NCBI RefSeq assembly: GCF_016432865.1 | Contig: NC_067398.1 | Coordinates: 137,702,001 to 137,766,000, forward strand | DNA from: Antechinus flavipes | Taxonomy: Eukaryota | DNA: 64,000 bases | Direction of reading: 5' to 3' | In this document: positions 1 to 64,000 of the stretch, one piece after another | Position numbering within the stretch: position 1 is the first letter of the stretch | Layout: every line of letters begins with the position of its first letter | Notes under the pieces: generated by a model | What the model was told of the DNA's origin: nothing | The model's database searches: none | The model's input: only the letters and a program-made list of their open reading frames with translations | Made by a program: the position numbers and the translations under genes

Positions 1-600
1 CTAATGACTGAACATTATGGATCATGAGCATTCAGGGGATGAGGAGAAGCAAAGAAAGAGAGAATTGTTTTAATAGACAAGAGCACTGGTAGGCTATAAA
101 TAGGACAGCATCCAAAGTTAATCATTTGGATTTTTTTAAGTGCTCTTAGCAGAGGTCTCCCGAAAGCTTCTCAGCAACTAGGACCCAGCTAGTGCTCAGT
201 CATCATTAGGAGCCTTCCACGCAGTCCAGGACCTGCCCTTCAGGTTATACACGCCACATAACAGGGGGCTCAGAAGGCCAATTGAATTGATTACATCATT
301 TTATAGGAACAGAGATACAGTTTCAGGTGGTTTCAAAAACAAGAGAGAGGCATTCTGCACAAATGGTTGGGTATCTAAGGAAGTGGAGAGTGGGTTTCTC
401 ATCACGTCTTTTCTTTCTAGAGGTGTGTGAGAAAACAGGGGCACTGATAAAAGCAACTCATCTGTGACATAAACTATGCTCCCAGGCTGGGTTGTTGCTG
501 TTCCCCTGAATCTGACAGAACTGGGGAGTGTCTGCTATAGGCAGCTATAACAGAACCCCAAAGGTAGAGACTCCATCAATCCCTGTCTCCTTTGACCAGA

Positions 601-701
601 TTAACAGCATTTCCACATACAGGCTGTTCCATCAGCTGCTACTGAAAAAATCTTGCTCTGATCTGGACTCAGGGCCAGGTGCAATACTCTGCCTCTGTGG
701 T
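601..701 (-). CDS. CDC20B: CDC20B exon 12 (last coding exon)
   Basis: tttctacag|AC CAC AGA GGC...; (D)[35 protein letters not shown], a final WD repeat. Confidence 0.95.
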
Positions 702-3700
702 CTGTAGAAAAAAAGACAAATTCATGTTGTAAATTTTCAGGGGATAAAAATAAGACATAAAAAATAAAAGTCAATATATGGGCCAATGATCCAGTTACAA
801 CCCTCATCCCTAACCAAGACCTCAACCTTCAACTGAGTGTCATCCAAACTGTTAAAATGCATGGAACTAGGGCTAGTAATGAGCAAAATTAAGAGGGAAT
901 GGAAGTTTGTGTCCCTCAGTGACTCAGTGAGTCAGGCTCAGTTTGGGCCTACTCCAGATACTCCATTGTCTTTAGACCTCATACCCTTCTTGAGACCCTG
1001 AAATTATCATTTCAGCATGTTTTCCCATTCCCATAAAAATTCATTTTTTCTATATTTCTATTTCATCAGGATCCAATACAAATAATTAATTAATAGAAAA
1101 GATGAAAGAATTTTAAAGAAAATAAGTGCATTTTAACTGGTTCTTCTTAAGTAACACCCCTCTTCTTTTTCATCTATCTCATTAGTGGCTAATAAGTGGG
1201 AATTCCAAAACCAGGTAGAAAGGAAAGGTGGCCCTAGGGCAGGCTGCTGGGAAAAGGGAGGCCAGATAAATAAACTGAGGCTTTGTTATCTACCAGGGTC
1301 CCAGCCATGTTGGTGAGGCTAGCTTTTCCTAAAATCTCTCAAAACTTAATTGGTTCAGAAGCGAGTGCAAGGGATAATGTTGTAAAAAAAAATTATCCTG
1401 GCATGGGTTCTGTCAATAAAAAGTTACTGTAAAATAAAATAAAATGAAAAAAAAAACCTTAATTGATTCAGGTTGAACCAATAACAAAGTTTCCTGGTAG
1501 TCAAGTGCAAGGCCGAGTGAGTTTCTTTTCAATACTTGTTGGATACATGTATCCATCTATGAGTGTCTCATTTCATCCCAATCATAAACCTACCCAGGAC
1601 CAAAATGGCCCAATTCAAGACACTTATTAGCTGTGTGACCCTTTGCAAGTCACTTAATCTCTCTACCTCAATTCCTCAACTGTAAAATGAGAATAATAAT
1701 GGCCCATTACTGCTCAGGCTTATCATGAAGAGCAAATAAAACAGCCTGTAAAGCACCAAGCACAGTTCCTGGCATATAGTAGGTGCTTAATAATACTTGT
1801 TTCCTTCCCTCCCCTCATTCCCACCATCTTATTTTAAAGGAACACAGTCTCATGAGAGGGAAGCAAGGGTGAGATCTGACCACAAGAAGGTTCCTTATAG
1901 CTCCGTTAGAGCTCAGGAATAAGCAACCTTTAAGAATTAGTTTTCGTGATCGGCAGGATGATTTCAAAGAGGCCTGAAGAGGCTTATATGAACTGATGCT
2001 GAGTGAAATGAGCAGAACCAAGAGATCATTGTACATGGCAACAGCAAGATTATATAAAGATCAATTTTGATGGATGGAGCTCTCTTCAACAGTGAGATGA
2101 TTGAGGCCACTTCCAATGATCTTGTGATGAAGAGAGCCATCTATACCCAGAGAGAGGTCTGTGGCAACTGAGTGTGGACCACAACATAATATTCTCACTC
2201 TTTTTGTTGCTTTTTGTTTTCTTCATTTTTTTTCCTTCTTGACCCGATTTTTCTGGTGCAGCAAGATAATTATATAAATATATATATAATATATTGGATT
2301 TAACATATATATTTTAGCATGTTTAACATATATTGGATTACTTGCCATTTAAGGGTGGGGGTGGGGGAAGAAGAGAAATTTGGAATACAAAGTTTTGTTG
2401 AAAAATTATCCATGCATGTTTTGAAAACAAAAACTTTTAATTAAAAAAAAATTTGTTTTCAGTATCTGGTTTGTGGCTGATTTTAGCTGTGAGGTGGAAG
2501 CTCCCCAATCTTGTGGTTACAAATATGAACATTGTGTTCCCTTGAAATTAAAAAAAAAATAGTAGTACTAACAGGAGCTGAGGAAAGATCCACTGCTCGG
2601 AGCTTAAACTGTAGCTGGCTGGGTGTGGAGAGGGTGAGTGCTGTCCCAGAACGCTGCAGAGGTGCCCAGATGCCCTTTTTGGTGCTACAATGAAAACTCG
2701 TGGAAACTAACTGTGCGTGGAACACAGCGGTCTCAGAGAATTCAAACTGTATGTCACCCAGGAGGCCATGGAGAGGCACTGGGGATGGGGACAGGGGGAT
2801 GAACAACCTGTGTTCATTAAAAACAAGGACCTCTGAGGGTATAAGAACAATGTATGCTAAAGATTACATTCAGCATGAGAATAGATAAATGATAACGAAG
2901 GTTGACAGGCAAGATGAGAGGGACAACTTATGGACAGCCTGTCCCACTGGTTTCCTCACATCAGGAGACCTTCTGGGACATCCCCTACCAAGTGGGCGAA
3001 GGCCCCTAAGGGCGGGCTGACTTACTTGAAGACAAAAAAGCAGGCAGACGTGGAGGGACTGCCATCTGCTTCGTGTTCTGGTAAATGTTTAAGAACTGGC
3101 TTTGGGGATGGGGGTGAGGTGTCAAGGACATTCTTTTAAGTTTGAACTGCATTATTAACATTTTTTTCCATTGCTTCCTTAAATCTAAGCAATAAACAAA
3201 ATGGTTAATCAAGCCTCGCTATTTAAAAAATATCCATGGATCTTTTACAATTGTTTATTTTTGGTGAGCAATTATGAATCACCTACTCCATGCTCGTATG
3301 CACATTTAATGTGGACAGTGTCTGATCCGTAGATCACAGATTCTGAGCTGAGAGGGACCTTGAGGATCACCTAGCCCCATATTCCCTCCTGCCACAGAAA
3401 AAGAAGGTGGAGGTCAGGAAGACAGGTTCCAGCTGATTCCAGGCTGCCACCCCGGCCCGCTCTGTTCCCTGGGGCAATCATTCATCCTCCCCAGCTCCCA
3501 GGCCCTCTCCGGCAAGGCTAAAAAGCTCCTCTGATTGCAACTGTGGTCTTCCTTCTAAGAGCAGGTCCTGAGCAAACAGGGAGCAGGCTTGGGGTGCCCA
3601 TCACATCTAGCTTGAAGGGACCAAAGTTTCATCCCTGGAAATCTGTCCCTTTCATGGTGGGTGCCGCGACTCCCACCTTCCAGGCAGCAGTTTTTGTACT

Positions 3701-6700
3701 TGACGTGAGGCGAGGTGGGTTATGACACAAGGCACTAAGGGGGGCTCAGAACTGGAGTTCATTTGCCTAATATTGTCACTATGTCATCCATAATCAAGAG
3801 GAGGCATTTAAAATTAGAACCAACCAACCTCAATCAAACTGCAGTAAAGTTATTTCCTGTCCACCCTAGTTTTTATGTCAATTAAGGAAGAGTAATTTAT
3901 TTCCTCGAATCCCCCCCACACACACACACACACTGCTTTTCAGCTTCCTTTTGAATGTTGTCTTCCCTCAGTAAACTGTAAGTTCTTTGAGAGCAGGAAC
4001 TATCTTTTTTATTTGTATTTGTATCTCCGGTGCTTAACACATAGTAGGCCACATCTGGCACTTACTAGGTGCTTTATAAATATTTATTGACTATATAAAA
4101 TAACTCATTTGATTCACCCACTTACCAAAAAATCTATCAGACTGAGTCAGAACAGGGCAGCTCCATAAAGTCACTTCATTTCTAGGAGTACCATGGCCAG
4201 TGGCAATCTCTTTTGTCTTAGGTAACCAGATCAGAGAACAAATCTGATGAAAATGCAAATAAATTATAATATTGTAGCCATTTTTGTTTCAATCATAAAC
4301 ACTGTCTGAAATATAGTCTAAATAAGCCTAAAATACAATCTAAAAAAGAAGGGTAGCTTTTCTATAGAGAAAAAAGATTGTTCTAGTCCTACTCACTTCA
4401 AACCACTGTAGAACAAGGATGCCCCTTATACCCATGAATAGGGTGCCAGAGGCACTGAGCTGGAAATGGCCAGGAGTTGGTCTTTTATCTAATTTCCCCT
4501 GGCAAAGCAATGGTGAAAAGTGAGGAGGAGATGAATGAAAAAAGACAAGTTAAATAAATGAAAAATAGCATTACTAGATGAAAGCGCTATACAGAAAAGG
4601 AATTTTGGGAAATTATTAATCAATGAGTAAAGAAAGGTACGATTTGGACCCTGCATTTCATCACAAAATATTAATTAAAATACTGGAAGAACTAAAATGA
4701 AGTGAATTCAGAAGAAGTTCAACTCTATTTCATGAGTTTACCTGTGATTTTGTACATGGACTTTGGATACTGTTCTCTCTGTTTATATCCCAGACATGTA
4801 AGTGTCCATCTTTCATTCCTCCCCCAACAGCAAGGATTTCAGACTGCCAAGGACACCAGTTCATGGCCTTAAAGTGCAGAGAAATTTTTATTTTGTAAGT
4901 TCAAGAACTGTTCGCAAGTATTAAAGAAATCCTTCCTCTCTACAAGAACTAAGAACCCTATGAAATAATAGATGCATCAATTAAGTCAGTAGGTCAATGT
5001 TAGTTAGACCAATATCTAAAGATCAATCTCTATTCAAGCTAATTATCAATCAACAGCAATTATCAAACTATCAAATTATTCACCAACAACAATTATTAAT
5101 CAATCAATCAACAAGAATTTTTTGCGCAATTACTATGTACCAAACATTAGGCTATGCACTGGGTATATAAAGAAAAGCAAAAATACAGTCCTTGCCCCCA
5201 GGAAGTGTATGTACACAGTATGAATGATGGGGTAATCTCAGAAATAAGGAGCCAAAAGTGAAGAGGACATCACACACTGACCCCCACACACATATACACA
5301 TTCCAACTGCACAGCTGACAAATTCCCATAGCTGTTATTCCAATTTTCTCCCTCTCCTCAGCCCCAGGGCCCATCCCCATCATCCTTTCCCACCACAATC
5401 TTGTCTGCTGCTTTCCAGAAAAGAACAAAACCATCTGTCATGAGTTTCCTCATCCCTTCCCTTCTTCTTATCCTCCAAATCTGTATTTTCACCCTTCCTT
5501 TTCCTTGCCCTCAACCAATAAGGCGGTCTGCCTCCTTGCCAAAGCTAATGCCCCTGGACCCTGATGGCTGGTGACTTTGCACAGTTCTCCCTCACTTAAA
5601 TCCAATTCACTTGCAAGTCAAGTCCTCACCTTCCTGAGGTCATTGGTCCTCTTGGGGACCCAGGACGGACAAACAAACAAAGTGCTCCTTAATATGATGC
5701 TTTTGGTCTCAAACTCTTTTATCTTCTCTGGGACTCTTACTCCGTCAATTATTTCTTGTCTTCACCCTCTCCCTCTCTCCTGGATCCTTCTCTACTTTCT
5801 ATAAACAAGCCCAAGTTTGGCAGGTAACCTTGACCAGCCAGCCCTTCCTCACTTCAATCCAGTTCACTTGCATGTCAAGGCATGGCAACAAACAACAGTT
5901 AATCCTAAAACAAACAAAAAACCTCAAAGGCGACCCCTGATTTCACTGCTAATAGCCCAGAAAGAGTCATCTATAATTCTTGCTTCTGCTTTCTCACCTT
6001 TCATTCATTCTTCAGCCCTACCACTCCATTCTCTCTAACTCCATGTTTCTACTCTGTCCATGGTACAGTGCACAGAAAGCCAGCCTTGGAGCCAGCAAGA
6101 TCCCAGTTTACAGCTAATACAGACCCTAAACAACGCCTCAGCCCACCTCCTAACTTTACAGCTGAGAAAAACTCAGCCAGATTATGGGACTTGTCCGTGG
6201 TCCTAGAGCAGCCCCCAGTCTCTCCAGTCATCAATCTATCCTTCTTCCCACAGCTACCAAAAACAATCTTCCTAAAGTAACCCTTCATCCACCTCAGTAT
6301 GGAGATGAGAAGTGAAAAGTGCTTCCCCAGAAGCCCCCATCACTGAAATTTAAGACTGAGGCTTCTATGCCTTTCACAGAGATTTCTGGGGAAAGGTGCC
6401 AGGAGAGAAGCAAGGTAAATCCGAATTTGAGAGTTTCTCTTCCATCTTGGTACCGTGCAGATTTTTTCCCAGAAAAGCACTACCTAACTGGTATTCTGAT
6501 TTTACTTCTTTGATATTTCATACAAAAACTGAACTGTTGCTGTGACGATTGTACCTGCCACTTCAATGAACAATGCAGCTGGCCCAGAGAGGCCATATGT
6601 AGGCTGCTGACAGAGGTGGCTGTGATAAGACTCGTTTGGCTCTGAGATCACCCCAAGTCCCTCTTAGAGATGAAAACTCTCCCTAATAATGTCTGTCACA

Positions 6701-9140
6701 CTGACCTCACAGGGCTATTGGGAGAAGCAAATGTGTCAATGTATGTAAAGCACTTTGTAAGTCTTGAATTGCTATGTAAATATCAGCTATTACTTGTAAG
6801 CAAGCAGGGAAGAGAAGATAGTGCGAACAAGCTCCTTTGAGGCTGTCATCATTTTTGTACTCTAAGCATCTGATACATTATAAATGCTTAATAAACATTA
6901 ACCGAATTGAGTTTATTGAAATTGTTGTTTAGTCATAATTTAGCTATGTCTGACTCTTCATAACTCCTTTAGGGGCTTTCTTGGCAAAATCATTAGAGAG
7001 TTTACCATCCTCCAGCTCATTTTATAGGTGAGGAAATTGAGAGAAACAGAGTAGAGTGACTTGCCCAGGGCCACACAACTAATAAGTGCCTGAGCCAGAT
7101 TTATACTCGTACAGGTGAATCTTCCTGACTCCAGGACTGGCACTCTATTCACCGTACCATCTGGTTGCCTCCAAATTACTGAACTGAACACACTTTAACC
7201 AAAATAACTTTTGATTTCCTTACCTTAACTGACGTAGAATGATGGAAGACTTTTAGTGGTTGACAGGATTTGCCCACACCAGGATCATAGGACCATATAT
7301 TCAATAGTCCATCAGTACAACCACTGGAAAGCAGCTTACCACTTGGTGACCACTTCAGGGCACATATAGCTCGCTTATGGCCAAGTGTTCCAATGTGATG
7401 CTGAGCTACTCGAACATCATAATGATGAATACGGCCCAATCTTGAACCACTATGTAGGAGAAAAGAAGCATGGTGGACCATTGTTTCTCAAGTTATATTC
7501 AACTATATACCCTATACAAGAATTCTGAAACCATCAGGAAAATACTGAGAAGGGAATTCCTGTAAATCATTAATAAAATTATCCAAAGATCCCTAGAATG
7601 GTCTTTAGCAAGAATAGATGCTACTGACTCCTTGTAGTAGCCAAAAAAAAAAAAAAAAACAGGAAATGGTTAGAAAACTTTATTATTTGAATATATTCAG
7701 TGGTTTTTAATTCATTGATATTTTTGTATTTTTAGTTGTATTCATAAATTATTGATTTATTCTTTCTCTTTTTTGTTAATAAAAGTTCCCCCTAAGAACT
7801 ACTTTGATTATATTGCCAAACTTTAGAACATTTTCTCATTTATGTCATTATCTTAAATGAAATTTTCTATTGCTTCTGTAATTTCTTCATTGATCCAATT
7901 ATTTTTTGGGATTGCTATTTAGTATCTCATTGATTTTTAATACTTTTAAACAACTTCTTTAATATGATTTTGTTGCATTATATTTAGTAAAGGATGTATA
8001 TAAGATTTATGCTTTTCTGCATTTGTGCCCTGCATATGTGTGAGACAAGATACCATGAACAGCTGCTATATGTATGTATGTTTACTCCTATTTCCATTCA
8101 AAAAATTGCTAAAGGTTAATCATATCTAATTTTTTCCAAAATTCTTCCTTCTAATTCATTTTTTTTAGTTTAGATTTATCTAGGGGTAATAGGAGTAAAC
8201 TAGGGCATCCTGTCATTATGTTAGCCTTATTGTTAGATGGACATATGTAAAGAATTAAAATAAATTCATAGTGTAATAAAGAATATAATTAAATATTATT
8301 GTGCAGCAAAAAGTGATGATTATGAGGAATTAAGAGATTTATATATACATTAGTAGAGAGAAAAATAAAAAGAAGCTAAAGAACAATATACACAGTGAGT
8401 AAAATGATATAAATTTTTAAATCACTTAAAACAAACTCTAAATTGAACTATGACTAACGGAAGAAAAAATGAAGATCCCAAAGAAAACTAATAAAGTATA
8501 TATTCTCCCTCTTAGCAGAGAGATAAGGAAGTACTAGGATAAAATTTTGCAACTATTGTCAAATATAGAATCTATAACAGATAGCCCTTGTAAAAAGGAA
8601 TGATTCAGTCGGGAAGATGGTTGGAAATGAATGTCACATAAACATAATAGGCATTAATGAAACATTATATTTTTTAAAATAATAGATGCGCTTGGTCACT
8701 TCTGATCCATTTGGAAATCCTTTGAATAATTAGGAGTGAAACTTCTGCCTGAAATTTCCTTTTCAGAGATAAACTGATTTATGTGACAGAACTAAAAATT
8801 CTAGGTTGAAAAATAAAACAATGTTCTATAAATCACCATGGACCACCATGGTGGTTCCATAAACCACCTACTAATAATCACATGATATCCAGTAGAAATA
8901 CCAACTAGTGTATATAGAAGAAAAGCCCACTACAGAAAATTTTTATTTGGAAAGAGTTCTACATTTAAACAACATAATCCTGAATATTGAGCTCACAGGT
9001 TTAAAGAGTAACATTTACAGAAAGCACATGACATTTTCTATAACGGAATACCTGAAGATATAAAAATACAATGATTTTTGGCCCGTCAATCTTTTTTTTA
9101 AATTGATCAGTTGTCCTGCCCCACTATTCAATTACAACTC

Positions 9141-9194
<54 letters not shown>

Positions 9195-12100
9195 TGCATG
9201 ACATCTAAACATCATTGACTCCAACAATGGATTTCTCACCTGCTGAGGACACAGTGATTCCAGCTCAAAGCCCCAACTACTGAAATATGACCAACCATAT
9301 TTCTCAGCCTTTTTTTAGTCATGACATCCCATAACTGGGGTTAGAAAAGAAATAAATAGGATTATAATTACATCAGTGTTCTACAATCCTAATTCAGTCT
9401 CTGCAGGGCTGACTATTAATGGGTCAGTTAATTTTGAAGAGGCTGGTGTGTTTTTGGCTGATGGTCAATGACATCATTAATCCTTAACCACAAGGCTCTG
9501 TGACTATTATTAAGGGAATTAGTAAACTTGTAGCTCCAGCTGCAGTTTGTCTACAAGCAGAATGTAAAAGTCAATTGGTCTCTTCCATGTTCTCCATAGA
9601 AAGTCAAATACTTGTTTCTTTTATAGCTAAGGTCTCCCAGCCAGGAATGTTGTTTCACATAACAAGTGAAACTTTTAATGTTGTGCAATTCTTCCTTGCA
9701 TAAAATATAGGGCATATGAAGAAAACTTAACCCATATCTAGGGGAGGAAAGAAGAAAAAGAAAGTGAGGGGAGATAAGAACAAAAGGGATTTTAAAAAAT
9801 CCTTCAGGAAAGAATTTTAGTGTCATCTCTCCTTAATACACAGTAGCCTAGTCTTTCTCCTATTCAAGAGTTTACATTTCACATTAACCAATGAAAAAGA
9901 GCTTTGAAAGATGTAAAAATTATTGGTCCAACCTGACCTAAAGAGTATATAAGAATAAAACATCCAATACTTGTACTTCTCCCTCACTGGTGCCAATGGC
10001 CAGGTAACCTCCCTCCTTTGTCCAGGAAATTGAGGAGATGTAGTTGCAATAGGGGCTCAAGTCTATGCTTCCCATTCCATCATGGCTTTCACCATTCCAG
10101 ATGTGTACAGCAGACCCAAGGGCAAGAGCAAGAAGACCTTCAGAATTCCAGTCTAGGATGTTTAGATCTGGAAGGAAAGAAGGAGGAATTACGGAACAAA
10201 GAAAGTTAGATGAGAAGGAGGGAAAAAAGGAGAGAGGAAGGGGAAGGAAGGAGGGAAGGAAGGAAGGAAGGAAGGAAAGTAGGAAGGAAAGAAAGAAGGA
10301 AGGAAGAGAAGAAGGGACGGAGGGAGGAAGGTACTTCCTCTTAACCCTACAAAAAGTTGAACTAAACAGCTACCTCAGTCTTTGAAAGGCTGGGACCTGG
10401 ACAATGAATCTATGCTGTTCAGATTCAAAATCATGTCAAGACATAGCAATTTAAGGAAGAAGTTTGTTAGCATAGTGGTTAGAGCATTGGACCATTTTAG
10501 AAAATTATTCACTTAACCACTGTCTGCCCAAGAATTCTCATTCTATAATAATTGTTGTCAGATAAATATTGCATATATATATTTTAAAAGCAAGCAAAGG
10601 TCTTCAGAGTGACTTGATACCCAAAGGCGGTTTTGTTCATTCTTTTTCCCTATAGGAACCTAAGAGAAAAATAAAAAGACCAATATAAATTTTTTTTAAT
10701 CTGCAAATGCTTCTATGAAGAAAAACAATGTTTATCAAAAATCTCATTAAAAAGCATTAAAAATTTCATTAAATTATTTTGTCTCAAATTTGTTAATAAC
10801 TGCCATTGTTTTTCATTTTTCGTTTCTTTACTTTTTTTAACCCAATGTCCTTTGCGCTTTGCTGTTAATGATCTTTCATTTTGAGTTTGAATGACCTTTA
10901 AAGCAAAACACAGATCAAAATGAGTAGAGATGGCACTGGGTGAAATGGGAGATCTTGGCCTTTTAAAATCTAGGTCTTCAACAGGTTTTACTTTGACTGA
11001 GGTTCCAGTCTTCTTGATCTATATTTGGCCACCGGACCCAGAAGGCTCTGGAGGGGAAAGTGAGGCAGGTGACCTTGCCTAGCCCTTTCTATTTCACTTG
11101 CATCTCATCACATCCCCTCCTTGATATCATAGTCCTTGAGAATGAAGAACAAAACAAAAACGTGTATATATGTGGTTTATTTGATTTATTATTATGGTTA
11201 GCACTTTTATAGTGATTTAAGTTTTGCAAAATATCTTATAGCATTCTTGGAGATTATTATGTCCATTTTACAGATTAGGAGACTGAGACCATTTAACAGC
11301 CTATAGCCATAACAACAGGAAATTTTCTAAAATGACAGTATCTAAAAAATCCCTTTAAAAGGTAAATGAGAGCAGCTGAATAGTGCAGTGGATAGAGTGC
11401 CAGCCTTAAAGTCAGGAGGACCTGAGTTCAAATATGATCTCAGACACTTAACACTTCCTACCCTGGGCAAGTCACTTAACCCCAATTGCCTCAGGGGGAA
11501 AAAAAAGTAGACAAATATTTTCTTCCTCATTAAAACAAAAAATTTAAATTGTTAAAAATCTGCCATAAATAGTAAAAAAAAAAAAAAAAAAACAGTGTCT
11601 TCATTAACAGATATTTCAACACACATGTTTCTCTCCCCCACCCCCACCTAAATAATTCTGCACCATTAGTTTTCTCTTTAGATAGCTTTACCTTGACTCT
11701 ATGTAGAGTCTAGACAACCCAGATTCATTGCCTATGTCCCAACTTCCCAAAGTCCCCACAATCACAGCATTATCCTATACTCTGGATCCCTAGCAGGCCA
11801 GTTGCTAGCCCACTACTTGATCGTTCACTATTTTGTCAGCTCTGGCCAATTCAAAAGGTGAATTAAATGTTTTCAAAGGCGAGAANNNNNNNNNNNNNNN
11901 NNNNNNNNNNNNNNNNNNNNNNNNNNNNNNNNNNNNNNNNNNNNNNNNNNNNNNNNNNNNNNNNNNNNNNNNNNNNNNNNNNNNNNNNNNNNNNNNNNNN
12001 NNNNNNNNNNNNNNNNNNNNNNNNNNNNNNNTAGAGAGAGACAGAGAGAATGAGACAGAGAGACAGAAAGAAATGGAAAGACTGAGGGAGAAGGGGAGAC

Positions 12101-15100
12101 ATGTTTTGACAAATTATTATTTTCTTTAAATCCCTAAATCTATATTGGTAAATATAAACGTAACCATTACACTAAAACTCTCCTGGGGGAACAAAGCCCT
12201 ACTTTGTGAATGCTTTTCATAAAGCATTCAATAAATGTTGGTTGATTGATAATTTGAGAAGCAAGAGATAGAAGGGGCAGCGAGAGGGCAAAATGGATAG
12301 AGCATGGGCCCTGGAGTCAGGAGGACCTTTCACACATTCCCAGCTGTGTGACCCTGGGCAAGTCACTTACCCCAACTACCTCACCCAAGAAAGAGAGAAA
12401 AAAAAGAGAGAAAGAGACAGAGAGGCACATGGAGACAACTAGGCAAGGAGAGAAACAGAAACAAAGAGACATATGCAGAAAGAGACAGGGGAAAAGTACT
12501 AGTCCCGTTCCCCCAGATCAGCATTTAGAAACAGGGGAACTCTATATGAATCATTTTTTAACTTGGTGCCATTTTGGAAACTGGTGGGCCAAAGACTAAG
12601 TTACTTTTCCGGGCTTCAAGGGGCCAGAGGCCGGGAGAGAAAAAAAGGACTCCACCCTCCTCAGCCAAAGAGTCGCCGTGTCCGCCCCCAGAGTGCCGCT
12701 GCCCGCTTCTAGCTTTCAGTTAACCTGCTGGAAGGAGACAGGGACCAAAGCTCACAGTAGTCATCCCGCAGGCCCGTGAGATGCATCTTCCGCTCCGGCT
12801 GCGGCGCGAGGCGCTTCCTGTCCCCGGGCCGCTGAGGAGGCGCCGAAGCCTCTCCCGGACTTCCATCCCCGCAGCCTGCAAAGAAGGAGTCAGCCAGGAG
12901 CACATCCTGCACCCCACTCTGGTCCTGCGAACTTTCCTCATGGGGATAAAAAAAGGGCTGCAGACGCAGGGAGCGTGAGTCTCAGGGAAGAGAGAGGGGG
13001 AAAGGGTAGAGAGCAAGAGCAACTGAAATCAGAGGCGTTATTATTTTTAGCAATAAAAAGACATTTTCTGATTTAAAGGATATACCTGTGGGGCAGTGCT
13101 CATTGCTAGGCGGTGAGCTCCTTAAGGACAGAAACTGTCTTTTGCCTTTCTTTACATCCCTAGATTTAGGGCCCAGCACGTGGTAAGAATTCTATAATAA
13201 ATACTTAATTGAGTCCCAGTTTGCCTGACTGACACATGCAGATTATAACTTAGGATAAAAAGGTTTAGGGAGTTGCCTGAGGAACAGAAATGGAAATTGT
13301 GCTGTCCACAGAGATAGTGTGAGAGGCAAGATTTGAACTCAGATCTTTTTTATTCTAGATTTTTGATTGATTGATTTGATTCCAAAACTTTATTCATACA
13401 GCCTCAAAATAAACAAAAACGTACATACTGTGTGTCCAGAGATGTAAAATATAAGCAATATCACTGGAAAAGAACCTGCTTTGACTGTTTACTGTTTTAT
13501 TTGAATCTATAAATCCACAATGATCGTTGCATATTAATATCAGCAGCATGCTGAAATTCACCTGGGAAAGTGAAACCCTACCTGGTGAAAACTTTTCACA
13601 AAGGATTTAATAAATATTTGTTGACTGATTGATTGATTGATACAGTTCTATGCTTCATTATCTCTGTATCAAAGCATCTGGAGACCAGTTCATTTTGCCT
13701 ATGAGAGTCAACACATAGAATACTAATTCTTTCTACTTTCAGGATATAGTCTTTTTTTTTATAATAACTTTTTATTGACAGAATCCATGCCAGGGTAATT
13801 TTTTTTACAACATTATCCCTTGCACTCGCTTCTGTTCCGATTTTTCCCCTCTCTCCCTCCACTCCCTCCCCTAGATGGCAAGCAGTCCTATATATGTTAA
13901 ATATGTTGCAGTATATCCTAGATACAATATATGTGTGCAGAACCAAACAGTTCTCTTGTTGCACAGGAAGAATTGGATTCAGAAGGTAGAAATAATCCGG
14001 GAAAAAAAACAAAAATGCAAGCAGTTTATATTCATTTCCCAGTGTTCTTTCTTTGGATGTAGCTACTTCTATCCATCATTTATCAATTGAAACTCAGGTC
14101 TCTTTGTCAAAGATATCCACTTCCATCAGAATACATCCTCATACAATATCATTGTTGAAGTGTATAATGATCTCCTGGTTCTGCTCATTTCACTTAGCAT
14201 CAGTTCATGTAAGTCTCTCCAAGCCTCTCTGTATTCATCCTGCTGGTCAGTTCATAAAGAACAATAATATTCCATAACATTCATATGCCACAATTTACCC
14301 AACTATTCTCCAATTGATGGGCATCCATTCATTTTCCAGCTTCTAGCCACTACAAACAGGGCTGCCACAAACATTTTGGCACATACAGGTCCCTTTCCCT
14401 TTTTTAGTATTTCTTTGGGGTGTAAGCCCAGTAGAAACACTGCTGGATCAAAGGGTATGCACAGTTTGATAACTTTTTGGGCATAATTCCAGATTGCTCT
14501 CCAGAATGGTTGGATTCGTTCACAACTCCACCAACAATGCATCAATGTCCCAGTTTTCCCGCATCCCCTCCAACATTCATCATTATTTTTTTCTGTCATC
14601 TTAGCCAATCTGACAGGTGTGTAGTGGTATCTCAGAGTTGTCTTAATTTGCATTTCTCTGATCAATAATGATTTGGAACACTCTTTCATATGAGTGGTAA
14701 TGGTTTCAATTTCATCATCTGAAAATTGTCTGTTCATATCCTTTGACCATTTATCAATTGGAGAATGGCTTGATTTCTTATAAATTAGAGTCAGTTCTCT
14801 ATATATTTTGGAAATGAGGCCTTTATCAGAACCTTTAACTGTGAAGATGTTTCCCCAGTTTGTTGCTTCCCTTCTAATCTTGTTTGCATTAGTTTTGTTT
14901 GTACAAAGGCTTTTTAATTTGATGTAATCAAAATTTTCTATTTTGTGTTCAGTAATGGTCTGTAGTTCATCTTTGGTCACAAATTTCTTTCTCCTCCACA
15001 AGTCTGAGAGATAAACTATCCTATGTTCCTCTAATTTATTTATAATCTCGTTCTTTATGCCTAGGTCATGGACCCATTTTGATCTTATCTTGGTATATGG

Positions 15101-18100
15101 TGTTAAGTGTGGGTCCATGCCTAATTTCTGCCATATTAATTTCCAGTTATCCCAGCAGTTTTTATCAAATAATGAATTCTTATCCCAAAAGTTAGGATCT
15201 TTGGGTTTGTCAAACACTAGATCGCTATAGTTGACTATTCTGTCTTGTGAACCTAACCTTTTCCATTGATCAACTAATCTATTTCTTAGCCAATACCAAA
15301 TGGTTTTGGTGACTGCTGCTTTATAATATAATTTTAGATCAGGTACAGCTAGGCCACCTTCATTTGATTTTTTTTTCATTAATTCCCTTGAGATTCTCGA
15401 CTTTTTATTGTTCCATATGAATTTTGTTGTTATTTTTTCTAGATCATTAAAATATTTTCTTGGAAGTCTGATTGGCATAGCACTAAATAAATAGATTAGT
15501 TTAGGGAGTATTGTCATCTTTATTATATTCGCTTGGCCTATCCAAGAGCACTAAATATTTTTCCAATAATTTAAGCCTGACTTTATTTGTGTGGAAACTT
15601 TTTTATAATTTTGCACATATAATTCCTGACTTTCCTTTGGTAGATAGATTCCCAAATATTTTATATCAACAGTTATTCTGAATGGAATTTCTCTTTGTAT
15701 CTCTTGCTGTTGGATTTTGTTGGTGATGTATAAAAATGCTGAGGATTTATGGGGATTTATTTTGTATCCTGCTACTTTGCTAAAATTATGAATTATTTCT
15801 AATAGGTTTTTAGTAGAATCTCTGGGGTTCTCTAGGTATACCATCATATCATCTGCAAAGAGTGATAGTTTGGTTTCCTCATTGCCTACTCTAATTCCTT
15901 TAATCTCTTTCTCGACTCTTATTACAGAGGCTAGTGTTTCTAATACAATATTGAATAATAATGGTGATAGTGAGCAACCTTGCTTCACTCCAGATCTTAC
16001 TGGGAAAGGTTCCAGTTTTTCCCCATTGCATATGATACTTACTGAAGGTTTTAAATATATGCTCCTGACTATTTTAAGGAAAAGTCCATTTATTCCTATG
16101 CTCTCAAGTGTTTTTATTAGGAATGGATGTTGGATTTTATCAAATGCTTTTTCTGCATCTATTGAGATGATCATATGGTTTTTGTTTGTTTAGTTATTGA
16201 TATAGTCAATTATGCTAATAGTTTTCCTAATATTGAACCAGCCCTGCATTCCTGGTATAAATCCTACTTGTCATAGTGTATTATCCTGGGGATGATTTTC
16301 TGTAATCTTTTTGCTAATATTTTATTTAAGATTTTAGCATCAATATTCATTAGGGAGATTGGTCTATAATTTTTTTTCTCTATTTTCAACCTACCTGGTT
16401 TAGGTATCAGTACCATGTCTGTGTCATAAAAGGAGTTTGGTAGGACTCCTTCAACCCCTATTTTTTCAAATAGTTTATTTAGCATTGGAGTTAATTGTTC
16501 TTTAAATGTTTGGTAGAATTCACATGTAAATCCATCTGGTAGTGGGGATTTTTTCTTAGGGAGTTGGTTGATAGTTTGTTCTATTTCTTTTTCTGAAATG
16601 GGACTGTTTAAGATATTTACTTCTTCCTCTGTTAGTTTGGGCAAGCTATATTTTTGGAAGTATTCTTCTATTTCATTTAAATTGTCGAATTTATTGGCAT
16701 AAAGTTGGGCAAAGTAACTCCTAATTATTGCTCTAATTTCCTCTTCGTTAGTGGCAAGTTCTCTCTTTTCATTTTTAAGACTAACAATTTGATTTTCCTC
16801 TTTCCTTTTTTTAATCAGATTTACTAAGGGTTTGTCTATTTTGTTGGTTTTTTCATAGAACCAACTCTTAGTTTTATTAATTAATTCAATAGTTTTTTTA
16901 CTTTCAATTTTATTGATTTCTCCTTTTATTTTTAGAATTTCAAGTTTAGTGTTTGACTGTTTTTAATTTGTTTCTTTTCTAGCATTTTTAGTTGCAAGCC
17001 CAATTCATTGACCTTCTCTTTCTCTATTTTATGCAAATAGGCCTCTAGAGATATGAAATTTCCCCTTATTACCGCTTTGGCTGCATCCCACACATTTTGG
17101 TATGATGTCTCATTATTATCGTTTTCTTGGGTGAAGTTATTAATTATGTATATGATTTGCTGTTTCACCCAATCTTTCTTTAGTATGAGATTATTTGGTT
17201 TCCAATTATTTTTTGGTCTACTTTCCCCTGGCTTTTTGTTGAATGTAATTTTCATTGCATCGTGGTCTGAAAAGGATACATTTACTATTTCTGCCTTACT
17301 GCATTTGAGTTTGAGGTTTTTATGTCCTAATATATGGTCAGTTTTTGTATAGGTTCCATGAACTGCTGAAAAGAAAGTATACTTCTTTCTGTCTCCAAGA
17401 TATAGTCTTTAAAATGTTGTCAGCATCAAGTTCTGATCAAAAGGCCCTTCCCTCCCAAAGGCAAAACCCACAGGACAGTGGCTTCCGATTCTCTACCTTC
17501 TGCACAGGATGAGCAACGTAATAAACACAGGGGTCCTGTGGTAGAGTGGCTAAAGACACAGCTAAGATGATACCACAAATGAGACCCTGAAAGGTGTAGC
17601 AAGAAACTACCTTACCACATGTAAGAAGCCATCTCTGTCAGCCTGAGAAATGTGTAGTCATGTACCGAATACCGTGGGACAGCCAGAAACCTACTGTTCT
17701 GTTCATGGACCATTACCGAGAAGACCAAAGGAAATTAATTATCAGCATTCCTAGAAGCCTTCTCTGCTCTCAGTCAAATCCACTACAAATCATGCAAATT
17801 CCTTTTGTTAAACTGGAACACTCAAACTTAGTCCAGGTTTCTAAAGAGTGGGACTGAGTGATTAGAATCAGGGTTCTTAACTCTCTCTGTGTATATATGT
17901 GTCATAAATCCTTTTGACAGACTGGTGAAACCTAAGGACTCTTCAAAATAATATTTCTAAATAATTGAAGTTATGGTAACTTAGATTAGGTTAGAGGTCA
18001 GTGAAAATAAAGCTGTGATTTTTCCCATCCAAGTGCAAGAACCCCAAGAAACTTAGGGGTGTAATCCCCAGGTTAAGAACTCCTGTATTAAAACCATGGA

Positions 18101-21100
18101 AGAGAATTCCAGCAAGATTTTTTTTTACTTATTTGGAAGCAAAGAAACCATCTTTTTTTTTCCCAAAAATGTTGGCTTTTTGCTGTGTAGATTGCAGACT
18201 CTGAAGCCAAGGGACCAGGGTAGGGTTAATAGGATCTTTATGAGGTAATCAAATGTGGGCCGCAGCTGCAGACTTAGATATCCTCAGGCCAGATGTATCT
18301 TTGTGCCAAAAATCCCCTAAAATATCAAAATGCAGACACAGGATAGGGCCCTCCTTGCCTCAACCTGCTACATAATTTTTGGACCAAAATCAAGTATTTA
18401 AAATCTTACTAAAACACAAACTTGTTGCTGGTCACATCAAAAGAGAAGGTAGAGGAGACATTTTCTCTCTTCTTTTCACCCACTCATTTCCCCAAAGTCC
18501 AGTATGTTTGTTCTTAACCATAGAGTCATGCTAAAAGCAGAGATCTCAAAAGTCCAGCCCTGGCTTTCCCCATTTTCCTGACTTTACATTTATACATCCA
18601 TCCAAAAGAATATATAGAATGTCTGAAGCTTATGTCTCCATTCTCATGTATAGATGGTTATCCTTCTTGTTCCCATCTGGTATCTGGAAAAACTGAGGAA
18701 GGGAGAATGAATGATTGCATAAAAGTCTCTAGAAGAAGGCCACAGAGTAGAATTACAATTTAGAATTCAGAGCTTTTGACTTCAATCAATTCTGAGCATA
18801 TTTAATGGTGACCCTTCCAAAACAACCTAGACACTTATTCCAGAAGGAAATCTATCTGGCATCTTTCCTAGACATTCAGGAAAGGAATAGCTAGTTCTCC
18901 CAATGTGTTTCCATCCAAAGACAAGGTTGCTCACTGACCATCTCTCCCAGACATGAGTCCCTTCTATGAAATCTCTGGTGGAACCTCATGTGGTGTGAAG
19001 GACCAATCTGACATGGCTATAGCTTCCAGATTTCCCAACTGCAAGTAAGCTCTGGGCTCAAAAGACAAACTAAAAGTCACAAGGATGCTCCAGAGGTCTC
19101 AAGGCTCAGCCCCTGGGAAGCAGCAATGCTGCCTTTCTGTGAGTAATCTCTAGGGCAGAACTCTGAGAAGTTGCTGAGACTTAGCTACTCTGTCAGTTGA
19201 GAGATCATTACTAGAATGCAATAGAATTACTAGAATGACCTCTGGGTCTTGTGAAAAAAAGTGCTTTTTTCTTTTCCTATAGTTTTAACTACTAACAACT
19301 AGCCCTAGATCTGAAAAAAGTCTTAGACTTCTTTATTTTACAGCTAAAGAGAGAGACTGACTTCCACTGAAATTTTGCATAAGGCTTAAAGTTTCTAATT
19401 ATGACTCAGCCCCTTTGTCATCCTTATGCCATATCAAGCATGTTTAGGGAGAGCCCCCCTGCTCCATGCATCTGCACTCGCAAAACCTTATTCTCTTGTA
19501 CACTTAAGAAAGATATTTTAGACCTCAGAAATTCTGGAAGATAGTTATCAGTAGAGAATAAGAAATTTCAGAACAAAGTAGTTGATAGGTGGATCAGTGA
19601 TCCAGATATTAAGAAAGTTCCTGGCTATGTATTTGTATGTTTATGTATATGATGATAACATATAGTACATTATTCATTCATGTAACAAAAATTCACTAAA
19701 CATCTATTCTGTACTAAGTTAATTGCTATGAATATGAAAATAAAACTTTTTTCTCAAAAAAAAAAAAGAGAATGCAATTTTCTGTGTTCATGGTACCTTC
19801 ACTTCAATAGATTCCTCTCCTCTAGACGTACTAGTCAGGAGTGAGGATAATGTTAAGTAAAAAAGACAAAAGAAAAAGAAAAACGAAGGAAAAAGGACTA
19901 AGATTACAGATCTGGATCTAGAAGGAACTTGAAATTATCCAGTCCATTATGAGGAAACTGAGATATTGCATTTAGGTCCTCTGACTTTCCATTTTTTCCT
20001 CAAAAGAAAAGAATTCCCACAATTTGACAGAAAGAAGCTTCTTTAGGTCTTCCCCGCATTTTTCTTTTGTTTTTTGCATTTTTACATCTCTTTCCAATAC
20101 ATACCTTTCCAAAAGCAGTTGGGTCTCTCACAGGTCTGCATCTCCCCACTGATGTTCCAGAGCCCCTTTGGGCAGGAAAGCAACAGGGTGGAACACTTCT
20201 AAAAGTAAACAGAAGCAAAGGAAGGCTAGACAAGTTTCAAACTGAATAAAAAGTAAGGGCTACTATGGTTATCTCTCTAAAAAAAATTCAAATTCAGATA
20301 GGAAAAACTGCCTTTGATTTAGAAGCCGACACAGCTTCATAGGCAAATATCATGTTGAAAATCAATCAATAAGCATTTATGAAGCATTTATGAAATGCCA
20401 GGCACTGGGCAAAACTCCAAGGATACAAAGAAGGGCAAAAGATAATGCCTGACCTCAAGGAGGTTGCAATCTAACGGAGTAGCAGATTGACAATAAACTG
20501 CGGGCAGAACAAGTTTTGGACGGGATAAATGAGAGGTTATCCAGGGAGGGAAGGTACTAACTAGCATGAAAAGGCTTCTTTCAGGAGGTGGGGCTTTTAC
20601 TGAGATGTTAAGGAGCCTGGAGCCTGGAGAACATTGAGGAGAGAGAACATTCTTAGAGTAAGAATGCAGAGGCTGGAGGAGCCAGGAGACCCGGAATAGC
20701 AAAGAGAAATCACTGGATTTCAGAGGAAGCAGTGAGGAAGACAGAGACTTAGATATAAGATTGGATAGATAGGAAGGGGTAGGTTACTAAGGGGGTGTAA
20801 AAGCCAAACAAAAGGTTTTGTTTTTAATTTGATCCTAGAAGTAATAAAGAGTCATTGGAGTTTATTGAATTTGTACTTTTGAAAGATGATTTTGAAAGCC
20901 CAGTGGAAAATGGACTGAGGCAGGGAAAGGCTGGAAGCAGGGAGACCAACCAGCAGTCTCTAGCGTTTTGTTGTTGCTCTTCAGTCACTTCAGTCACATC
21001 CAAGTCTCTGTATTCCCATTTGAGTAGCCATTTCCTTCTCCAGATCATTTTACAGATGAGGAAACTGAGGCAAACAGAGTTAAGGGATTTGTTCAGAGTC

Positions 21101-23359
21101 TCACAGCCAGTATGCCTCTGAGGCTGATGCGAACTCAGGCTCTAACAGTCCAAGCACAAAGTGATGAGAGACCTGCTCCAAAGTGGTGAATATCATATTT
21201 CAACTCCTGTAGCACTGGGGAAGCTCATTTTCTGCACAAGGACCAGGATTAGAAATACAAAGGGTATAAGGAAACATGTTCTGCTCTCAGAGCTCAACAT
21301 GTAATCAAACAAGTACAGTTAAAGTAATTTAAAGAAAGTTTATATCTGTGTAATGAATCGCCCGTGATGGTACCTGAAAAGTGCCCGGAGGCAAGCATTC
21401 CAGGAGGCAGAAGGGAGAATGGGAGGGGTATTCTAGACATGTGTGAGACCATGGAGTTGGATGGCTTTGTCTGCTCCATCTCTATTCTAGCCTCACTGGC
21501 CTGCTAGACCTTTCTTGGCTCCTTGTATCAGGTCTTAACAAACTGCTCAAGTGAGCTGGTTTGCGCTGGATCCAGCCAATCCAAGCTATCATAAGACATG
21601 ATGCCAGGAGCCAAGAAAGGTCCAGCAGGCCAGTGGGACTAGAATAGAGATGGAGCAGAGCAAAGCCATCCAAGGACCACGGGCCACTTATGGGCCTCAA
21701 TGCTGAGGTGACCAGGCTTTGGGTTGATTGAAAGTTCTTAGGTCCTGGTGAAGAAACTTCAATTTTTTTCTTCATTTCTCCCTCTTTTACTTTAACTTTA
21801 CCTCCCCCTCTTTTCTTTACATCTCCCTCTTTTCCTTCACCTCTCTCTCTTTTCTTTCACCTTCCCCTCTTTTCTTTTACCTCTTTCTCTTTTCCTTCAC
21901 CTCCCCCTCTTTTCCCTCACCTCTCCCTTTTTTCCTTCACTTCTTCCTCTTTTCCCTCACCTCCTCTTTTCCTTCACCTCTCCCTCTTTTCCTTCACCTC
22001 TCTCTCTTTTCCTTTACCTCTCCAGCACACACATCATAGAACTAGAAATGTACTGGATCCAGCTCAAACCAGCTCACTTGAGCAGTTTGTTAAATTTTTA
22101 ATGTGAGTATTTACACCTCAGAAATCAGCAAAGGCTACAAATGAAGGCTTGCTTTGTTGTTCTGTTGATTGTTTCAGTTTAAAAAAGTGATGAAGAAAAT
22201 ATTAATAATGCAGATTCAGTTGAAAAGTGTGTCCTGCGTGCTTTTGGGGGGATGGGAAGGGAAGCTTGTTGTTAAACATTTAAAAGCATACCATTGCATG
22301 GAACTAGCTGTTAGGACCCCTATTACATATTACATATGAAGAAAAGACTGGAATAGTAGATGGAAGGTTCTTAATTGCCAAAGAAATCCTTTTTATTTCT
22401 GAGAGTCTATGAATGGGGAATGAGGCTTGTAAAATTATTTTCAGGGGTAAGAGACCTGAACCAAACTTAATTTTTAATGTAGCTAGATATTTTGGGACAA
22501 CTAGGTGGTTGAGCTTGAAGTGAAGAAGGCCTGAGTTCAAATACTGTCTCATACATTTACTACTGACATTAGAGAAGTCACTTAATCTCAGTTTGCTTTA
22601 ATCCACTGTAGAAGGAACTAGCAAACCATTCCAGCAAGAAAACCCTTGGGTAGTATGGGCTATCAGGTCACAGAAAATCAGATATGATTGAATGGACTGA
22701 AAAACAAATTTTTGTCTCCCTGGTAATAGTGGGATATACAGACATTTTTGTACTTTTCACTTCTGGTCTGCTAGTGTCTTTTCTGACCCTGAAACCACTT
22801 CTTTTTAGTTGCTTACATCAGAGAAGACCTGGGGCAGAAAGATGCTTTGTGATGTCCATCATGCTGAATCTCTATGTTATTTACTGGGCTGTGTCGTGGC
22901 AAACATTCATGTATGCTTTTTCTTGGGCATTCAAAGTTTTCCCAATGTATCTATAAATCCCTAAGGTTCATGAAGATAACTCTTGGCCAGCTGTTCAGGG
23001 TTGCTCTAACCAGCTATTTATTTCACAATCCTGTTTCTTCTGACTCCCGTGAGAACCACAAAAGTGTCTAAACTACTGCGGAATAAAATGCATTTCTTCC
23101 TTCTACATCCCTCCTAGACATTTTATTCATGGCTTAAATGAATCCATTTAAGAGAGCAATTTGGCAGAGAGCTAATCAGATTGCTAGAATTTTCAGACTC
23201 CAAAGTAAGTACAGACTCTTATGTGGAAAATCTAGTAGGAGACACCAGGAAACAACCTTTTAGGACCAGAGAAAGACCACACACGTGTTCACAAAAATCT
23301 AGAAGAGACATTTTTCTGGATCTTTATCATTCCTTCCTGCTCCACATGTCCAAGTTCAG

Positions 23360-23407
<48 letters not shown>

Positions 23408-26400
23408 ATACAGTTTAGCACAAACTCCATCAGCAACTTCACGTCCTTTTATCCAGTAGAACGGAAGTTTCCTGGGACGAGATTGTTTTTAACTTGCATC
23501 CCATGCTTTGCTCATAGTAGGCATTTAATGCCTTTTGAATGGAGCTAGCCCGCAGAGGCTCCATCAATGGTGTTGGAAGAAGAGCAGAGGGGGATGAGTA
23601 AGGGCTGTTAGTGCTATGGTACCAAGAAGCACCCACACCCCACCAATGTTGGAGCCCAACCATTATTTCCTTTGTTGTTACCATTATCTTTGTTCTCTTA
23701 TAGTGGAGTTAATGAGGAAGCCCAGAGCAGTGGAGCTGTCAATGGTCTATTCTTTTGCAGAAAATATGACTAAGAATATTAAGATAAGCCAGCAGTGCCC
23801 CCTTAGGCAGCATGGTGTAATGCAAGCATTGAACTGAGTGTTAGAAAAGCTGGCAAATAAATATTCATTAAGCACCCATGTCCCAGGCATTGGGGAAGCA
23901 AAGATTTCTTTTTAAATCTTCCACTGGGTTATAGAGGTGGGGATACAACTTTTACACAGATAATTATAATACAAAACCAGAGATGGTAAAAATCTAAATA
24001 ACAAACTATTAAGAATTTTGAAAAGGAAGAATGCTTTCAGACAGGGGAACCACAAATGGTGAGCCTTGGGGAAAGAGAAATTTGAAAGGCAAAAAGAGAC
24101 ATGAAGGAGTACCTCCTAAGTACCTGCTTAGTCATAGCTCCATCACTCACAAATTTATGTGAGCTTCCACCTCAGTTTCTTCATCTCCAAAGTAAGGACA
24201 TTGCACTAAATTATCTTTTGAGGTTCCTTCCATTACTAAACATCCTATGTTATTTTGATCACCAAAAAAATAAAAATAAAAAAAAAACCCAAAACCTGAG
24301 ATGGATGAAACTTGCAACATAGGAATTGATTTAGGATACTGATATTTTCTTGAGTGATTTCAAACTATTCACATCTATTTTCAGATGATTTCATTCATTC
24401 ATTCAGATGATTTACAAGAATGCTTATCCTAAAGTAAGAATGGAACGTACCTCTAAATTTCTAATTTCAGGCTTTTGTCTAACTTTAAAATTATCATTTA
24501 CCCTACTTAGTCTCTGTTTTGAAAATGAAACATCAAGGGTGGTCATTTTATTCACATTAAGATTATGATCAAGTTTTGATGCTTCGATGCAATGTATTAA
24601 CAGCTCCCTGTAAGAGGTCCCCAAAGTGTCAAGTCTGGTGGCAAGAACTGAATGAGACTATATCCTGCCCACAGCACGTCTTATTTTCATTATTTATACC
24701 TCACATTTGTAAAATGCTTTGAAAGTAGCAATCACAATTCTCAGAAATTGGAGCCAATCCTCTGTAGTGTGCACATCACAGAACTTAGACACATCTCCAT
24801 TAATTCCCCAAGATCAAATAGCAGCATCTATTTCTTCTTCCCTCCTCCCAGGGCCTTAATCCAATGAGCCTCAATATCCACAGGGCTACCTGTCTTTTCA
24901 AGTCAACATTCTTCTGCCAGTTTCTTTGCTCGATGGTTGGCACTTCCCAGAACCTTGAAGCAGCAGCCTTTCTTCCCAAGTGTGCTACCCCACAGGTCTT
25001 CCAAGATTGATCACTGGGGGATCCTGAAAACAAGATTTGATTTTTATTGGCAAACCAGAAAAGTGAGGGGGGCAAGAGCTCCAAAAACCTACCCAGGGCA
25101 GCCATCTAACAATGAAAAAAGTAAAGAGAGAAGTTCTAAACCAGGGGAACATGGGCCTGTTTTTTAAAAATATTTTGTTAGCTGCATTTCAGTGTAATTA
25201 AGAGGGGGAACATGGCTTTACCATATTGTGAAAGGTATCTAGGACATTAAAAAAAGAGTAAAGAATTCTTAACTCTAATACATTGACTAGCTTTCCTATT
25301 GGGGGATTTATGGAAAGATAGATTAGGGATAATTCAGAATATGGATGAGCTATAATCTACCTAGATGGAGAATATGTCCATCCTGAGGAGGTCAGTAATC
25401 ATTCAAATCTAGAATAATATATATGAAATAATGCTTTCCAAGTTAGAGTAGTATATAAATCAAGTGTTTTAAATGCAGTTATTGTTTATTTTCTTTTTTC
25501 TTTCAAAATTGGTAAAATATTATTTCTCTTCCTAAATATTTCATTACACTCAAAGAATTATACAACTCTAAATCCTGACTTGTTATCAAATCTAATAAAA
25601 ATGTTCCTTAAATGCCTATAAACACAAGAAGTATGAATAAGCTTATCATTGGGCCTTAACCTCCATTATTACATGGGATTTGTTTATATTATATTATCAC
25701 TGGGATTCTGGAATCTCTGGGGTCACTTGACATTTTTTCCAAATTCATAATAGCTGTTTGGCAGTAATTACTTATGCAAATCATAACCCAAGTTCCCATT
25801 TCATATTATATCCTCTACTAAGAGACCATCTGATAGTCTTACTCTTAAGGATTGAGGAGCTCCAGGGAGAAAAAAACCTGCAACCCCTCAAAGCAGTTCA
25901 TTCTGCAATTGGATAGCTCAGATTGTTGGGAAGTTTTTCTGACATCAAACCTAAAGATGCCTCATTGTCTTCCCACTCCTACTCTACTCTCCCTTATCCT
26001 GTGTTAAACTTAATAGCTACTTGCTTTAGCCCATCTTCATTTATCATGCAGTCATTCTGGTTGTCCTCCTCTGGATACTTTCCTATTTATCATTATCTTT
26101 GTTAAGTCATGGTTCTCAAAACTGAATATAGTACTTAAGATGAAGTTTGATGAGGATAGAATATTGTTCCCCTACATATTCCTGGAAGCTACAATACAGT
26201 GGCTAGGTATATAGTAAAACTATTGCTCAATCCTTTATGTCTGTATCCTTCTTTAAGGCAGCCTTCTGGGAACTTTATCCTAAGACAAATATTGTAATGG
26301 AAAATATGGACATCCTAATTTGGAATAAAACGTTTTGCAAGGGTAAATGCTGAAAACTACCTTTGCATATGTTTTGAAAATAAAAAGCTATTATTTAAAA

Positions 26401-29400
26401 ATATAAAAATGAAATAAAAATCATTATGATATGTAATTTTATTAATTTTTAAAACTTTTAATTTTTGTCTTTTAAGCTGAGATCCATAACAAACTCTGGG
26501 CAACCTTGGCTTTGACCCAGGAAGCCTACTTTCAGTAAAGGTATATTTTCTGAAAACATTGGTCTTCCACTCCTGCAGCCTCTCCTTCTCTTCCTTGCCT
26601 GGGCTAACATCCCAAGAATACCACTGTGGTCATACCCCTCTCCCGGCACCCATCTTCTTCTACAGCCATGCCATCATTACTGTAATTATCAGAACAAATT
26701 GTCCATGTCATGCTGCCAGGCCCTTGCCATGTGGGATGCCAGAGACTAGTATCTGCTGGAAGTGTGAGGATGATCTAGATTCCTAACAGCAGAGTTGTCT
26801 CTGTGTGTATCTCTGTGTATCTGTGTGTCTCTGTCTCTGCGTCTTTTCTCTGTCTCTTTCTTTTTCTCTCTCTCTTTCTCTTATTCTGCCTCTCTTCTCT
26901 CTGTCTCTATCTCTTCCTGCCCTTTTCCTTCCTCTCACTCTCTCTTTCTCTCCTTCTCCTTTTTATCTTCTTCCCTAGATTGCAATGTACATCTCCAAAA
27001 AAAATTTGTTCCTTCCCACTCTCTTGACTGGTTCTAATCTTTTTGAGGATAGGATGGTGGCCCAGGGTCCCCTAGCTAAGTACTTCCTGCTCCTGAACTA
27101 TCTTCCCTCCTGTGGGGCTCATGATAGACAGGAACAACTTGAATTCTAACTCAGTCATGGTGTATAGAACCTTCCAGTTACTTTCTTCCCTTTCCCTATC
27201 CCAAGAAATTATAAATAAACTAGAAATTACAGATACTTTATTATTCCAACATCAGTAATTTTCTTCAGCCACCTAGGACCAGCAAATTAACCTCTTATTA
27301 GAGGTTTATAATACAATAAAATAAAACTAATTTCAAAACAAATTGAAAGCATCTCTTTTAAAATAATTTATAAAATAGTAAATTATAAGAAATTAGATAT
27401 CAAACTAAGTCTAAGAGAAGTTTTCAAAACAAATTATATTCTACTTGCATACTAGGCTGAAGTTTTTATTTATTATTTTTATTGTTTATTTACTTATTTG
27501 AAATTAACTACATATTTTGTTATATAATTATATGTAATTGAATTTATATTTATAGTATATGTGATAATATATAATTATATATAAGTAATTGTTTTTTATT
27601 ATTTTTATTTTGGAAGAAAAAGAGAAATCCAGATAGGTAAAGACAAAATAAACACATCTGGGTAGAACAGAAATAGCATAAATGTGGAGGGAGAGAGACT
27701 TAAAATGTAACAAAAAAGTAAATTTAATTAAAAAAAAACAAAACATCATTAAATTTAGAGCCACAAGACATGGCTTAATAAAATTAGGAGGTCTATATAG
27801 GTCCTCTGGTTCACTATTTCCCATTTTACAGATAAGGAAATTTGGACCCATCTAAATCAAGAGCCTTATCCAAGGTCACACAAGGTCGAAAGTAACAAGA
27901 TACCCCTTCTTTTAAATAATGTTTAAATCATCCCTAATACTTTATTCTTACTAAGAATCATCGTTTCTTCCTCCTGTGTTCTCTCCAGCTCTGATCCAGA
28001 AGCATCCGTCTCATCAAGAGAATGGTCCTCCCCAAAAAGGTGAGCAGCACAATTTCCAGTGGAGACTTGCTGCCCTCTCGTGGTAATTGGGCTACTGGCA
28101 ACAGGCATTTCAGTGGTCTGTCTCTTCATGATGTTATTTTTAAAGTTAGAATATGGAGTATCAATTGGATTCAGCGCCTGTTTATTAAACAACATAACCA
28201 CAAGGAGTTGTGACCTATGATTGCCAAAAATAAGTAAAAAAATAGAATGTTTTCTAAAAGAAGGCTCAGTATGTCTGAAACAAAATAAATTAATTGGTCC
28301 TAAATGACCAGAATTCAAAAACACCTCATAGACCTAAGTTTAAATTGTATGAAGCTCAACAAGTTTTTCTTTAGCCACAATTCTCCCAAACTCTTTTACC
28401 ATACATCCTGAAAGGATTCTGTTCCCTTGCAAGGGACACAAAGTATTCAAGGAGCAACTTTTCATGGTCATTAAACCCAACATGTGTTGGGTTATTATTT
28501 TATATTTATTGAGAATACCTGTTGTACTGAAAATACATGTTCTTTACATAACAGTAGTAACAAATGATAATAAAAATGTGGAAATGTAGAAATTACTGCA
28601 TTGCCATGAACTTCTGGAAATAATAGTTTGGGTCACATAAATTAGACAGAAATTATGGCAAAGAATAGGAAAAAATAGGCAAAGAAAGGGAAAAGTAGGA
28701 GGTCCACAGATATTACACGTTGCTTTGGGACTTTTTGAATATGTTCATCAGCTATAGTGACTTTTCCCCCTTTCTAAAGAAATATTATTTGTCATATAGA
28801 TTCTATGAGAGAGGGGGGGAAATAACTACAGTAATGTAAAAAATGCCAATAAGTGGCATAGGGGATAGAATGCCATGCCTGGAGTCAGAAAGACTCCTTT
28901 TCCTGAGATCAAGCCTAGCTTACTAGTTGTGTGATCCTGGGCAAATCATTTAATCCTGTTTGCCTTAGTTTCCTCATCTGTAAAATGGGCTAGAGAAATA
29001 GCAAACCACTCCAGTATCTCTGCCAAGAAAAGCCCACATGAAAAGTCAAAAATGCCTGAAACAACTGAATAACAGTAAAAGAAAATGATATAGGATGAGG
29101 GTAAATTTTTTTGGTGTTATCAATGAATTTCATGGCAAATACCATATATCTATTGAAATAAAATCCACGTTCCATACCCTAATGCTGCTGTCACTGCCTC
29201 TATCTGTTGCCCTAAAGATGACTGAAGGGTCCAAGAGATCAATAAATAAAGACTCAAGGACTTTGAGGAGAGTTGAGGAAATTGACCCTTGTTTGCTTTT
29301 TTCTTGCTCACTGAGGAGATTATCTTCAAAGTGGAAAGGTTTTTTTTTTTTTTTTAATCAAGAAATAAATGAAATCCCAAACCATATAGGGAATAACTGG

Positions 29401-32400
29401 AAAAAAAACTAACCTGTTCAAATGAATTTATTTAAGTGCCAAACTACACCGTAGAAGATAGATTGGTTCTGTTGAGTTGACTCTGAAGGACAGAGCTAGG
29501 ATCACTGAAATATTTTTGCAAGAGTTCCAGTGAAATAGCTTAGTAATCATGTCTAACTATGTATCTCCTACATTACCGCAAAACAGTAAAATAATAATAA
29601 CAATAAAGCAAACAAAATTTTAAAACACCCAAACAATGAAGAGAAAAAGAAGAAATCCTTACAAATAAAAACCCACAGGATAAAGAAACATCATAGAGAG
29701 ACTGAAGAAATGTGCAATTAAACAAACAAACAAAAAATCCCAATGATATAGAAAGAAATATTAAGGAATAAAAGATCTTGAAAGAATTCTCAAAAAGGGA
29801 ATAATATCATTCTAATTACAACCATCCTCCATAAGTTTGATCCAAAAGGCAAAAAACTGGAGTGATTGAAAAGTTTAATAAAAGTATTAAAGGAAATGAT
29901 AAGGAACAAAATCTTAACCCAAAATTGCAAAACCAAATAAGGTAGTGAGTAGTTCAAAACAGATAGTGGGGAAATCAATAGATAAATCAGTGGATCCTGA
30001 AAATGAGAATAGCAAAGACAGAGTACCAAAAAATACAAAGAGGCAGCAAGAAATATTAAAGCATTAGACAGTTATTAGTACAATTTGGTTATTTTAACCA
30101 AAGTAATTGATCTTGAAGATTAAAATTAACAAGAAAAATGATTTTAAAAAAGGAACCTAAGGTCATATCTCAGGAAATCATACAAGACAATGTCCTGATA
30201 GTATAGAATTCAAGGACAATGGAAATCAACAGACTCCACTGGATACTGAAAGAGAGAAGGCAAATTAACTTACCCAGAACTATAATCGCAAAGGTTTAGA
30301 GTAAAGGAAAGGACTTTGCAAATTTCCAGGAGATAGATATTCATTTTTCAGAAAACACTAATTCAAATAATTAAAGACTAATCTTTAATGAAAAGCAGCC
30401 TAGATTCAGGAAGACTCATTATTCTGAGTTCAAATCTGGCTACTTACTAGCTGCTGTGATCCTGGGTAAGTTACCCAGTTGGCTTCAATTTCTCAATTTA
30501 TAAATTGAGATCTATAAATGAGCCAGAGAAGAAAATAGCAGACCACTCCAGTGTCTTTGCCAAGAAAAATCCCAAATAGGGTCGCAAAGACTCAGACATC
30601 ACTTAAAAATGACTAAACGATAATACTCTTTGATGAGAAGAAATAAAAGGCTTGATTTTTATTATATTCCAAAAAGGAAAGGAAAATGGCTTATATCCTA
30701 GGATAACTTTTGGACCTGAGCATAAGCAAAAGAAATGGATCTTCAGCAAAATGGCTTTCTTTCACCTTCCTCTTGAGAAAGTCAGAGTTGAGCAGAGTTT
30801 TTAACAATAAAAAAAAAGCTTAAAGATAAATACTTACACATAGAATGAAAAGGCCAGGTGGTCTTGGTGTCAGTGTTTACATGATGCAAAAAGGAAATAG
30901 TCTAGTGACTTGAGAGAACAAGAAGAAAACAGGCTTCGGTGGTATGACAGAAGCAACCCAGAGAAAGGAGAGAGGGGAGAGGGAGATGGAGTGATAAGCA
31001 TTTCTTAAAATCAAGGTGTTGCTGATGAAGTTTGTTCAGGCAATGAAAGGAGGGGATTGGGGGAAATGAGTGTCAAAAACCACTTGGTTCTTACCTGGAC
31101 TAAATAAGAAAAATGTAAAAAGTAAAGATTTGTTTTTTTTTTTAAATAAGCATCTCAGACTTAAATAAGCAGGTGGTGGCCCCCACCTGCAATCCCTGAT
31201 CCCAAAGGAAGATGATTGAGCTCCCAAGATCCAAACTGCAGTAGGGCTGAAGTGGTTAAGTATGGTTCCACTGGGTGAGACTCCAGATACGGAGCACCCA
31301 AAGCAAACCAAAGCTTCCATGCCAGTGAGCAGCTGGAAGGGGCCTTCCAGTCTGGGAAAGATATTGGGGAGGTCCAGTTCTCATGGAAAAACAAACAAAA
31401 ACAAGATTTCAGTAAAAGCAGAATCCAAGGATCTGCAACTGGATGAGATGTGTGGACATGGCTAAGGATGAAGATTATGATACAATTGCTTCAACTAAAA
31501 CAAACAGTGGGTGATGGGGAGGAATAGGATTTGAGGGAGTTAGAGAACTATAGCAGCTACATATGAATAAACAGCACCACCCAAATTTAAGAACATTTAC
31601 TGATTCTTAAGCTACGTTGAGGTGAGAGAGGCTATAGAATCACTGTCCACCGTTCACCGCTGGGATCAGAGCTTATCTGGAGCATTATATTCCGTCCCGG
31701 CGTACCATTTTAAGGACATTGGCAAGCATGAGGAAGGCCACCAGAACTTGAGGATTCCTGAAACTATCCTGTGAGGATCAGATGCAGAAACTGGAGATGT
31801 TGAGCTTGAAAAAGAGAAAGTTTGTGGAGGGGAAGTGGTCATGTCAGCTGTTTTCATGCTATTTTATCAGCCAGGATGGAGAAGATAAAATGGCTCTGTT
31901 TAATTAGTCCCAAAGGACTAAGCCAGGATTACAGCATGAAAGTTGCAGAGTGCCCGTCTGATGTGAGAAAAAGCAAGCTAACAAAATGTTCAGGGGCTTC
32001 TCAGGGCAGTCTGGGTTGCCCCCTCCTCAGGACCAAAGTAAGAGGGGGGACCACTTGTAGGGGACATTGCAGAAAGGACCCCGGAGTGAGTTCAGGTTGC
32101 CTTGTGAGTTGCCGGCCTGCCCAGGACATCATGAGCAGAAAGCCTCTGGGCCCAGTTCTGTGACTCTGCTGCCTTCCCTGGCCCTGGAGGTGTTGGAGCA
32201 AAGGCGCCATTACTCACAACATAATTTTGCAAGCTGTAATGTTTAGTCTTGGTCGCATTTGACATCTGTCCTATTTAACTTTGTGAGGAGAGTCTAGCCG
32301 AGGGTCAGCTAGTTTACTAGTTCAAATTCATTCACAAAGATTGTTCAGCTTCCCATTTCACTGTGTACATTGTGAGAGGGTCTCGAGGGACACTCCTAAC

Positions 32401-35400
32401 CCACTAGATGATACCATTTCATTCTGCAGTGTTTTTACAATTTGGATGCAGGATCTCCCTTGGAGGAAATGCCTATTGCATAGTTTGGAATGACTCAAGT
32501 ATTTATTAATAGAGAGGAAGAGGAAGATGAGAAAAACAAGACAAAGAAGGGAAAAGGGATGGATGGCTTGATACCCTGAGCAAATCTGTTTGGCTTGTTT
32601 ACCTTTAAAGTTCACATTACATTGGCACTAAATCGGGAGGAATTTGGAGCACCATGGCCAAAAAATAAATAGAACCTAGAGAGAGGGTAAAAATAAGGTC
32701 AGGAAATAACAAAATGAACCAACTGGGAAACAAATATATCTGATGATAAATAATCTGGCACACATATTCAGTGGGTGGGGGAAAAACCTGGAAATGCCAG
32801 GAAAGGCAAAGGAGTGATGCTAAAGTCTTTCTAGAACCACTAGAGTATATTGTGGAGATAAAATTAACAGAGATGATCCAAAACATTCTCCACTATCGCC
32901 TCCCAGCTGGCCCACCATCCAAAAGTTGTGAACATACCCGGAAGGGAATGTTTATGATTCATTATAATGGAATTCATCTGGTACATTGTTCATAAAAAAT
33001 ATTTAATAACCATCATTACAGCAAATACATCTCTGTCTGTATGTGTGTCTCTGTGTCTCTTTATGTCTTTATTTCTTTCTCTCTCCTCTCTCTCCCACAA
33101 CCAGGTAAATGTTTGAATAAAAGTCAATAAATCAGTTCCATAAGTGGTAAGGAAACCAAGTGGTCTTCTGGAAAGAATATAATTGGATTTCTAAACTTTC
33201 TCTTGGCCCCTCTCAATACAAGAAATTTTAAACTATCTCAATATCATCTTAAATTCAAATGAGAAAACTGAAGTGTCTCAAAAACATTTTAAATTAAAAT
33301 ATGAAGGTTAAAATGGGCAATACCAACACATAGTTTTCCCTCCTCTGCAAGAAACTTCAAGTTCATTTACAAGTTATTGTTGACTTTACTATATCCATAA
33401 TCCAATGTGAAATGGTACCATTTTTGCCTTTACAGCATTGCCAACAATCTATCCTTTCTTCTATGTTTAAATGACTACCTTATTAGTATCCATCTTGATC
33501 TGTCCTCCAATCCTTTAACTGTTCACCTCAAAGGTCTTATCATACCATAATACCAGAATTCAGAATCATATTTTCCATTGCAATAGAATACCCTATATTT
33601 TTCCTCCTACTGATCTTTTCATTCTTCTCAGGAAAATTTGCCTATATTAAAATTTATCAATTCACTATAAACCAATATATATTGATTGCTTTCTCCTAGT
33701 CATCATCTCCCCCCAACTTGACTATCTTACTGATCCCTTCCTTATTCTTTCACCCAATTGTAGCCCATCTATTTAAAGATTATATTCATAGCTGCCTTCT
33801 CTTTTCTCTCTGAACTTCTTTTATAACAAACACACATTCCCAATTTTTAACTTCAATTATCACTACAATGTGGATGATTCCAAAATATTTATCTCTGCCC
33901 AGACTTCAACTTTTGGGTTCAGTCCAGAAATTCCACTTATCAATTGGATGGACATCTCTACTTGTGTATCTTACTAATATTATAAGTTCAACATGATAAA
34001 AAAAATTCACTCTTTCTATTTCATCATTGCATCATAGATCTAGAACTGGAAGAAACTTCAGAGGCCATCTGGTCTAGTTCTTTCTAGTTTTTGCATATAA
34101 GGATATCCCTGAAAACAAAAATTAATGTAATTAATACAGACTCTTCACATTCTTCCACCATCCACATCCCATTCATTGCTAAGTCCTGCGTCTTCCACTT
34201 CTTTAACACCTCTATCATTCTGAACATTAGTTTTTTGGCTGCCATATCATGCTACTGTCTCATTGAGTCTGCAATTAATTTAAATCCCAATATTTTTTGT
34301 ACAAACTGTTATCTTTCTTTTTTGTTTGTTTTTTTTTTGGGGGGAGAGGTTGGTTTTTTGAATTTTTAATAACTTTTTATTGACAGAACCCATGCCAGGG
34401 TAATTTTTTACAGCATTATCCCTTGCACTCACTTCTGTTCCTATTTTTCCCCTCCCTCTCTCCACCCCCTCCCCCAGATGGCAAGCAATCCTTTACATGT
34501 TAAATAGGTTACAGTATATCCTAGATACAATATATTGTGCAGAACCGAACAGTTTTCTTGTTGCACAGGGAGAATTGGATTCAGAAGGTATAAATAACCC
34601 TGGAAGAAAAACAAAAATGCAAGCAGTTTATATTCATTTCCTAGTGTTCTTTCTTTGGGTGTAGGTGCTTCTGTCCATCATTTATCAATTGAAACTGAAT
34701 TAGCTCTCTTTATCAAAGAGATCCACTTCCATCAGAATACATCCTTATACAGTATTGTTGTTGAAGTGTGTAATGATCGCCTGGTTCTGCTCACTTCACT
34801 TAGCATCAGTTCATGTAAGTCTCACCAGTCCTTTCTGTATTCATCCTGCTGGTCATTCCTTACAGAACAATAATATTCCATAACATTCATATACCATAAT
34901 TTACCCAACCATTCTCCAAATGATGGGCATCCATTCATTTTCCAGCTTCTAGCCACTACAAACAGGGCTGCCACAAACATTTTGGCACATACAGGTCTCT
35001 TTCCCTTCTTTAGTATCTCTTTGGGGTATAAGCCCAGTAGAAACACTGCTAGATCAAAGGGTATGCATAGTTTGATAACTTTTTGAGCATAGTTCCAAAT
35101 TGCTCTCCAGAATGGCTGGATATGTTCACAATTCCACCAACAATGTATCAGTGTCCCTATTTTCCCACATCCCCTCCAACATTCCACATTATCTTTCCCT
35201 GTCATTCTAGCCAATCTGACAGGTGTGTAGTGGTATCTCAGAGTTGTCTTAATTTGCATTTCTCTGATTAATAATGATTTGGAGCATATTTTCATATGTC
35301 TATAAATAGTTTAAATTTCTTCATCTGAGAATTGTCTTTTCATATCCTTTGACCATTTATCAATTGGAGAATAGCTTGATTTCTTATAGACTCAATTCTC

Positions 35401-38400
35401 TATATATTTTGATAATGAGGCCTTTATCAGAGCCTTTAACTGTAAAAATGTTTTCCCAGTTTATTGTTTCCCTTCTAATCTTGTCTGCATTTGTTTTGTT
35501 TGTACAAAAACTTTTCAATTTCATATAATCAAAATTTTCTATTTTGTGATCAATAGTGATCTCTAGTTCTTCTTTGGTCATAAATTCCTTCCTCTTCCAC
35601 TGGTCTGAGAGATAAACTATCCTATGCTCTTCCAATTTATTTATAATCTCATTCTTTATGCCTAGGTCATGAACCTATTTTGACCCTATCTTGGTGTTTG
35701 GTGTTAAGTGTGGGTCAATGCCTAGTTTCTGCCATACTAATTTCCAATTTTCCCAGTAATTTTTGTCAAATAATGCATTCTTATCCCCAAAACTGGGGTC
35801 TTTGGGTTTGTCAAACACTATATTATTAAAATTATTGGATGTTTTGTCCTTTGAACCTAACCTATTCCATTGATCGACTAGTCTATTTCTTAGCCAATAC
35901 CAGATGGTTTTAGTAACTGCTGCTTTATAATATAATTTTAGATCTGTTACAGCTAGGCCACCTTCATTTGATTTTTTTTTCATTAATTCCCTTGAAATTC
36001 TTGACCTTTTGTTTTTCCATATGAACTTTGTTGTTATTTTTTCTAGGTCATCACAAACTGTTATCTTTCTATGATTCCTCAGACATGGACTTCTACAGTG
36101 TTATTTTTTAACCCAAATATGAGATTTCATATTTATTACACTAAATTTCATTTTATTAAATTTATCCCATCTGTCAAAATTCTGACTTTGTGATCCATCC
36201 AGTAGTTAAATTCTCCTTCCCAGTTTCATCCTCAATAAATTTGATAAATATAATCTAAATTTTCAATTAAAGTCAGAGATAATGAAAGCCATTGATAAAA
36301 ACATACTATTTGAGACCACTCACTAAGTTGACATTAATTTATTAATTATTACTGAATCCAGTCATTCAAACAGTTTCAAATCCAACTAAATTTTCTATTA
36401 TCTAGCCCCTAGCTTCTTAAACTGTGGGTCAAAACCTCATATGGGATCTTACAAATAAATGTGGAGGTCACAAAATTATGATTTATTATCAGTAAATGTT
36501 TGATTTGTATACCTATTTTATATGCCTATCAGCAAGTAAAAATTTCTCAGACAAAAATGGGTCACAAGTGGGAAAAGTTTAAGAAATTCTGAAGGACATC
36601 TATATCTCTATTACTATAACTTGTCTACCTGGAAAGAAAAGGATACTATCAAATGCTTTGCTCAAACCAAAGCGTATTACATCTATGGAAATTCATCCAA
36701 TAATCCTGACAAAAAGTTGAAATGATTTTTGATATATTCCTGACAAATTGACTTTTACTTATCATTGATTCTCTTTCTAAGCATTCAAAAACCATCTCTT
36801 TAATATTTCATTCTAGAATTTTGCCCAGAATAAAAACTAAATTGCCAAATCTAGAGTGTGGATAATCTACCACTATTGTTATTCACAGCTGAAAACACAC
36901 AGACATTCACATACAAGTTTTTTCAGCATCCTGGCATATAGTATATCCAGTTATAATGATCTGAACTCATATTCTCCTAATATCTTCTTATTTATCTGAG
37001 ATTTTAATTCTCTGTTAATCTTTATTCTAGCCTTGCCAGGCAAAAAGGTTATTCTCTTTGGTAGAGAATAAAGAAGCAAAATAAGGTTTTGGTAGTTGAG
37101 TATCATTGAAATCACTGGTGTTTATGTCATGCCAGTTCTACCCTTGAGAATATTACTTTATTACTTTTAAGACTTGTAAAAAATTTTGACCTGAAGATCC
37201 TACCTAGGTACTATCTTGAATTCTTAAAAAAAAAAAAAAAATACTGCCTCCAAATCCAGAGTAGGCAGCTAGGTGGTGCAGTGGAATAATGTACCAGGCC
37301 TAGACTTAGGAAGACTGATCTTCTTGAGCCCAAATCCAGCCTCAGGCGCCCACTGGCTGTGTAACCCCAAGCAAGCCATTCATCCTGCCTGCCTCAGTTT
37401 TCTCATCTGTTAAATGAGCTAGAGAAGGAAATGGCAAACTACTCCAGTATCTCTGCCAAGAAAACCCCAAATGAGGTCATGACAACTCAGAAATGACTAA
37501 AACAAATGAACAACAATGACAAAGTCTAGCAGCCATCCAGACAGTTGAAGTCAACCAGTATCATTGTGTTAAATGCATATGTGCTTCCCACAATTATCAT
37601 CCATTTTCTCCTTCAGGCCCAGCATATTACTTTTGCCACAGTATTCTTTTTTCACTATATTTACCCTATTTAATTGCTTCATTTCTCTAGTTCTCAGATT
37701 TCTTCAATAAATATAATTTCTCTATATATATTTATCTAACCTGTCACTTCTGAATAGTCAAATTCCAGTCATAAATCACATTTTATTGTGACATTATTAA
37801 TGATATCTATGGGGTCAGATTTACTTCCTTACATCAATATTTATATTTTACATTCTATATCAGCAGTAATTTATATATTTATATATAGACAGCTAAAATC
37901 ATGAATTCTTCCTAGGGAATGACCAAACAAATTATAGTACATCAATATAATGAAATATAACTGTTTCATATGAAACAATGGATATCAAGAATTCAAAGTG
38001 TGAGAAGATTTCCATGAATTGATTATGAGGAAACTAAAAAGAACCAGGAAATGTATCTGTGTGTACATAGTAATATGTGTATATATGTTTGTGTTTACAT
38101 TGTAGTCACTCTGTGTGTGTACAACTAAATATAGGCACTTAACAAATTTATAAAATTGAATTGAGCTCTTTAATAAGAAAAGAAATACAAATTAAAACAA
38201 CTTTAAGGTAGTATCTTATCCCCATCAAAAAGGCCAGAGACTCGCAACACAATTAAGCTATGGAAAATAAACACTTACTATCTATTAGTACATGGAGAAG
38301 TTGTGATTTATGTCACAATTCCCACAATTGTGAGAATATTCACAATGAACTTTTCTAGATGGGTACTCATATGATGGACATGAAGTCTACCATAGAAATT

Positions 38401-40103
38401 GGACTGGTAGTCCTTCCATTTTGGAAGGTCCTTCCAGAGTTTATCCATTATTGGTAGAGTCTTAAAAAATTCAAGATCATCTCCATATCTTAATGAGGCA
38501 TCAAAGTAAAATTTTAACACAAAAGATATCAGAGATATTAAACAAGGGTCAGTTCATCCTGAGAGATACTTTTTCTTTTTTAATTCATTTTTACTTTTTT
38601 AAAAGTATGAATAATGACTTCATGCACACCCTATCACAAATGTTAGTGTAGAATTAAGTTGTAATAGTTGGTGACTCTCACTGAAAGATATATCAAGGTA
38701 GCCAAATAATGACCAGATATGAATAAGGTAGAATACTATCTTCTTAAGAAATATATTTGAGATATGATGGAAAGCCTAATGACCATTATCCACTTCTTAT
38801 GATCCAAGTAGAAACAAATCCTATTTTTCCCTTTTTTTGGTAAGTAAATAGAGAGAAAAGACTATTGTTGTTCATTTTTGTAACCAGAACCAGAGCCTAG
38901 CACAGTATCTTAAGCAGTCAGTTCTAAATAAATTTTCATTGATTCAGTTCTAAATAAATTTTCATTGATTCAGTTCTAAATAAATTTTCATTGAGTTAAA
39001 AAATAATGGCACTTGTGTATGTAACAAAATGATGTAGATATGGATTATAAACACTAATGCTTTGAGAAACTGAGATAAAGAGTTAAAGCAACTTATCACA
39101 ATCCAGAAGTGATACACTATACATACATTTGGTTCTTAGAGATTTTTTTGTTCTTTCCCCTAGTTTATGTTATTTGGTTTATCTCCATGTATCAAAAAGT
39201 GAATTAACTAAGATTTGTTATTAAATTTTGGCTTTAAATCTATGATCTCATCAGTTTGAGTGCTTTTGCCAAAGTACAGATTGGAACACACCCACAATTT
39301 CTCATCTTGTGTGGCTCTTGTTCCATGTTCTCTTATGACTCCTTCAAAGAGAATTTAACCGATGTCCCAGAGGTCTTACTCTATGTTCCTTAGAATTCTG
39401 TAGGTACCAGTGAAGGTCCTGAGCTCTCCATCATAAACCCTCAATTCTAGCTACATAATTGACCTTCTCTCATTTCCAATCACACTTTTCTTGGATTTTT
39501 AAAAAGTCATTTCTAATATACAAGATTTCATTGGCAATATGTTGTAATTTATTTATTTCCAGCATATTTCCCTCCATTGCCTTTTGGATGACCTGCAATT
39601 TCAATTCCTGAGAATAAAATGTTACCTGATTCCTAGCTACATAGCATTTCCAGAAAACTAATTGTATTAAAAAGATGGGTTTTTGTTTCAGAAAGCAATC
39701 TGAGATCACTGGCACCACTGTGCACTTTCTAAAACAAAATCTAATCAGCTCTTCTCCTCCTATTCAATTCTGACTCTCCCGTCATTGTCCATTTTCAGTG
39801 TCAGTTCAAAATGTATAATAAGTAGATCCCTGAGCTATTCTTCAACCACTTGGTTTTTCCTGTGTAGACTATTTAAAGATTGTGCATCTCATCAGGGCAA
39901 CTGTAGAATAGCTTAGGGTGTGAAACAATTAATGCTCATTGATGTGTAAGAAATAGTACCTGGACGACCTCACCTTCTATATGTAATTCCTCTTCTTTTT
40001 GTGCTCTGCTATGAATATTGTCCATAACAGTAACAAATATCTTTAATGAGTATATTGTATAGATTGCCTTTAAATCTGTGGTTCATATTGGTCATCAGAA
40101 GAT

Positions 40104-40149
<46 letters not shown>

Positions 40150-43100
40150 CAAACAAATAAATGAGCTATACCTTTTGGGCCCCAGACCAACACAATATGT
40201 TGAGTTTGCATTGGGGGTCTCTCAAAAATAGTCTCTACTTCTTGTTTTGCCTCAAATCAGGAAGTACCATGAGACCAGTAAAATCTAGTTCGTATATCTT
40301 AAAGGTCACTTGGCTTTTCCTGAAAGAACTCCAACTTATAAGACATCATATGGAGGAAAAAAATAATTTAACTTGACAAAACAATGCAAAGGTCTTACAT
40401 ACAAGTCCTACCAAAAAAAAAAAGAAAATTCTTCTTCCCTTTACAAAGGACTGTCTGGGGGCTTTGTTCTAATTCTTGACTTAAAATTTCACACAACACA
40501 GTATTATTGAAGGGATACGCTGGAATCATTACTCAGAAAGTGCATGAAACAGCTCTTCAAAGCTGGTCCTGTGGACTTCGTTTGAAGCCTAAATCAGACT
40601 ACACAACTGGATCTCCTATATTCTCTTGTTGAGGCTTCTCTTCCTATATATCAATTTGGTTCTGGCTCCTAGATACACTGTGGAACCGAGAGTCCTCATC
40701 TGTTTTGTGTCAAGGACCTCTTCAGGAAGCTAGTGAAACCTCTACATGGATTCTTCTCTTCTCAGAATAATGCTTTTAAATGAATAAAAGACATAGGATT
40801 CGAAGCCAATTATTTTAAAAATTAATTTCATAATTATTAATATAATTGTTTTTTAATAGTTAACAAAATTTTTTATTTATATGTTCACAGATCCCAGGTG
40901 TTGAGACAAGTATGATGGGCCTCTTCCCAAACCCATGCAAAACCAAGAGTCTCTTTGCCCCTCTCTGAGTCTCCATATCCATCCCCAGTATTTGTCCCTA
41001 TCACTTTTTAAAGCTCAAACTCTATATTAGGAACTCTTAATCTTTTCTGAGTCATGAGATCTCTTTTGACAGCCTAATGAAACCTATAGACCCCATCACA
41101 GAAGAATATTTTTTAACTACAAAAAATAAACTCTTTAGGATTACAATAGAAAACTATATTGAAATAAAGAAGGGATCTTTTCCCTCCAAGGTTCATGGTC
41201 TTCTTGGGGGCAGGAAGGGGGTCATGATCCTAAGTTAAGAACCTCTGCTCTTTACTCATCACCCATGTAAAATGCACTAACCATTTTGCCTATAACTTTA
41301 TATGACAATTCTGATAAATGGTATATTTGAAACTAAAGTAGCTCCTAAATTTCAGAACATTTCTGAGCATCAAAAATATTTTGGATTGAAAAATGTAGAA
41401 GATATTTTGGCCTTATCATGTCAGATTGCATCTGAATACCTCTTTCTTAAAAACCAGGTTGTATACTGCCTACCTCTATTCTACTTCTAACGGTACAATA
41501 GCAATATCTAAAGAATTTCCCTCTGCCTAGACACAAAAAGAGAAAGAGGAGTCACTAAAGTATCACATTCATAGGTGCAACCATTAAGAACAATTCAAGC
41601 TGGAGCTATCACCAGGCCAACAAAATGTCTGTCCTGCTTCCCTCCTTCCCATTTTCAGGGATCCTTAGAGAGGCTAGCTGGTGGGGTTGGCAGTTACCTA
41701 AATGATTTTATTTCTTCCTCTTTGAGGTCTTCTTATGCAAAAATATGTCCACAATTGGTCTACAAAAGTAAGCATTTAAGCCTCACCTACCCAACAAGAA
41801 TACAATAGAGGAAAAAATGTGAAATTCTCATCATCATTCCTTTTTACAAAATGCAAATTCCCTTAGATGGAGAAACATATACATCTATTGATGTGTTCAT
41901 GTATGGTGTCATCAAGAATCCACATAACACTCACTTGCAAGGTGCTAAAGGAATAGGACACAACACTGTCAGTTTTTGACTCAGAGAAGGGGAAAAAGAC
42001 CAATCTAGAATAGAGATGTCAAACATGTCCAATGGTCCAACACACCTAAGAACAATATTAAAATGTAATTGGGAAATATTTAACAAAACATATAAAAATG
42101 TGTAATATAAGCAATATTAACTTGTAAGCCTGCCTTTTCTGGGATATATTTCAGGAAACCACAAACAAAAACTGTGCAGGATAAAAAGTAAATCATTCCA
42201 GCTTTCTGAAAAGGAGGAGGAGGAGGAGGAGACATCTTGCCCTTCCTCTGGACTTTGGAGCTTTGCTCTGCTTCACTCAGGTCCAAATAACTGGCAGGAC
42301 CAGCTGTCACCTTTGTGTTGTCCTTGGTCCTCAACCACAAAGGACAAACAACAATGATATTAATGTATGGTTTTCTACGTCATGCAGCAGCAGAGATCCT
42401 AAAACCGCAGATTTCTTGGAGCTTGACACCACTAATCTAATGCTCCCACAAGATGCAGGGACAACAGAACAGCACTGAGGATGCTGCTGCCTGCATTAGC
42501 ATCATGAGGGGAGCTGGTGGGGTAGGTAGGCGAGTACAATGATCGAGGGAAGCATACAGGGTGAGATGGTGCAACCCAGAGACATATTTGGCTTTCAAAA
42601 TTCTACCTAATCTCAAGGATGATTTGGACAGTTGAGTAGTAGCCATTCAGTAAATACTTGTCTTATTCCTCCCTTTTTTTTTAAATAACTTTTTATTGAT
42701 ACCCATGCCAGGGTAATTTTTTACAGCATTATCCCTTGCATTCACTTCTGTTCCGATTTTTCCCCTCCCTCCCTCCACCCCCTCCCCCAGATGGCAAGCA
42801 ATCTTTTACATGTTGAATAGGTTACAGTATATCCTGGATACAATATACATGTGCAGAACCGAACAGTTTTCTTGTTGCACAGGGAGAATTGCTTATTCCT
42901 CCTTTACATTCTCATCATTAGAGTTTTGTTCCTTTTTCAAAATACATACATCCTCGCCTGCTCAGCTCAAACTGACCCCTGAACTACATAAAAATATCCA
43001 TTCATTGCATGCAGCCTGTCACCTTTCCTAGGCAGGTCAAGAGTACATTATAAATTGGGGAATGTTAAGAAGTCTTTGGTTGTCCTGAGCCCTCATCTCT

Positions 43101-46100
43101 GCACCTCACCCCATAGTGTGGCAGCCTGTTTCCTATAAACCTTGGTAAGGAGAAGCATAGAACTCAAGCAGGCACAAAGGCTTCCCCAAAAATCTGCTTA
43201 TCTGCTCAATTCCTGAAGAATTAATCACGGCTCTGTTATAAGCTTAGACTGAGAAGATCCTAGTCATTTTTTCTCTTTAAGATTTTTCCAGTTACATGTA
43301 AAAACAATTTTAACATGCTTTTAAAACTAATTCCAAATTTTCTCTCTTCATCCTCCTTGTGAAGGCAAGCAATGTTATATATATACACGTATGTGTTTGG
43401 GGAAGGAATATGTTTTTTGGTTTTATCAGCATCCGGCCTTCCCCATCCTAAATTCTAGGGCTTGAATCCAACATATCCCAAAACAAATGAGGTGCGCTGG
43501 TCGGTCCCCGGAGGCCCCCCAGGTTCCACGAGCTACAATGTCTGCAGTTATTGTAGCCTTTTTAGCGGTCCTTTCGAGCTGCTGCAGCGCCACCTGCTGG
43601 CCACATGTTTTCGGACTTCTTTTAGGGACGAGGAGGACGATTTTTAAAGTTCGATTAAAGTTCTTTCCTGCCAGACTTTCCATCGGTTCCCCACTGAAGT
43701 CCGCCAGCCCGTGGGGCCCGCAGCCGGCTCAGCAGCATCCTTCGGTGCCCTTCGGTCCTTCCAGGATGACATAAGACCCGGCTGGCCCTTCCCGGCCCGG
43801 GCGGAGGGTTTCGGCTCCTCCTCCAGCTCCAGGCCTGCCGAGACTGCCCCGGGAAGCCTCCAAGATGGAGCCTCTCGCAGCGACTCCGTTGAAATACTCC
43901 ATCCCCAAGGCCAGGCTGATTGCCGTTTTGTTGTCTATGGTCCTGTGCTCGGTGACCTTGCTCCTGCTGCAGCTGAGGTACCTAAAGCCTAAAATCAAAG
44001 ACTTCTATTCTTTTGAAGTGAAGGATTCAAAGGGAAGGACTGTTTCTTTGGAGAAGTACAGAGGCAAAGTAAGTTGCATCTTGTGATTTTCATTGGTGTG
44101 CCTTTCCCAATACGCCCTTTCTCTCCCCGCTTTGCAGAATCAACCTTATGCTCTGTAATGGGGCTTGATTAGAGGGATCGATGAATTTAAACCACTCTGC
44201 CTACATAAAAGCTTGAGGCATATATCCCAGGGGGAACTATTAGGACACGTCACTTAACCCCTAAGGAAAGGTTTTAATATCACAAGCCAACTAAAGTTTT
44301 TTTTTTTTTTTTTAATTTTCTAAACTAAGCTTTGTTTGTGTTAATGCTTTGGATCATTTCGAGAATAACTAGGGGAGGGGGAAGGGATGGTGATGGGAAT
44401 GGGGATGGAAATGGGAATGAGACTTGTTATGTGAAAATGCAGATACAACTTTTACTTCTATCACTAAAACTCCTTTTTGCACTCCCAGTTGTCTTACTAT
44501 CGATAATTGTGCCAATGCTATCTTTTATAAAAATGTACTTAGAAATGTATTAATCCCAGAAAGGAACTGCTTTGTCCGATGCTGTAATCTCCGAGCTAGT
44601 TTTTCTCCCTGACCTCGCACTTTCTGTAAAAATCTAGGCTTCACTCTATGGTTGCATTTCTTTTTTTCCCGGAGGCTTCACTGATTGTAAACGTGGCCAG
44701 TAACTGCCAGCACACAGACAGAAATTACTTAGCGCTGCAGGAGCTGCACCGAGAGTTTGGATCGTTCCACTTCAACGTCTTGGCTTTCCCGTGCAATCAG
44801 TTTGGAGAATCCGAGCCCCGCCCCAGTCACGAAATAGAAGCTTTTGTAAAATCCAACTATGGCGTAACTTTCCCTATTTTCCACAAGATTAAGATTCTAG
44901 GATCCGAAGGAGAACCTGCATTTAGATTCCTTATTGGTAAATATCTTCACTTGTGTTACGTTTTCTAATTGTCTTTCATTTTTGAGATTAAACCCCTCTG
45001 CTCCCAGACCTTAATTTTCTGTTTTTCATTTCAGAAATGTTTCATTAACAAAGTCTTACAAAAACAATCATCTCATCTTATGTGCTTTGCAAACCGCAAA
45101 AGCACTTTTGTAAACAGTAAAGCGCTATTTAAATGTGAGTTCATATACAAATATTTTAAGAATCCTTGACTTCATTTATGTAATTATTCTGTTGACAAAT
45201 GTAGATGCTTCCATACATTAGTAGACAATATTCATGAATTGCCATGGTTTCTTAAATTCACTATCTGATGACCCAGAAAGTAATCTCCAGTCTTAATTTT
45301 ACTGGTAAGACAAAAACACGGTTCATCCTCACCTTAGTACGTTCCTTTACAATTAGTTATTGGCAAACTTTTTAATGAAACATATACTTATGAAATGTAT
45401 TTCGTTTATCTCACCTTGCAAATTCTTCATTGCATAATTTAATTTACTTCCGTTTATTCAGCATTTATTCACCTACTCCATGCCATGGTGAGGCATTTTT
45501 AAGATTTTAGTGGAGACTTAGCAAGTTTTGTTACACCAAAATTAGTGTTTCATTTTCTTTGGTAACACAAGATCTGATCCAATTAAATTGCAGTTTTTAA
45601 TTCAGAAAGCATTGCCATAGCTATGCAACTTATTTCATGACAGATTTCACCTTGCAAATTCTTATTAGCATAGCTTCACCAAATTTAATAGGGAAACACC
45701 TAATTGTTCTATAACCCTAAATAATGAGAAAGGAAATTTTCCTGCCAGCTACAAAAACCTGTTTGGCTATCTTCAAAAGCTTGCTAACAAAGTAAAATAG
45801 CTTTCATGCTTGAATTACCCAGTCCTATATCATAACACATTCAGTATGGATCCTTGTGATTTTAAGCACCACTGATACATGTTATGAATCAAAAGTTCTT
45901 TATATTCTTCCATGGTGTATATGTATCCCTTTTAATTATATTATATGAAGCAGCTGGGAAAATTTATCAGGTTAAGATCTGATATCCTGAAAAATAAACG
46001 TAATGACTATCTAGCAGTGTAGACAAAGGAGCCAGTAGGAGCACTGTTATTACTGGTTGTAGTTCTCAAAATATATGGGTACAACGTCTACTCAAATAGA

Positions 46101-49100
46101 AATGCCCCAACTCAATAAGCTTTTCTTTTCTGCCCTGTGTGAGGGACTCTGTGCTAACTACTACAAAAATAAAAGTCCTTCCTTCCAGGAGCTACATTCT
46201 TCTGGGAAGACCAATTAGGAAGTACTGCCATAGTCCAGGCAAGGAGTGCTTGGACTCAAATCTAACATTTGATTTTTTCATTCCATGAAAAGCACCATAG
46301 GCATTTTAGATTTAAGAAGTACAAATTATCCTTGCTTTCAAGAAGCCAACAAGCTACTGACTGCCCTCTCATATCTGTGATCTTCTAGTTCGTTCTTCCA
46401 TGTCTTTTGCTTGCTCTTTCCCAAAAATTTGGGACATCCACCCATGTACTTCTAGGCTTCTCATCACCTCTACAAAGATGGATCCTAGGTGTCCACTTTC
46501 CACTCAATCTTGGACCATCTCTCATATGGACACGCCCCTCAGGCTCACTATAAAAGCATTTATCCCTTCTATCCCAAAGCCGACAGGCACACTTCTTTCA
46601 TACTCTGTCCTCCCTGGACACACATCTTGAGCTGGACATTCGGAGCTCCTCCTTCCTCCAGCCCAACTCCAGCCTCCCTTGTGGTCCTTAGTTCCAAGCT
46701 TCACAAATGCTTAGCCAGATTGCCTGCTCCTTTTCCCTCTTCTTACTCTGCTCTCCCCTCCTCTCCCTAATCTCTTCCTAGGGAAATCCTTCGGGCCCAT
46801 CTTAGGCACTACTTTCAGGAAGTTTCCTCAAATACTCAATTTCTCCATATTCACATCCCTCATTGGATCACTGCATCTTCTGGACTAATTTCTATCAGTT
46901 ATGTATGACCTCTCCCCTGCAAGATTATGAGCTCTTGAAACACATGGACTGAGTGCCATCCAATTTTATCTTTTGATCACTGGTGTTAGGATAGGGCCTA
47001 ACATGTAGCAGGCATATATGTTCTCCTTAAATTGAAACTAAATAGAAAGCCAAAGGTGTGAAGCATTAAAAAGTTTAAACAATGTATTGTGGAAGCCATA
47101 GAAAAGGAAATGATTATATCACGTCTGGGGGATCAAGACAAGCTTCATAAACGTTTGAAATAACTAGACTTTAAAGGATAAATGGAATTTCAATAACTAT
47201 TCTAGGACAAGCTAAGGAGATAAAGATCCAAAGTCAAAGACAGGATTTCTTTTGAAGAATGATGGAATAGTTCAGCTTTTCTGAACATCACATGCATGAG
47301 AAGTATTAAAAGTTGAAACAAAGTTGGGAATACATCACCGAGCATTAGAATGGATTTTATCCCATAGATAATGGGGAACTATTGAAATCATGGAAATATG
47401 TCTCATATTAATCTGGCCTCAGTTGTAAGCTATATTCAGTGGAAGAGAGACAGGTAATGGCAATGGAAAGGAGGGAATAGATGGGAGATATTTAATCAGA
47501 TGCTGCTGACTATTTTTGGGGGTTTTTTTTGGCTATATTCACCTAAAAATTCAGTATTCATTTTTTTATTTGCAGCTCAATAATCTTCATTCACAACCCA
47601 AATCTTAAAATCAGTCCTCTAATTTTAATGTTAGAATTATAGTAATAGTCCTCTCCTTGTTAATTTCTGAAATCCCATTGCTCAAAAAGTGAAAGAATTT
47701 ACAAAGCTATGTTGATTCTAGGTTTGCTTTGAAGCCAAGCAATATTTTGGGACTAACGTATAAAAACTTCAAATGCTATTGAGAATTAGGTCTTTTTAAA
47801 GTTTTGAACAGGGTGGACCTAGATAAAGCAGCATTTTAACTCTCATCTCCTTGTGTAATGAAAACTTTTTTTTTACCATAAATTGTTATATGCTTTGAAA
47901 CCTTCTCCATTGTAGAATTTCCATTCCTTGAAATTTTCTTCTAGTTAGAAATGTTTCTTTAAATGTTGCATCTTTAAATCAGTCAATCAGGTGGGCCCAA
48001 ATGATCTTCATCCATAAATTTAAATTGCACATCAACTGACATGAAATGGTATTTAAAAGGCAAAAATTTCCTTTCCTACCTTAAACCTACTTTAAGGTTC
48101 ATGTTATTCTTCAGTTTTTGTAGCTATTATGTTCTTTAACATTTCAAACAACTATATACTAAATACAAATTAAACCACAGTCACCTAGTTATTTTATCCA
48201 TTAAAATTAAATGAACAAGATAAATTTCTATTTAACATTCTTCCAAAATGAACTATTTCACACCATCCCCAAAAGATCTGTAGAAAATCTTTAAGTACAT
48301 CAATATCTGGATCTTTCAACTTTTTCCTAAAATGGTTTGACTAACATTACAGATTCAGGAAACTGATTCCTAAATCCTCATTTAAGCAATATTTAGTTGT
48401 TAGGGCTCTGTCTCTTTTGATTATCCTATATTTACTGGTTTTATATCACTCAGAATGTAAACTCCTTGGGCTAGGGACACATTTTTGTATTTGTATTCAC
48501 AGCACCCAGCACAATGTCTTACATAAAGGTTTGTTGAGTTGAAATGAATTCAGGAAAGATGGTGCCCGAAATTAAGTTTAAGATTTTGAATTACACTGAA
48601 ATTTAATGTTAATTTGTCTACTCATTTTTTTTAGATTCATCAAAGAAGGAGCCAAGATGGAATTTTTGGAAATATCTTGTCAATCCTGAGGGTAAAGTTG
48701 TGAAATTCTGGAGACCTGAGGAATCCTTGGAAGCCATCAGACCAGATGTGGCAGCTTTAGTTAGACAAATTATCATTAAAAAGAAAGAAGACCTTTGAAA
48801 CTGTCATTAAGTATATGAATCTAAAGCAGCAGTGAGAGCATCAAAATGTCTAAATGTCATTTTGGTTATTTATCTTAAATCATTCCAACAATTCTAGAAC
48901 CCAATTAAATATGATTAAATATGATCTCTAAGTGGAAGAATGTTATCTCTAAGTGCCCAGGATATAGATGTTCCTCTCTCTCCTTGTCCCTCATCCCAAA
49001 GAGATTTTTCAAGCTGGACATAAAATCAAAATTAAATATAGCCTCATCAAAAAGTTAAAATTCAGAGTGCTTCACCACCAAAGCTCACTACTATCCATTT

Positions 49101-52100
49101 AACATGAAACTTTTATGTGTTTATAATCGATGGATTAAATACATACTACCCCACTGCTATGTAAAGGACAATTAAATTTGAACAATATTACTAAAAATTT
49201 TGTATGATCAGTATAAGCAGAAGAGAGGTATTGGAGGTATCATAGTACCTAAGATAAATGTTCAATCTTATGCATTTTCAAATTTGTAAATAAATTTTTA
49301 AGTAGAATTCTTCTTCCATCTTTTGTCCAAATATGTCCAGCTCTTCATGACCCCGTTTGGGATTTTATTGGCAAAAGATACTATTTCCTTCAGCTCAAAA
49401 GGCTTAAGAGACATGCCCAGAATCTGAGTCCAGATTTGAACTCAAATGAGAATTTCTGACTTGGGACTGTCACTTTATCCACTGAGCTACCTAGCTTCCC
49501 CCTCTGGCATCCTAGTATTTTTTATTATTTTGACAAATCTGTCACAATTTTCATATCATATACTATTTAGGAACTTTCTAAATTTTAGTAAAGCATTTCT
49601 CTTAATTTCCTAACATTCCTCTAATTCCACAAGTGGTGCTTATATCCAGTCTATCTACCTTGAATTTGGAAAAATAACTGAAAATATGTCCAAATATATA
49701 TGTAATGATTCAAAACAATTAACCACAGATTGATCATTTCTGTTAAGGGTGAACTGTCCACTTAGCAAGTAATTTTTGCTTGATTCTTGACCATTGTGAT
49801 GGCAGGGAGTAGGGGAACAGGAGAGCTCAACCCCTAGATAGTTATAGTGAATAAACATGGAGAACTATAATTATTACAAAAGCTATTTATTTAAGTCTGA
49901 ATGTAACAATTTTTCTTCCCAAAATCAATTTCAGAGTTTTGTCAGTCACATCATAGTCATGTTCTAATCACAAGTAATCAACCCCTAAACAGTAAAGAAG
50001 CCTTTCTGATTTTGTGTTCTAATTATGTCTTCCTATGAAGACAAGGGAGCAACGAAGTGGGACTAACAGCCAAGTGAAAAGAATCACTTCAAATTTGGCT
50101 TAGAGGGACAGGAGCCAGTTTTTCTGGTTTAGCTTCATTTTGCTCTGTTGGTGGGGATTCTTGGTAAGGTAAGGCAGCCTTGCCCCTCTGCCATGAAGCT
50201 ACTGCTCTAGATTCAGGTGAAGATAGAAGAGATTCCACAATTAGGTTCTAAACAATTTTGAAACTAAAGTTCTTAAAGGGACATAGCAAGAAATATTTGC
50301 AGAAGTACACCAGCATGTGTTTTTAACTACCTCAGTTTGCCTAATAATTTTTTTAAAGTTTTGATAAAAGGTCAAGGCTTTGGAATTCTTAAAACTCACC
50401 TGTTATATAACTAAAGCAGCATTCTAAATTATAGATTTTTTAAGGACAAAGACTTTCTTTGCTTTTGGGAAGAGTTCAGGAGACCTGGATCCCACTCTTA
50501 GCTCTCCGCTATTTTGTTATATGATTCTGAGCAAATCATTTAACCTTTCTGGATCTCAATTTCCCCATCTGTAATTGAGGAGTTTGGACCAAATCCTCTC
50601 TAAAGCCCCTTCCCCCCAGACCATTTGGATGAATCTGACAATAATGATATTTGAAATATGAAAATAAGATCAAATGCTAATAGGTTTCTCTTTAATTTCC
50701 AATTACATGTAAAAACAGTTCTTAATTTTCATTTCTTATTTTGAGTTCAAAATTATCTTTCACCTTCTCTCCCCTCCCATTGAAAAAGCAAGCATTTTAT
50801 AAAGGTTATACATATGCAGTTATGTAAAACATTTCCATGTTAGTCTGAGTCTTTTCTCAAACTGAGACCTGTTGAAGACCTTAGCATAAAAAGGCCAAGG
50901 TCTCCCACTGCATCCAGGGCCAGCTCCAGCCGTCCTGCTCTGTTATCTTGCCACGGATTCAGATGGCTCTGGAAGAAAAAGTGAGGCAGGTGACCTTGCA
51001 CAACCCTCTCTCCCTTAAATCCAAGTCACTTGCATGTCATGTCATGGCTTCCCCTCCTTGATGCACTAACAGCAGCAGACCTCCTACCTATCAAACACTC
51101 CTCTGTCTTCCTCACAGCCCCGAATTCTGGATGCTCTTAGTGTCCTGTGCCCTTCTCTCTCTCGACAGATATTCTTTGGTGATTTCATTAGTTATCAGGG
51201 ATTTGATCATCATTTCTATGCAGAAGGATCAACAAATCTATCTATCCATTCCCATTCTCTGTCCAAGCCTCTGTCCCACATCACTGATTGCCTTTTGCAC
51301 ACTCAAAAATGTATATTCTGCATATAACTCAAAACTTGACACATAACTCATTTCATCAACCAAAAACCTTCTCCCTTCCAAACTTCCCTAAGTCCAAAGC
51401 ACCCCCATTTCTCCCATTTCCAAGGCTCATAACTAACTCATGGATCTAACCAATTTCCAAACTTGCCTTTTCAACCTCTGTCCCATCTCTCCCATCCATG
51501 CCCTCTCTCTTCACCCCCACCTTACTCCAGGCCTTCATTGGTCACCCTCAGCCAAACCAGCCACCTCTGCTCTCCACCTCTTGCCTCAGCACCTTTCATC
51601 CCAGATCCCCCCCTTAAGTTACAAGTCACCGCCAATGCCCCCAACTCCTCATATCCTTTTCCAAACTACCTTTCAATGACCTTGTTATTTATTCACTACT
51701 TGGTTTCTACCACACATATTAGAAAGGTTAACAAACACTTAATGGTTAATTCTGTTCACAAGGAAAGCATTCCTATATATTATAAAGCCAATTAAGAATT
51801 CTTTTTTGCATGGTTATGAGGAGAAGGAAGAAACCCTCATCTCCAGGGAGGGGTCTTATAACTTGTATGTACTGAACCAAAGTATATAACATTGAAATTG
51901 TGGGGCACTTCCAAATTATACTGGACTCTTACAACTGGATTTTAAGGTAGAAAACTTTATATCACTCTTAAATATAATAAACATTCCTCCCCCCAACATT
52001 CAGGAAAATAAGAAAACTAGTTATCTGAATGTTCTTCCTTACTGCCTGAATACAGGGGAGAATACCTAGATACTCTCAGAAGAAATCCTGTAATGGATTT

Positions 52101-54768
52101 TCTCTCATTTATGCAAGAAATGCTGTACAAAATTGATTCTCCTGTGACGAAAGATGAACAAAATAAAGACCAAAGTACCTCTAATCAGGGTTAAGAAAAA
52201 AAGTATTTCTTCATTAAACTTAATGTAAATAAAGAAATACTAAGAAATGTCATATAAGTGCTTTAAACAATTTGCTTAAACCTGCCCTGATGACAGAACA
52301 TGTGGAAATGTGGAAGTGTATGCAGTTGCTGGAAAATAAGAAAAACAGCTAACTAACAATACACTGCCCAATCACCACACACATATACTAAAACCATACT
52401 TTTGTCAACTAGCTCTTCTGCCAGCTCAAACAAAAAATCTTTTCAGGTCAAAAAAAAAAAGAAAAAGAAAATGAACATATAGCCAAAGTACAGGTATATG
52501 TTGTTCTAAATTTCAACTCATCTTTGAATCAACTATATGTGAATCAACTGGTAATATAATGATGCACATTCAAGGGATTGGGATCTTTTTCAAGTGAGAT
52601 TTGATTGGGGCAAGGAGAAAAGCCATTAAACTGCAGCACCCAGGGAAAACTGAACAGGAGACCAGATTCAACCTTACATTTGAGTTCATCTTGTTTCTGG
52701 AGTATTGTCACTGGAATCAGAGCTGCTATAATCCAGAAAATGGTTTTTCATCCTCCCACTTCCCCATGTGTGAGAGAGCTCACCCTGGGTAAAGCCTCTC
52801 AGATTTACAAATAGTTAAAGAACTATGAACAACGTATTCTAAGCCTCTCTCCCTCTCTCTAGACATGTCTCTATAGATATGACTTCATCCTTTTCGTTTC
52901 TTGTTTTTCTTGCTTCTATTCTTCTTGTATTTATCTGATTCTTCTATTCCATCCCCCTTTTCTCTTTCTCCATCTTTTTTTTCTTTACCTCCTTCCCTTC
53001 TTATGACTGCCAGAATTAAAAGGTTTTTTAAAGTATCTGTTGAATAAAAGTTATTTCCTGTATTTTTAAAATGTAAAATTCACATGTATGTATGCTTCTG
53101 TGTTTACCTCAATCAATCTTGGTTTAAAATGTCTAGAAATATTTTAGCTTTTCTATTCAAATATTTCTTAAATTTTTAAAAAATGCTACAAATTTATTTC
53201 ATATATTAGACAATGTCAAAACTACTAATTTAAAAACAAAAAATATTTAACAAGTTCCATAATAATTATCAAGTCATTCACTAAATTATAATTGTTGGAA
53301 TTGTTCAATAATGAGGAAAAAAAAGGTGGGATAGTTAGGTGGGAAACTAGCTATATAGCATTAGCTCTGGAGTTAGGAAGAAATGAGTTCAAATTCAGAC
53401 TCAGGTGTTTAGTAGCTATATGACTCTAGACAAGTAAGATACTTAATCCCAAATGCCTCAAAAACAAATCAATGATAATAAAGAATGAAACAGTAAAATC
53501 ATAGAATCATTTTCCTTTATCATCCTAACAACAAAACAATTAAAAGCATGGACATTTAATTTATGCTATGTGGCAGATGCAATAGGACAGCAGTTGCATG
53601 TTAGCTGGTGCATTCAGATATTCAACCAGCTAACAATACACTGCCATCCCATCACAACCAGATACGCAAGGCTTTTCAGAGTCTTCTTGATGATTTCACC
53701 GAAAAAGATGAACCAGTCCAGGAGCAAGTGGCAGGCTAGCCCTGACTGCTCAATTGAACCCAAGCAGACAGCTTACAGCACACTGCCTACCTGACCCAGG
53801 AAATGGGGTCAACCCACTAGAAGAAAGCACATTTACCTTAAAGGCCAAAAAACCTTGATTCCAGTCCCAATTCTACTATTTCCTCTTGTGGGCAAATCTG
53901 TTCCCCATTGTAGAGCTCAGCTTCTCATCCATAAGATGGAGGTAATAGTTGCATTATGTATTTACATGGCTATCATCTGGGGACAACTTTTGCTAAATAG
54001 GAACAACTGCTACTACAGATAGCTTAGTTGTGTATGGTGATTTTCCAATATAAAAAGGGCAGAAATTTACTAACAACTCAACAACATTGTTAGAAAATGG
54101 AAAGAGGAAGCTTGTCTACCCACATTAACTCCATTAAATACCGTACACTTCCAATGTCCAGTGGTTAGATAGTAGGGCCAAAGCTCTACCATCCATTATT
54201 ACATGACAGCCTTGGATGATGACCGTGTCCCTCCATGGTTTTCATTTGGAAAGGTAGCACGGCAGAGCAGAAAGAATGCTGCTTTACACAGATAACAGGG
54301 CAGCTTCTCAAAGTTACTACTCTATGCCAATTTCAGCTTCCATTCAGAGTTCATAAGATAAAGTCATGTCCATGCTGTTCATTCATTAAAGATGAACACA
54401 AGTTTCTTGTATACAATTTTTTAATATTCTACTTAATTGTCAAACATTTCATAAAGTGTAATGGACATTTCCACAACTAGAAATATAGGAATAGTGAGAA
54501 AGGGTATATAGAAAAGTAAGGAATTAACGAAAAGGTCAGAAATTAGAAGCTAGAAGGGAGAGTTAAAAAGGATTGGACTTGATCATAGACATAAAGACTG
54601 GAGGGGACACAAATCATGGATCCAAGGCCCTTCAGTTTTAAAGATGCTCAATTTGCCGGAATGGCTCGCTCACATGGCAATCAAGGAAAACACCTGAGAT
54701 AAGGGCAGAAGGGAAAGTCTAACCCCTGGATTCTACAGCTTTCCCTAGAAAGCCATCAGATGGCAGTG

Positions 54769-54813
<45 letters not shown>

Positions 54814-56388
54814 TTTTTTTTTTTTTAAATCTGATGGTAAAGGAAATGGACATTGACCTAAGCATTGAAGGGAGGAAATGGCAAAAACATGATCCCTGCA
54901 CTTAAGTAGCTCACGTTTTAATGAGACAATGCACACACATGCATTCGTGCATATGTATAAAAATACATTTTTATGTGTATATGACAAAGCAAGGACAATA
55001 GAAATGGGAGTGAGGGAAGGCAATAGCAGTGCAGTGGACAGCAGCAAAGGCTTCTTGCAGAAGAAGAAATTTGAGCTCCATCTCGAAGGGAGCCAGGAGT
55101 TGGAGATGAGGGACAGTCAGTGAAAGGCAGAGAAAGGCAAGGAGACAAAAGAGGGAGGGTTTATAACCACAGATAGAGTGCCTCATGGAGTATGTGGTAG
55201 GGAGTAAGAGACGGAAAGAGTAGAAAAGGGCCAAGTTGTGAAGGGCTAGACAGAGGATTTTATATTGATCCTGGAGGTGACAAGAGAAATATTGACATTT
55301 ACTGAAGTAACATGGTCAGACCTGTACTTTAAGATCACTTTAGTAGCTGAATAGAGGCTAGATTGACATGAGGAGAGACTTGGGGGAGAGCAAGCTAATA
55401 ACCAGAAGGTGTTACATGGAGGAGGGGGAAGACAGATTTGTAAAAACCACACATAAGGGAAGTATATTATAGAATGTGAATGTTCTAGCATTGCAATGAA
55501 CCATTGACACACTTTTGCTTTTCCTCTCATACTTTGCATGTGATGTCCAAAAATTATAGTTTTGCTTCTCTAAAAGTCATAATCCAACACAAATAACCTA
55601 CTTTGGCAGGAAAAATAATATATTACACTCATAAATTATTGCATTATTTAAAAATGTATTTAATGTTTCAAATTTGTCAAAATATATTTCCTTTTCTTAA
55701 TTTATCCAAGTTTACAAATAGGGCTCATCCATTCACTTTTATCCTTGACTATCTCTTCCCATGTTCCTTGGGGAGTTTACTCCCTCATTATTCACTAATT
55801 TGTGTACTGGCTCTTTTTCTGACATTCACAGACAAGCTCAGAATTCCCTTATACTGAAAAAAGCTTTCCCTTGCCCTAGCCATACTCTCAAATTTTCAAG
55901 GCTAAACTCCCAAGAGTACTTACACTCTCACTGCCTCCTCTCCATTCACTCCTGAATCCATTCCAGTTTGCTTTAATCTCAGTCCTCTACAGAAATTACT
56001 CTCAAAATTGCCAATTGTCTCTTAATTGCTAAATCCAATGGCTTTTCAGTCCTCAATCTGCTTGATTTTGATGTCCTGAGAGTATCTCAAACTTGTCCAA
56101 AACTGAACTTCAGATCTTCCTTATTAAATCCACTACTCCATACTTCCCTATTTAAGTGATGTCATCACCAACTTCACAATCACCCCAGTTCAAAATCAGT
56201 CACATTTGACTTTTTACTTTCCCTGAATCTCCCTCTATATCTCTTACCACTACAGCATCTTTTAAATCCATTTCTTCTATCTTCTCATCTACCTAATATC
56301 CTAGGTTCAAAATCTCACTACTACTGTCTGAATTATTTTAATTAGCCTTCTGATTGGTCTTCCTGCCTCTAATATCTGTTTTGGTATG

Positions 56389-56447
<59 letters not shown>

Positions 56448-58241
56448 TACACACACACAGAGTCTCTCTTTCTCTCTCTCGTACTTTCACTCAGCCAACC
56501 TTTAAAAGCCACAGCTCCCAAAATATTTCTAGAACATAGATCTTATCATGTCATTCACCTGCTACAAAGCTTCCATAATAACAAAGGATAAATACTATTA
56601 GTTAGATTAACTTTAAAGCCCTCCATTTTATGATTCCAACATACTTTTCTTATTTCACACTATTCCACTCTATACTATCCAAACCTCTAATATTCCCCAA
56701 ACCCCAAGCGTACTTCCTCATCTGTGTTTTGCAAAATCTTTTATCTTCAAACACAGTTTCGACCAATCCTTTCATGTACTGTCAAGTACACTTCTCCACT
56801 CCAAAAAATACTTTCTCCCCATAATTTCCTGGGATAGACTACATTTCACAGAGTCATAAGTGAAAAGGATCTCAGAAGCTTCTCATTTTGCAGACAAAGA
56901 AAGCGAAACCCAAGAAAATCATGGCTCCACTCGATGCAGAACCAGTTCCAGTGCCATATCACCCCGCTAATAAACTTGATTGATCCCAGTGGAATGTCGA
57001 CTCCTTTACCACAGAAACCATGTTAGTTTTTACCTTTGTATCCCCAGCATCTACCATAGTCCACTGTAATACCCATGTTTAAAAAATGTTTTTCTAATAA
57101 AATATCTTTCTTACAGAAACTTCTATACCCATTTACAGAGAGAAGACTGCAAAGGACCAGCTAGGAGTCAGAAGGCAAAGTTCTAGTCCCAGGTCTGCCA
57201 TTAACTCATCTCTCACCATGACAAGTCATTAGCTTTAGTTTGCTCGTCTGCAAAATCAAAGTATCTGCCCTATCTCCCTCAGAAGGCTGTCTGACAATCA
57301 AATAAATAATTTTGTCATAGTGCATAGAAAAGGGCAAAGACCATGGGAACTTTGTCCAAAACTTTCTCAAAGGTTAAGAGAATGTAACCATTAATAATGG
57401 GCAAAAAAGAGTTTGCATTTATACTACCTAAAAAAGACTGTATTTTATTCACAAGAGCTTATGAGGAGAAGTCAAGTATCATTGCCTCCAACAAATGGTT
57501 TGTCCAGTCAGTCATGCCCTCATTTTACAGATAAGAAAACAGGCTTTGAGAGGTTGAATGGATAAGATTTCAAATCCCGGTGTTCCAGATTCCAAGTCTA
57601 GGGCTCTCTATCCAGTACATTTTACAATTTTTTCAACTCCAATGAATTTTTTTTTTACTACTTTCCATTAACATTTTTTAGTTTTAATTTTAAAATATAA
57701 TTGTTTTATAAAGCGAACAGTAAAAAATGGAAAAATAAGGGCATTGTATTATCTTTTCTAATTAGTCTAGATTTCCTGATTCTTAGATTGCAGTCCTTTC
57801 CCAGATACACCATGCAAGAACTATTTTCCTGAACCACGGAAATATAGAAAACCAACATTGGAAACTTACCTTGCTAACTTTCTGTAAGCATTGGTTTCTG
57901 TTCCGTTTAATACCTTTTGCAAACGTTTTCATGACATTCTCCTTTGAAACATATGAACATAAGAAGAAGCAAGTTATTTGGGATTATAATCACATTTTGG
58001 TTATCTCAAAATCCCAGTGTTCCAAAATGCCCTCTGACCCATGCAATAAAAGCACAAAAAACAATTTCGAAATCTCAGACCAAAATGAATCAAGCACTTT
58101 GCGCTGACCCATAGTAACCTTCTAGGTACTACTTTTCTGGGAAGTCCTAGGGAAGGAACGGAAGGGAACGTCACTCACCCACAATATCTCTTCTTCAGTT
58201 CGGACCCTCCGAAAGCCGTATCGCTCCAGTTTCCATTCCAT
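601..58241 (-). CDS. CDC20B: Cell division cycle 20B (WD40 protein, deuterosome/multiciliogenesis); full 12-exon gene span, 523 aa
   Basis: Twelve exons (63,72,226,134,94,120,197,95,226,126,118,101 nt = 1572 nt) with AG/GT boundaries and matching phases splice into one open frame from MEWKLER... to ...WKCC*, resembling human CDC20B as I recall it. Locus context (nested GPX8, miR-449) agrees. Confidence 0.96.
1359..1453 (+). mobile_element. Very short L1 3'-end insertion (~95 bp)
   Basis: agcgagtgcaagggataatg...aataaaaagttac plus A-rich tail; imperfect flanking duplication aaaacttaattggttcag / aaaccttaattgattcag. Confidence 0.85.
1840..2450 (+). mobile_element. L1 3' end of a different marsupial subfamily
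   Basis: gaactgatgctgagtgaaatgagcagaaccaagagatcattgtac... L1 ORF2-end/3' UTR signature ending in an A-rich tail. Confidence 0.8.
4126..4243 (-). CDS. CDC20B: CDC20B exon 11
   Basis: ttttcatcag|ATT TGT...TTT TTT G|gtaagt; [39 protein letters not shown]; 118 nt. Confidence 0.95.
4742..4867 (-). CDS. CDC20B: CDC20B exon 10
   Basis: ctttaag|GCC ATG AAC TGG...CAG|gtaaac; [42 protein letters not shown]; 126 nt. Confidence 0.95.
7224..7449 (-). CDS. CDC20B: CDC20B exon 9
   Basis: ctacatag|T GGT TCA...AAG|gtaagg; [47 protein letters not shown]...STSVK; 226 nt. Confidence 0.95.
9143..9191 (+). repeat. (CA)n microsatellite
   Basis: Direct; further (CA)n at about 23364-23404, 40107-40145, 54770-54810 and 56412-56458. 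Confidence 0.95.
9240..9334 (-). CDS. CDC20B: CDC20B exon 8
   Basis: cag|TTA TGG GAT...AGC AG|gtgaga; [31 protein letters not shown]; 95 nt. Confidence 0.95.
9971..10167 (-). CDS. CDC20B: CDC20B exon 7
   Basis: ccttccag|AT CTA AAC...CAA|gtattg; [28 protein letters not shown]...[12 protein letters not shown]; 197 nt. Confidence 0.95.
10215..10330 (+). repeat. (GGAA)n purine-rich simple repeat
   Basis: Direct; reads as a polypyrimidine tract on the minus strand upstream of the CDC20B exon 7 acceptor. Confidence 0.9.
11370..11505 (+). mobile_element. Short CORE-SINE (WSINE1-like)
   Basis: gcagctgaatagtgcagtggatagagtgcc...gagttcaaat...gggcaagtcacttaaccccaattgcctca plus A tail. Confidence 0.8.
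11886..12031. other. Assembly gap (146 N) next to a GA-rich repeat
   Basis: Run of N. Confidence 1.
12756..12875 (-). CDS. CDC20B: CDC20B exon 6
   Basis: ttctttgcag|GC TGC...TAC T|gtgagc; [40 protein letters not shown], containing the CDC20-family 'P..DDYY' element; 120 nt. Confidence 0.93.
13755..17398 (-). mobile_element. 5'-truncated L1 (ORF2 from end of endonuclease through RT and C-terminal region, 3' UTR, poly-A)
   Basis: ORF2 peptides ([39 protein letters not shown]) broken by frameshifts; 12-bp TSD gatatagtcttt at 13743-13754 and 17399-17410. Confidence 0.97.
17869..18085. mobile_element. hAT/Charlie-type MITE
   Basis: Terminal inverted repeats cagggttcttaac ... gttaagaactcctg; related copies at about 41027-41246 and 40700-40890. 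Confidence 0.65.
20105..20198 (-). CDS. CDC20B: CDC20B exon 5
   Basis: ttacttttag|AAG TGT...TGG AAA G|gtatgt; [31 protein letters not shown]; 94 nt, phases 0/1 fit the neighbouring exons. Confidence 0.88.
21457..21673. repeat. Long inverted repeat (arms 21457-21537 and 21592-21673)
   Basis: Arms align 75/82 (6 substitutions, 1 gap) as reverse complements; 54-nt spacer. Confidence 0.95.
21790..22023 (+). repeat. Polypyrimidine minisatellite, ~20-bp unit (tttccttcacctctccctct), about 12 copies
   Basis: Periodic unit visible directly. Confidence 0.9.
22045..22296 (+). mobile_element. MER63-like (hAT-Blackjack) DNA transposon relic
   Basis: gagtatttacacc...gaaatcagcaaaggctacaaat...ttgttgttaaacattt...gcataccattg matches the MER63 layout as recalled. 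Confidence 0.65.
24890..25023 (-). CDS. CDC20B: CDC20B exon 4
   Basis: cttgttttcag|GA TCC...AGA CAG|gtagcc; [44 protein letters not shown]; 134 nt, phases 1/0 fit; sequence poorly conserved. Confidence 0.8.
27952..28177 (-). CDS. CDC20B: CDC20B exon 3
   Basis: aataaacag|GCG CTG...CTT A|gtaaga; [37 protein letters not shown]...; [10 protein letters not shown] matches CDC20B; 226 nt. Confidence 0.93.
31620..32150 (+). mobile_element. Decayed CR1/L3 LINE 3' region
   Basis: tctggagcattatattc...cattttaaggacattg...tgaggatcagatgcagaaactggagatgttgagcttgaaaaagagaa, recalled as typical CR1/L3 sequence. Confidence 0.65.
34319..36052 (-). mobile_element. 5'-truncated L1 (~1.7 kb) of the same family
   Basis: ORF2 C-terminal peptides and the same 3' UTR as the 13.7-kb copy; 18-bp TSD acaaactgttatctttct at 34301-34318 and 36053-36070. 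Confidence 0.97.
36405..36592. mobile_element. hAT-type MITE
   Basis: Inverted ends cttcttaaact ... agtttaagaa around an AT-rich interior. Confidence 0.55.
37264..37520 (+). mobile_element. CORE-SINE (Mar1-like)
   Basis: tRNA-like head, CORE segment, gagaaggaaatggcaaactactccagtatctctgccaagaaaacccc tail; related copies at about 28855-29070, 30395-30625 and 22500-22690. Confidence 0.8.
38310..38560 (-). mobile_element. Decayed non-LTR RT fragment (CR1-like)
   Basis: YGDDLEFFK...DKLWKDL resembles CR1-type RT (Y/F)ADD...KLQxDL; short, with stops on both sides. Confidence 0.45.
38919..38994 (+). repeat. Tandem repeat, 26-bp unit x ~3 (cagttctaaataaattttcattgatt)
   Basis: Two full identical copies plus a 24-nt third, no spacers. 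Confidence 0.95.
42676..42891 (-). mobile_element. L1 3'-end fragment (~215 bp)
   Basis: Same 3' UTR sequence; TSD core cttattcctcc at 42662-42672 and 42892-42902. Confidence 0.92.
43430..43865 (+). promoter_or_regulatory. GPX8 CpG-island promoter / 5' UTR
   Basis: GC/CpG-rich segment directly upstream of the GPX8 ATG; GGCGGAG GC-box at about 43800. Confidence 0.75.
43865..44068 (+). CDS. GPX8: Glutathione peroxidase 8 exon 1 (N-terminal membrane anchor)
   Basis: [68 protein letters not shown]|gtaagt; 204 nt. Confidence 0.97.
44675..44936 (+). CDS. GPX8: GPX8 exon 2 (peroxidatic Cys region)
   Basis: [18 protein letters not shown]...[13 protein letters not shown]...AFRFLI G|gtaaat; Cys (not Sec) active site and Ser in place of the usual GPx Gln, typical of GPX8; 262 nt. 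Confidence 0.96.
48635..48798 (+). CDS. GPX8: GPX8 exon 3 (coding part)
   Basis: tttttttag|AT TCA...; [20 protein letters not shown]...[12 protein letters not shown]; WNF motif and KEDL ER-retention signal; total CDS 630 nt = 209 aa. Confidence 0.97.
49289..49294 (+). terminator. Candidate GPX8 polyadenylation signal (AATAAA)
   Basis: First AATAAA I found about 490 nt after the stop codon; another at about 49850; cleavage site unknown. Confidence 0.4.
50860..51055 (+). mobile_element. Marsupial dispersed repeat (RTE-associated SINE-like)
   Basis: aggccaaggtctcccactgcatcc...gtgaggcaggtgaccttgcac...aatccaagtcacttgcatgtca; related copies at about 5545-5680 and 10930-11160. Confidence 0.6.
52298..52383 (-). 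ncRNA. Additional miR-449/miR-34-family hairpin (449d-like); predicted 5p 52347-52369 GGGCAGUGUAUUGUUAGUUAGCU
   Basis: GGCAGUGUAUUGUUAG identical to miR-449a positions 2-17; folds with 3' arm CAGCAACUGCAUACACUUCCA; extended lower stem; UG at -14/-13 and CAUC 17 nt past the predicted 3p end. Confidence 0.85.
53575..53660 (-). ncRNA. MIR449A: miR-449a precursor; mature 5p 53625-53646 UGGCAGUGUAUUGUUAGCUGGU
   Basis: Mature sequence identical to human miR-449a as recalled; 3' arm GCUAACAUGCAACUGCUGUC conserved; lies in CDC20B intron 2, sense. Confidence 0.97.
53715..53800 (-). ncRNA. MIR449B: miR-449b precursor; predicted 5p 53767-53788 AGGCAGUGUGCUGUAAGCUGUC
   Basis: About 120 nt upstream of 449a; flanks CAGGUAGGCAGUG, loop CUGCUUGGG and 3' CUGCCACUUGCU match miR-449b; seed GGCAGUG intact. 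Confidence 0.9.
57870..57941 (-). CDS. CDC20B: CDC20B exon 2
   Basis: tttcaaag|GAG AAT...AGC AAG|gtaagt; [24 protein letters not shown]; 72 nt. Confidence 0.87.
58179..58241 (-). CDS. CDC20B: CDC20B exon 1 (coding part)
   Basis: ATG GAA TGG AAA CTG GAG CGA...TTG TGG|gtgagt; [21 protein letters not shown]. Confidence 0.95.
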
Positions 58242-58249
58242 CCCCACTG

Positions 58250-58760
58250 ACTCACAAGCTACTTGGAGACTTTCCAGCCCAACCAGCTACTATTATCTTG
58301 GCCCCCTTTCTCAGACACGCCACCTAAACTCGCCGGATCTTCCCCACTACAAGCTGCTGTTTCTGCTCCAAAGCGCCTTCTGGTGAGCTTTGCTCGAGGC
58401 TGCTAAACCAGGGTTTAAAGAACTGCTGCGAGCGGCAACCAGAGCGGGAATTCCCCTCTCGGAAATCTCATTGGCTGATCACGCAGTGACGCGTGAGCAC
58501 AGGAGGGGATTCCCCTTTTGCTTAGGAATGCGGGGACAAGGGACTGCGGTTGCGGAGAGCCCAAATCCAGCCTAGCTTTGCCCGCCCCAGCCGCCGCCTT
58601 TTCATTGTCGGGGGGCGGAGGCGCGAGCAGAGTGCCAAAGAGTGACAAGTCCGGGACAAGTGGCGGGCTTCGGGACCCGCTGAGTGCAATGAAGTTCTTG
58701 CAGTTGCAGGCAGCAAGGAGTTTGGCGGGACAAGAAGCGGGTCCGGAGGTTTCTTATCAC
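58250..58760 (-). promoter_or_regulatory. CpG-rich proximal promoter of CDC20B / miR-449 host transcript
   Basis: Directly upstream of the ATG; CpG-dense; CCAAT box (ATTGG 58470-58474); E2F-type sites GCGGGAA 58444-58450 and TTTGGCGGGA 58721-58730; GC boxes. Confidence 0.75.
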
Positions 58761-60379
58761 TTCAATTTAAAAAAACACAAACACCGATCCCATACAGTTT
58801 TGGGGGATCTGACAGCTTCCACGAGTTTTATAGATTTTATATTAATCCCTTTTCTCTATTTTTTGGAAAGTGATGCGTTGCTCTTTTTGCACTTTTAAAA
58901 TCACTTAAACTCGATTCAAGACAATGGTCTTCTGATTCCCTACTCCCACCCACAACAAAACCCACCACACTGTTGGAGAATATCATCATAGAAGCATCTT
59001 TCGTTCTTTGACCCATTGGATAAATTATCATATTCTCTCCAAAACCGATTTATCTAGCTATAGCAAGCTATTACTATTTAGAGAGAAAAGTGATGGAGAA
59101 TCGGATACAGGAGAACTGGAAAAGATAGATGGAACTTTAGAAGAAGCCGAAAAAGCAAGGGACATGATTATAAACGAAAATGAATTCATATTGGGAGCAT
59201 TTAAAGGAAGAGATTATCTGGAAAACATGAAAATGGCCGACCAAATAAGGCTATAAAGGAATGGAATCTTAATTTATGATGAAAAAAAAGATAACGCGTG
59301 GTTGGAGTTGGTACAGGATGTCTATGAAAGCCTTCTAAAAGTCAATCTTTTATTCGTTCCCAAGAAGTCCCACTTTAGTAAACGATGATTTACAATCCAC
59401 AGTATCTATAGTGTGAAAAGAGGAAATCCTTGACCCAATTTCCCAGTGTAAAGATTAAACCATTACAGAAACAGTAAGGCTGTCCTAAAAGTCAAAACGA
59501 GCTACTTAATCGCTGGCTTTGACGTGCAATTAGATTTTACCCCTACAAGAATCCTATTTGCAATACATTAGTTCAACTGAATATTGATTCCAACTGAAAT
59601 AAAACCTTTCAATAGAAAGGTTCAATAGAAACACTGACAGAAATCTCACATCACTGACTACAGCCAAAATATTATAGCCAATAAAATAGCAAACGTACAT
59701 TAGCAATATTACAGGTGTATAAAATAGTTATATAACTTTTTTCTAACTATTGCTATCAACTATTTCAAAGATGAAACAGTATAATGAACTTAAACATTAA
59801 TGATTTTCAATTCCAATTGTTAAATTTTAGATTTATTGTCTAGATTATAAATACGCAATATATAATTTAATATATATTTACATAAATAAATTTCTGATTT
59901 CTAATTTTTATTTTTATCTAATATCATGGTACTAAGACCACAAAATTAAAGTATGAAAATTCAAATTTGATACTCCAAAAATACAATCTATGGGATCTTG
60001 GGAATTAAGTCTAGGCTTACAAATGCTAAAAATTCACTTGTGTATTAGTTGTATTAATGGGCACATACATATGTAAACAACTACAATTCAATTTTTAGCT
60101 TTTAACAACATTCTTATCCTATGTCTTGTCTTGAACTATCAAATTGAGAGATTAAGCAAATGTCTTTCCTTGGGGTACTCGGACTTCTAAGTGCAAATTT
60201 GTAATTAGTAACCACAACTAGTATTACTTATAGACACAACTTTGCTGAAAAGTTAATTTTCTTAACTACAGTGATGGAGAAGTAATTTCTCATTCCTGTG
60301 CTCGTTTTCTTAAAAGATTTAAACAGATATATTACTACCTAAAATCTTGCCCTGAATAACCCTGAAGGGTCTTGCCTGT

Positions 60380-61450
60380 GGGCTTTCCCAATCAAGATGC
60401 GAATATCCTATTAAAAGGCAATGGGATTAGGGAGATGGGAAAGTTGCAGTCAAGAAACTGAGTCAGGGAAAGCCCGGGGAAGACCTGTAAGGACCGTGAC
60501 AGTCAAAGTCAGAGTTGCAAAAGAGGAGCTGAGATGTGTTGAGTAGACTTTTGTCTGTCTTCAATTTCCTATCCACTCAAGTCCTCGGCTCTCAGAAAAA
60601 CCACAAGACATCCTTTTCGCGGGATCGCTTCAGGTTTAGAACAGCTGCTCTCTGATTGGACCAGACCCCGTCGTCCGGAGTTACCCAGCGGCTGATGAAG
60701 GATTCCAACCGCTTTGCTTCGAGGAGGGAAAAAAAAAGGAAACCGACTCCAGTTTCTCCCCGCTTCCAACTGTCCTCTCGCGCGCTTGCCAAACAGTTCT
60801 AGCTTAGGCATGGAGGGGGAAGGGAGAGAGGGAGGAAGAGCGGGAGGGGATTGCTCCCAATCCCGCGCCCTGGAGCTCGCGCGCGCGCGCAGGCGCGCCA
60901 GTCCTCCCGCCTCCCGCTCCCGCGTAGCAGCAACTGGACAAAAGAGACAGTTAGATATTTCACTTCAACGCTCGCTTGGGCACGTGAGCTTGTTGCAGGC
61001 TGTGGGAGGGTGAGACTCCGAAAAAGGCACTGAGGAGGGGAGGCCCAAAAACGGCTGAAGTCAAAGCACTTCATTCACATATAGAAAGGGAAAGGCGCTT
61101 CATTCACATATAGAAGGGAAATGACGAGAGCGAGGTCTGAAACAGACGAGCTGTTATTATTTCGCGAGATGTCTTGAGGACAGTGGCAGAAGTAGTTAAT
61201 CCCAAACTTTTGTAAGGTCCATTATCGCATCCTATCGTCACAAAAACTGTGAGGTAACTAGGGAATTTAGGCTCGGAAAGGTCAATGAAGTTGACTTTGA
61301 GTCATACAAACAGGAGCAGCGTGAAACTAGACCCAGTAGGACCTGGTCTCGATACCAGGCTACCCGGCCTCCCCGCACCCACACCCACTCCTGCCGGGGG
61401 GGAAAAATCCGTTTTTAACCGTTGTCCTGAGAAGAGCAACGCAATGGAGC
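60380..61450. promoter_or_regulatory. Second CpG island about 2.2-3.2 kb upstream of the CDC20B ATG
   Basis: CpG-dense against an AT-rich background; TTTTCGCGGGA 60614-60624; CCAAT boxes at 60388, 60655 and 60857; (CG)n tract 60878-60890. Confidence 0.65.
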
Positions 61451-64000
61451 GAAGGGCAACTTAATAGGGACACTTATGACGGTCGCAGCATTATTATGCA
61501 TTCGACCTCATGAGTCATTTGCAAGTAATTTTGCGAAGGCAATATTAGCAACAATGCTAACAGCCTCACAAGGCAATCCTTTAGACAAGGTAGTACTAGG
61601 CAAGGTAGTACACCCCTTACATTTAATGTAGCCTTTTTATTATAATATTGCGACAAACTCATTCATGACGTTGAACGTTGGATGGCTTTTCTAGGGGCTT
61701 CAGTTTCCTCACCTGTAAAATGAGGGGGCTGGATTAGATGATCTCTAAGGTTCTTTCTAGCTCTAGATAATCTGTGATCCTATATAATTATATGGATATG
61801 TAATTCCTGTATAAATTAAAATGATTCTACATATATATTATACATCATATAAACAGATGTATACATTTTATTTTCACTATCTGATACCAAAACCAAGCTT
61901 CAGAATTTACTACTGTCACTAAAACTAAAAAATTATGCATTATACGTTTATCCTTCAAAGTTGGATTTTTTTCCAGATGTCTTCTCCATTTATGGAGTAG
62001 AACATAATGCTATTTTATATTTTGATACGGATTTACATCTTTTCTGATTCATTTCACAAGATAAGGATTCAAATCCTAATCTTAACTCTTTAGTAATACT
62101 CTTATTTATACCAATTGGTATATACTTCGTCGATTTTAATACATTTCTGTGAATGTAACATCTAATATATTTAGGCCTGAGGGAGAAAAATTGTCATTTT
62201 CCTTTTCACCCAAATTCAATACCTTGCTGTGAAGAATTTGCTGGAAGTAATTGCATTTAATTAAGCAAGCCCACCACTAGGGGGCAATTTGGAGCTTTGG
62301 TTGCACTTAAAATGGAAAAGGGAAAAAGGAGGAAGGAGCAGAGAAGAAAAGGGAAGGATGGGTGGAAGGAAGGCAGGCAAGAATGAAAATAGAAAGGAAA
62401 GAAAGAATAAGAAGCCAGAATTTTAAGTATAAAAGACACTACAATGTGAATAAAAAAAGCAATTTATTCATAAAGTGTCACGACCTTGTTATCCTACACA
62501 TTCTTTTAAAAAGTGTTTCTGGGAATTACAAATATAAAATAAGAATTTTTGCCAGGTTCTTTTGTACTCAGCAAACTAGTCAGTGAGCATTTATTATGTG
62601 TGCCAGGAACTATACTGAGTTGGAAATACAAAGAAAGGGAAAAAATAATCCCCATCTTTGAGCTCACAATATAATAAAGATAATATGAGAACAACTTTGT
62701 ACAAGCAAACTACATATAAGGGATAAAAATCAATAGAGGGAAGATACCAGAATTGAAGGGTTGGGAAATCATAGAAGATAGGATTTTAGCTAAAACTTGA
62801 AGGAAGCCAGGGAAGCTTGAAGGCAAAAATGAGGAAGAGCATTCCAAGCTTGGGGGGAAGGGGCGACAGTCAGTGAAAATGCTCAGAGCTGAGAAATTGT
62901 TGAGGTAATAGTAAGAGTATATGGCAGGAGTAGAGAAATATGATATGTTGTAAGAAGATGTAAGAAGACTGGGAAAGTAAAAGGAGGTGGCTGACATGAA
63001 AGACTTTGAACACCAAATAGAGGGTTTTATATTTGATCATTGGGGTAATAATACTAACTGGTGTGTAGATACACTGGAGTATATTAAGTGGGGGGGTGAC
63101 ATGATTAGAACTGCATTTTAGGCAGTATTACAAAGGGGCATGTTTGAGAAATGTGGCAAATGTGATCTTGACAGAATCTTGGCAATAGATTGGATATCAA
63201 AGATGGAAAGTTGAGGATGACATATACAAATATGTAGGCGTTTTCTCCCAGGTTTTGAGTGTGGGGGACTGGAAGAATGGTAATGACCTCAATTATTGAG
63301 AGGTTTAGATTGGGAAAAGAGTTCAGGGGGGAAAGATAATTGTTTTGACTACATTGAATTGAAGAAGAATGAGCATTCAGAAAGACCATTAGATTTGACA
63401 ATTAAGAGATCTTTACTAACTTTGGAAAGATCAGTTTCCGATGATGAAAAGTCAGAAACCACACTATGGGGAATTTAGATTTAGAGGAAAGGAAGTAGAG
63501 GTATCAGCTGTGGACAAAGCTCAAGTAATTTTGTCACAAAAGGCAAGAGAGTTATGGGATAGTAGTTAGGGAGGATAGAGAGAGGTTTCTTACTTAGGGA
63601 TATACTTTGAAATTCATTCCCATAGTCTGAAGAATTTACAAGCAGATAGATCCTCAGGATTGTAGAGGAGCCAAACTCTCCATTCTCTTGTTTCTACTTC
63701 TACCATTGTTCCACCAATTAAAGGCGGGGCAAAAGGTTCGGAAAACCATATTGCAATCAGTTCCCAAATATGTAACTAATAGTGACTATGGTGGCATGGT
63801 CAAATTGTTTCAAAAAATAATCCTAATTTTAGTTTTCTACTGATACCTTAACAAGCCCTATTAATGTAGCAAGTTCAAGGTGATCAATTTCTCATTTTTC
63901 TTTCTCTCACCTTCGCCATTTATTGCAGATGCTTAGAAAAGGATAAAAATGGACAAGACGACAGAGAGCAAAAGAAAAAAATTGTAAAGAAAATATGAAC

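What the first reader, a model, noticed from the sequence alone, without database searches (positions are those of the whole stretch)
21457..21673. 81-bp near-perfect fold-back hairpin in CDC20B intron 4, not explained by any element I recognise
Seen: the left arm ttggatggctttg-tctgctcc...atcaggtctta (21457-21537) and the right arm (21592-21673) are reverse complements at 75/82 positions around a 54-nt loop. The arm is non-repetitive, mixed-composition sequence with no SINE/LINE/MITE signature I recognise. Established: intronic dsRNA stems this long can be substrates for ADAR, Drosha or Dicer, and in DNA can extrude cruciforms. Inference: this is a lineage-specific hairpin/endo-siRNA or young miRNA source co-transcribed with the miR-449 host gene, or an editing substrate; a neutral inverted duplication is equally possible.
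Basis: partly seen in the sequence, partly recalled or inferred. Interest (0 to 1): 0.72.

Follow-up and report, generated by a model that had tools for sequence, protein, structure and literature searches.

The report
Template-switch hairpin in CDC20B intron
A real 81-bp fold-back in an intron of the miR-449 host gene is best read as a scar of DNA copying that jumped between templates; this is a known kind of mutation, and nothing here shows that it has a function.

Summary
The inverted repeat is real. Arms 21457-21537 and 21592-21673 match at 75/82 around a 54-nt spacer. Both strands fold at about -166 and -172 kcal/mol, z about -18.

The left part of the loop (21535-21575) is a 40/41 reverse-complement copy of 22053-22093, which lies beyond a 20-bp pyrimidine-rich satellite. 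The 119-nt block 21457-21575 is therefore two reverse-complement copies of downstream segments. They are joined at a 3-nt TTA overlap, with sharp ends and no target-site duplication. These are the only two high-identity inverted repeats in the 64 kb, and no other copy of either segment occurs in the window.

I read this as a two-piece templated insertion from replication template switching, roughly 10 My old (wide error).

Arm differences show no pairing-preserving bias. The stem pair has diverged at least as much as the non-stem pair.

The stem is far longer than a canonical pri-miRNA stem, and no Rfam family reaches its threshold.

The hairpin lies inside the CDC20B transcription unit; the intron number is unverified.

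Scan notes list similar template-switch hairpins elsewhere in this genome.

The parts
21457..21537 (.). Left arm (A). Inferred to be the derived copy, a reverse complement of 21592-21673.
   Evidence: 75/82 in the alignment; pair I1. The outer end is sharp: flank extension scores no better than shuffles, p 0.24.
21535..21575 (.). Left part of the loop (B), a reverse-complement copy of 22053-22093. It ends in the self-complementary 10-mer CTGGATCCAG.
   Evidence: 40/41 identity: pair I2. Homology does not extend past either end.
21535..21537 (.). TTA shared by the end of the A homology and the start of the B homology. This is the microhomology at the joint between the two templated pieces.
   Evidence: Read directly: the A homology ends at 21537 and the B homology begins at 21535.
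21576..21591 (.). 16-nt remainder of the spacer. Inferred to be ancestral sequence lying between the insertion and the right arm.
   Evidence: Its similarity to B is not above shuffles, p about 0.2.
21592..21673 (.). Right arm (A'). Inferred to be the original sequence and first template.
   Evidence: The polarity is inferred by parsimony, not shown.
21796..22023 (.). 20-bp tandem repeat of 11.6 copies, about 95% pyrimidine on the + strand. It lies between the two template segments and may have acted as a replication barrier (speculative).
   Evidence: TRF result; family D1.
22053..22093 (.). B'. Inferred to be the original sequence and second template.
   Evidence: Pair I2 at 98%.

Best explanation
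The hairpin is a by-product of one complex replication error, a template switch of the FoSTeS/MMBIR or 'TSM' type.

Proposed sequence of events (inferred):
1. A nascent strand that had reached about 21456 left its template.
2. It copied the opposite strand backwards over 21673-21592.
3. It jumped at a TTA microhomology to copy 22093-22053.
4. It returned to its own template at 21576.

The outcome is a 119-nt insertion (21457-21575). Its first 81 nt pair with the original 21592-21673. Its last 41 nt sit in the loop and match a site about 480 bp downstream.

The event is not young: arm divergence is about 6-7%, which puts it in the order of 10 My with wide error.

The structure has since drifted neutrally. 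Because it lies in a CDC20B intron, the host pre-mRNA (minus strand) should carry an 81-bp dsRNA stem. I infer that its default fate is passive ADAR editing and intron turnover, not regulated small-RNA production.

Shown: the repeat anatomy, the junction, uniqueness within the window, the fold and the genic location. Inferred: which copy is the original, the mechanism, the age and the neutrality.
For: - The 119-nt block equals revcomp(21592-21673) at 75/82 plus revcomp(22053-22093) at 40/41, overlapping by TTA.
- All four homology ends are sharp. Flank and spacer similarities are not above shuffles: p 0.24, 0.66, 0.20, 0.96, 0.12.
- These two abutting pairs are the only high-identity inverted repeats in the 64 kb, so they belong to one history.
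- Parsimony on polarity: one insertion built from two nearby templates explains why the two homologies share a boundary. The reverse polarity needs two separate insertions whose source boundaries happen to coincide, or an extra unknown template for 21674-22052.
- No other copy of the arms or of the sources occurs in the window, even at word size 7. No target-site duplication is visible in the flanks.
- Neutrality: there are 4 transitions, 2 transversions and 1 indel. Each RNA strand gets 2 G:U, 2 A:C and 2 non-pairs. The stem pair differs at 6/81 against 1/41 for the non-stem pair, Fisher p 0.42.
- The mechanism is documented. Template switches create whole hairpins in one step, inverted fragments of up to 83 bases and multi-switch cases are reported, and such hairpins are enriched in introns (PMC10710096).
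Against:
- Genome-wide copy number of the arm is untested; only 64 kb was searched.
- The microhomologies are short: TTA at the joint and AG at the outer ends.
- 81 nt plus 41 nt is at the long end of the template-switch events described in the cited paper.
- Neutrality rests on 7 differences, which gives very low power.
- Gene conversion between the arms could distort the age estimate.
Confidence: 0.6

Rival explanations
1. Two-step history. First, a larger near-perfect palindrome of about 2 x 115 bp formed, centred on GGATCC at 21568-21573. Its centre was then revised by an asymmetric deletion on the right side, as happens to unstable palindromes. Separately, B or B' was copied by a later short template switch or by gene conversion.
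For: - The global alignment of the two halves resumes weakly inside the spacer, after a 12-nt gap in a gapped alignment (16 nt set against 4 nt by my reading of it).
- The repeat finder lists a 20-nt palindrome at 75% about the GGATCC centre (pair I4).
- B/B' is nominally younger than A/A': 1/41 against 6/81 differences.
Against: - The inner similarity is not above shuffles, p about 0.2.
- The difference in divergence is not significant, p 0.42.
- This history needs two or three events where one suffices.
- It does not explain why the B homology starts exactly where the A homology stops.
Confidence: 0.15
2. The arms are terminal inverted repeats of a MITE or DNA transposon, or a fragment of some other dispersed marsupial repeat, possibly rearranged.
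For: - Long inverted repeats with an internal satellite are common in non-autonomous DNA transposons.
- B and B' are each bounded on the outside by TTAA (pair I2).
- Genome-wide copy number could not be tested.
Against: - No second copy of any part occurs in 64 kb, even with a sensitive search.
- No target-site duplication flanks 21457/21673.
- A TTAA-bounded element at 21535-22093 would have to contain an inverted copy of its own left flank, which a simple insertion does not give.
- The one metagenome match to a 21-mer of the arm is a chance hit without extension. A blank there says little either way.
Confidence: 0.12
3. The hairpin is a selected RNA element: a source of endo-siRNA or of a young miRNA co-expressed with miR-449, or a regulated ADAR target that affects CDC20B or miR-449 processing.
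For: - It lies on the transcribed strand's unit, about 32 kb downstream of mir-449.
- The stem is very stable on the sense (minus) strand and persists in a larger context.
- Template-switch hairpins in introns have given rise to real miRNAs (PMC10710096).
Against: - The 81-bp stem and 54-nt loop do not match the roughly 35-bp stem preferred by Microprocessor (PMC10710096).
- Rfam matches reach only 30-47 bits against thresholds of 77-97, and only for models of perfect-palindrome miRNAs.
- There is no pairing-preserving bias, and the stem is conserved no better than the non-stem control pair.
- No RNA run holds the stretch on record. That is a weak negative.
Confidence: 0.08
4. The hairpin is an assembly artefact, for example a fold-back chimera from long reads.
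For: Palindromic chimeras are a known artefact of long-read and amplified libraries (my own knowledge, not tested here).
Against: - The arms differ at 7 of 82 positions and are separated by a structured 54-nt spacer. Artefactual fold-backs are near-perfect and usually much longer.
- Independent runs from several organisms hold 28-85% of the sampled words of 21400-22150, although the words could not be placed along the stretch.
Confidence: 0.03

Closest known systems
Template-switch mutations (TSMs) that create hairpins in one step (Loytynoja & Goldman four-point model; Monttinen, Frilander & Loytynoja 2023, PMC10710096)
   Same: A block is the reverse complement of nearby sequence and the source is left intact in cis. 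The result is an instant long stem, located in an intron of an expressed host gene. A multi-switch composition is mentioned in that paper as occurring.
   Different: The event here is longer than the examples quoted in that paper (28 nt and up to 83 bases, from a search threshold of 15 nt): 81 plus 41 nt in two pieces. The stem is much longer than a pre-miRNA. The event is not demonstrated here with an ancestral state.
FoSTeS/MMBIR templated insertions at structural-variant junctions
   Same: Several short templated pieces from within about 1 kb are joined at 2-3-nt microhomologies, in inverted orientation.
   Different: Those are mostly described at the breakpoints of large rearrangements in disease. 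Here there is only a small local insertion, fixed in the reference assembly of a wild species.
Long hairpin RNA (hpRNA) loci that give endo-siRNAs, and inverted-repeat ADAR substrates in introns
   Same: The transcript would carry a long, nearly perfect intramolecular dsRNA of more than 80 bp.
   Different: No small RNA or editing evidence exists for this locus. Most mammalian ADAR substrates come from paired SINEs, not from a unique-sequence duplication.
MITEs and fold-back transposons
   Same: An inverted repeat with an internal tandem repeat nearby.
   Different: No target-site duplication, no second copy in 64 kb, and an arrangement (A B c A' ... B') that a transposon insertion does not produce.

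Membership tests
Template-switch (TSM / FoSTeS-MMBIR) templated insertion | The inserted block is the reverse complement of nearby sequence, and that sequence remains in place. | tested here: met
   21457-21537 against 21592-21673 at 75/82; 21535-21575 against 22053-22093 at 40/41.
Template-switch (TSM / FoSTeS-MMBIR) templated insertion | Sharp homology ends with short microhomology at the switch points. | tested here: met
   TTA overlap at 21535-21537 and AG at both outer ends. Flank extensions are not above shuffles. The microhomologies are short, so this support is weak.
Template-switch (TSM / FoSTeS-MMBIR) templated insertion | The ancestral (outgroup) state lacks the block, so that one event explains the whole difference. 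| not testable with these tools
No marsupial genome collection is searchable here.
MITE / DNA transposon | Target-site duplication flanking the terminal inverted repeats. | tested here: not met
   The flanks of 21457 and 21673 share no direct repeat of 2-10 bp in register. At about 7% divergence a duplication should still be visible.
MITE / DNA transposon | Multiple dispersed copies in the genome. | tested here: inconclusive
   No other copy occurs in the 64 kb window. The whole genome is not searchable. The metagenome scan gave one chance hit.
Canonical animal miRNA precursor | A stem of about 35 bp with single-stranded basal flanks and an apical loop of 10 nt or more. | tested here: not met
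   The stem is 81 bp or more and continuous, with a 54-nt partly structured loop. The criterion is as stated in PMC10710096.
Canonical animal miRNA precursor | Membership of a described miRNA family. | tested here: not met
   The best Rfam scores are 47, 36.9 and 36.4 bits against gathering scores of 77, 80 and 97. All the matched models describe perfect palindromes.
Canonical animal miRNA precursor | Discrete 5p/3p small-RNA reads. | not testable with these tools
Intronic dsRNA substrate (ADAR / hpRNA) | A long near-perfect intramolecular duplex within a transcribed unit. | tested here: met
   The minus-strand fold is -171.9 kcal/mol, z -18.6. The locus lies between mir-449 and the CDC20-family exons on the minus strand.
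Intronic dsRNA substrate (ADAR / hpRNA) | Clustered A-to-G changes in RNA, or 21-23-nt products. | not testable with these tools
   No RNA data could be laid on the stretch.

The most novel reading that the evidence does not exclude
The two-piece template switch created, in one step, a lineage-specific long hairpin RNA inside the miR-449 host gene. This RNA is diced into endo-siRNAs, or trimmed into a young miRNA, in the testis or in multiciliated cells. That would add a dasyurid-specific small RNA to the CDC20B/miR-449 expression programme.
Probability: 0.06. Interest if true: 0.55.

Novelty: new member of a known kind. Interest (0 to 1): 0.24.

Why it matters
If the reading is right, the locus is a clean natural example of a multi-piece template switch. 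It built an 81-bp stem from unique sequence in one event, inside a gene that already hosts a conserved miRNA cluster.

Such events are the proposed raw material for de novo hairpin RNA genes. This one also carries an internal control: a co-created pair that is not part of the stem, which allows a test of whether the stem is under selection.

By itself the case is ordinary. The mechanism is published, the scan's own notes list several similar cases elsewhere in this genome, and nothing indicates a function.

Tried and rejected
There is therefore no cross-species, depth or joint evidence.
- An exact look-up of four ORFs overlapping the hairpin found none in the protein collection. I therefore did not spend the costly homology search on an ORF proxy for copy number.
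- A metagenome scan with a 21-mer shared by both arms gave one AT-rich contig with a 21-23-nt chance match and no extension.
- Findings look-ups by sequence and by relatives were blank, which means nothing.
- Extension of the palindrome outwards to about 21438/21694 and inwards across the spacer looked suggestive in a global alignment but is not above shuffles. I dropped it.
- A TTAA-bounded element at 21535-22093 (piggyBac-like or TA-type MITE) was considered and rejected. It would have to contain an inverted copy of its own left flank.
- The Rfam hits to MIR7725, mir-3160 and mir-3914 were rejected as structure-driven and below threshold.
- The tammar small-RNA paper lists a CDC20B hairpin with 554 reads (PMC3576234). 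Its roughly 35-bp stem and 8-nt loop do not fit this structure; it is probably a miR-449 member.

I did not intend this, and it returned nothing. 

Full report
**Observation**

Aligning 21457-21537 with the reverse complement of 21592-21673 gives 75 matches in 82 columns: six substitutions and one single-base indel. The repeat finder reports the ungapped core as 68 nt at 91%, with 54 nt between the arms.

As RNA, 21440-21690 folds at -165.8 kcal/mol on the + strand (z -17.6) and -171.9 kcal/mol on the - strand (z -18.6). None of 200 dinucleotide shuffles comes close. The stem is kept when 751 nt of context are folded. This is far beyond chance.

**Setting**

- Rfam finds mir-449 on the minus strand at 53574-53660.
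- Stop-free stretches on the minus strand at 4733-4900, 7179-7487, 9239-9340 and 9941-10369 carry WD40 sequence.
- The one I tested matches human CDC20 chains best, at E about 1e-24.

The hairpin therefore sits inside the CDC20B-type transcription unit, about 32 kb downstream of mir-449 and upstream of the WD40 exons. I did not verify the label 'intron 4'. Earlier notes of the scan name the genome as the yellow-footed antechinus; I did not check that.

The left 41 nt of the 'loop' (21535-21575) are a 40/41 reverse-complement copy of 22053-22093 (pair I2). That site lies 477 nt downstream, on the far side of a 20-bp tandem repeat (21796-22023, 11.6 copies, about 95% pyrimidine on the + strand).

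Across the whole 64 kb, with arms of 30 nt or more within 2 kb, only these two high-identity inverted pairs exist, and they abut. The A homology ends at 21537 and the B homology starts at 21535, so they share TTA.

The 119-nt block 21457-21575 can therefore be written as revcomp(21592-21673) followed by revcomp(22053-22093), joined at a 3-nt overlap. Both outer ends of the block are preceded or closed by AG.

**Are the ends sharp?**

A global alignment hinted that the palindrome might extend outwards to about 21438/21694, and inwards across the spacer. Tested against 5000 shuffles, none of these extensions holds:

| Comparison | p |
|---|---|
| Outer flanks, 30 nt | 0.24 |
| Outer flanks, 60 nt | 0.66 |
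| B against the remaining spacer | 0.20 |
| B/B' flank (end of A vs downstream of B') | 0.96 |
| B/B' flank (after B vs upstream of B') | 0.12 |

The homologies have sharp ends.

**Transposon or local event?**

- Neither the arms, nor B, nor the inferred source segments have another copy in the window. This holds at word size 9 or 7 with permissive E-values.
- No direct repeat flanks 21457/21673.
- A TTAA-bounded element at 21535-22093 would need to contain an inverted copy of its own left flank, which an insertion does not produce.
- A collection-wide scan of metagenome contigs with a 21-mer common to both arms returned one unrelated AT-rich contig. This is uninformative.

Genome-wide copy number could not be tested. 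That is the main gap in rejecting a repeat family.

**Mechanism (inferred)**

The arrangement A-B-c-A'...B' is what a replication template switch with two templated pieces gives:
1. A nascent strand stops near 21456.
2. It copies the other strand backwards over 21673-21592.
3. It moves at TTA to 22093-22053.
4. It returns at 21576.

The polarity is inferred by parsimony. One insertion from two nearby templates explains the shared boundary. The opposite polarity needs two insertions whose sources happen to abut, or an extra unknown template for 21674-22052.

The mechanism is published. Template switches create entire hairpins in one event, inverted fragments of up to 83 bases and multi-switch cases are reported, and such hairpins are enriched in introns (PMC10710096).

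The pyrimidine-rich satellite between the two templates may have been a fork barrier. That is speculation.

**Age and selection**

- The arms differ at 6/81 aligned sites (JC distance 0.078).
- B and B' differ at 1/41 (0.025).
- The two rates do not differ significantly (Fisher p 0.42), so a single event is compatible with the data.
- Pooled, 7/122 sites at assumed neutral rates of 1-3e-9 per site per year puts the event in the order of 10-30 My, with a wide Poisson error. This pooled calculation is my own arithmetic from the counts.

The four transitions give two G:U and two A:C pairs on either RNA strand, and the two transversions break pairing. There is no bias towards keeping the stem on either strand.

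If the event was single, B/B' serves as an internal control, because it is not part of the stem. The stem pair has changed at least as much as this control. Power is very low, but nothing points to selection for pairing.

**RNA-level reading**

On the sense (minus) strand, the host pre-mRNA would carry a continuous stem of about 81 bp with a 54-nt, partly structured loop.
- This does not fit the Microprocessor preference for a stem of about 35 bp (PMC10710096).
- Rfam at a permissive threshold gives only 30-47 bits against gathering scores of 77-97. The matched models are three perfect-palindrome miRNA families, on both strands. These matches are structural, not evidence of membership.
- From established knowledge of dsRNA pathways, a stem of this length in an intron is a generic ADAR substrate and, at best, a poor Dicer substrate in somatic mammalian cells. 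That is inference.
- The look-up of sequencing runs listed no RNA holder.
- The tammar small-RNA study lists a CDC20B hairpin with 554 reads. Its drawn structure (stem of about 35 bp, 8-nt loop) fits a miR-449-type precursor, not this element (PMC3576234).

**Limits**

- I therefore have no outgroup state, no depth and no RNA evidence.
- One search shows that runs of six coded organisms hold 0.85, 0.57, 0.51, 0.50, 0.28 and 0.06 of the sampled words of 21400-22150. This suggests orthologous sequence at graded divergence, but the words cannot be placed along the stretch.
Three things need stating. The findings look-up widened itself to 19900-23650 and so touched them; it returned nothing. I masked them in my own script.

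**Verdict**

The structure is best explained as a locus-specific, two-piece templated inverted insertion from template switching, moderately old and drifting neutrally. It has a predictable but unproven consequence: a long dsRNA stem in the CDC20B intron.

It is a new member of a known kind. The scan's own notes list several comparable template-switch hairpins elsewhere in this genome (I did not check them). One note (s1-196679) reads the B/B' pair of this same locus as a template-switch signature. I re-derived that reading here from the coordinates and the junction.

Noticed in passing
window 21796-22023 and about 26842-26969: A 20-bp tandem repeat of 11.6 copies at 81% matches, about 95% pyrimidine on the + strand. 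It therefore reads as a purine-rich tract in the CDC20B pre-mRNA. A related CT-rich array lies about 5 kb away (69-72% identity). It could form H-DNA; any link to the template switch is speculative.
   Followed up: partly
window 14306-15550, minus strand: A 415-aa stop-free stretch that looks by eye like the C-terminal part of a LINE-1 ORF2 protein. It lies within the same CDC20B intron region. I did not scan it against Pfam.
   Followed up: no
window 4733-4900, 7179-7487, 9239-9340, 9941-10369, 12712-12981, minus strand: CDC20-family coding exons: WD40 repeats, and an upstream exon ending in an LRDDY-type motif. The 7179-7487 stretch matches human CDC20 structures at E about 1e-24. Exon numbering was not established.
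   Followed up: partly
window 53574-53660, minus strand: Only one mir-449 hairpin passes Rfam's gathering score in the window (76 bits).
   Followed up: no
window 11886-12031: An assembly gap of 146 N inside the CDC20B region. I left it as it is.
   Followed up: no
window 11419-11448 / 13316-13345 and 22495-22560: SINE-like segments with a motif of the type GACCTGAGTTCAAAT, one pair in inverted orientation about 1.9 kb apart. These are ordinary marsupial SINE copies, unrelated to the hairpin arms.
   Followed up: no
window 21457-21673 with 22053-22093: In RNA, the A:A' and B:B' pairings would together form a pseudoknot: a 41-nt pairing partner locked inside the 54-nt loop of an 81-bp stem. Full formation seems sterically unlikely, and the minimum-free-energy fold keeps only A:A'.
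   Followed up: partly

Follow-up and report, generated by a model that had tools for sequence, protein, structure and literature searches.

The window analysed here, a stretch of 64,000 nucleotides from Antechinus flavipes, carries on its minus strand a hairpin that we take, with a probability of about 0.9, to be a functional microRNA gene within an intron and the Antechinus ortholog of the fourth member of the miR-449 cluster. Taken together, the evidence from conservation, synteny, fold and sequence profile indicates that the hairpin RNA has been under selection since before the bird-mammal split. The element is not of a new kind; its interest lies in a reciprocal pattern of paralog loss and in a derived G at the 5' end of its predicted product. 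Throughout, 'marsupials' stands for three Australidelphian species, and neither a didelphid nor an afrotherian is part of the comparison.

Genomic setting and comparator loci

MiR-449 is known to sit in the second intron of CDC20B and to act in multiciliogenesis (PMC6220262). The Antechinus hairpin fits this intronic cluster in location and strand: it lies on the strand of the host gene, 1.2 kb downstream of miR-449a along CDC20B transcription and ∼3.5 kb past the stop codon of GPX8 (Table 1). In the devil locus, annotated CDC20B covers the orthologous hairpin. The residues encoded by the GPX8 exons of the window are identical to those of A. flavipes GPX8 at 205/205 positions, and the corresponding counts for devil and koala are 203/205 and 197/205. 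A protein search with the WD40 exon of CDC20B returned multi-repeat WD40 proteins only and no CDC20B.

Table 1. Features of the window that bear on the fourth miR-449 paralog (positions in the window)
Feature	Position	Strand	Basis or remark
Host gene CDC20B	604..58241	-	start codon near 58241; last coding exon 828-604; exon translations
GPX8 coding range	43865..48798	+	nested antisense in the same CDC20B intron
GPX8 exon pieces	43865-44068, 44681-44932, 48637-48795, then stop	+	
CNNC (CAUC)	52289..52292	-	first base 18 nt after predicted 3p end 52310
Hairpin precursor, fourth miR-449 paralog of Mir-34-P3d type, lower stem included	52297..52383	-	Rfam RF00711, fold, orthologs
3p arm, ends predicted	52310..52331	-	pair table; same letters in Antechinus, devil and koala
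Terminal loop, 14 nt	52332..52345	-	sole part of the hairpin that varies among marsupials
Apical UGU, stem-loop junction	52345..52347	-	columns invariant in 5/5 species
Predicted 5p product, cut before G52369, seed GGCAGUG	52348..52369	-	pair table and Rfam consensus alignment
Basal UG, -14/-13	52382..52383	-	kept in bird and turtle
miR-449a hairpin	53574..53660	-	Rfam 76 bits, above gathering
449b-position hairpin, 5p begins AGGCAGUGUGCUG	53716..53802	-	Rfam 32 bits; fold -39.9 kcal/mol, z -2.0

Orthologous loci were reached through the nested GPX8 gene as a handle. The translation of GPX8 exon 2 led to an open reading frame for the sauropsid exon on host contigs of metagenomes, and a profile built from separate GPX8 exon rows (alignment A1, exons not joined) led to full-length GPX8 proteins. 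The loci compared are those of the devil Sarcophilus (L004), koala (L005), platypus (L006), the tortoise Chelonoidis (L007) and three cetaceans (L008-L010), together with contigs L001-L003, which come from a bird as judged by their GPX8 exons. Scanning metagenomes for the 3p arm of the candidate gave no match, and the sole match to a pattern combining flank and signature was the bird contig already in the comparison.

Some other elements of the window should be mentioned. Long open frames resembling LINE-1 ORF2, of reverse-transcriptase type and up to 415 aa without a stop, lie within a CDC20B intron at 14306-17408 (minus strand), and a run of 146 N occupies 11886-12031. A weak SNORD20-like match at 51127-51218 on the minus strand (28 bits against a gathering score of 43, E 0.14), with letters resembling C and D boxes, is probably due to chance.

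Fold and processing signals

Folded in a context of 136 nt, the hairpin has a stem that runs from the pair G52380:U52300 to the pair G52346:C52331. The upper stem consists of 20 bp and four single-base bulges, all four of them on the 5p side, while the lower stem below 52369 measures ∼11 bp and extends further when a shorter context is used; the result is a stable precursor of ∼35 bp with a single-stranded base. An 89-nt version reaches -28.8 kcal/mol (z -3.49), none of 200 shuffles being as good, and the hairpin is far beyond chance. The letters that the first-pass annotation had reported for this hairpin are found on the minus strand, with the 5p arm running from G52369 and U52370 standing before it.

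The GGCAGUG seed block that marks the mir-449 (MIR-34) family is present on the 5p arm. On the minus strand, the octamer GGCAGUGU is confined to the three hairpins of the cluster, its copy in the candidate being at 52368-52361. In the alignment to the Rfam consensus G52369 falls in the column of the family's 5' U; the alternative predicted 5p start, U52370, would change the seed to GGGCAGU. Both processing motifs that had been proposed on first reading are in place. The CNNC (CAUC, 52292-52289) is separated by 17 nt from the predicted 3p end, and its column is kept in marsupials and turtle, with a deletion there in bird. The basal UG is found as U52383-G52382; since it sits inside a UGUGUGUG run, it carries little meaning alone. 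The apical UGU is a further motif, absent from the earlier description.

Judged by its homology to miR-449a, miR-449b and miR-449c, the hairpin would be transcribed as part of the CDC20B pre-mRNA, from the intron that it shares with miR-449b, miR-449a and, in antisense, GPX8. From such an origin it would probably be made where CDC20B is on, that is, in differentiating multiciliated cells and in testis. Microprocessor is predicted to cut ∼11 bp above the basal junction, aided by three motifs: UG at the base, UGU at the apex and CNNC further downstream. Once Dicer had taken off the loop, the 5p strand would act through a miR-34/449 seed on the usual targets of the family, cell-cycle and Notch-pathway genes. 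We infer the expression, cut sites, arm choice and targets of the candidate by homology with the three known cluster members.

Family membership

The Rfam model mir-449 (RF00711) matches the candidate from end to end with 49.2 bits (E 2.6e-9), which is below the gathering score of 60.4 bits. That score is a curation cut-off and not a biological feature, and other hairpins at cluster positions also fall under it, including bird 449a (55.4), cetacean 449c (55.1) and platypus 449b (43.3). The Rfam scan of 49000-58000 gave no further member of the mir-449 family beyond the three hairpins of Table 1. It should be noted that the hairpins at the 449b position score poorly in marsupials, with 32-44 bits for the Antechinus one and for its koala counterpart (L005 19947-20033), and that the koala one folds no better than shuffled sequences (z -0.44). 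Constraint at the marsupial 449b position may be weaker than on 449a and on the downstream paralog.

Conservation and orthology

The devil ortholog (L004 18468-18554) is identical to the Antechinus hairpin at 87/87 positions, compared with a background identity of 91% across 4.7 kb. In koala (L005 18446-18531) the count is 83/87; arms and lower stem are unchanged and all four differences fall in the loop, while alignable flanks of the two species are about 70-77% identical. A scan of the Antechinus-koala alignment in sliding 87-nt windows, covering the 4.7 kb between the GPX8 stop and 53500, ranked 52303-52389 best, with 95% identity against a mean of 50%. The arms are thereby more constrained than the loop, which is the pattern of conservation used in MirGeneDB, and both arms, not the loop, are under strong purifying selection.

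Outside marsupials, the bird locus (L001) contains four mir-449 hairpins: 18600-18688 (c), 17627-17713 (b), 17468-17550 (a) and, 0.9 kb downstream of 449a, a fourth at 16500-16585. For bird and turtle together, the distance of the ortholog downstream of 449a is about 0.9-1.6 kb. The tortoise locus has hairpins c and a and a downstream one at 21615-21699. The basal flank of the candidate is identical to that of its bird ortholog at 14/14 bases, the 5p arm differs at two positions in bird and at two in tortoise, and the 3p arm also aligns with the downstream hairpins of both. A GUUAGUUAGCUG signature is common to the candidate and its bird and tortoise orthologs, as well as to those of devil and koala, and separates this paralog from 449a. 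The first-pass annotation had called the hairpin a miR-449 paralog downstream of 449a, and the orthologs in devil, koala, bird and turtle, with the same position, basal flank and signature, bear this out. An nhmmer profile of five orthologs scores these at 85-95 bits and gives none of the other paralogs more than 29 bits.

Synteny, which had been suggested as a check, leads to the same assignment. The hairpin lies 3499 nt from the GPX8 stop in Antechinus, 3546 nt in devil and 3480 nt in bird, and the distance of ∼3.5 kb is found in four lineages, the fourth being the cetaceans with their relic; orthology to Mir-34-P3d is accordingly backed both by syntenic position and by shared paralog-specific sequence. 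Ortholog folds have z values between -3.7 and -4.6. Their consensus structure of 27 pairs contains one compensatory change (G-C to C-G) and two one-sided changes; the sequences are so similar that covariation can lend little support.

The location of the block on the side toward which GPX8 is transcribed would also suit an element that is not a microRNA at all, either a transcriptional enhancer or a distal 3' element of GPX8 on the plus strand. Such an element would not, however, account for conserved arms around a free loop, nor for the clear paralogy to miR-449a. Besides, the G.U pairs of the stem work only on the minus strand, and the plus strand is less stable (-24.5 versus -28.8 kcal/mol). 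We therefore give this explanation very little credence and keep to the reading of the block as a microRNA gene.

Losses and history of the cluster

The three cetacean assemblies contain only 449c, 449b and 449a according to Rfam. A relic of the fourth paralog is nevertheless recognisable on the minus strand in all three as a 48-nt profile match (17708-17755 in L008, with counterparts in L009 and L010). It occupies the syntenic position, at a distance of 3444 nt from the GPX8 stop in L008. It shares the koala-type loop; its seed block reads AUACAGU and three bases are deleted. The relic has no fold to speak of (-9.7 kcal/mol, z +0.16). The proposal that the paralog was kept in marsupials and is absent from eutherians agrees with this, cetaceans having only a non-folding remnant at the syntenic spot.

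One has to ask whether the Antechinus hairpin could itself be a defunct remnant, left by an old tandem duplication of miR-449a and no longer giving rise to a microRNA. Among the features that count against a functional gene are the Rfam score below gathering, the 5' G, the four bulges on the 5p arm and the thin covariation; the first three would fit a relic, as would the fact that eutherians let the same copy decay. On the other hand, arms of the hairpin are unchanged in devil, koala and Antechinus while the loop changes and the flanks diverge by 25-30%, the hairpin has persisted from the bird-mammal split onwards, and the true relic in cetaceans, with its positive z, is quite different. A dead copy is thus most improbable, and a functional gene is the reading that we follow below.

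On the marsupial side it is 449c that is missing. Neither Rfam nor a 449c profile found it in the window or in the devil locus, and no relic was seen in the 53900-58300 part of the window or in the devil locus either. Koala retains a half-relic at L005 22456-22497 (minus strand), ∼2.4 kb upstream of 449b, in which the 5' flank and the tail of the 5p arm are recognisable, but other letters stand in place of the seed and nothing is left of the 3p arm. The hairpin had been described as an extra one: it is indeed a fourth paralog, but it is not extra in number, since marsupials are without 449c.

In platypus (L006), c, b and a are present by Rfam, and a search with all filters off gave no trace of a fourth paralog in the 2132 nt that separate GPX8 from 449a (14247-16378). 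This interval is only 2.1 kb long and contains no N. Retention outside eutherians, as suggested earlier, therefore applies to bird and turtle and not to platypus, from which the paralog is absent. A long near-perfect fold-back at 19683-19819 of the same locus matches, on both strands, Rfam models of several unrelated microRNAs; it has the look of two SINE-type repeats in inverted orientation and not of a member of the cluster.

Relics and losses on both sides imply that the ancestral amniote cluster was c-b-a-d, and the fourth paralog is older than the bird-mammal split. Marsupials kept b, a and d, and eutherians, represented here by cetaceans, kept c, b and a. The marsupial and placental triplets thus reflect a reciprocal decay of one ancestral copy each, and because relics of the lost copies are still visible on both sides, this makes a tidy case of differential paralog loss.

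The 5' base and the seed

Position 1 of the predicted 5p product is G in the three marsupials and A in bird, tortoise and the cetacean relic, so that the marsupial G is derived; the U at -1 does not vary among these sequences. The change turns an A.C mismatch at the 5' end of the 5p strand into a G-C pair; in sauropsids the U-A step at this place is unpaired. By the asymmetry rule this G-C pair should weaken loading of the 5p strand, and a 5' G is also disfavoured by Argonaute. Arms have been fixed among Australidelphians since the change, which argues that the gene still works with G.

The gene might be real and yet have been diverted by the derived G, either by a shift of the 5' end to U52370, giving the seed GGGCAGU and changed targets, or by promotion of the 3p arm to main product. 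The confinement of G to marsupials beside an invariant U at -1 and the closing of a G-C pair at this step are in favour of such a change, and human miR-449c and miR-34b are annotated one base upstream, with the start U-A-GGCAGUG. Against it, the basal junction and the UG at -14/-13 put the cut before 52369. In addition, position 1 of a microRNA takes no part in target pairing, and a substitution there may be of no consequence. We find altered processing of this kind rather unlikely and lean towards a start at G52369 with the canonical GGCAGUG seed. A start at U52370 with the shifted seed would be a minority outcome, and mixed ends or 3p dominance take up the rest.

A more specific proposal, that the A-to-G change at position 1 has moved the dominant 5' end to the upstream U or switched the dominant arm in at least three Australidelphians, we consider more doubtful still. 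If it were true, a paralog kept by marsupials and lost by placentals would have acquired the new seed GGGCAGU and partly new targets.

Significance

Multiciliogenesis and spermatogenesis both depend on the miR-34/449 family, and to our knowledge nearly all functional work on it comes from human, mouse and frog. The differing composition of the cluster bears on the annotation of marsupial genomes and on how redundancy in knock-outs is to be read.

Comparison with known systems

The cluster 'Mir-34-P3a-d' is listed among ancestral vertebrate clusters in a preprint based on MirGeneDB, which also scores what became of it in 14 taxa, opossum and platypus among them (bioRxiv 10.1101/2021.09.01.458616), and the literature gives four named miR-449 genes, miR-449a to d, for chicken. 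The paralog as such is therefore already known. The hairpin call stands and only its novelty goes, as the first-pass annotation had foreseen for the case of an annotated counterpart. Since human has a, b and c, the candidate corresponds to Mir-34-P3d by elimination, and the letter 'd' and the match to a particular chicken name (gga-mir-449b/c/d) are likewise assigned by elimination. Our literature search returned no useful record for Mir-34-P3d, for marsupial miR-449 names or for the signature 12-mer.

Relative to miR-449a (Mir-34-P3a), the candidate shares the intron, the strand and 16 bases at 5p positions 2-17, and the seed as well if its start is at 52369. It differs from miR-449a, besides its location, in having G and not U as the 5' base, in a GUUA duplication in the 3' half of the 5p arm, and in a loop and 3p arm whose sequence is unrelated.

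In eutherians and platypus the third hairpin of the cluster is miR-449c (Mir-34-P3c), which, like the candidate, lies more than 1 kb from the b/a pair. However, it is found upstream of 449b and the candidate downstream of 449a, and their sequences are distinct. The idea that the candidate is a displaced 449c was rejected, as the orthologs of 449c lie upstream of 449b and group apart in sequence.

The name miR-449d had been ascribed to some non-eutherian tetrapods. This holds for chicken, but the name is not confined to them, as it is used in cattle too: bta-miR-449d was published as a 20-mer without the GGCAGUG seed (PMC6722470). This 20-mer had no match at ≤3 mismatches in the cetacean CDC20B/GPX8 locus; it looks unrelated in sequence and shares only its name with the candidate. 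The closest known counterpart is Mir-34-P3d and the chicken miR-449 set, in which there is likewise a fourth hairpin with the miR-34/449 seed in the CDC20B cluster, the sauropsid fourth hairpin having A at position 1 where the marsupial one has G.
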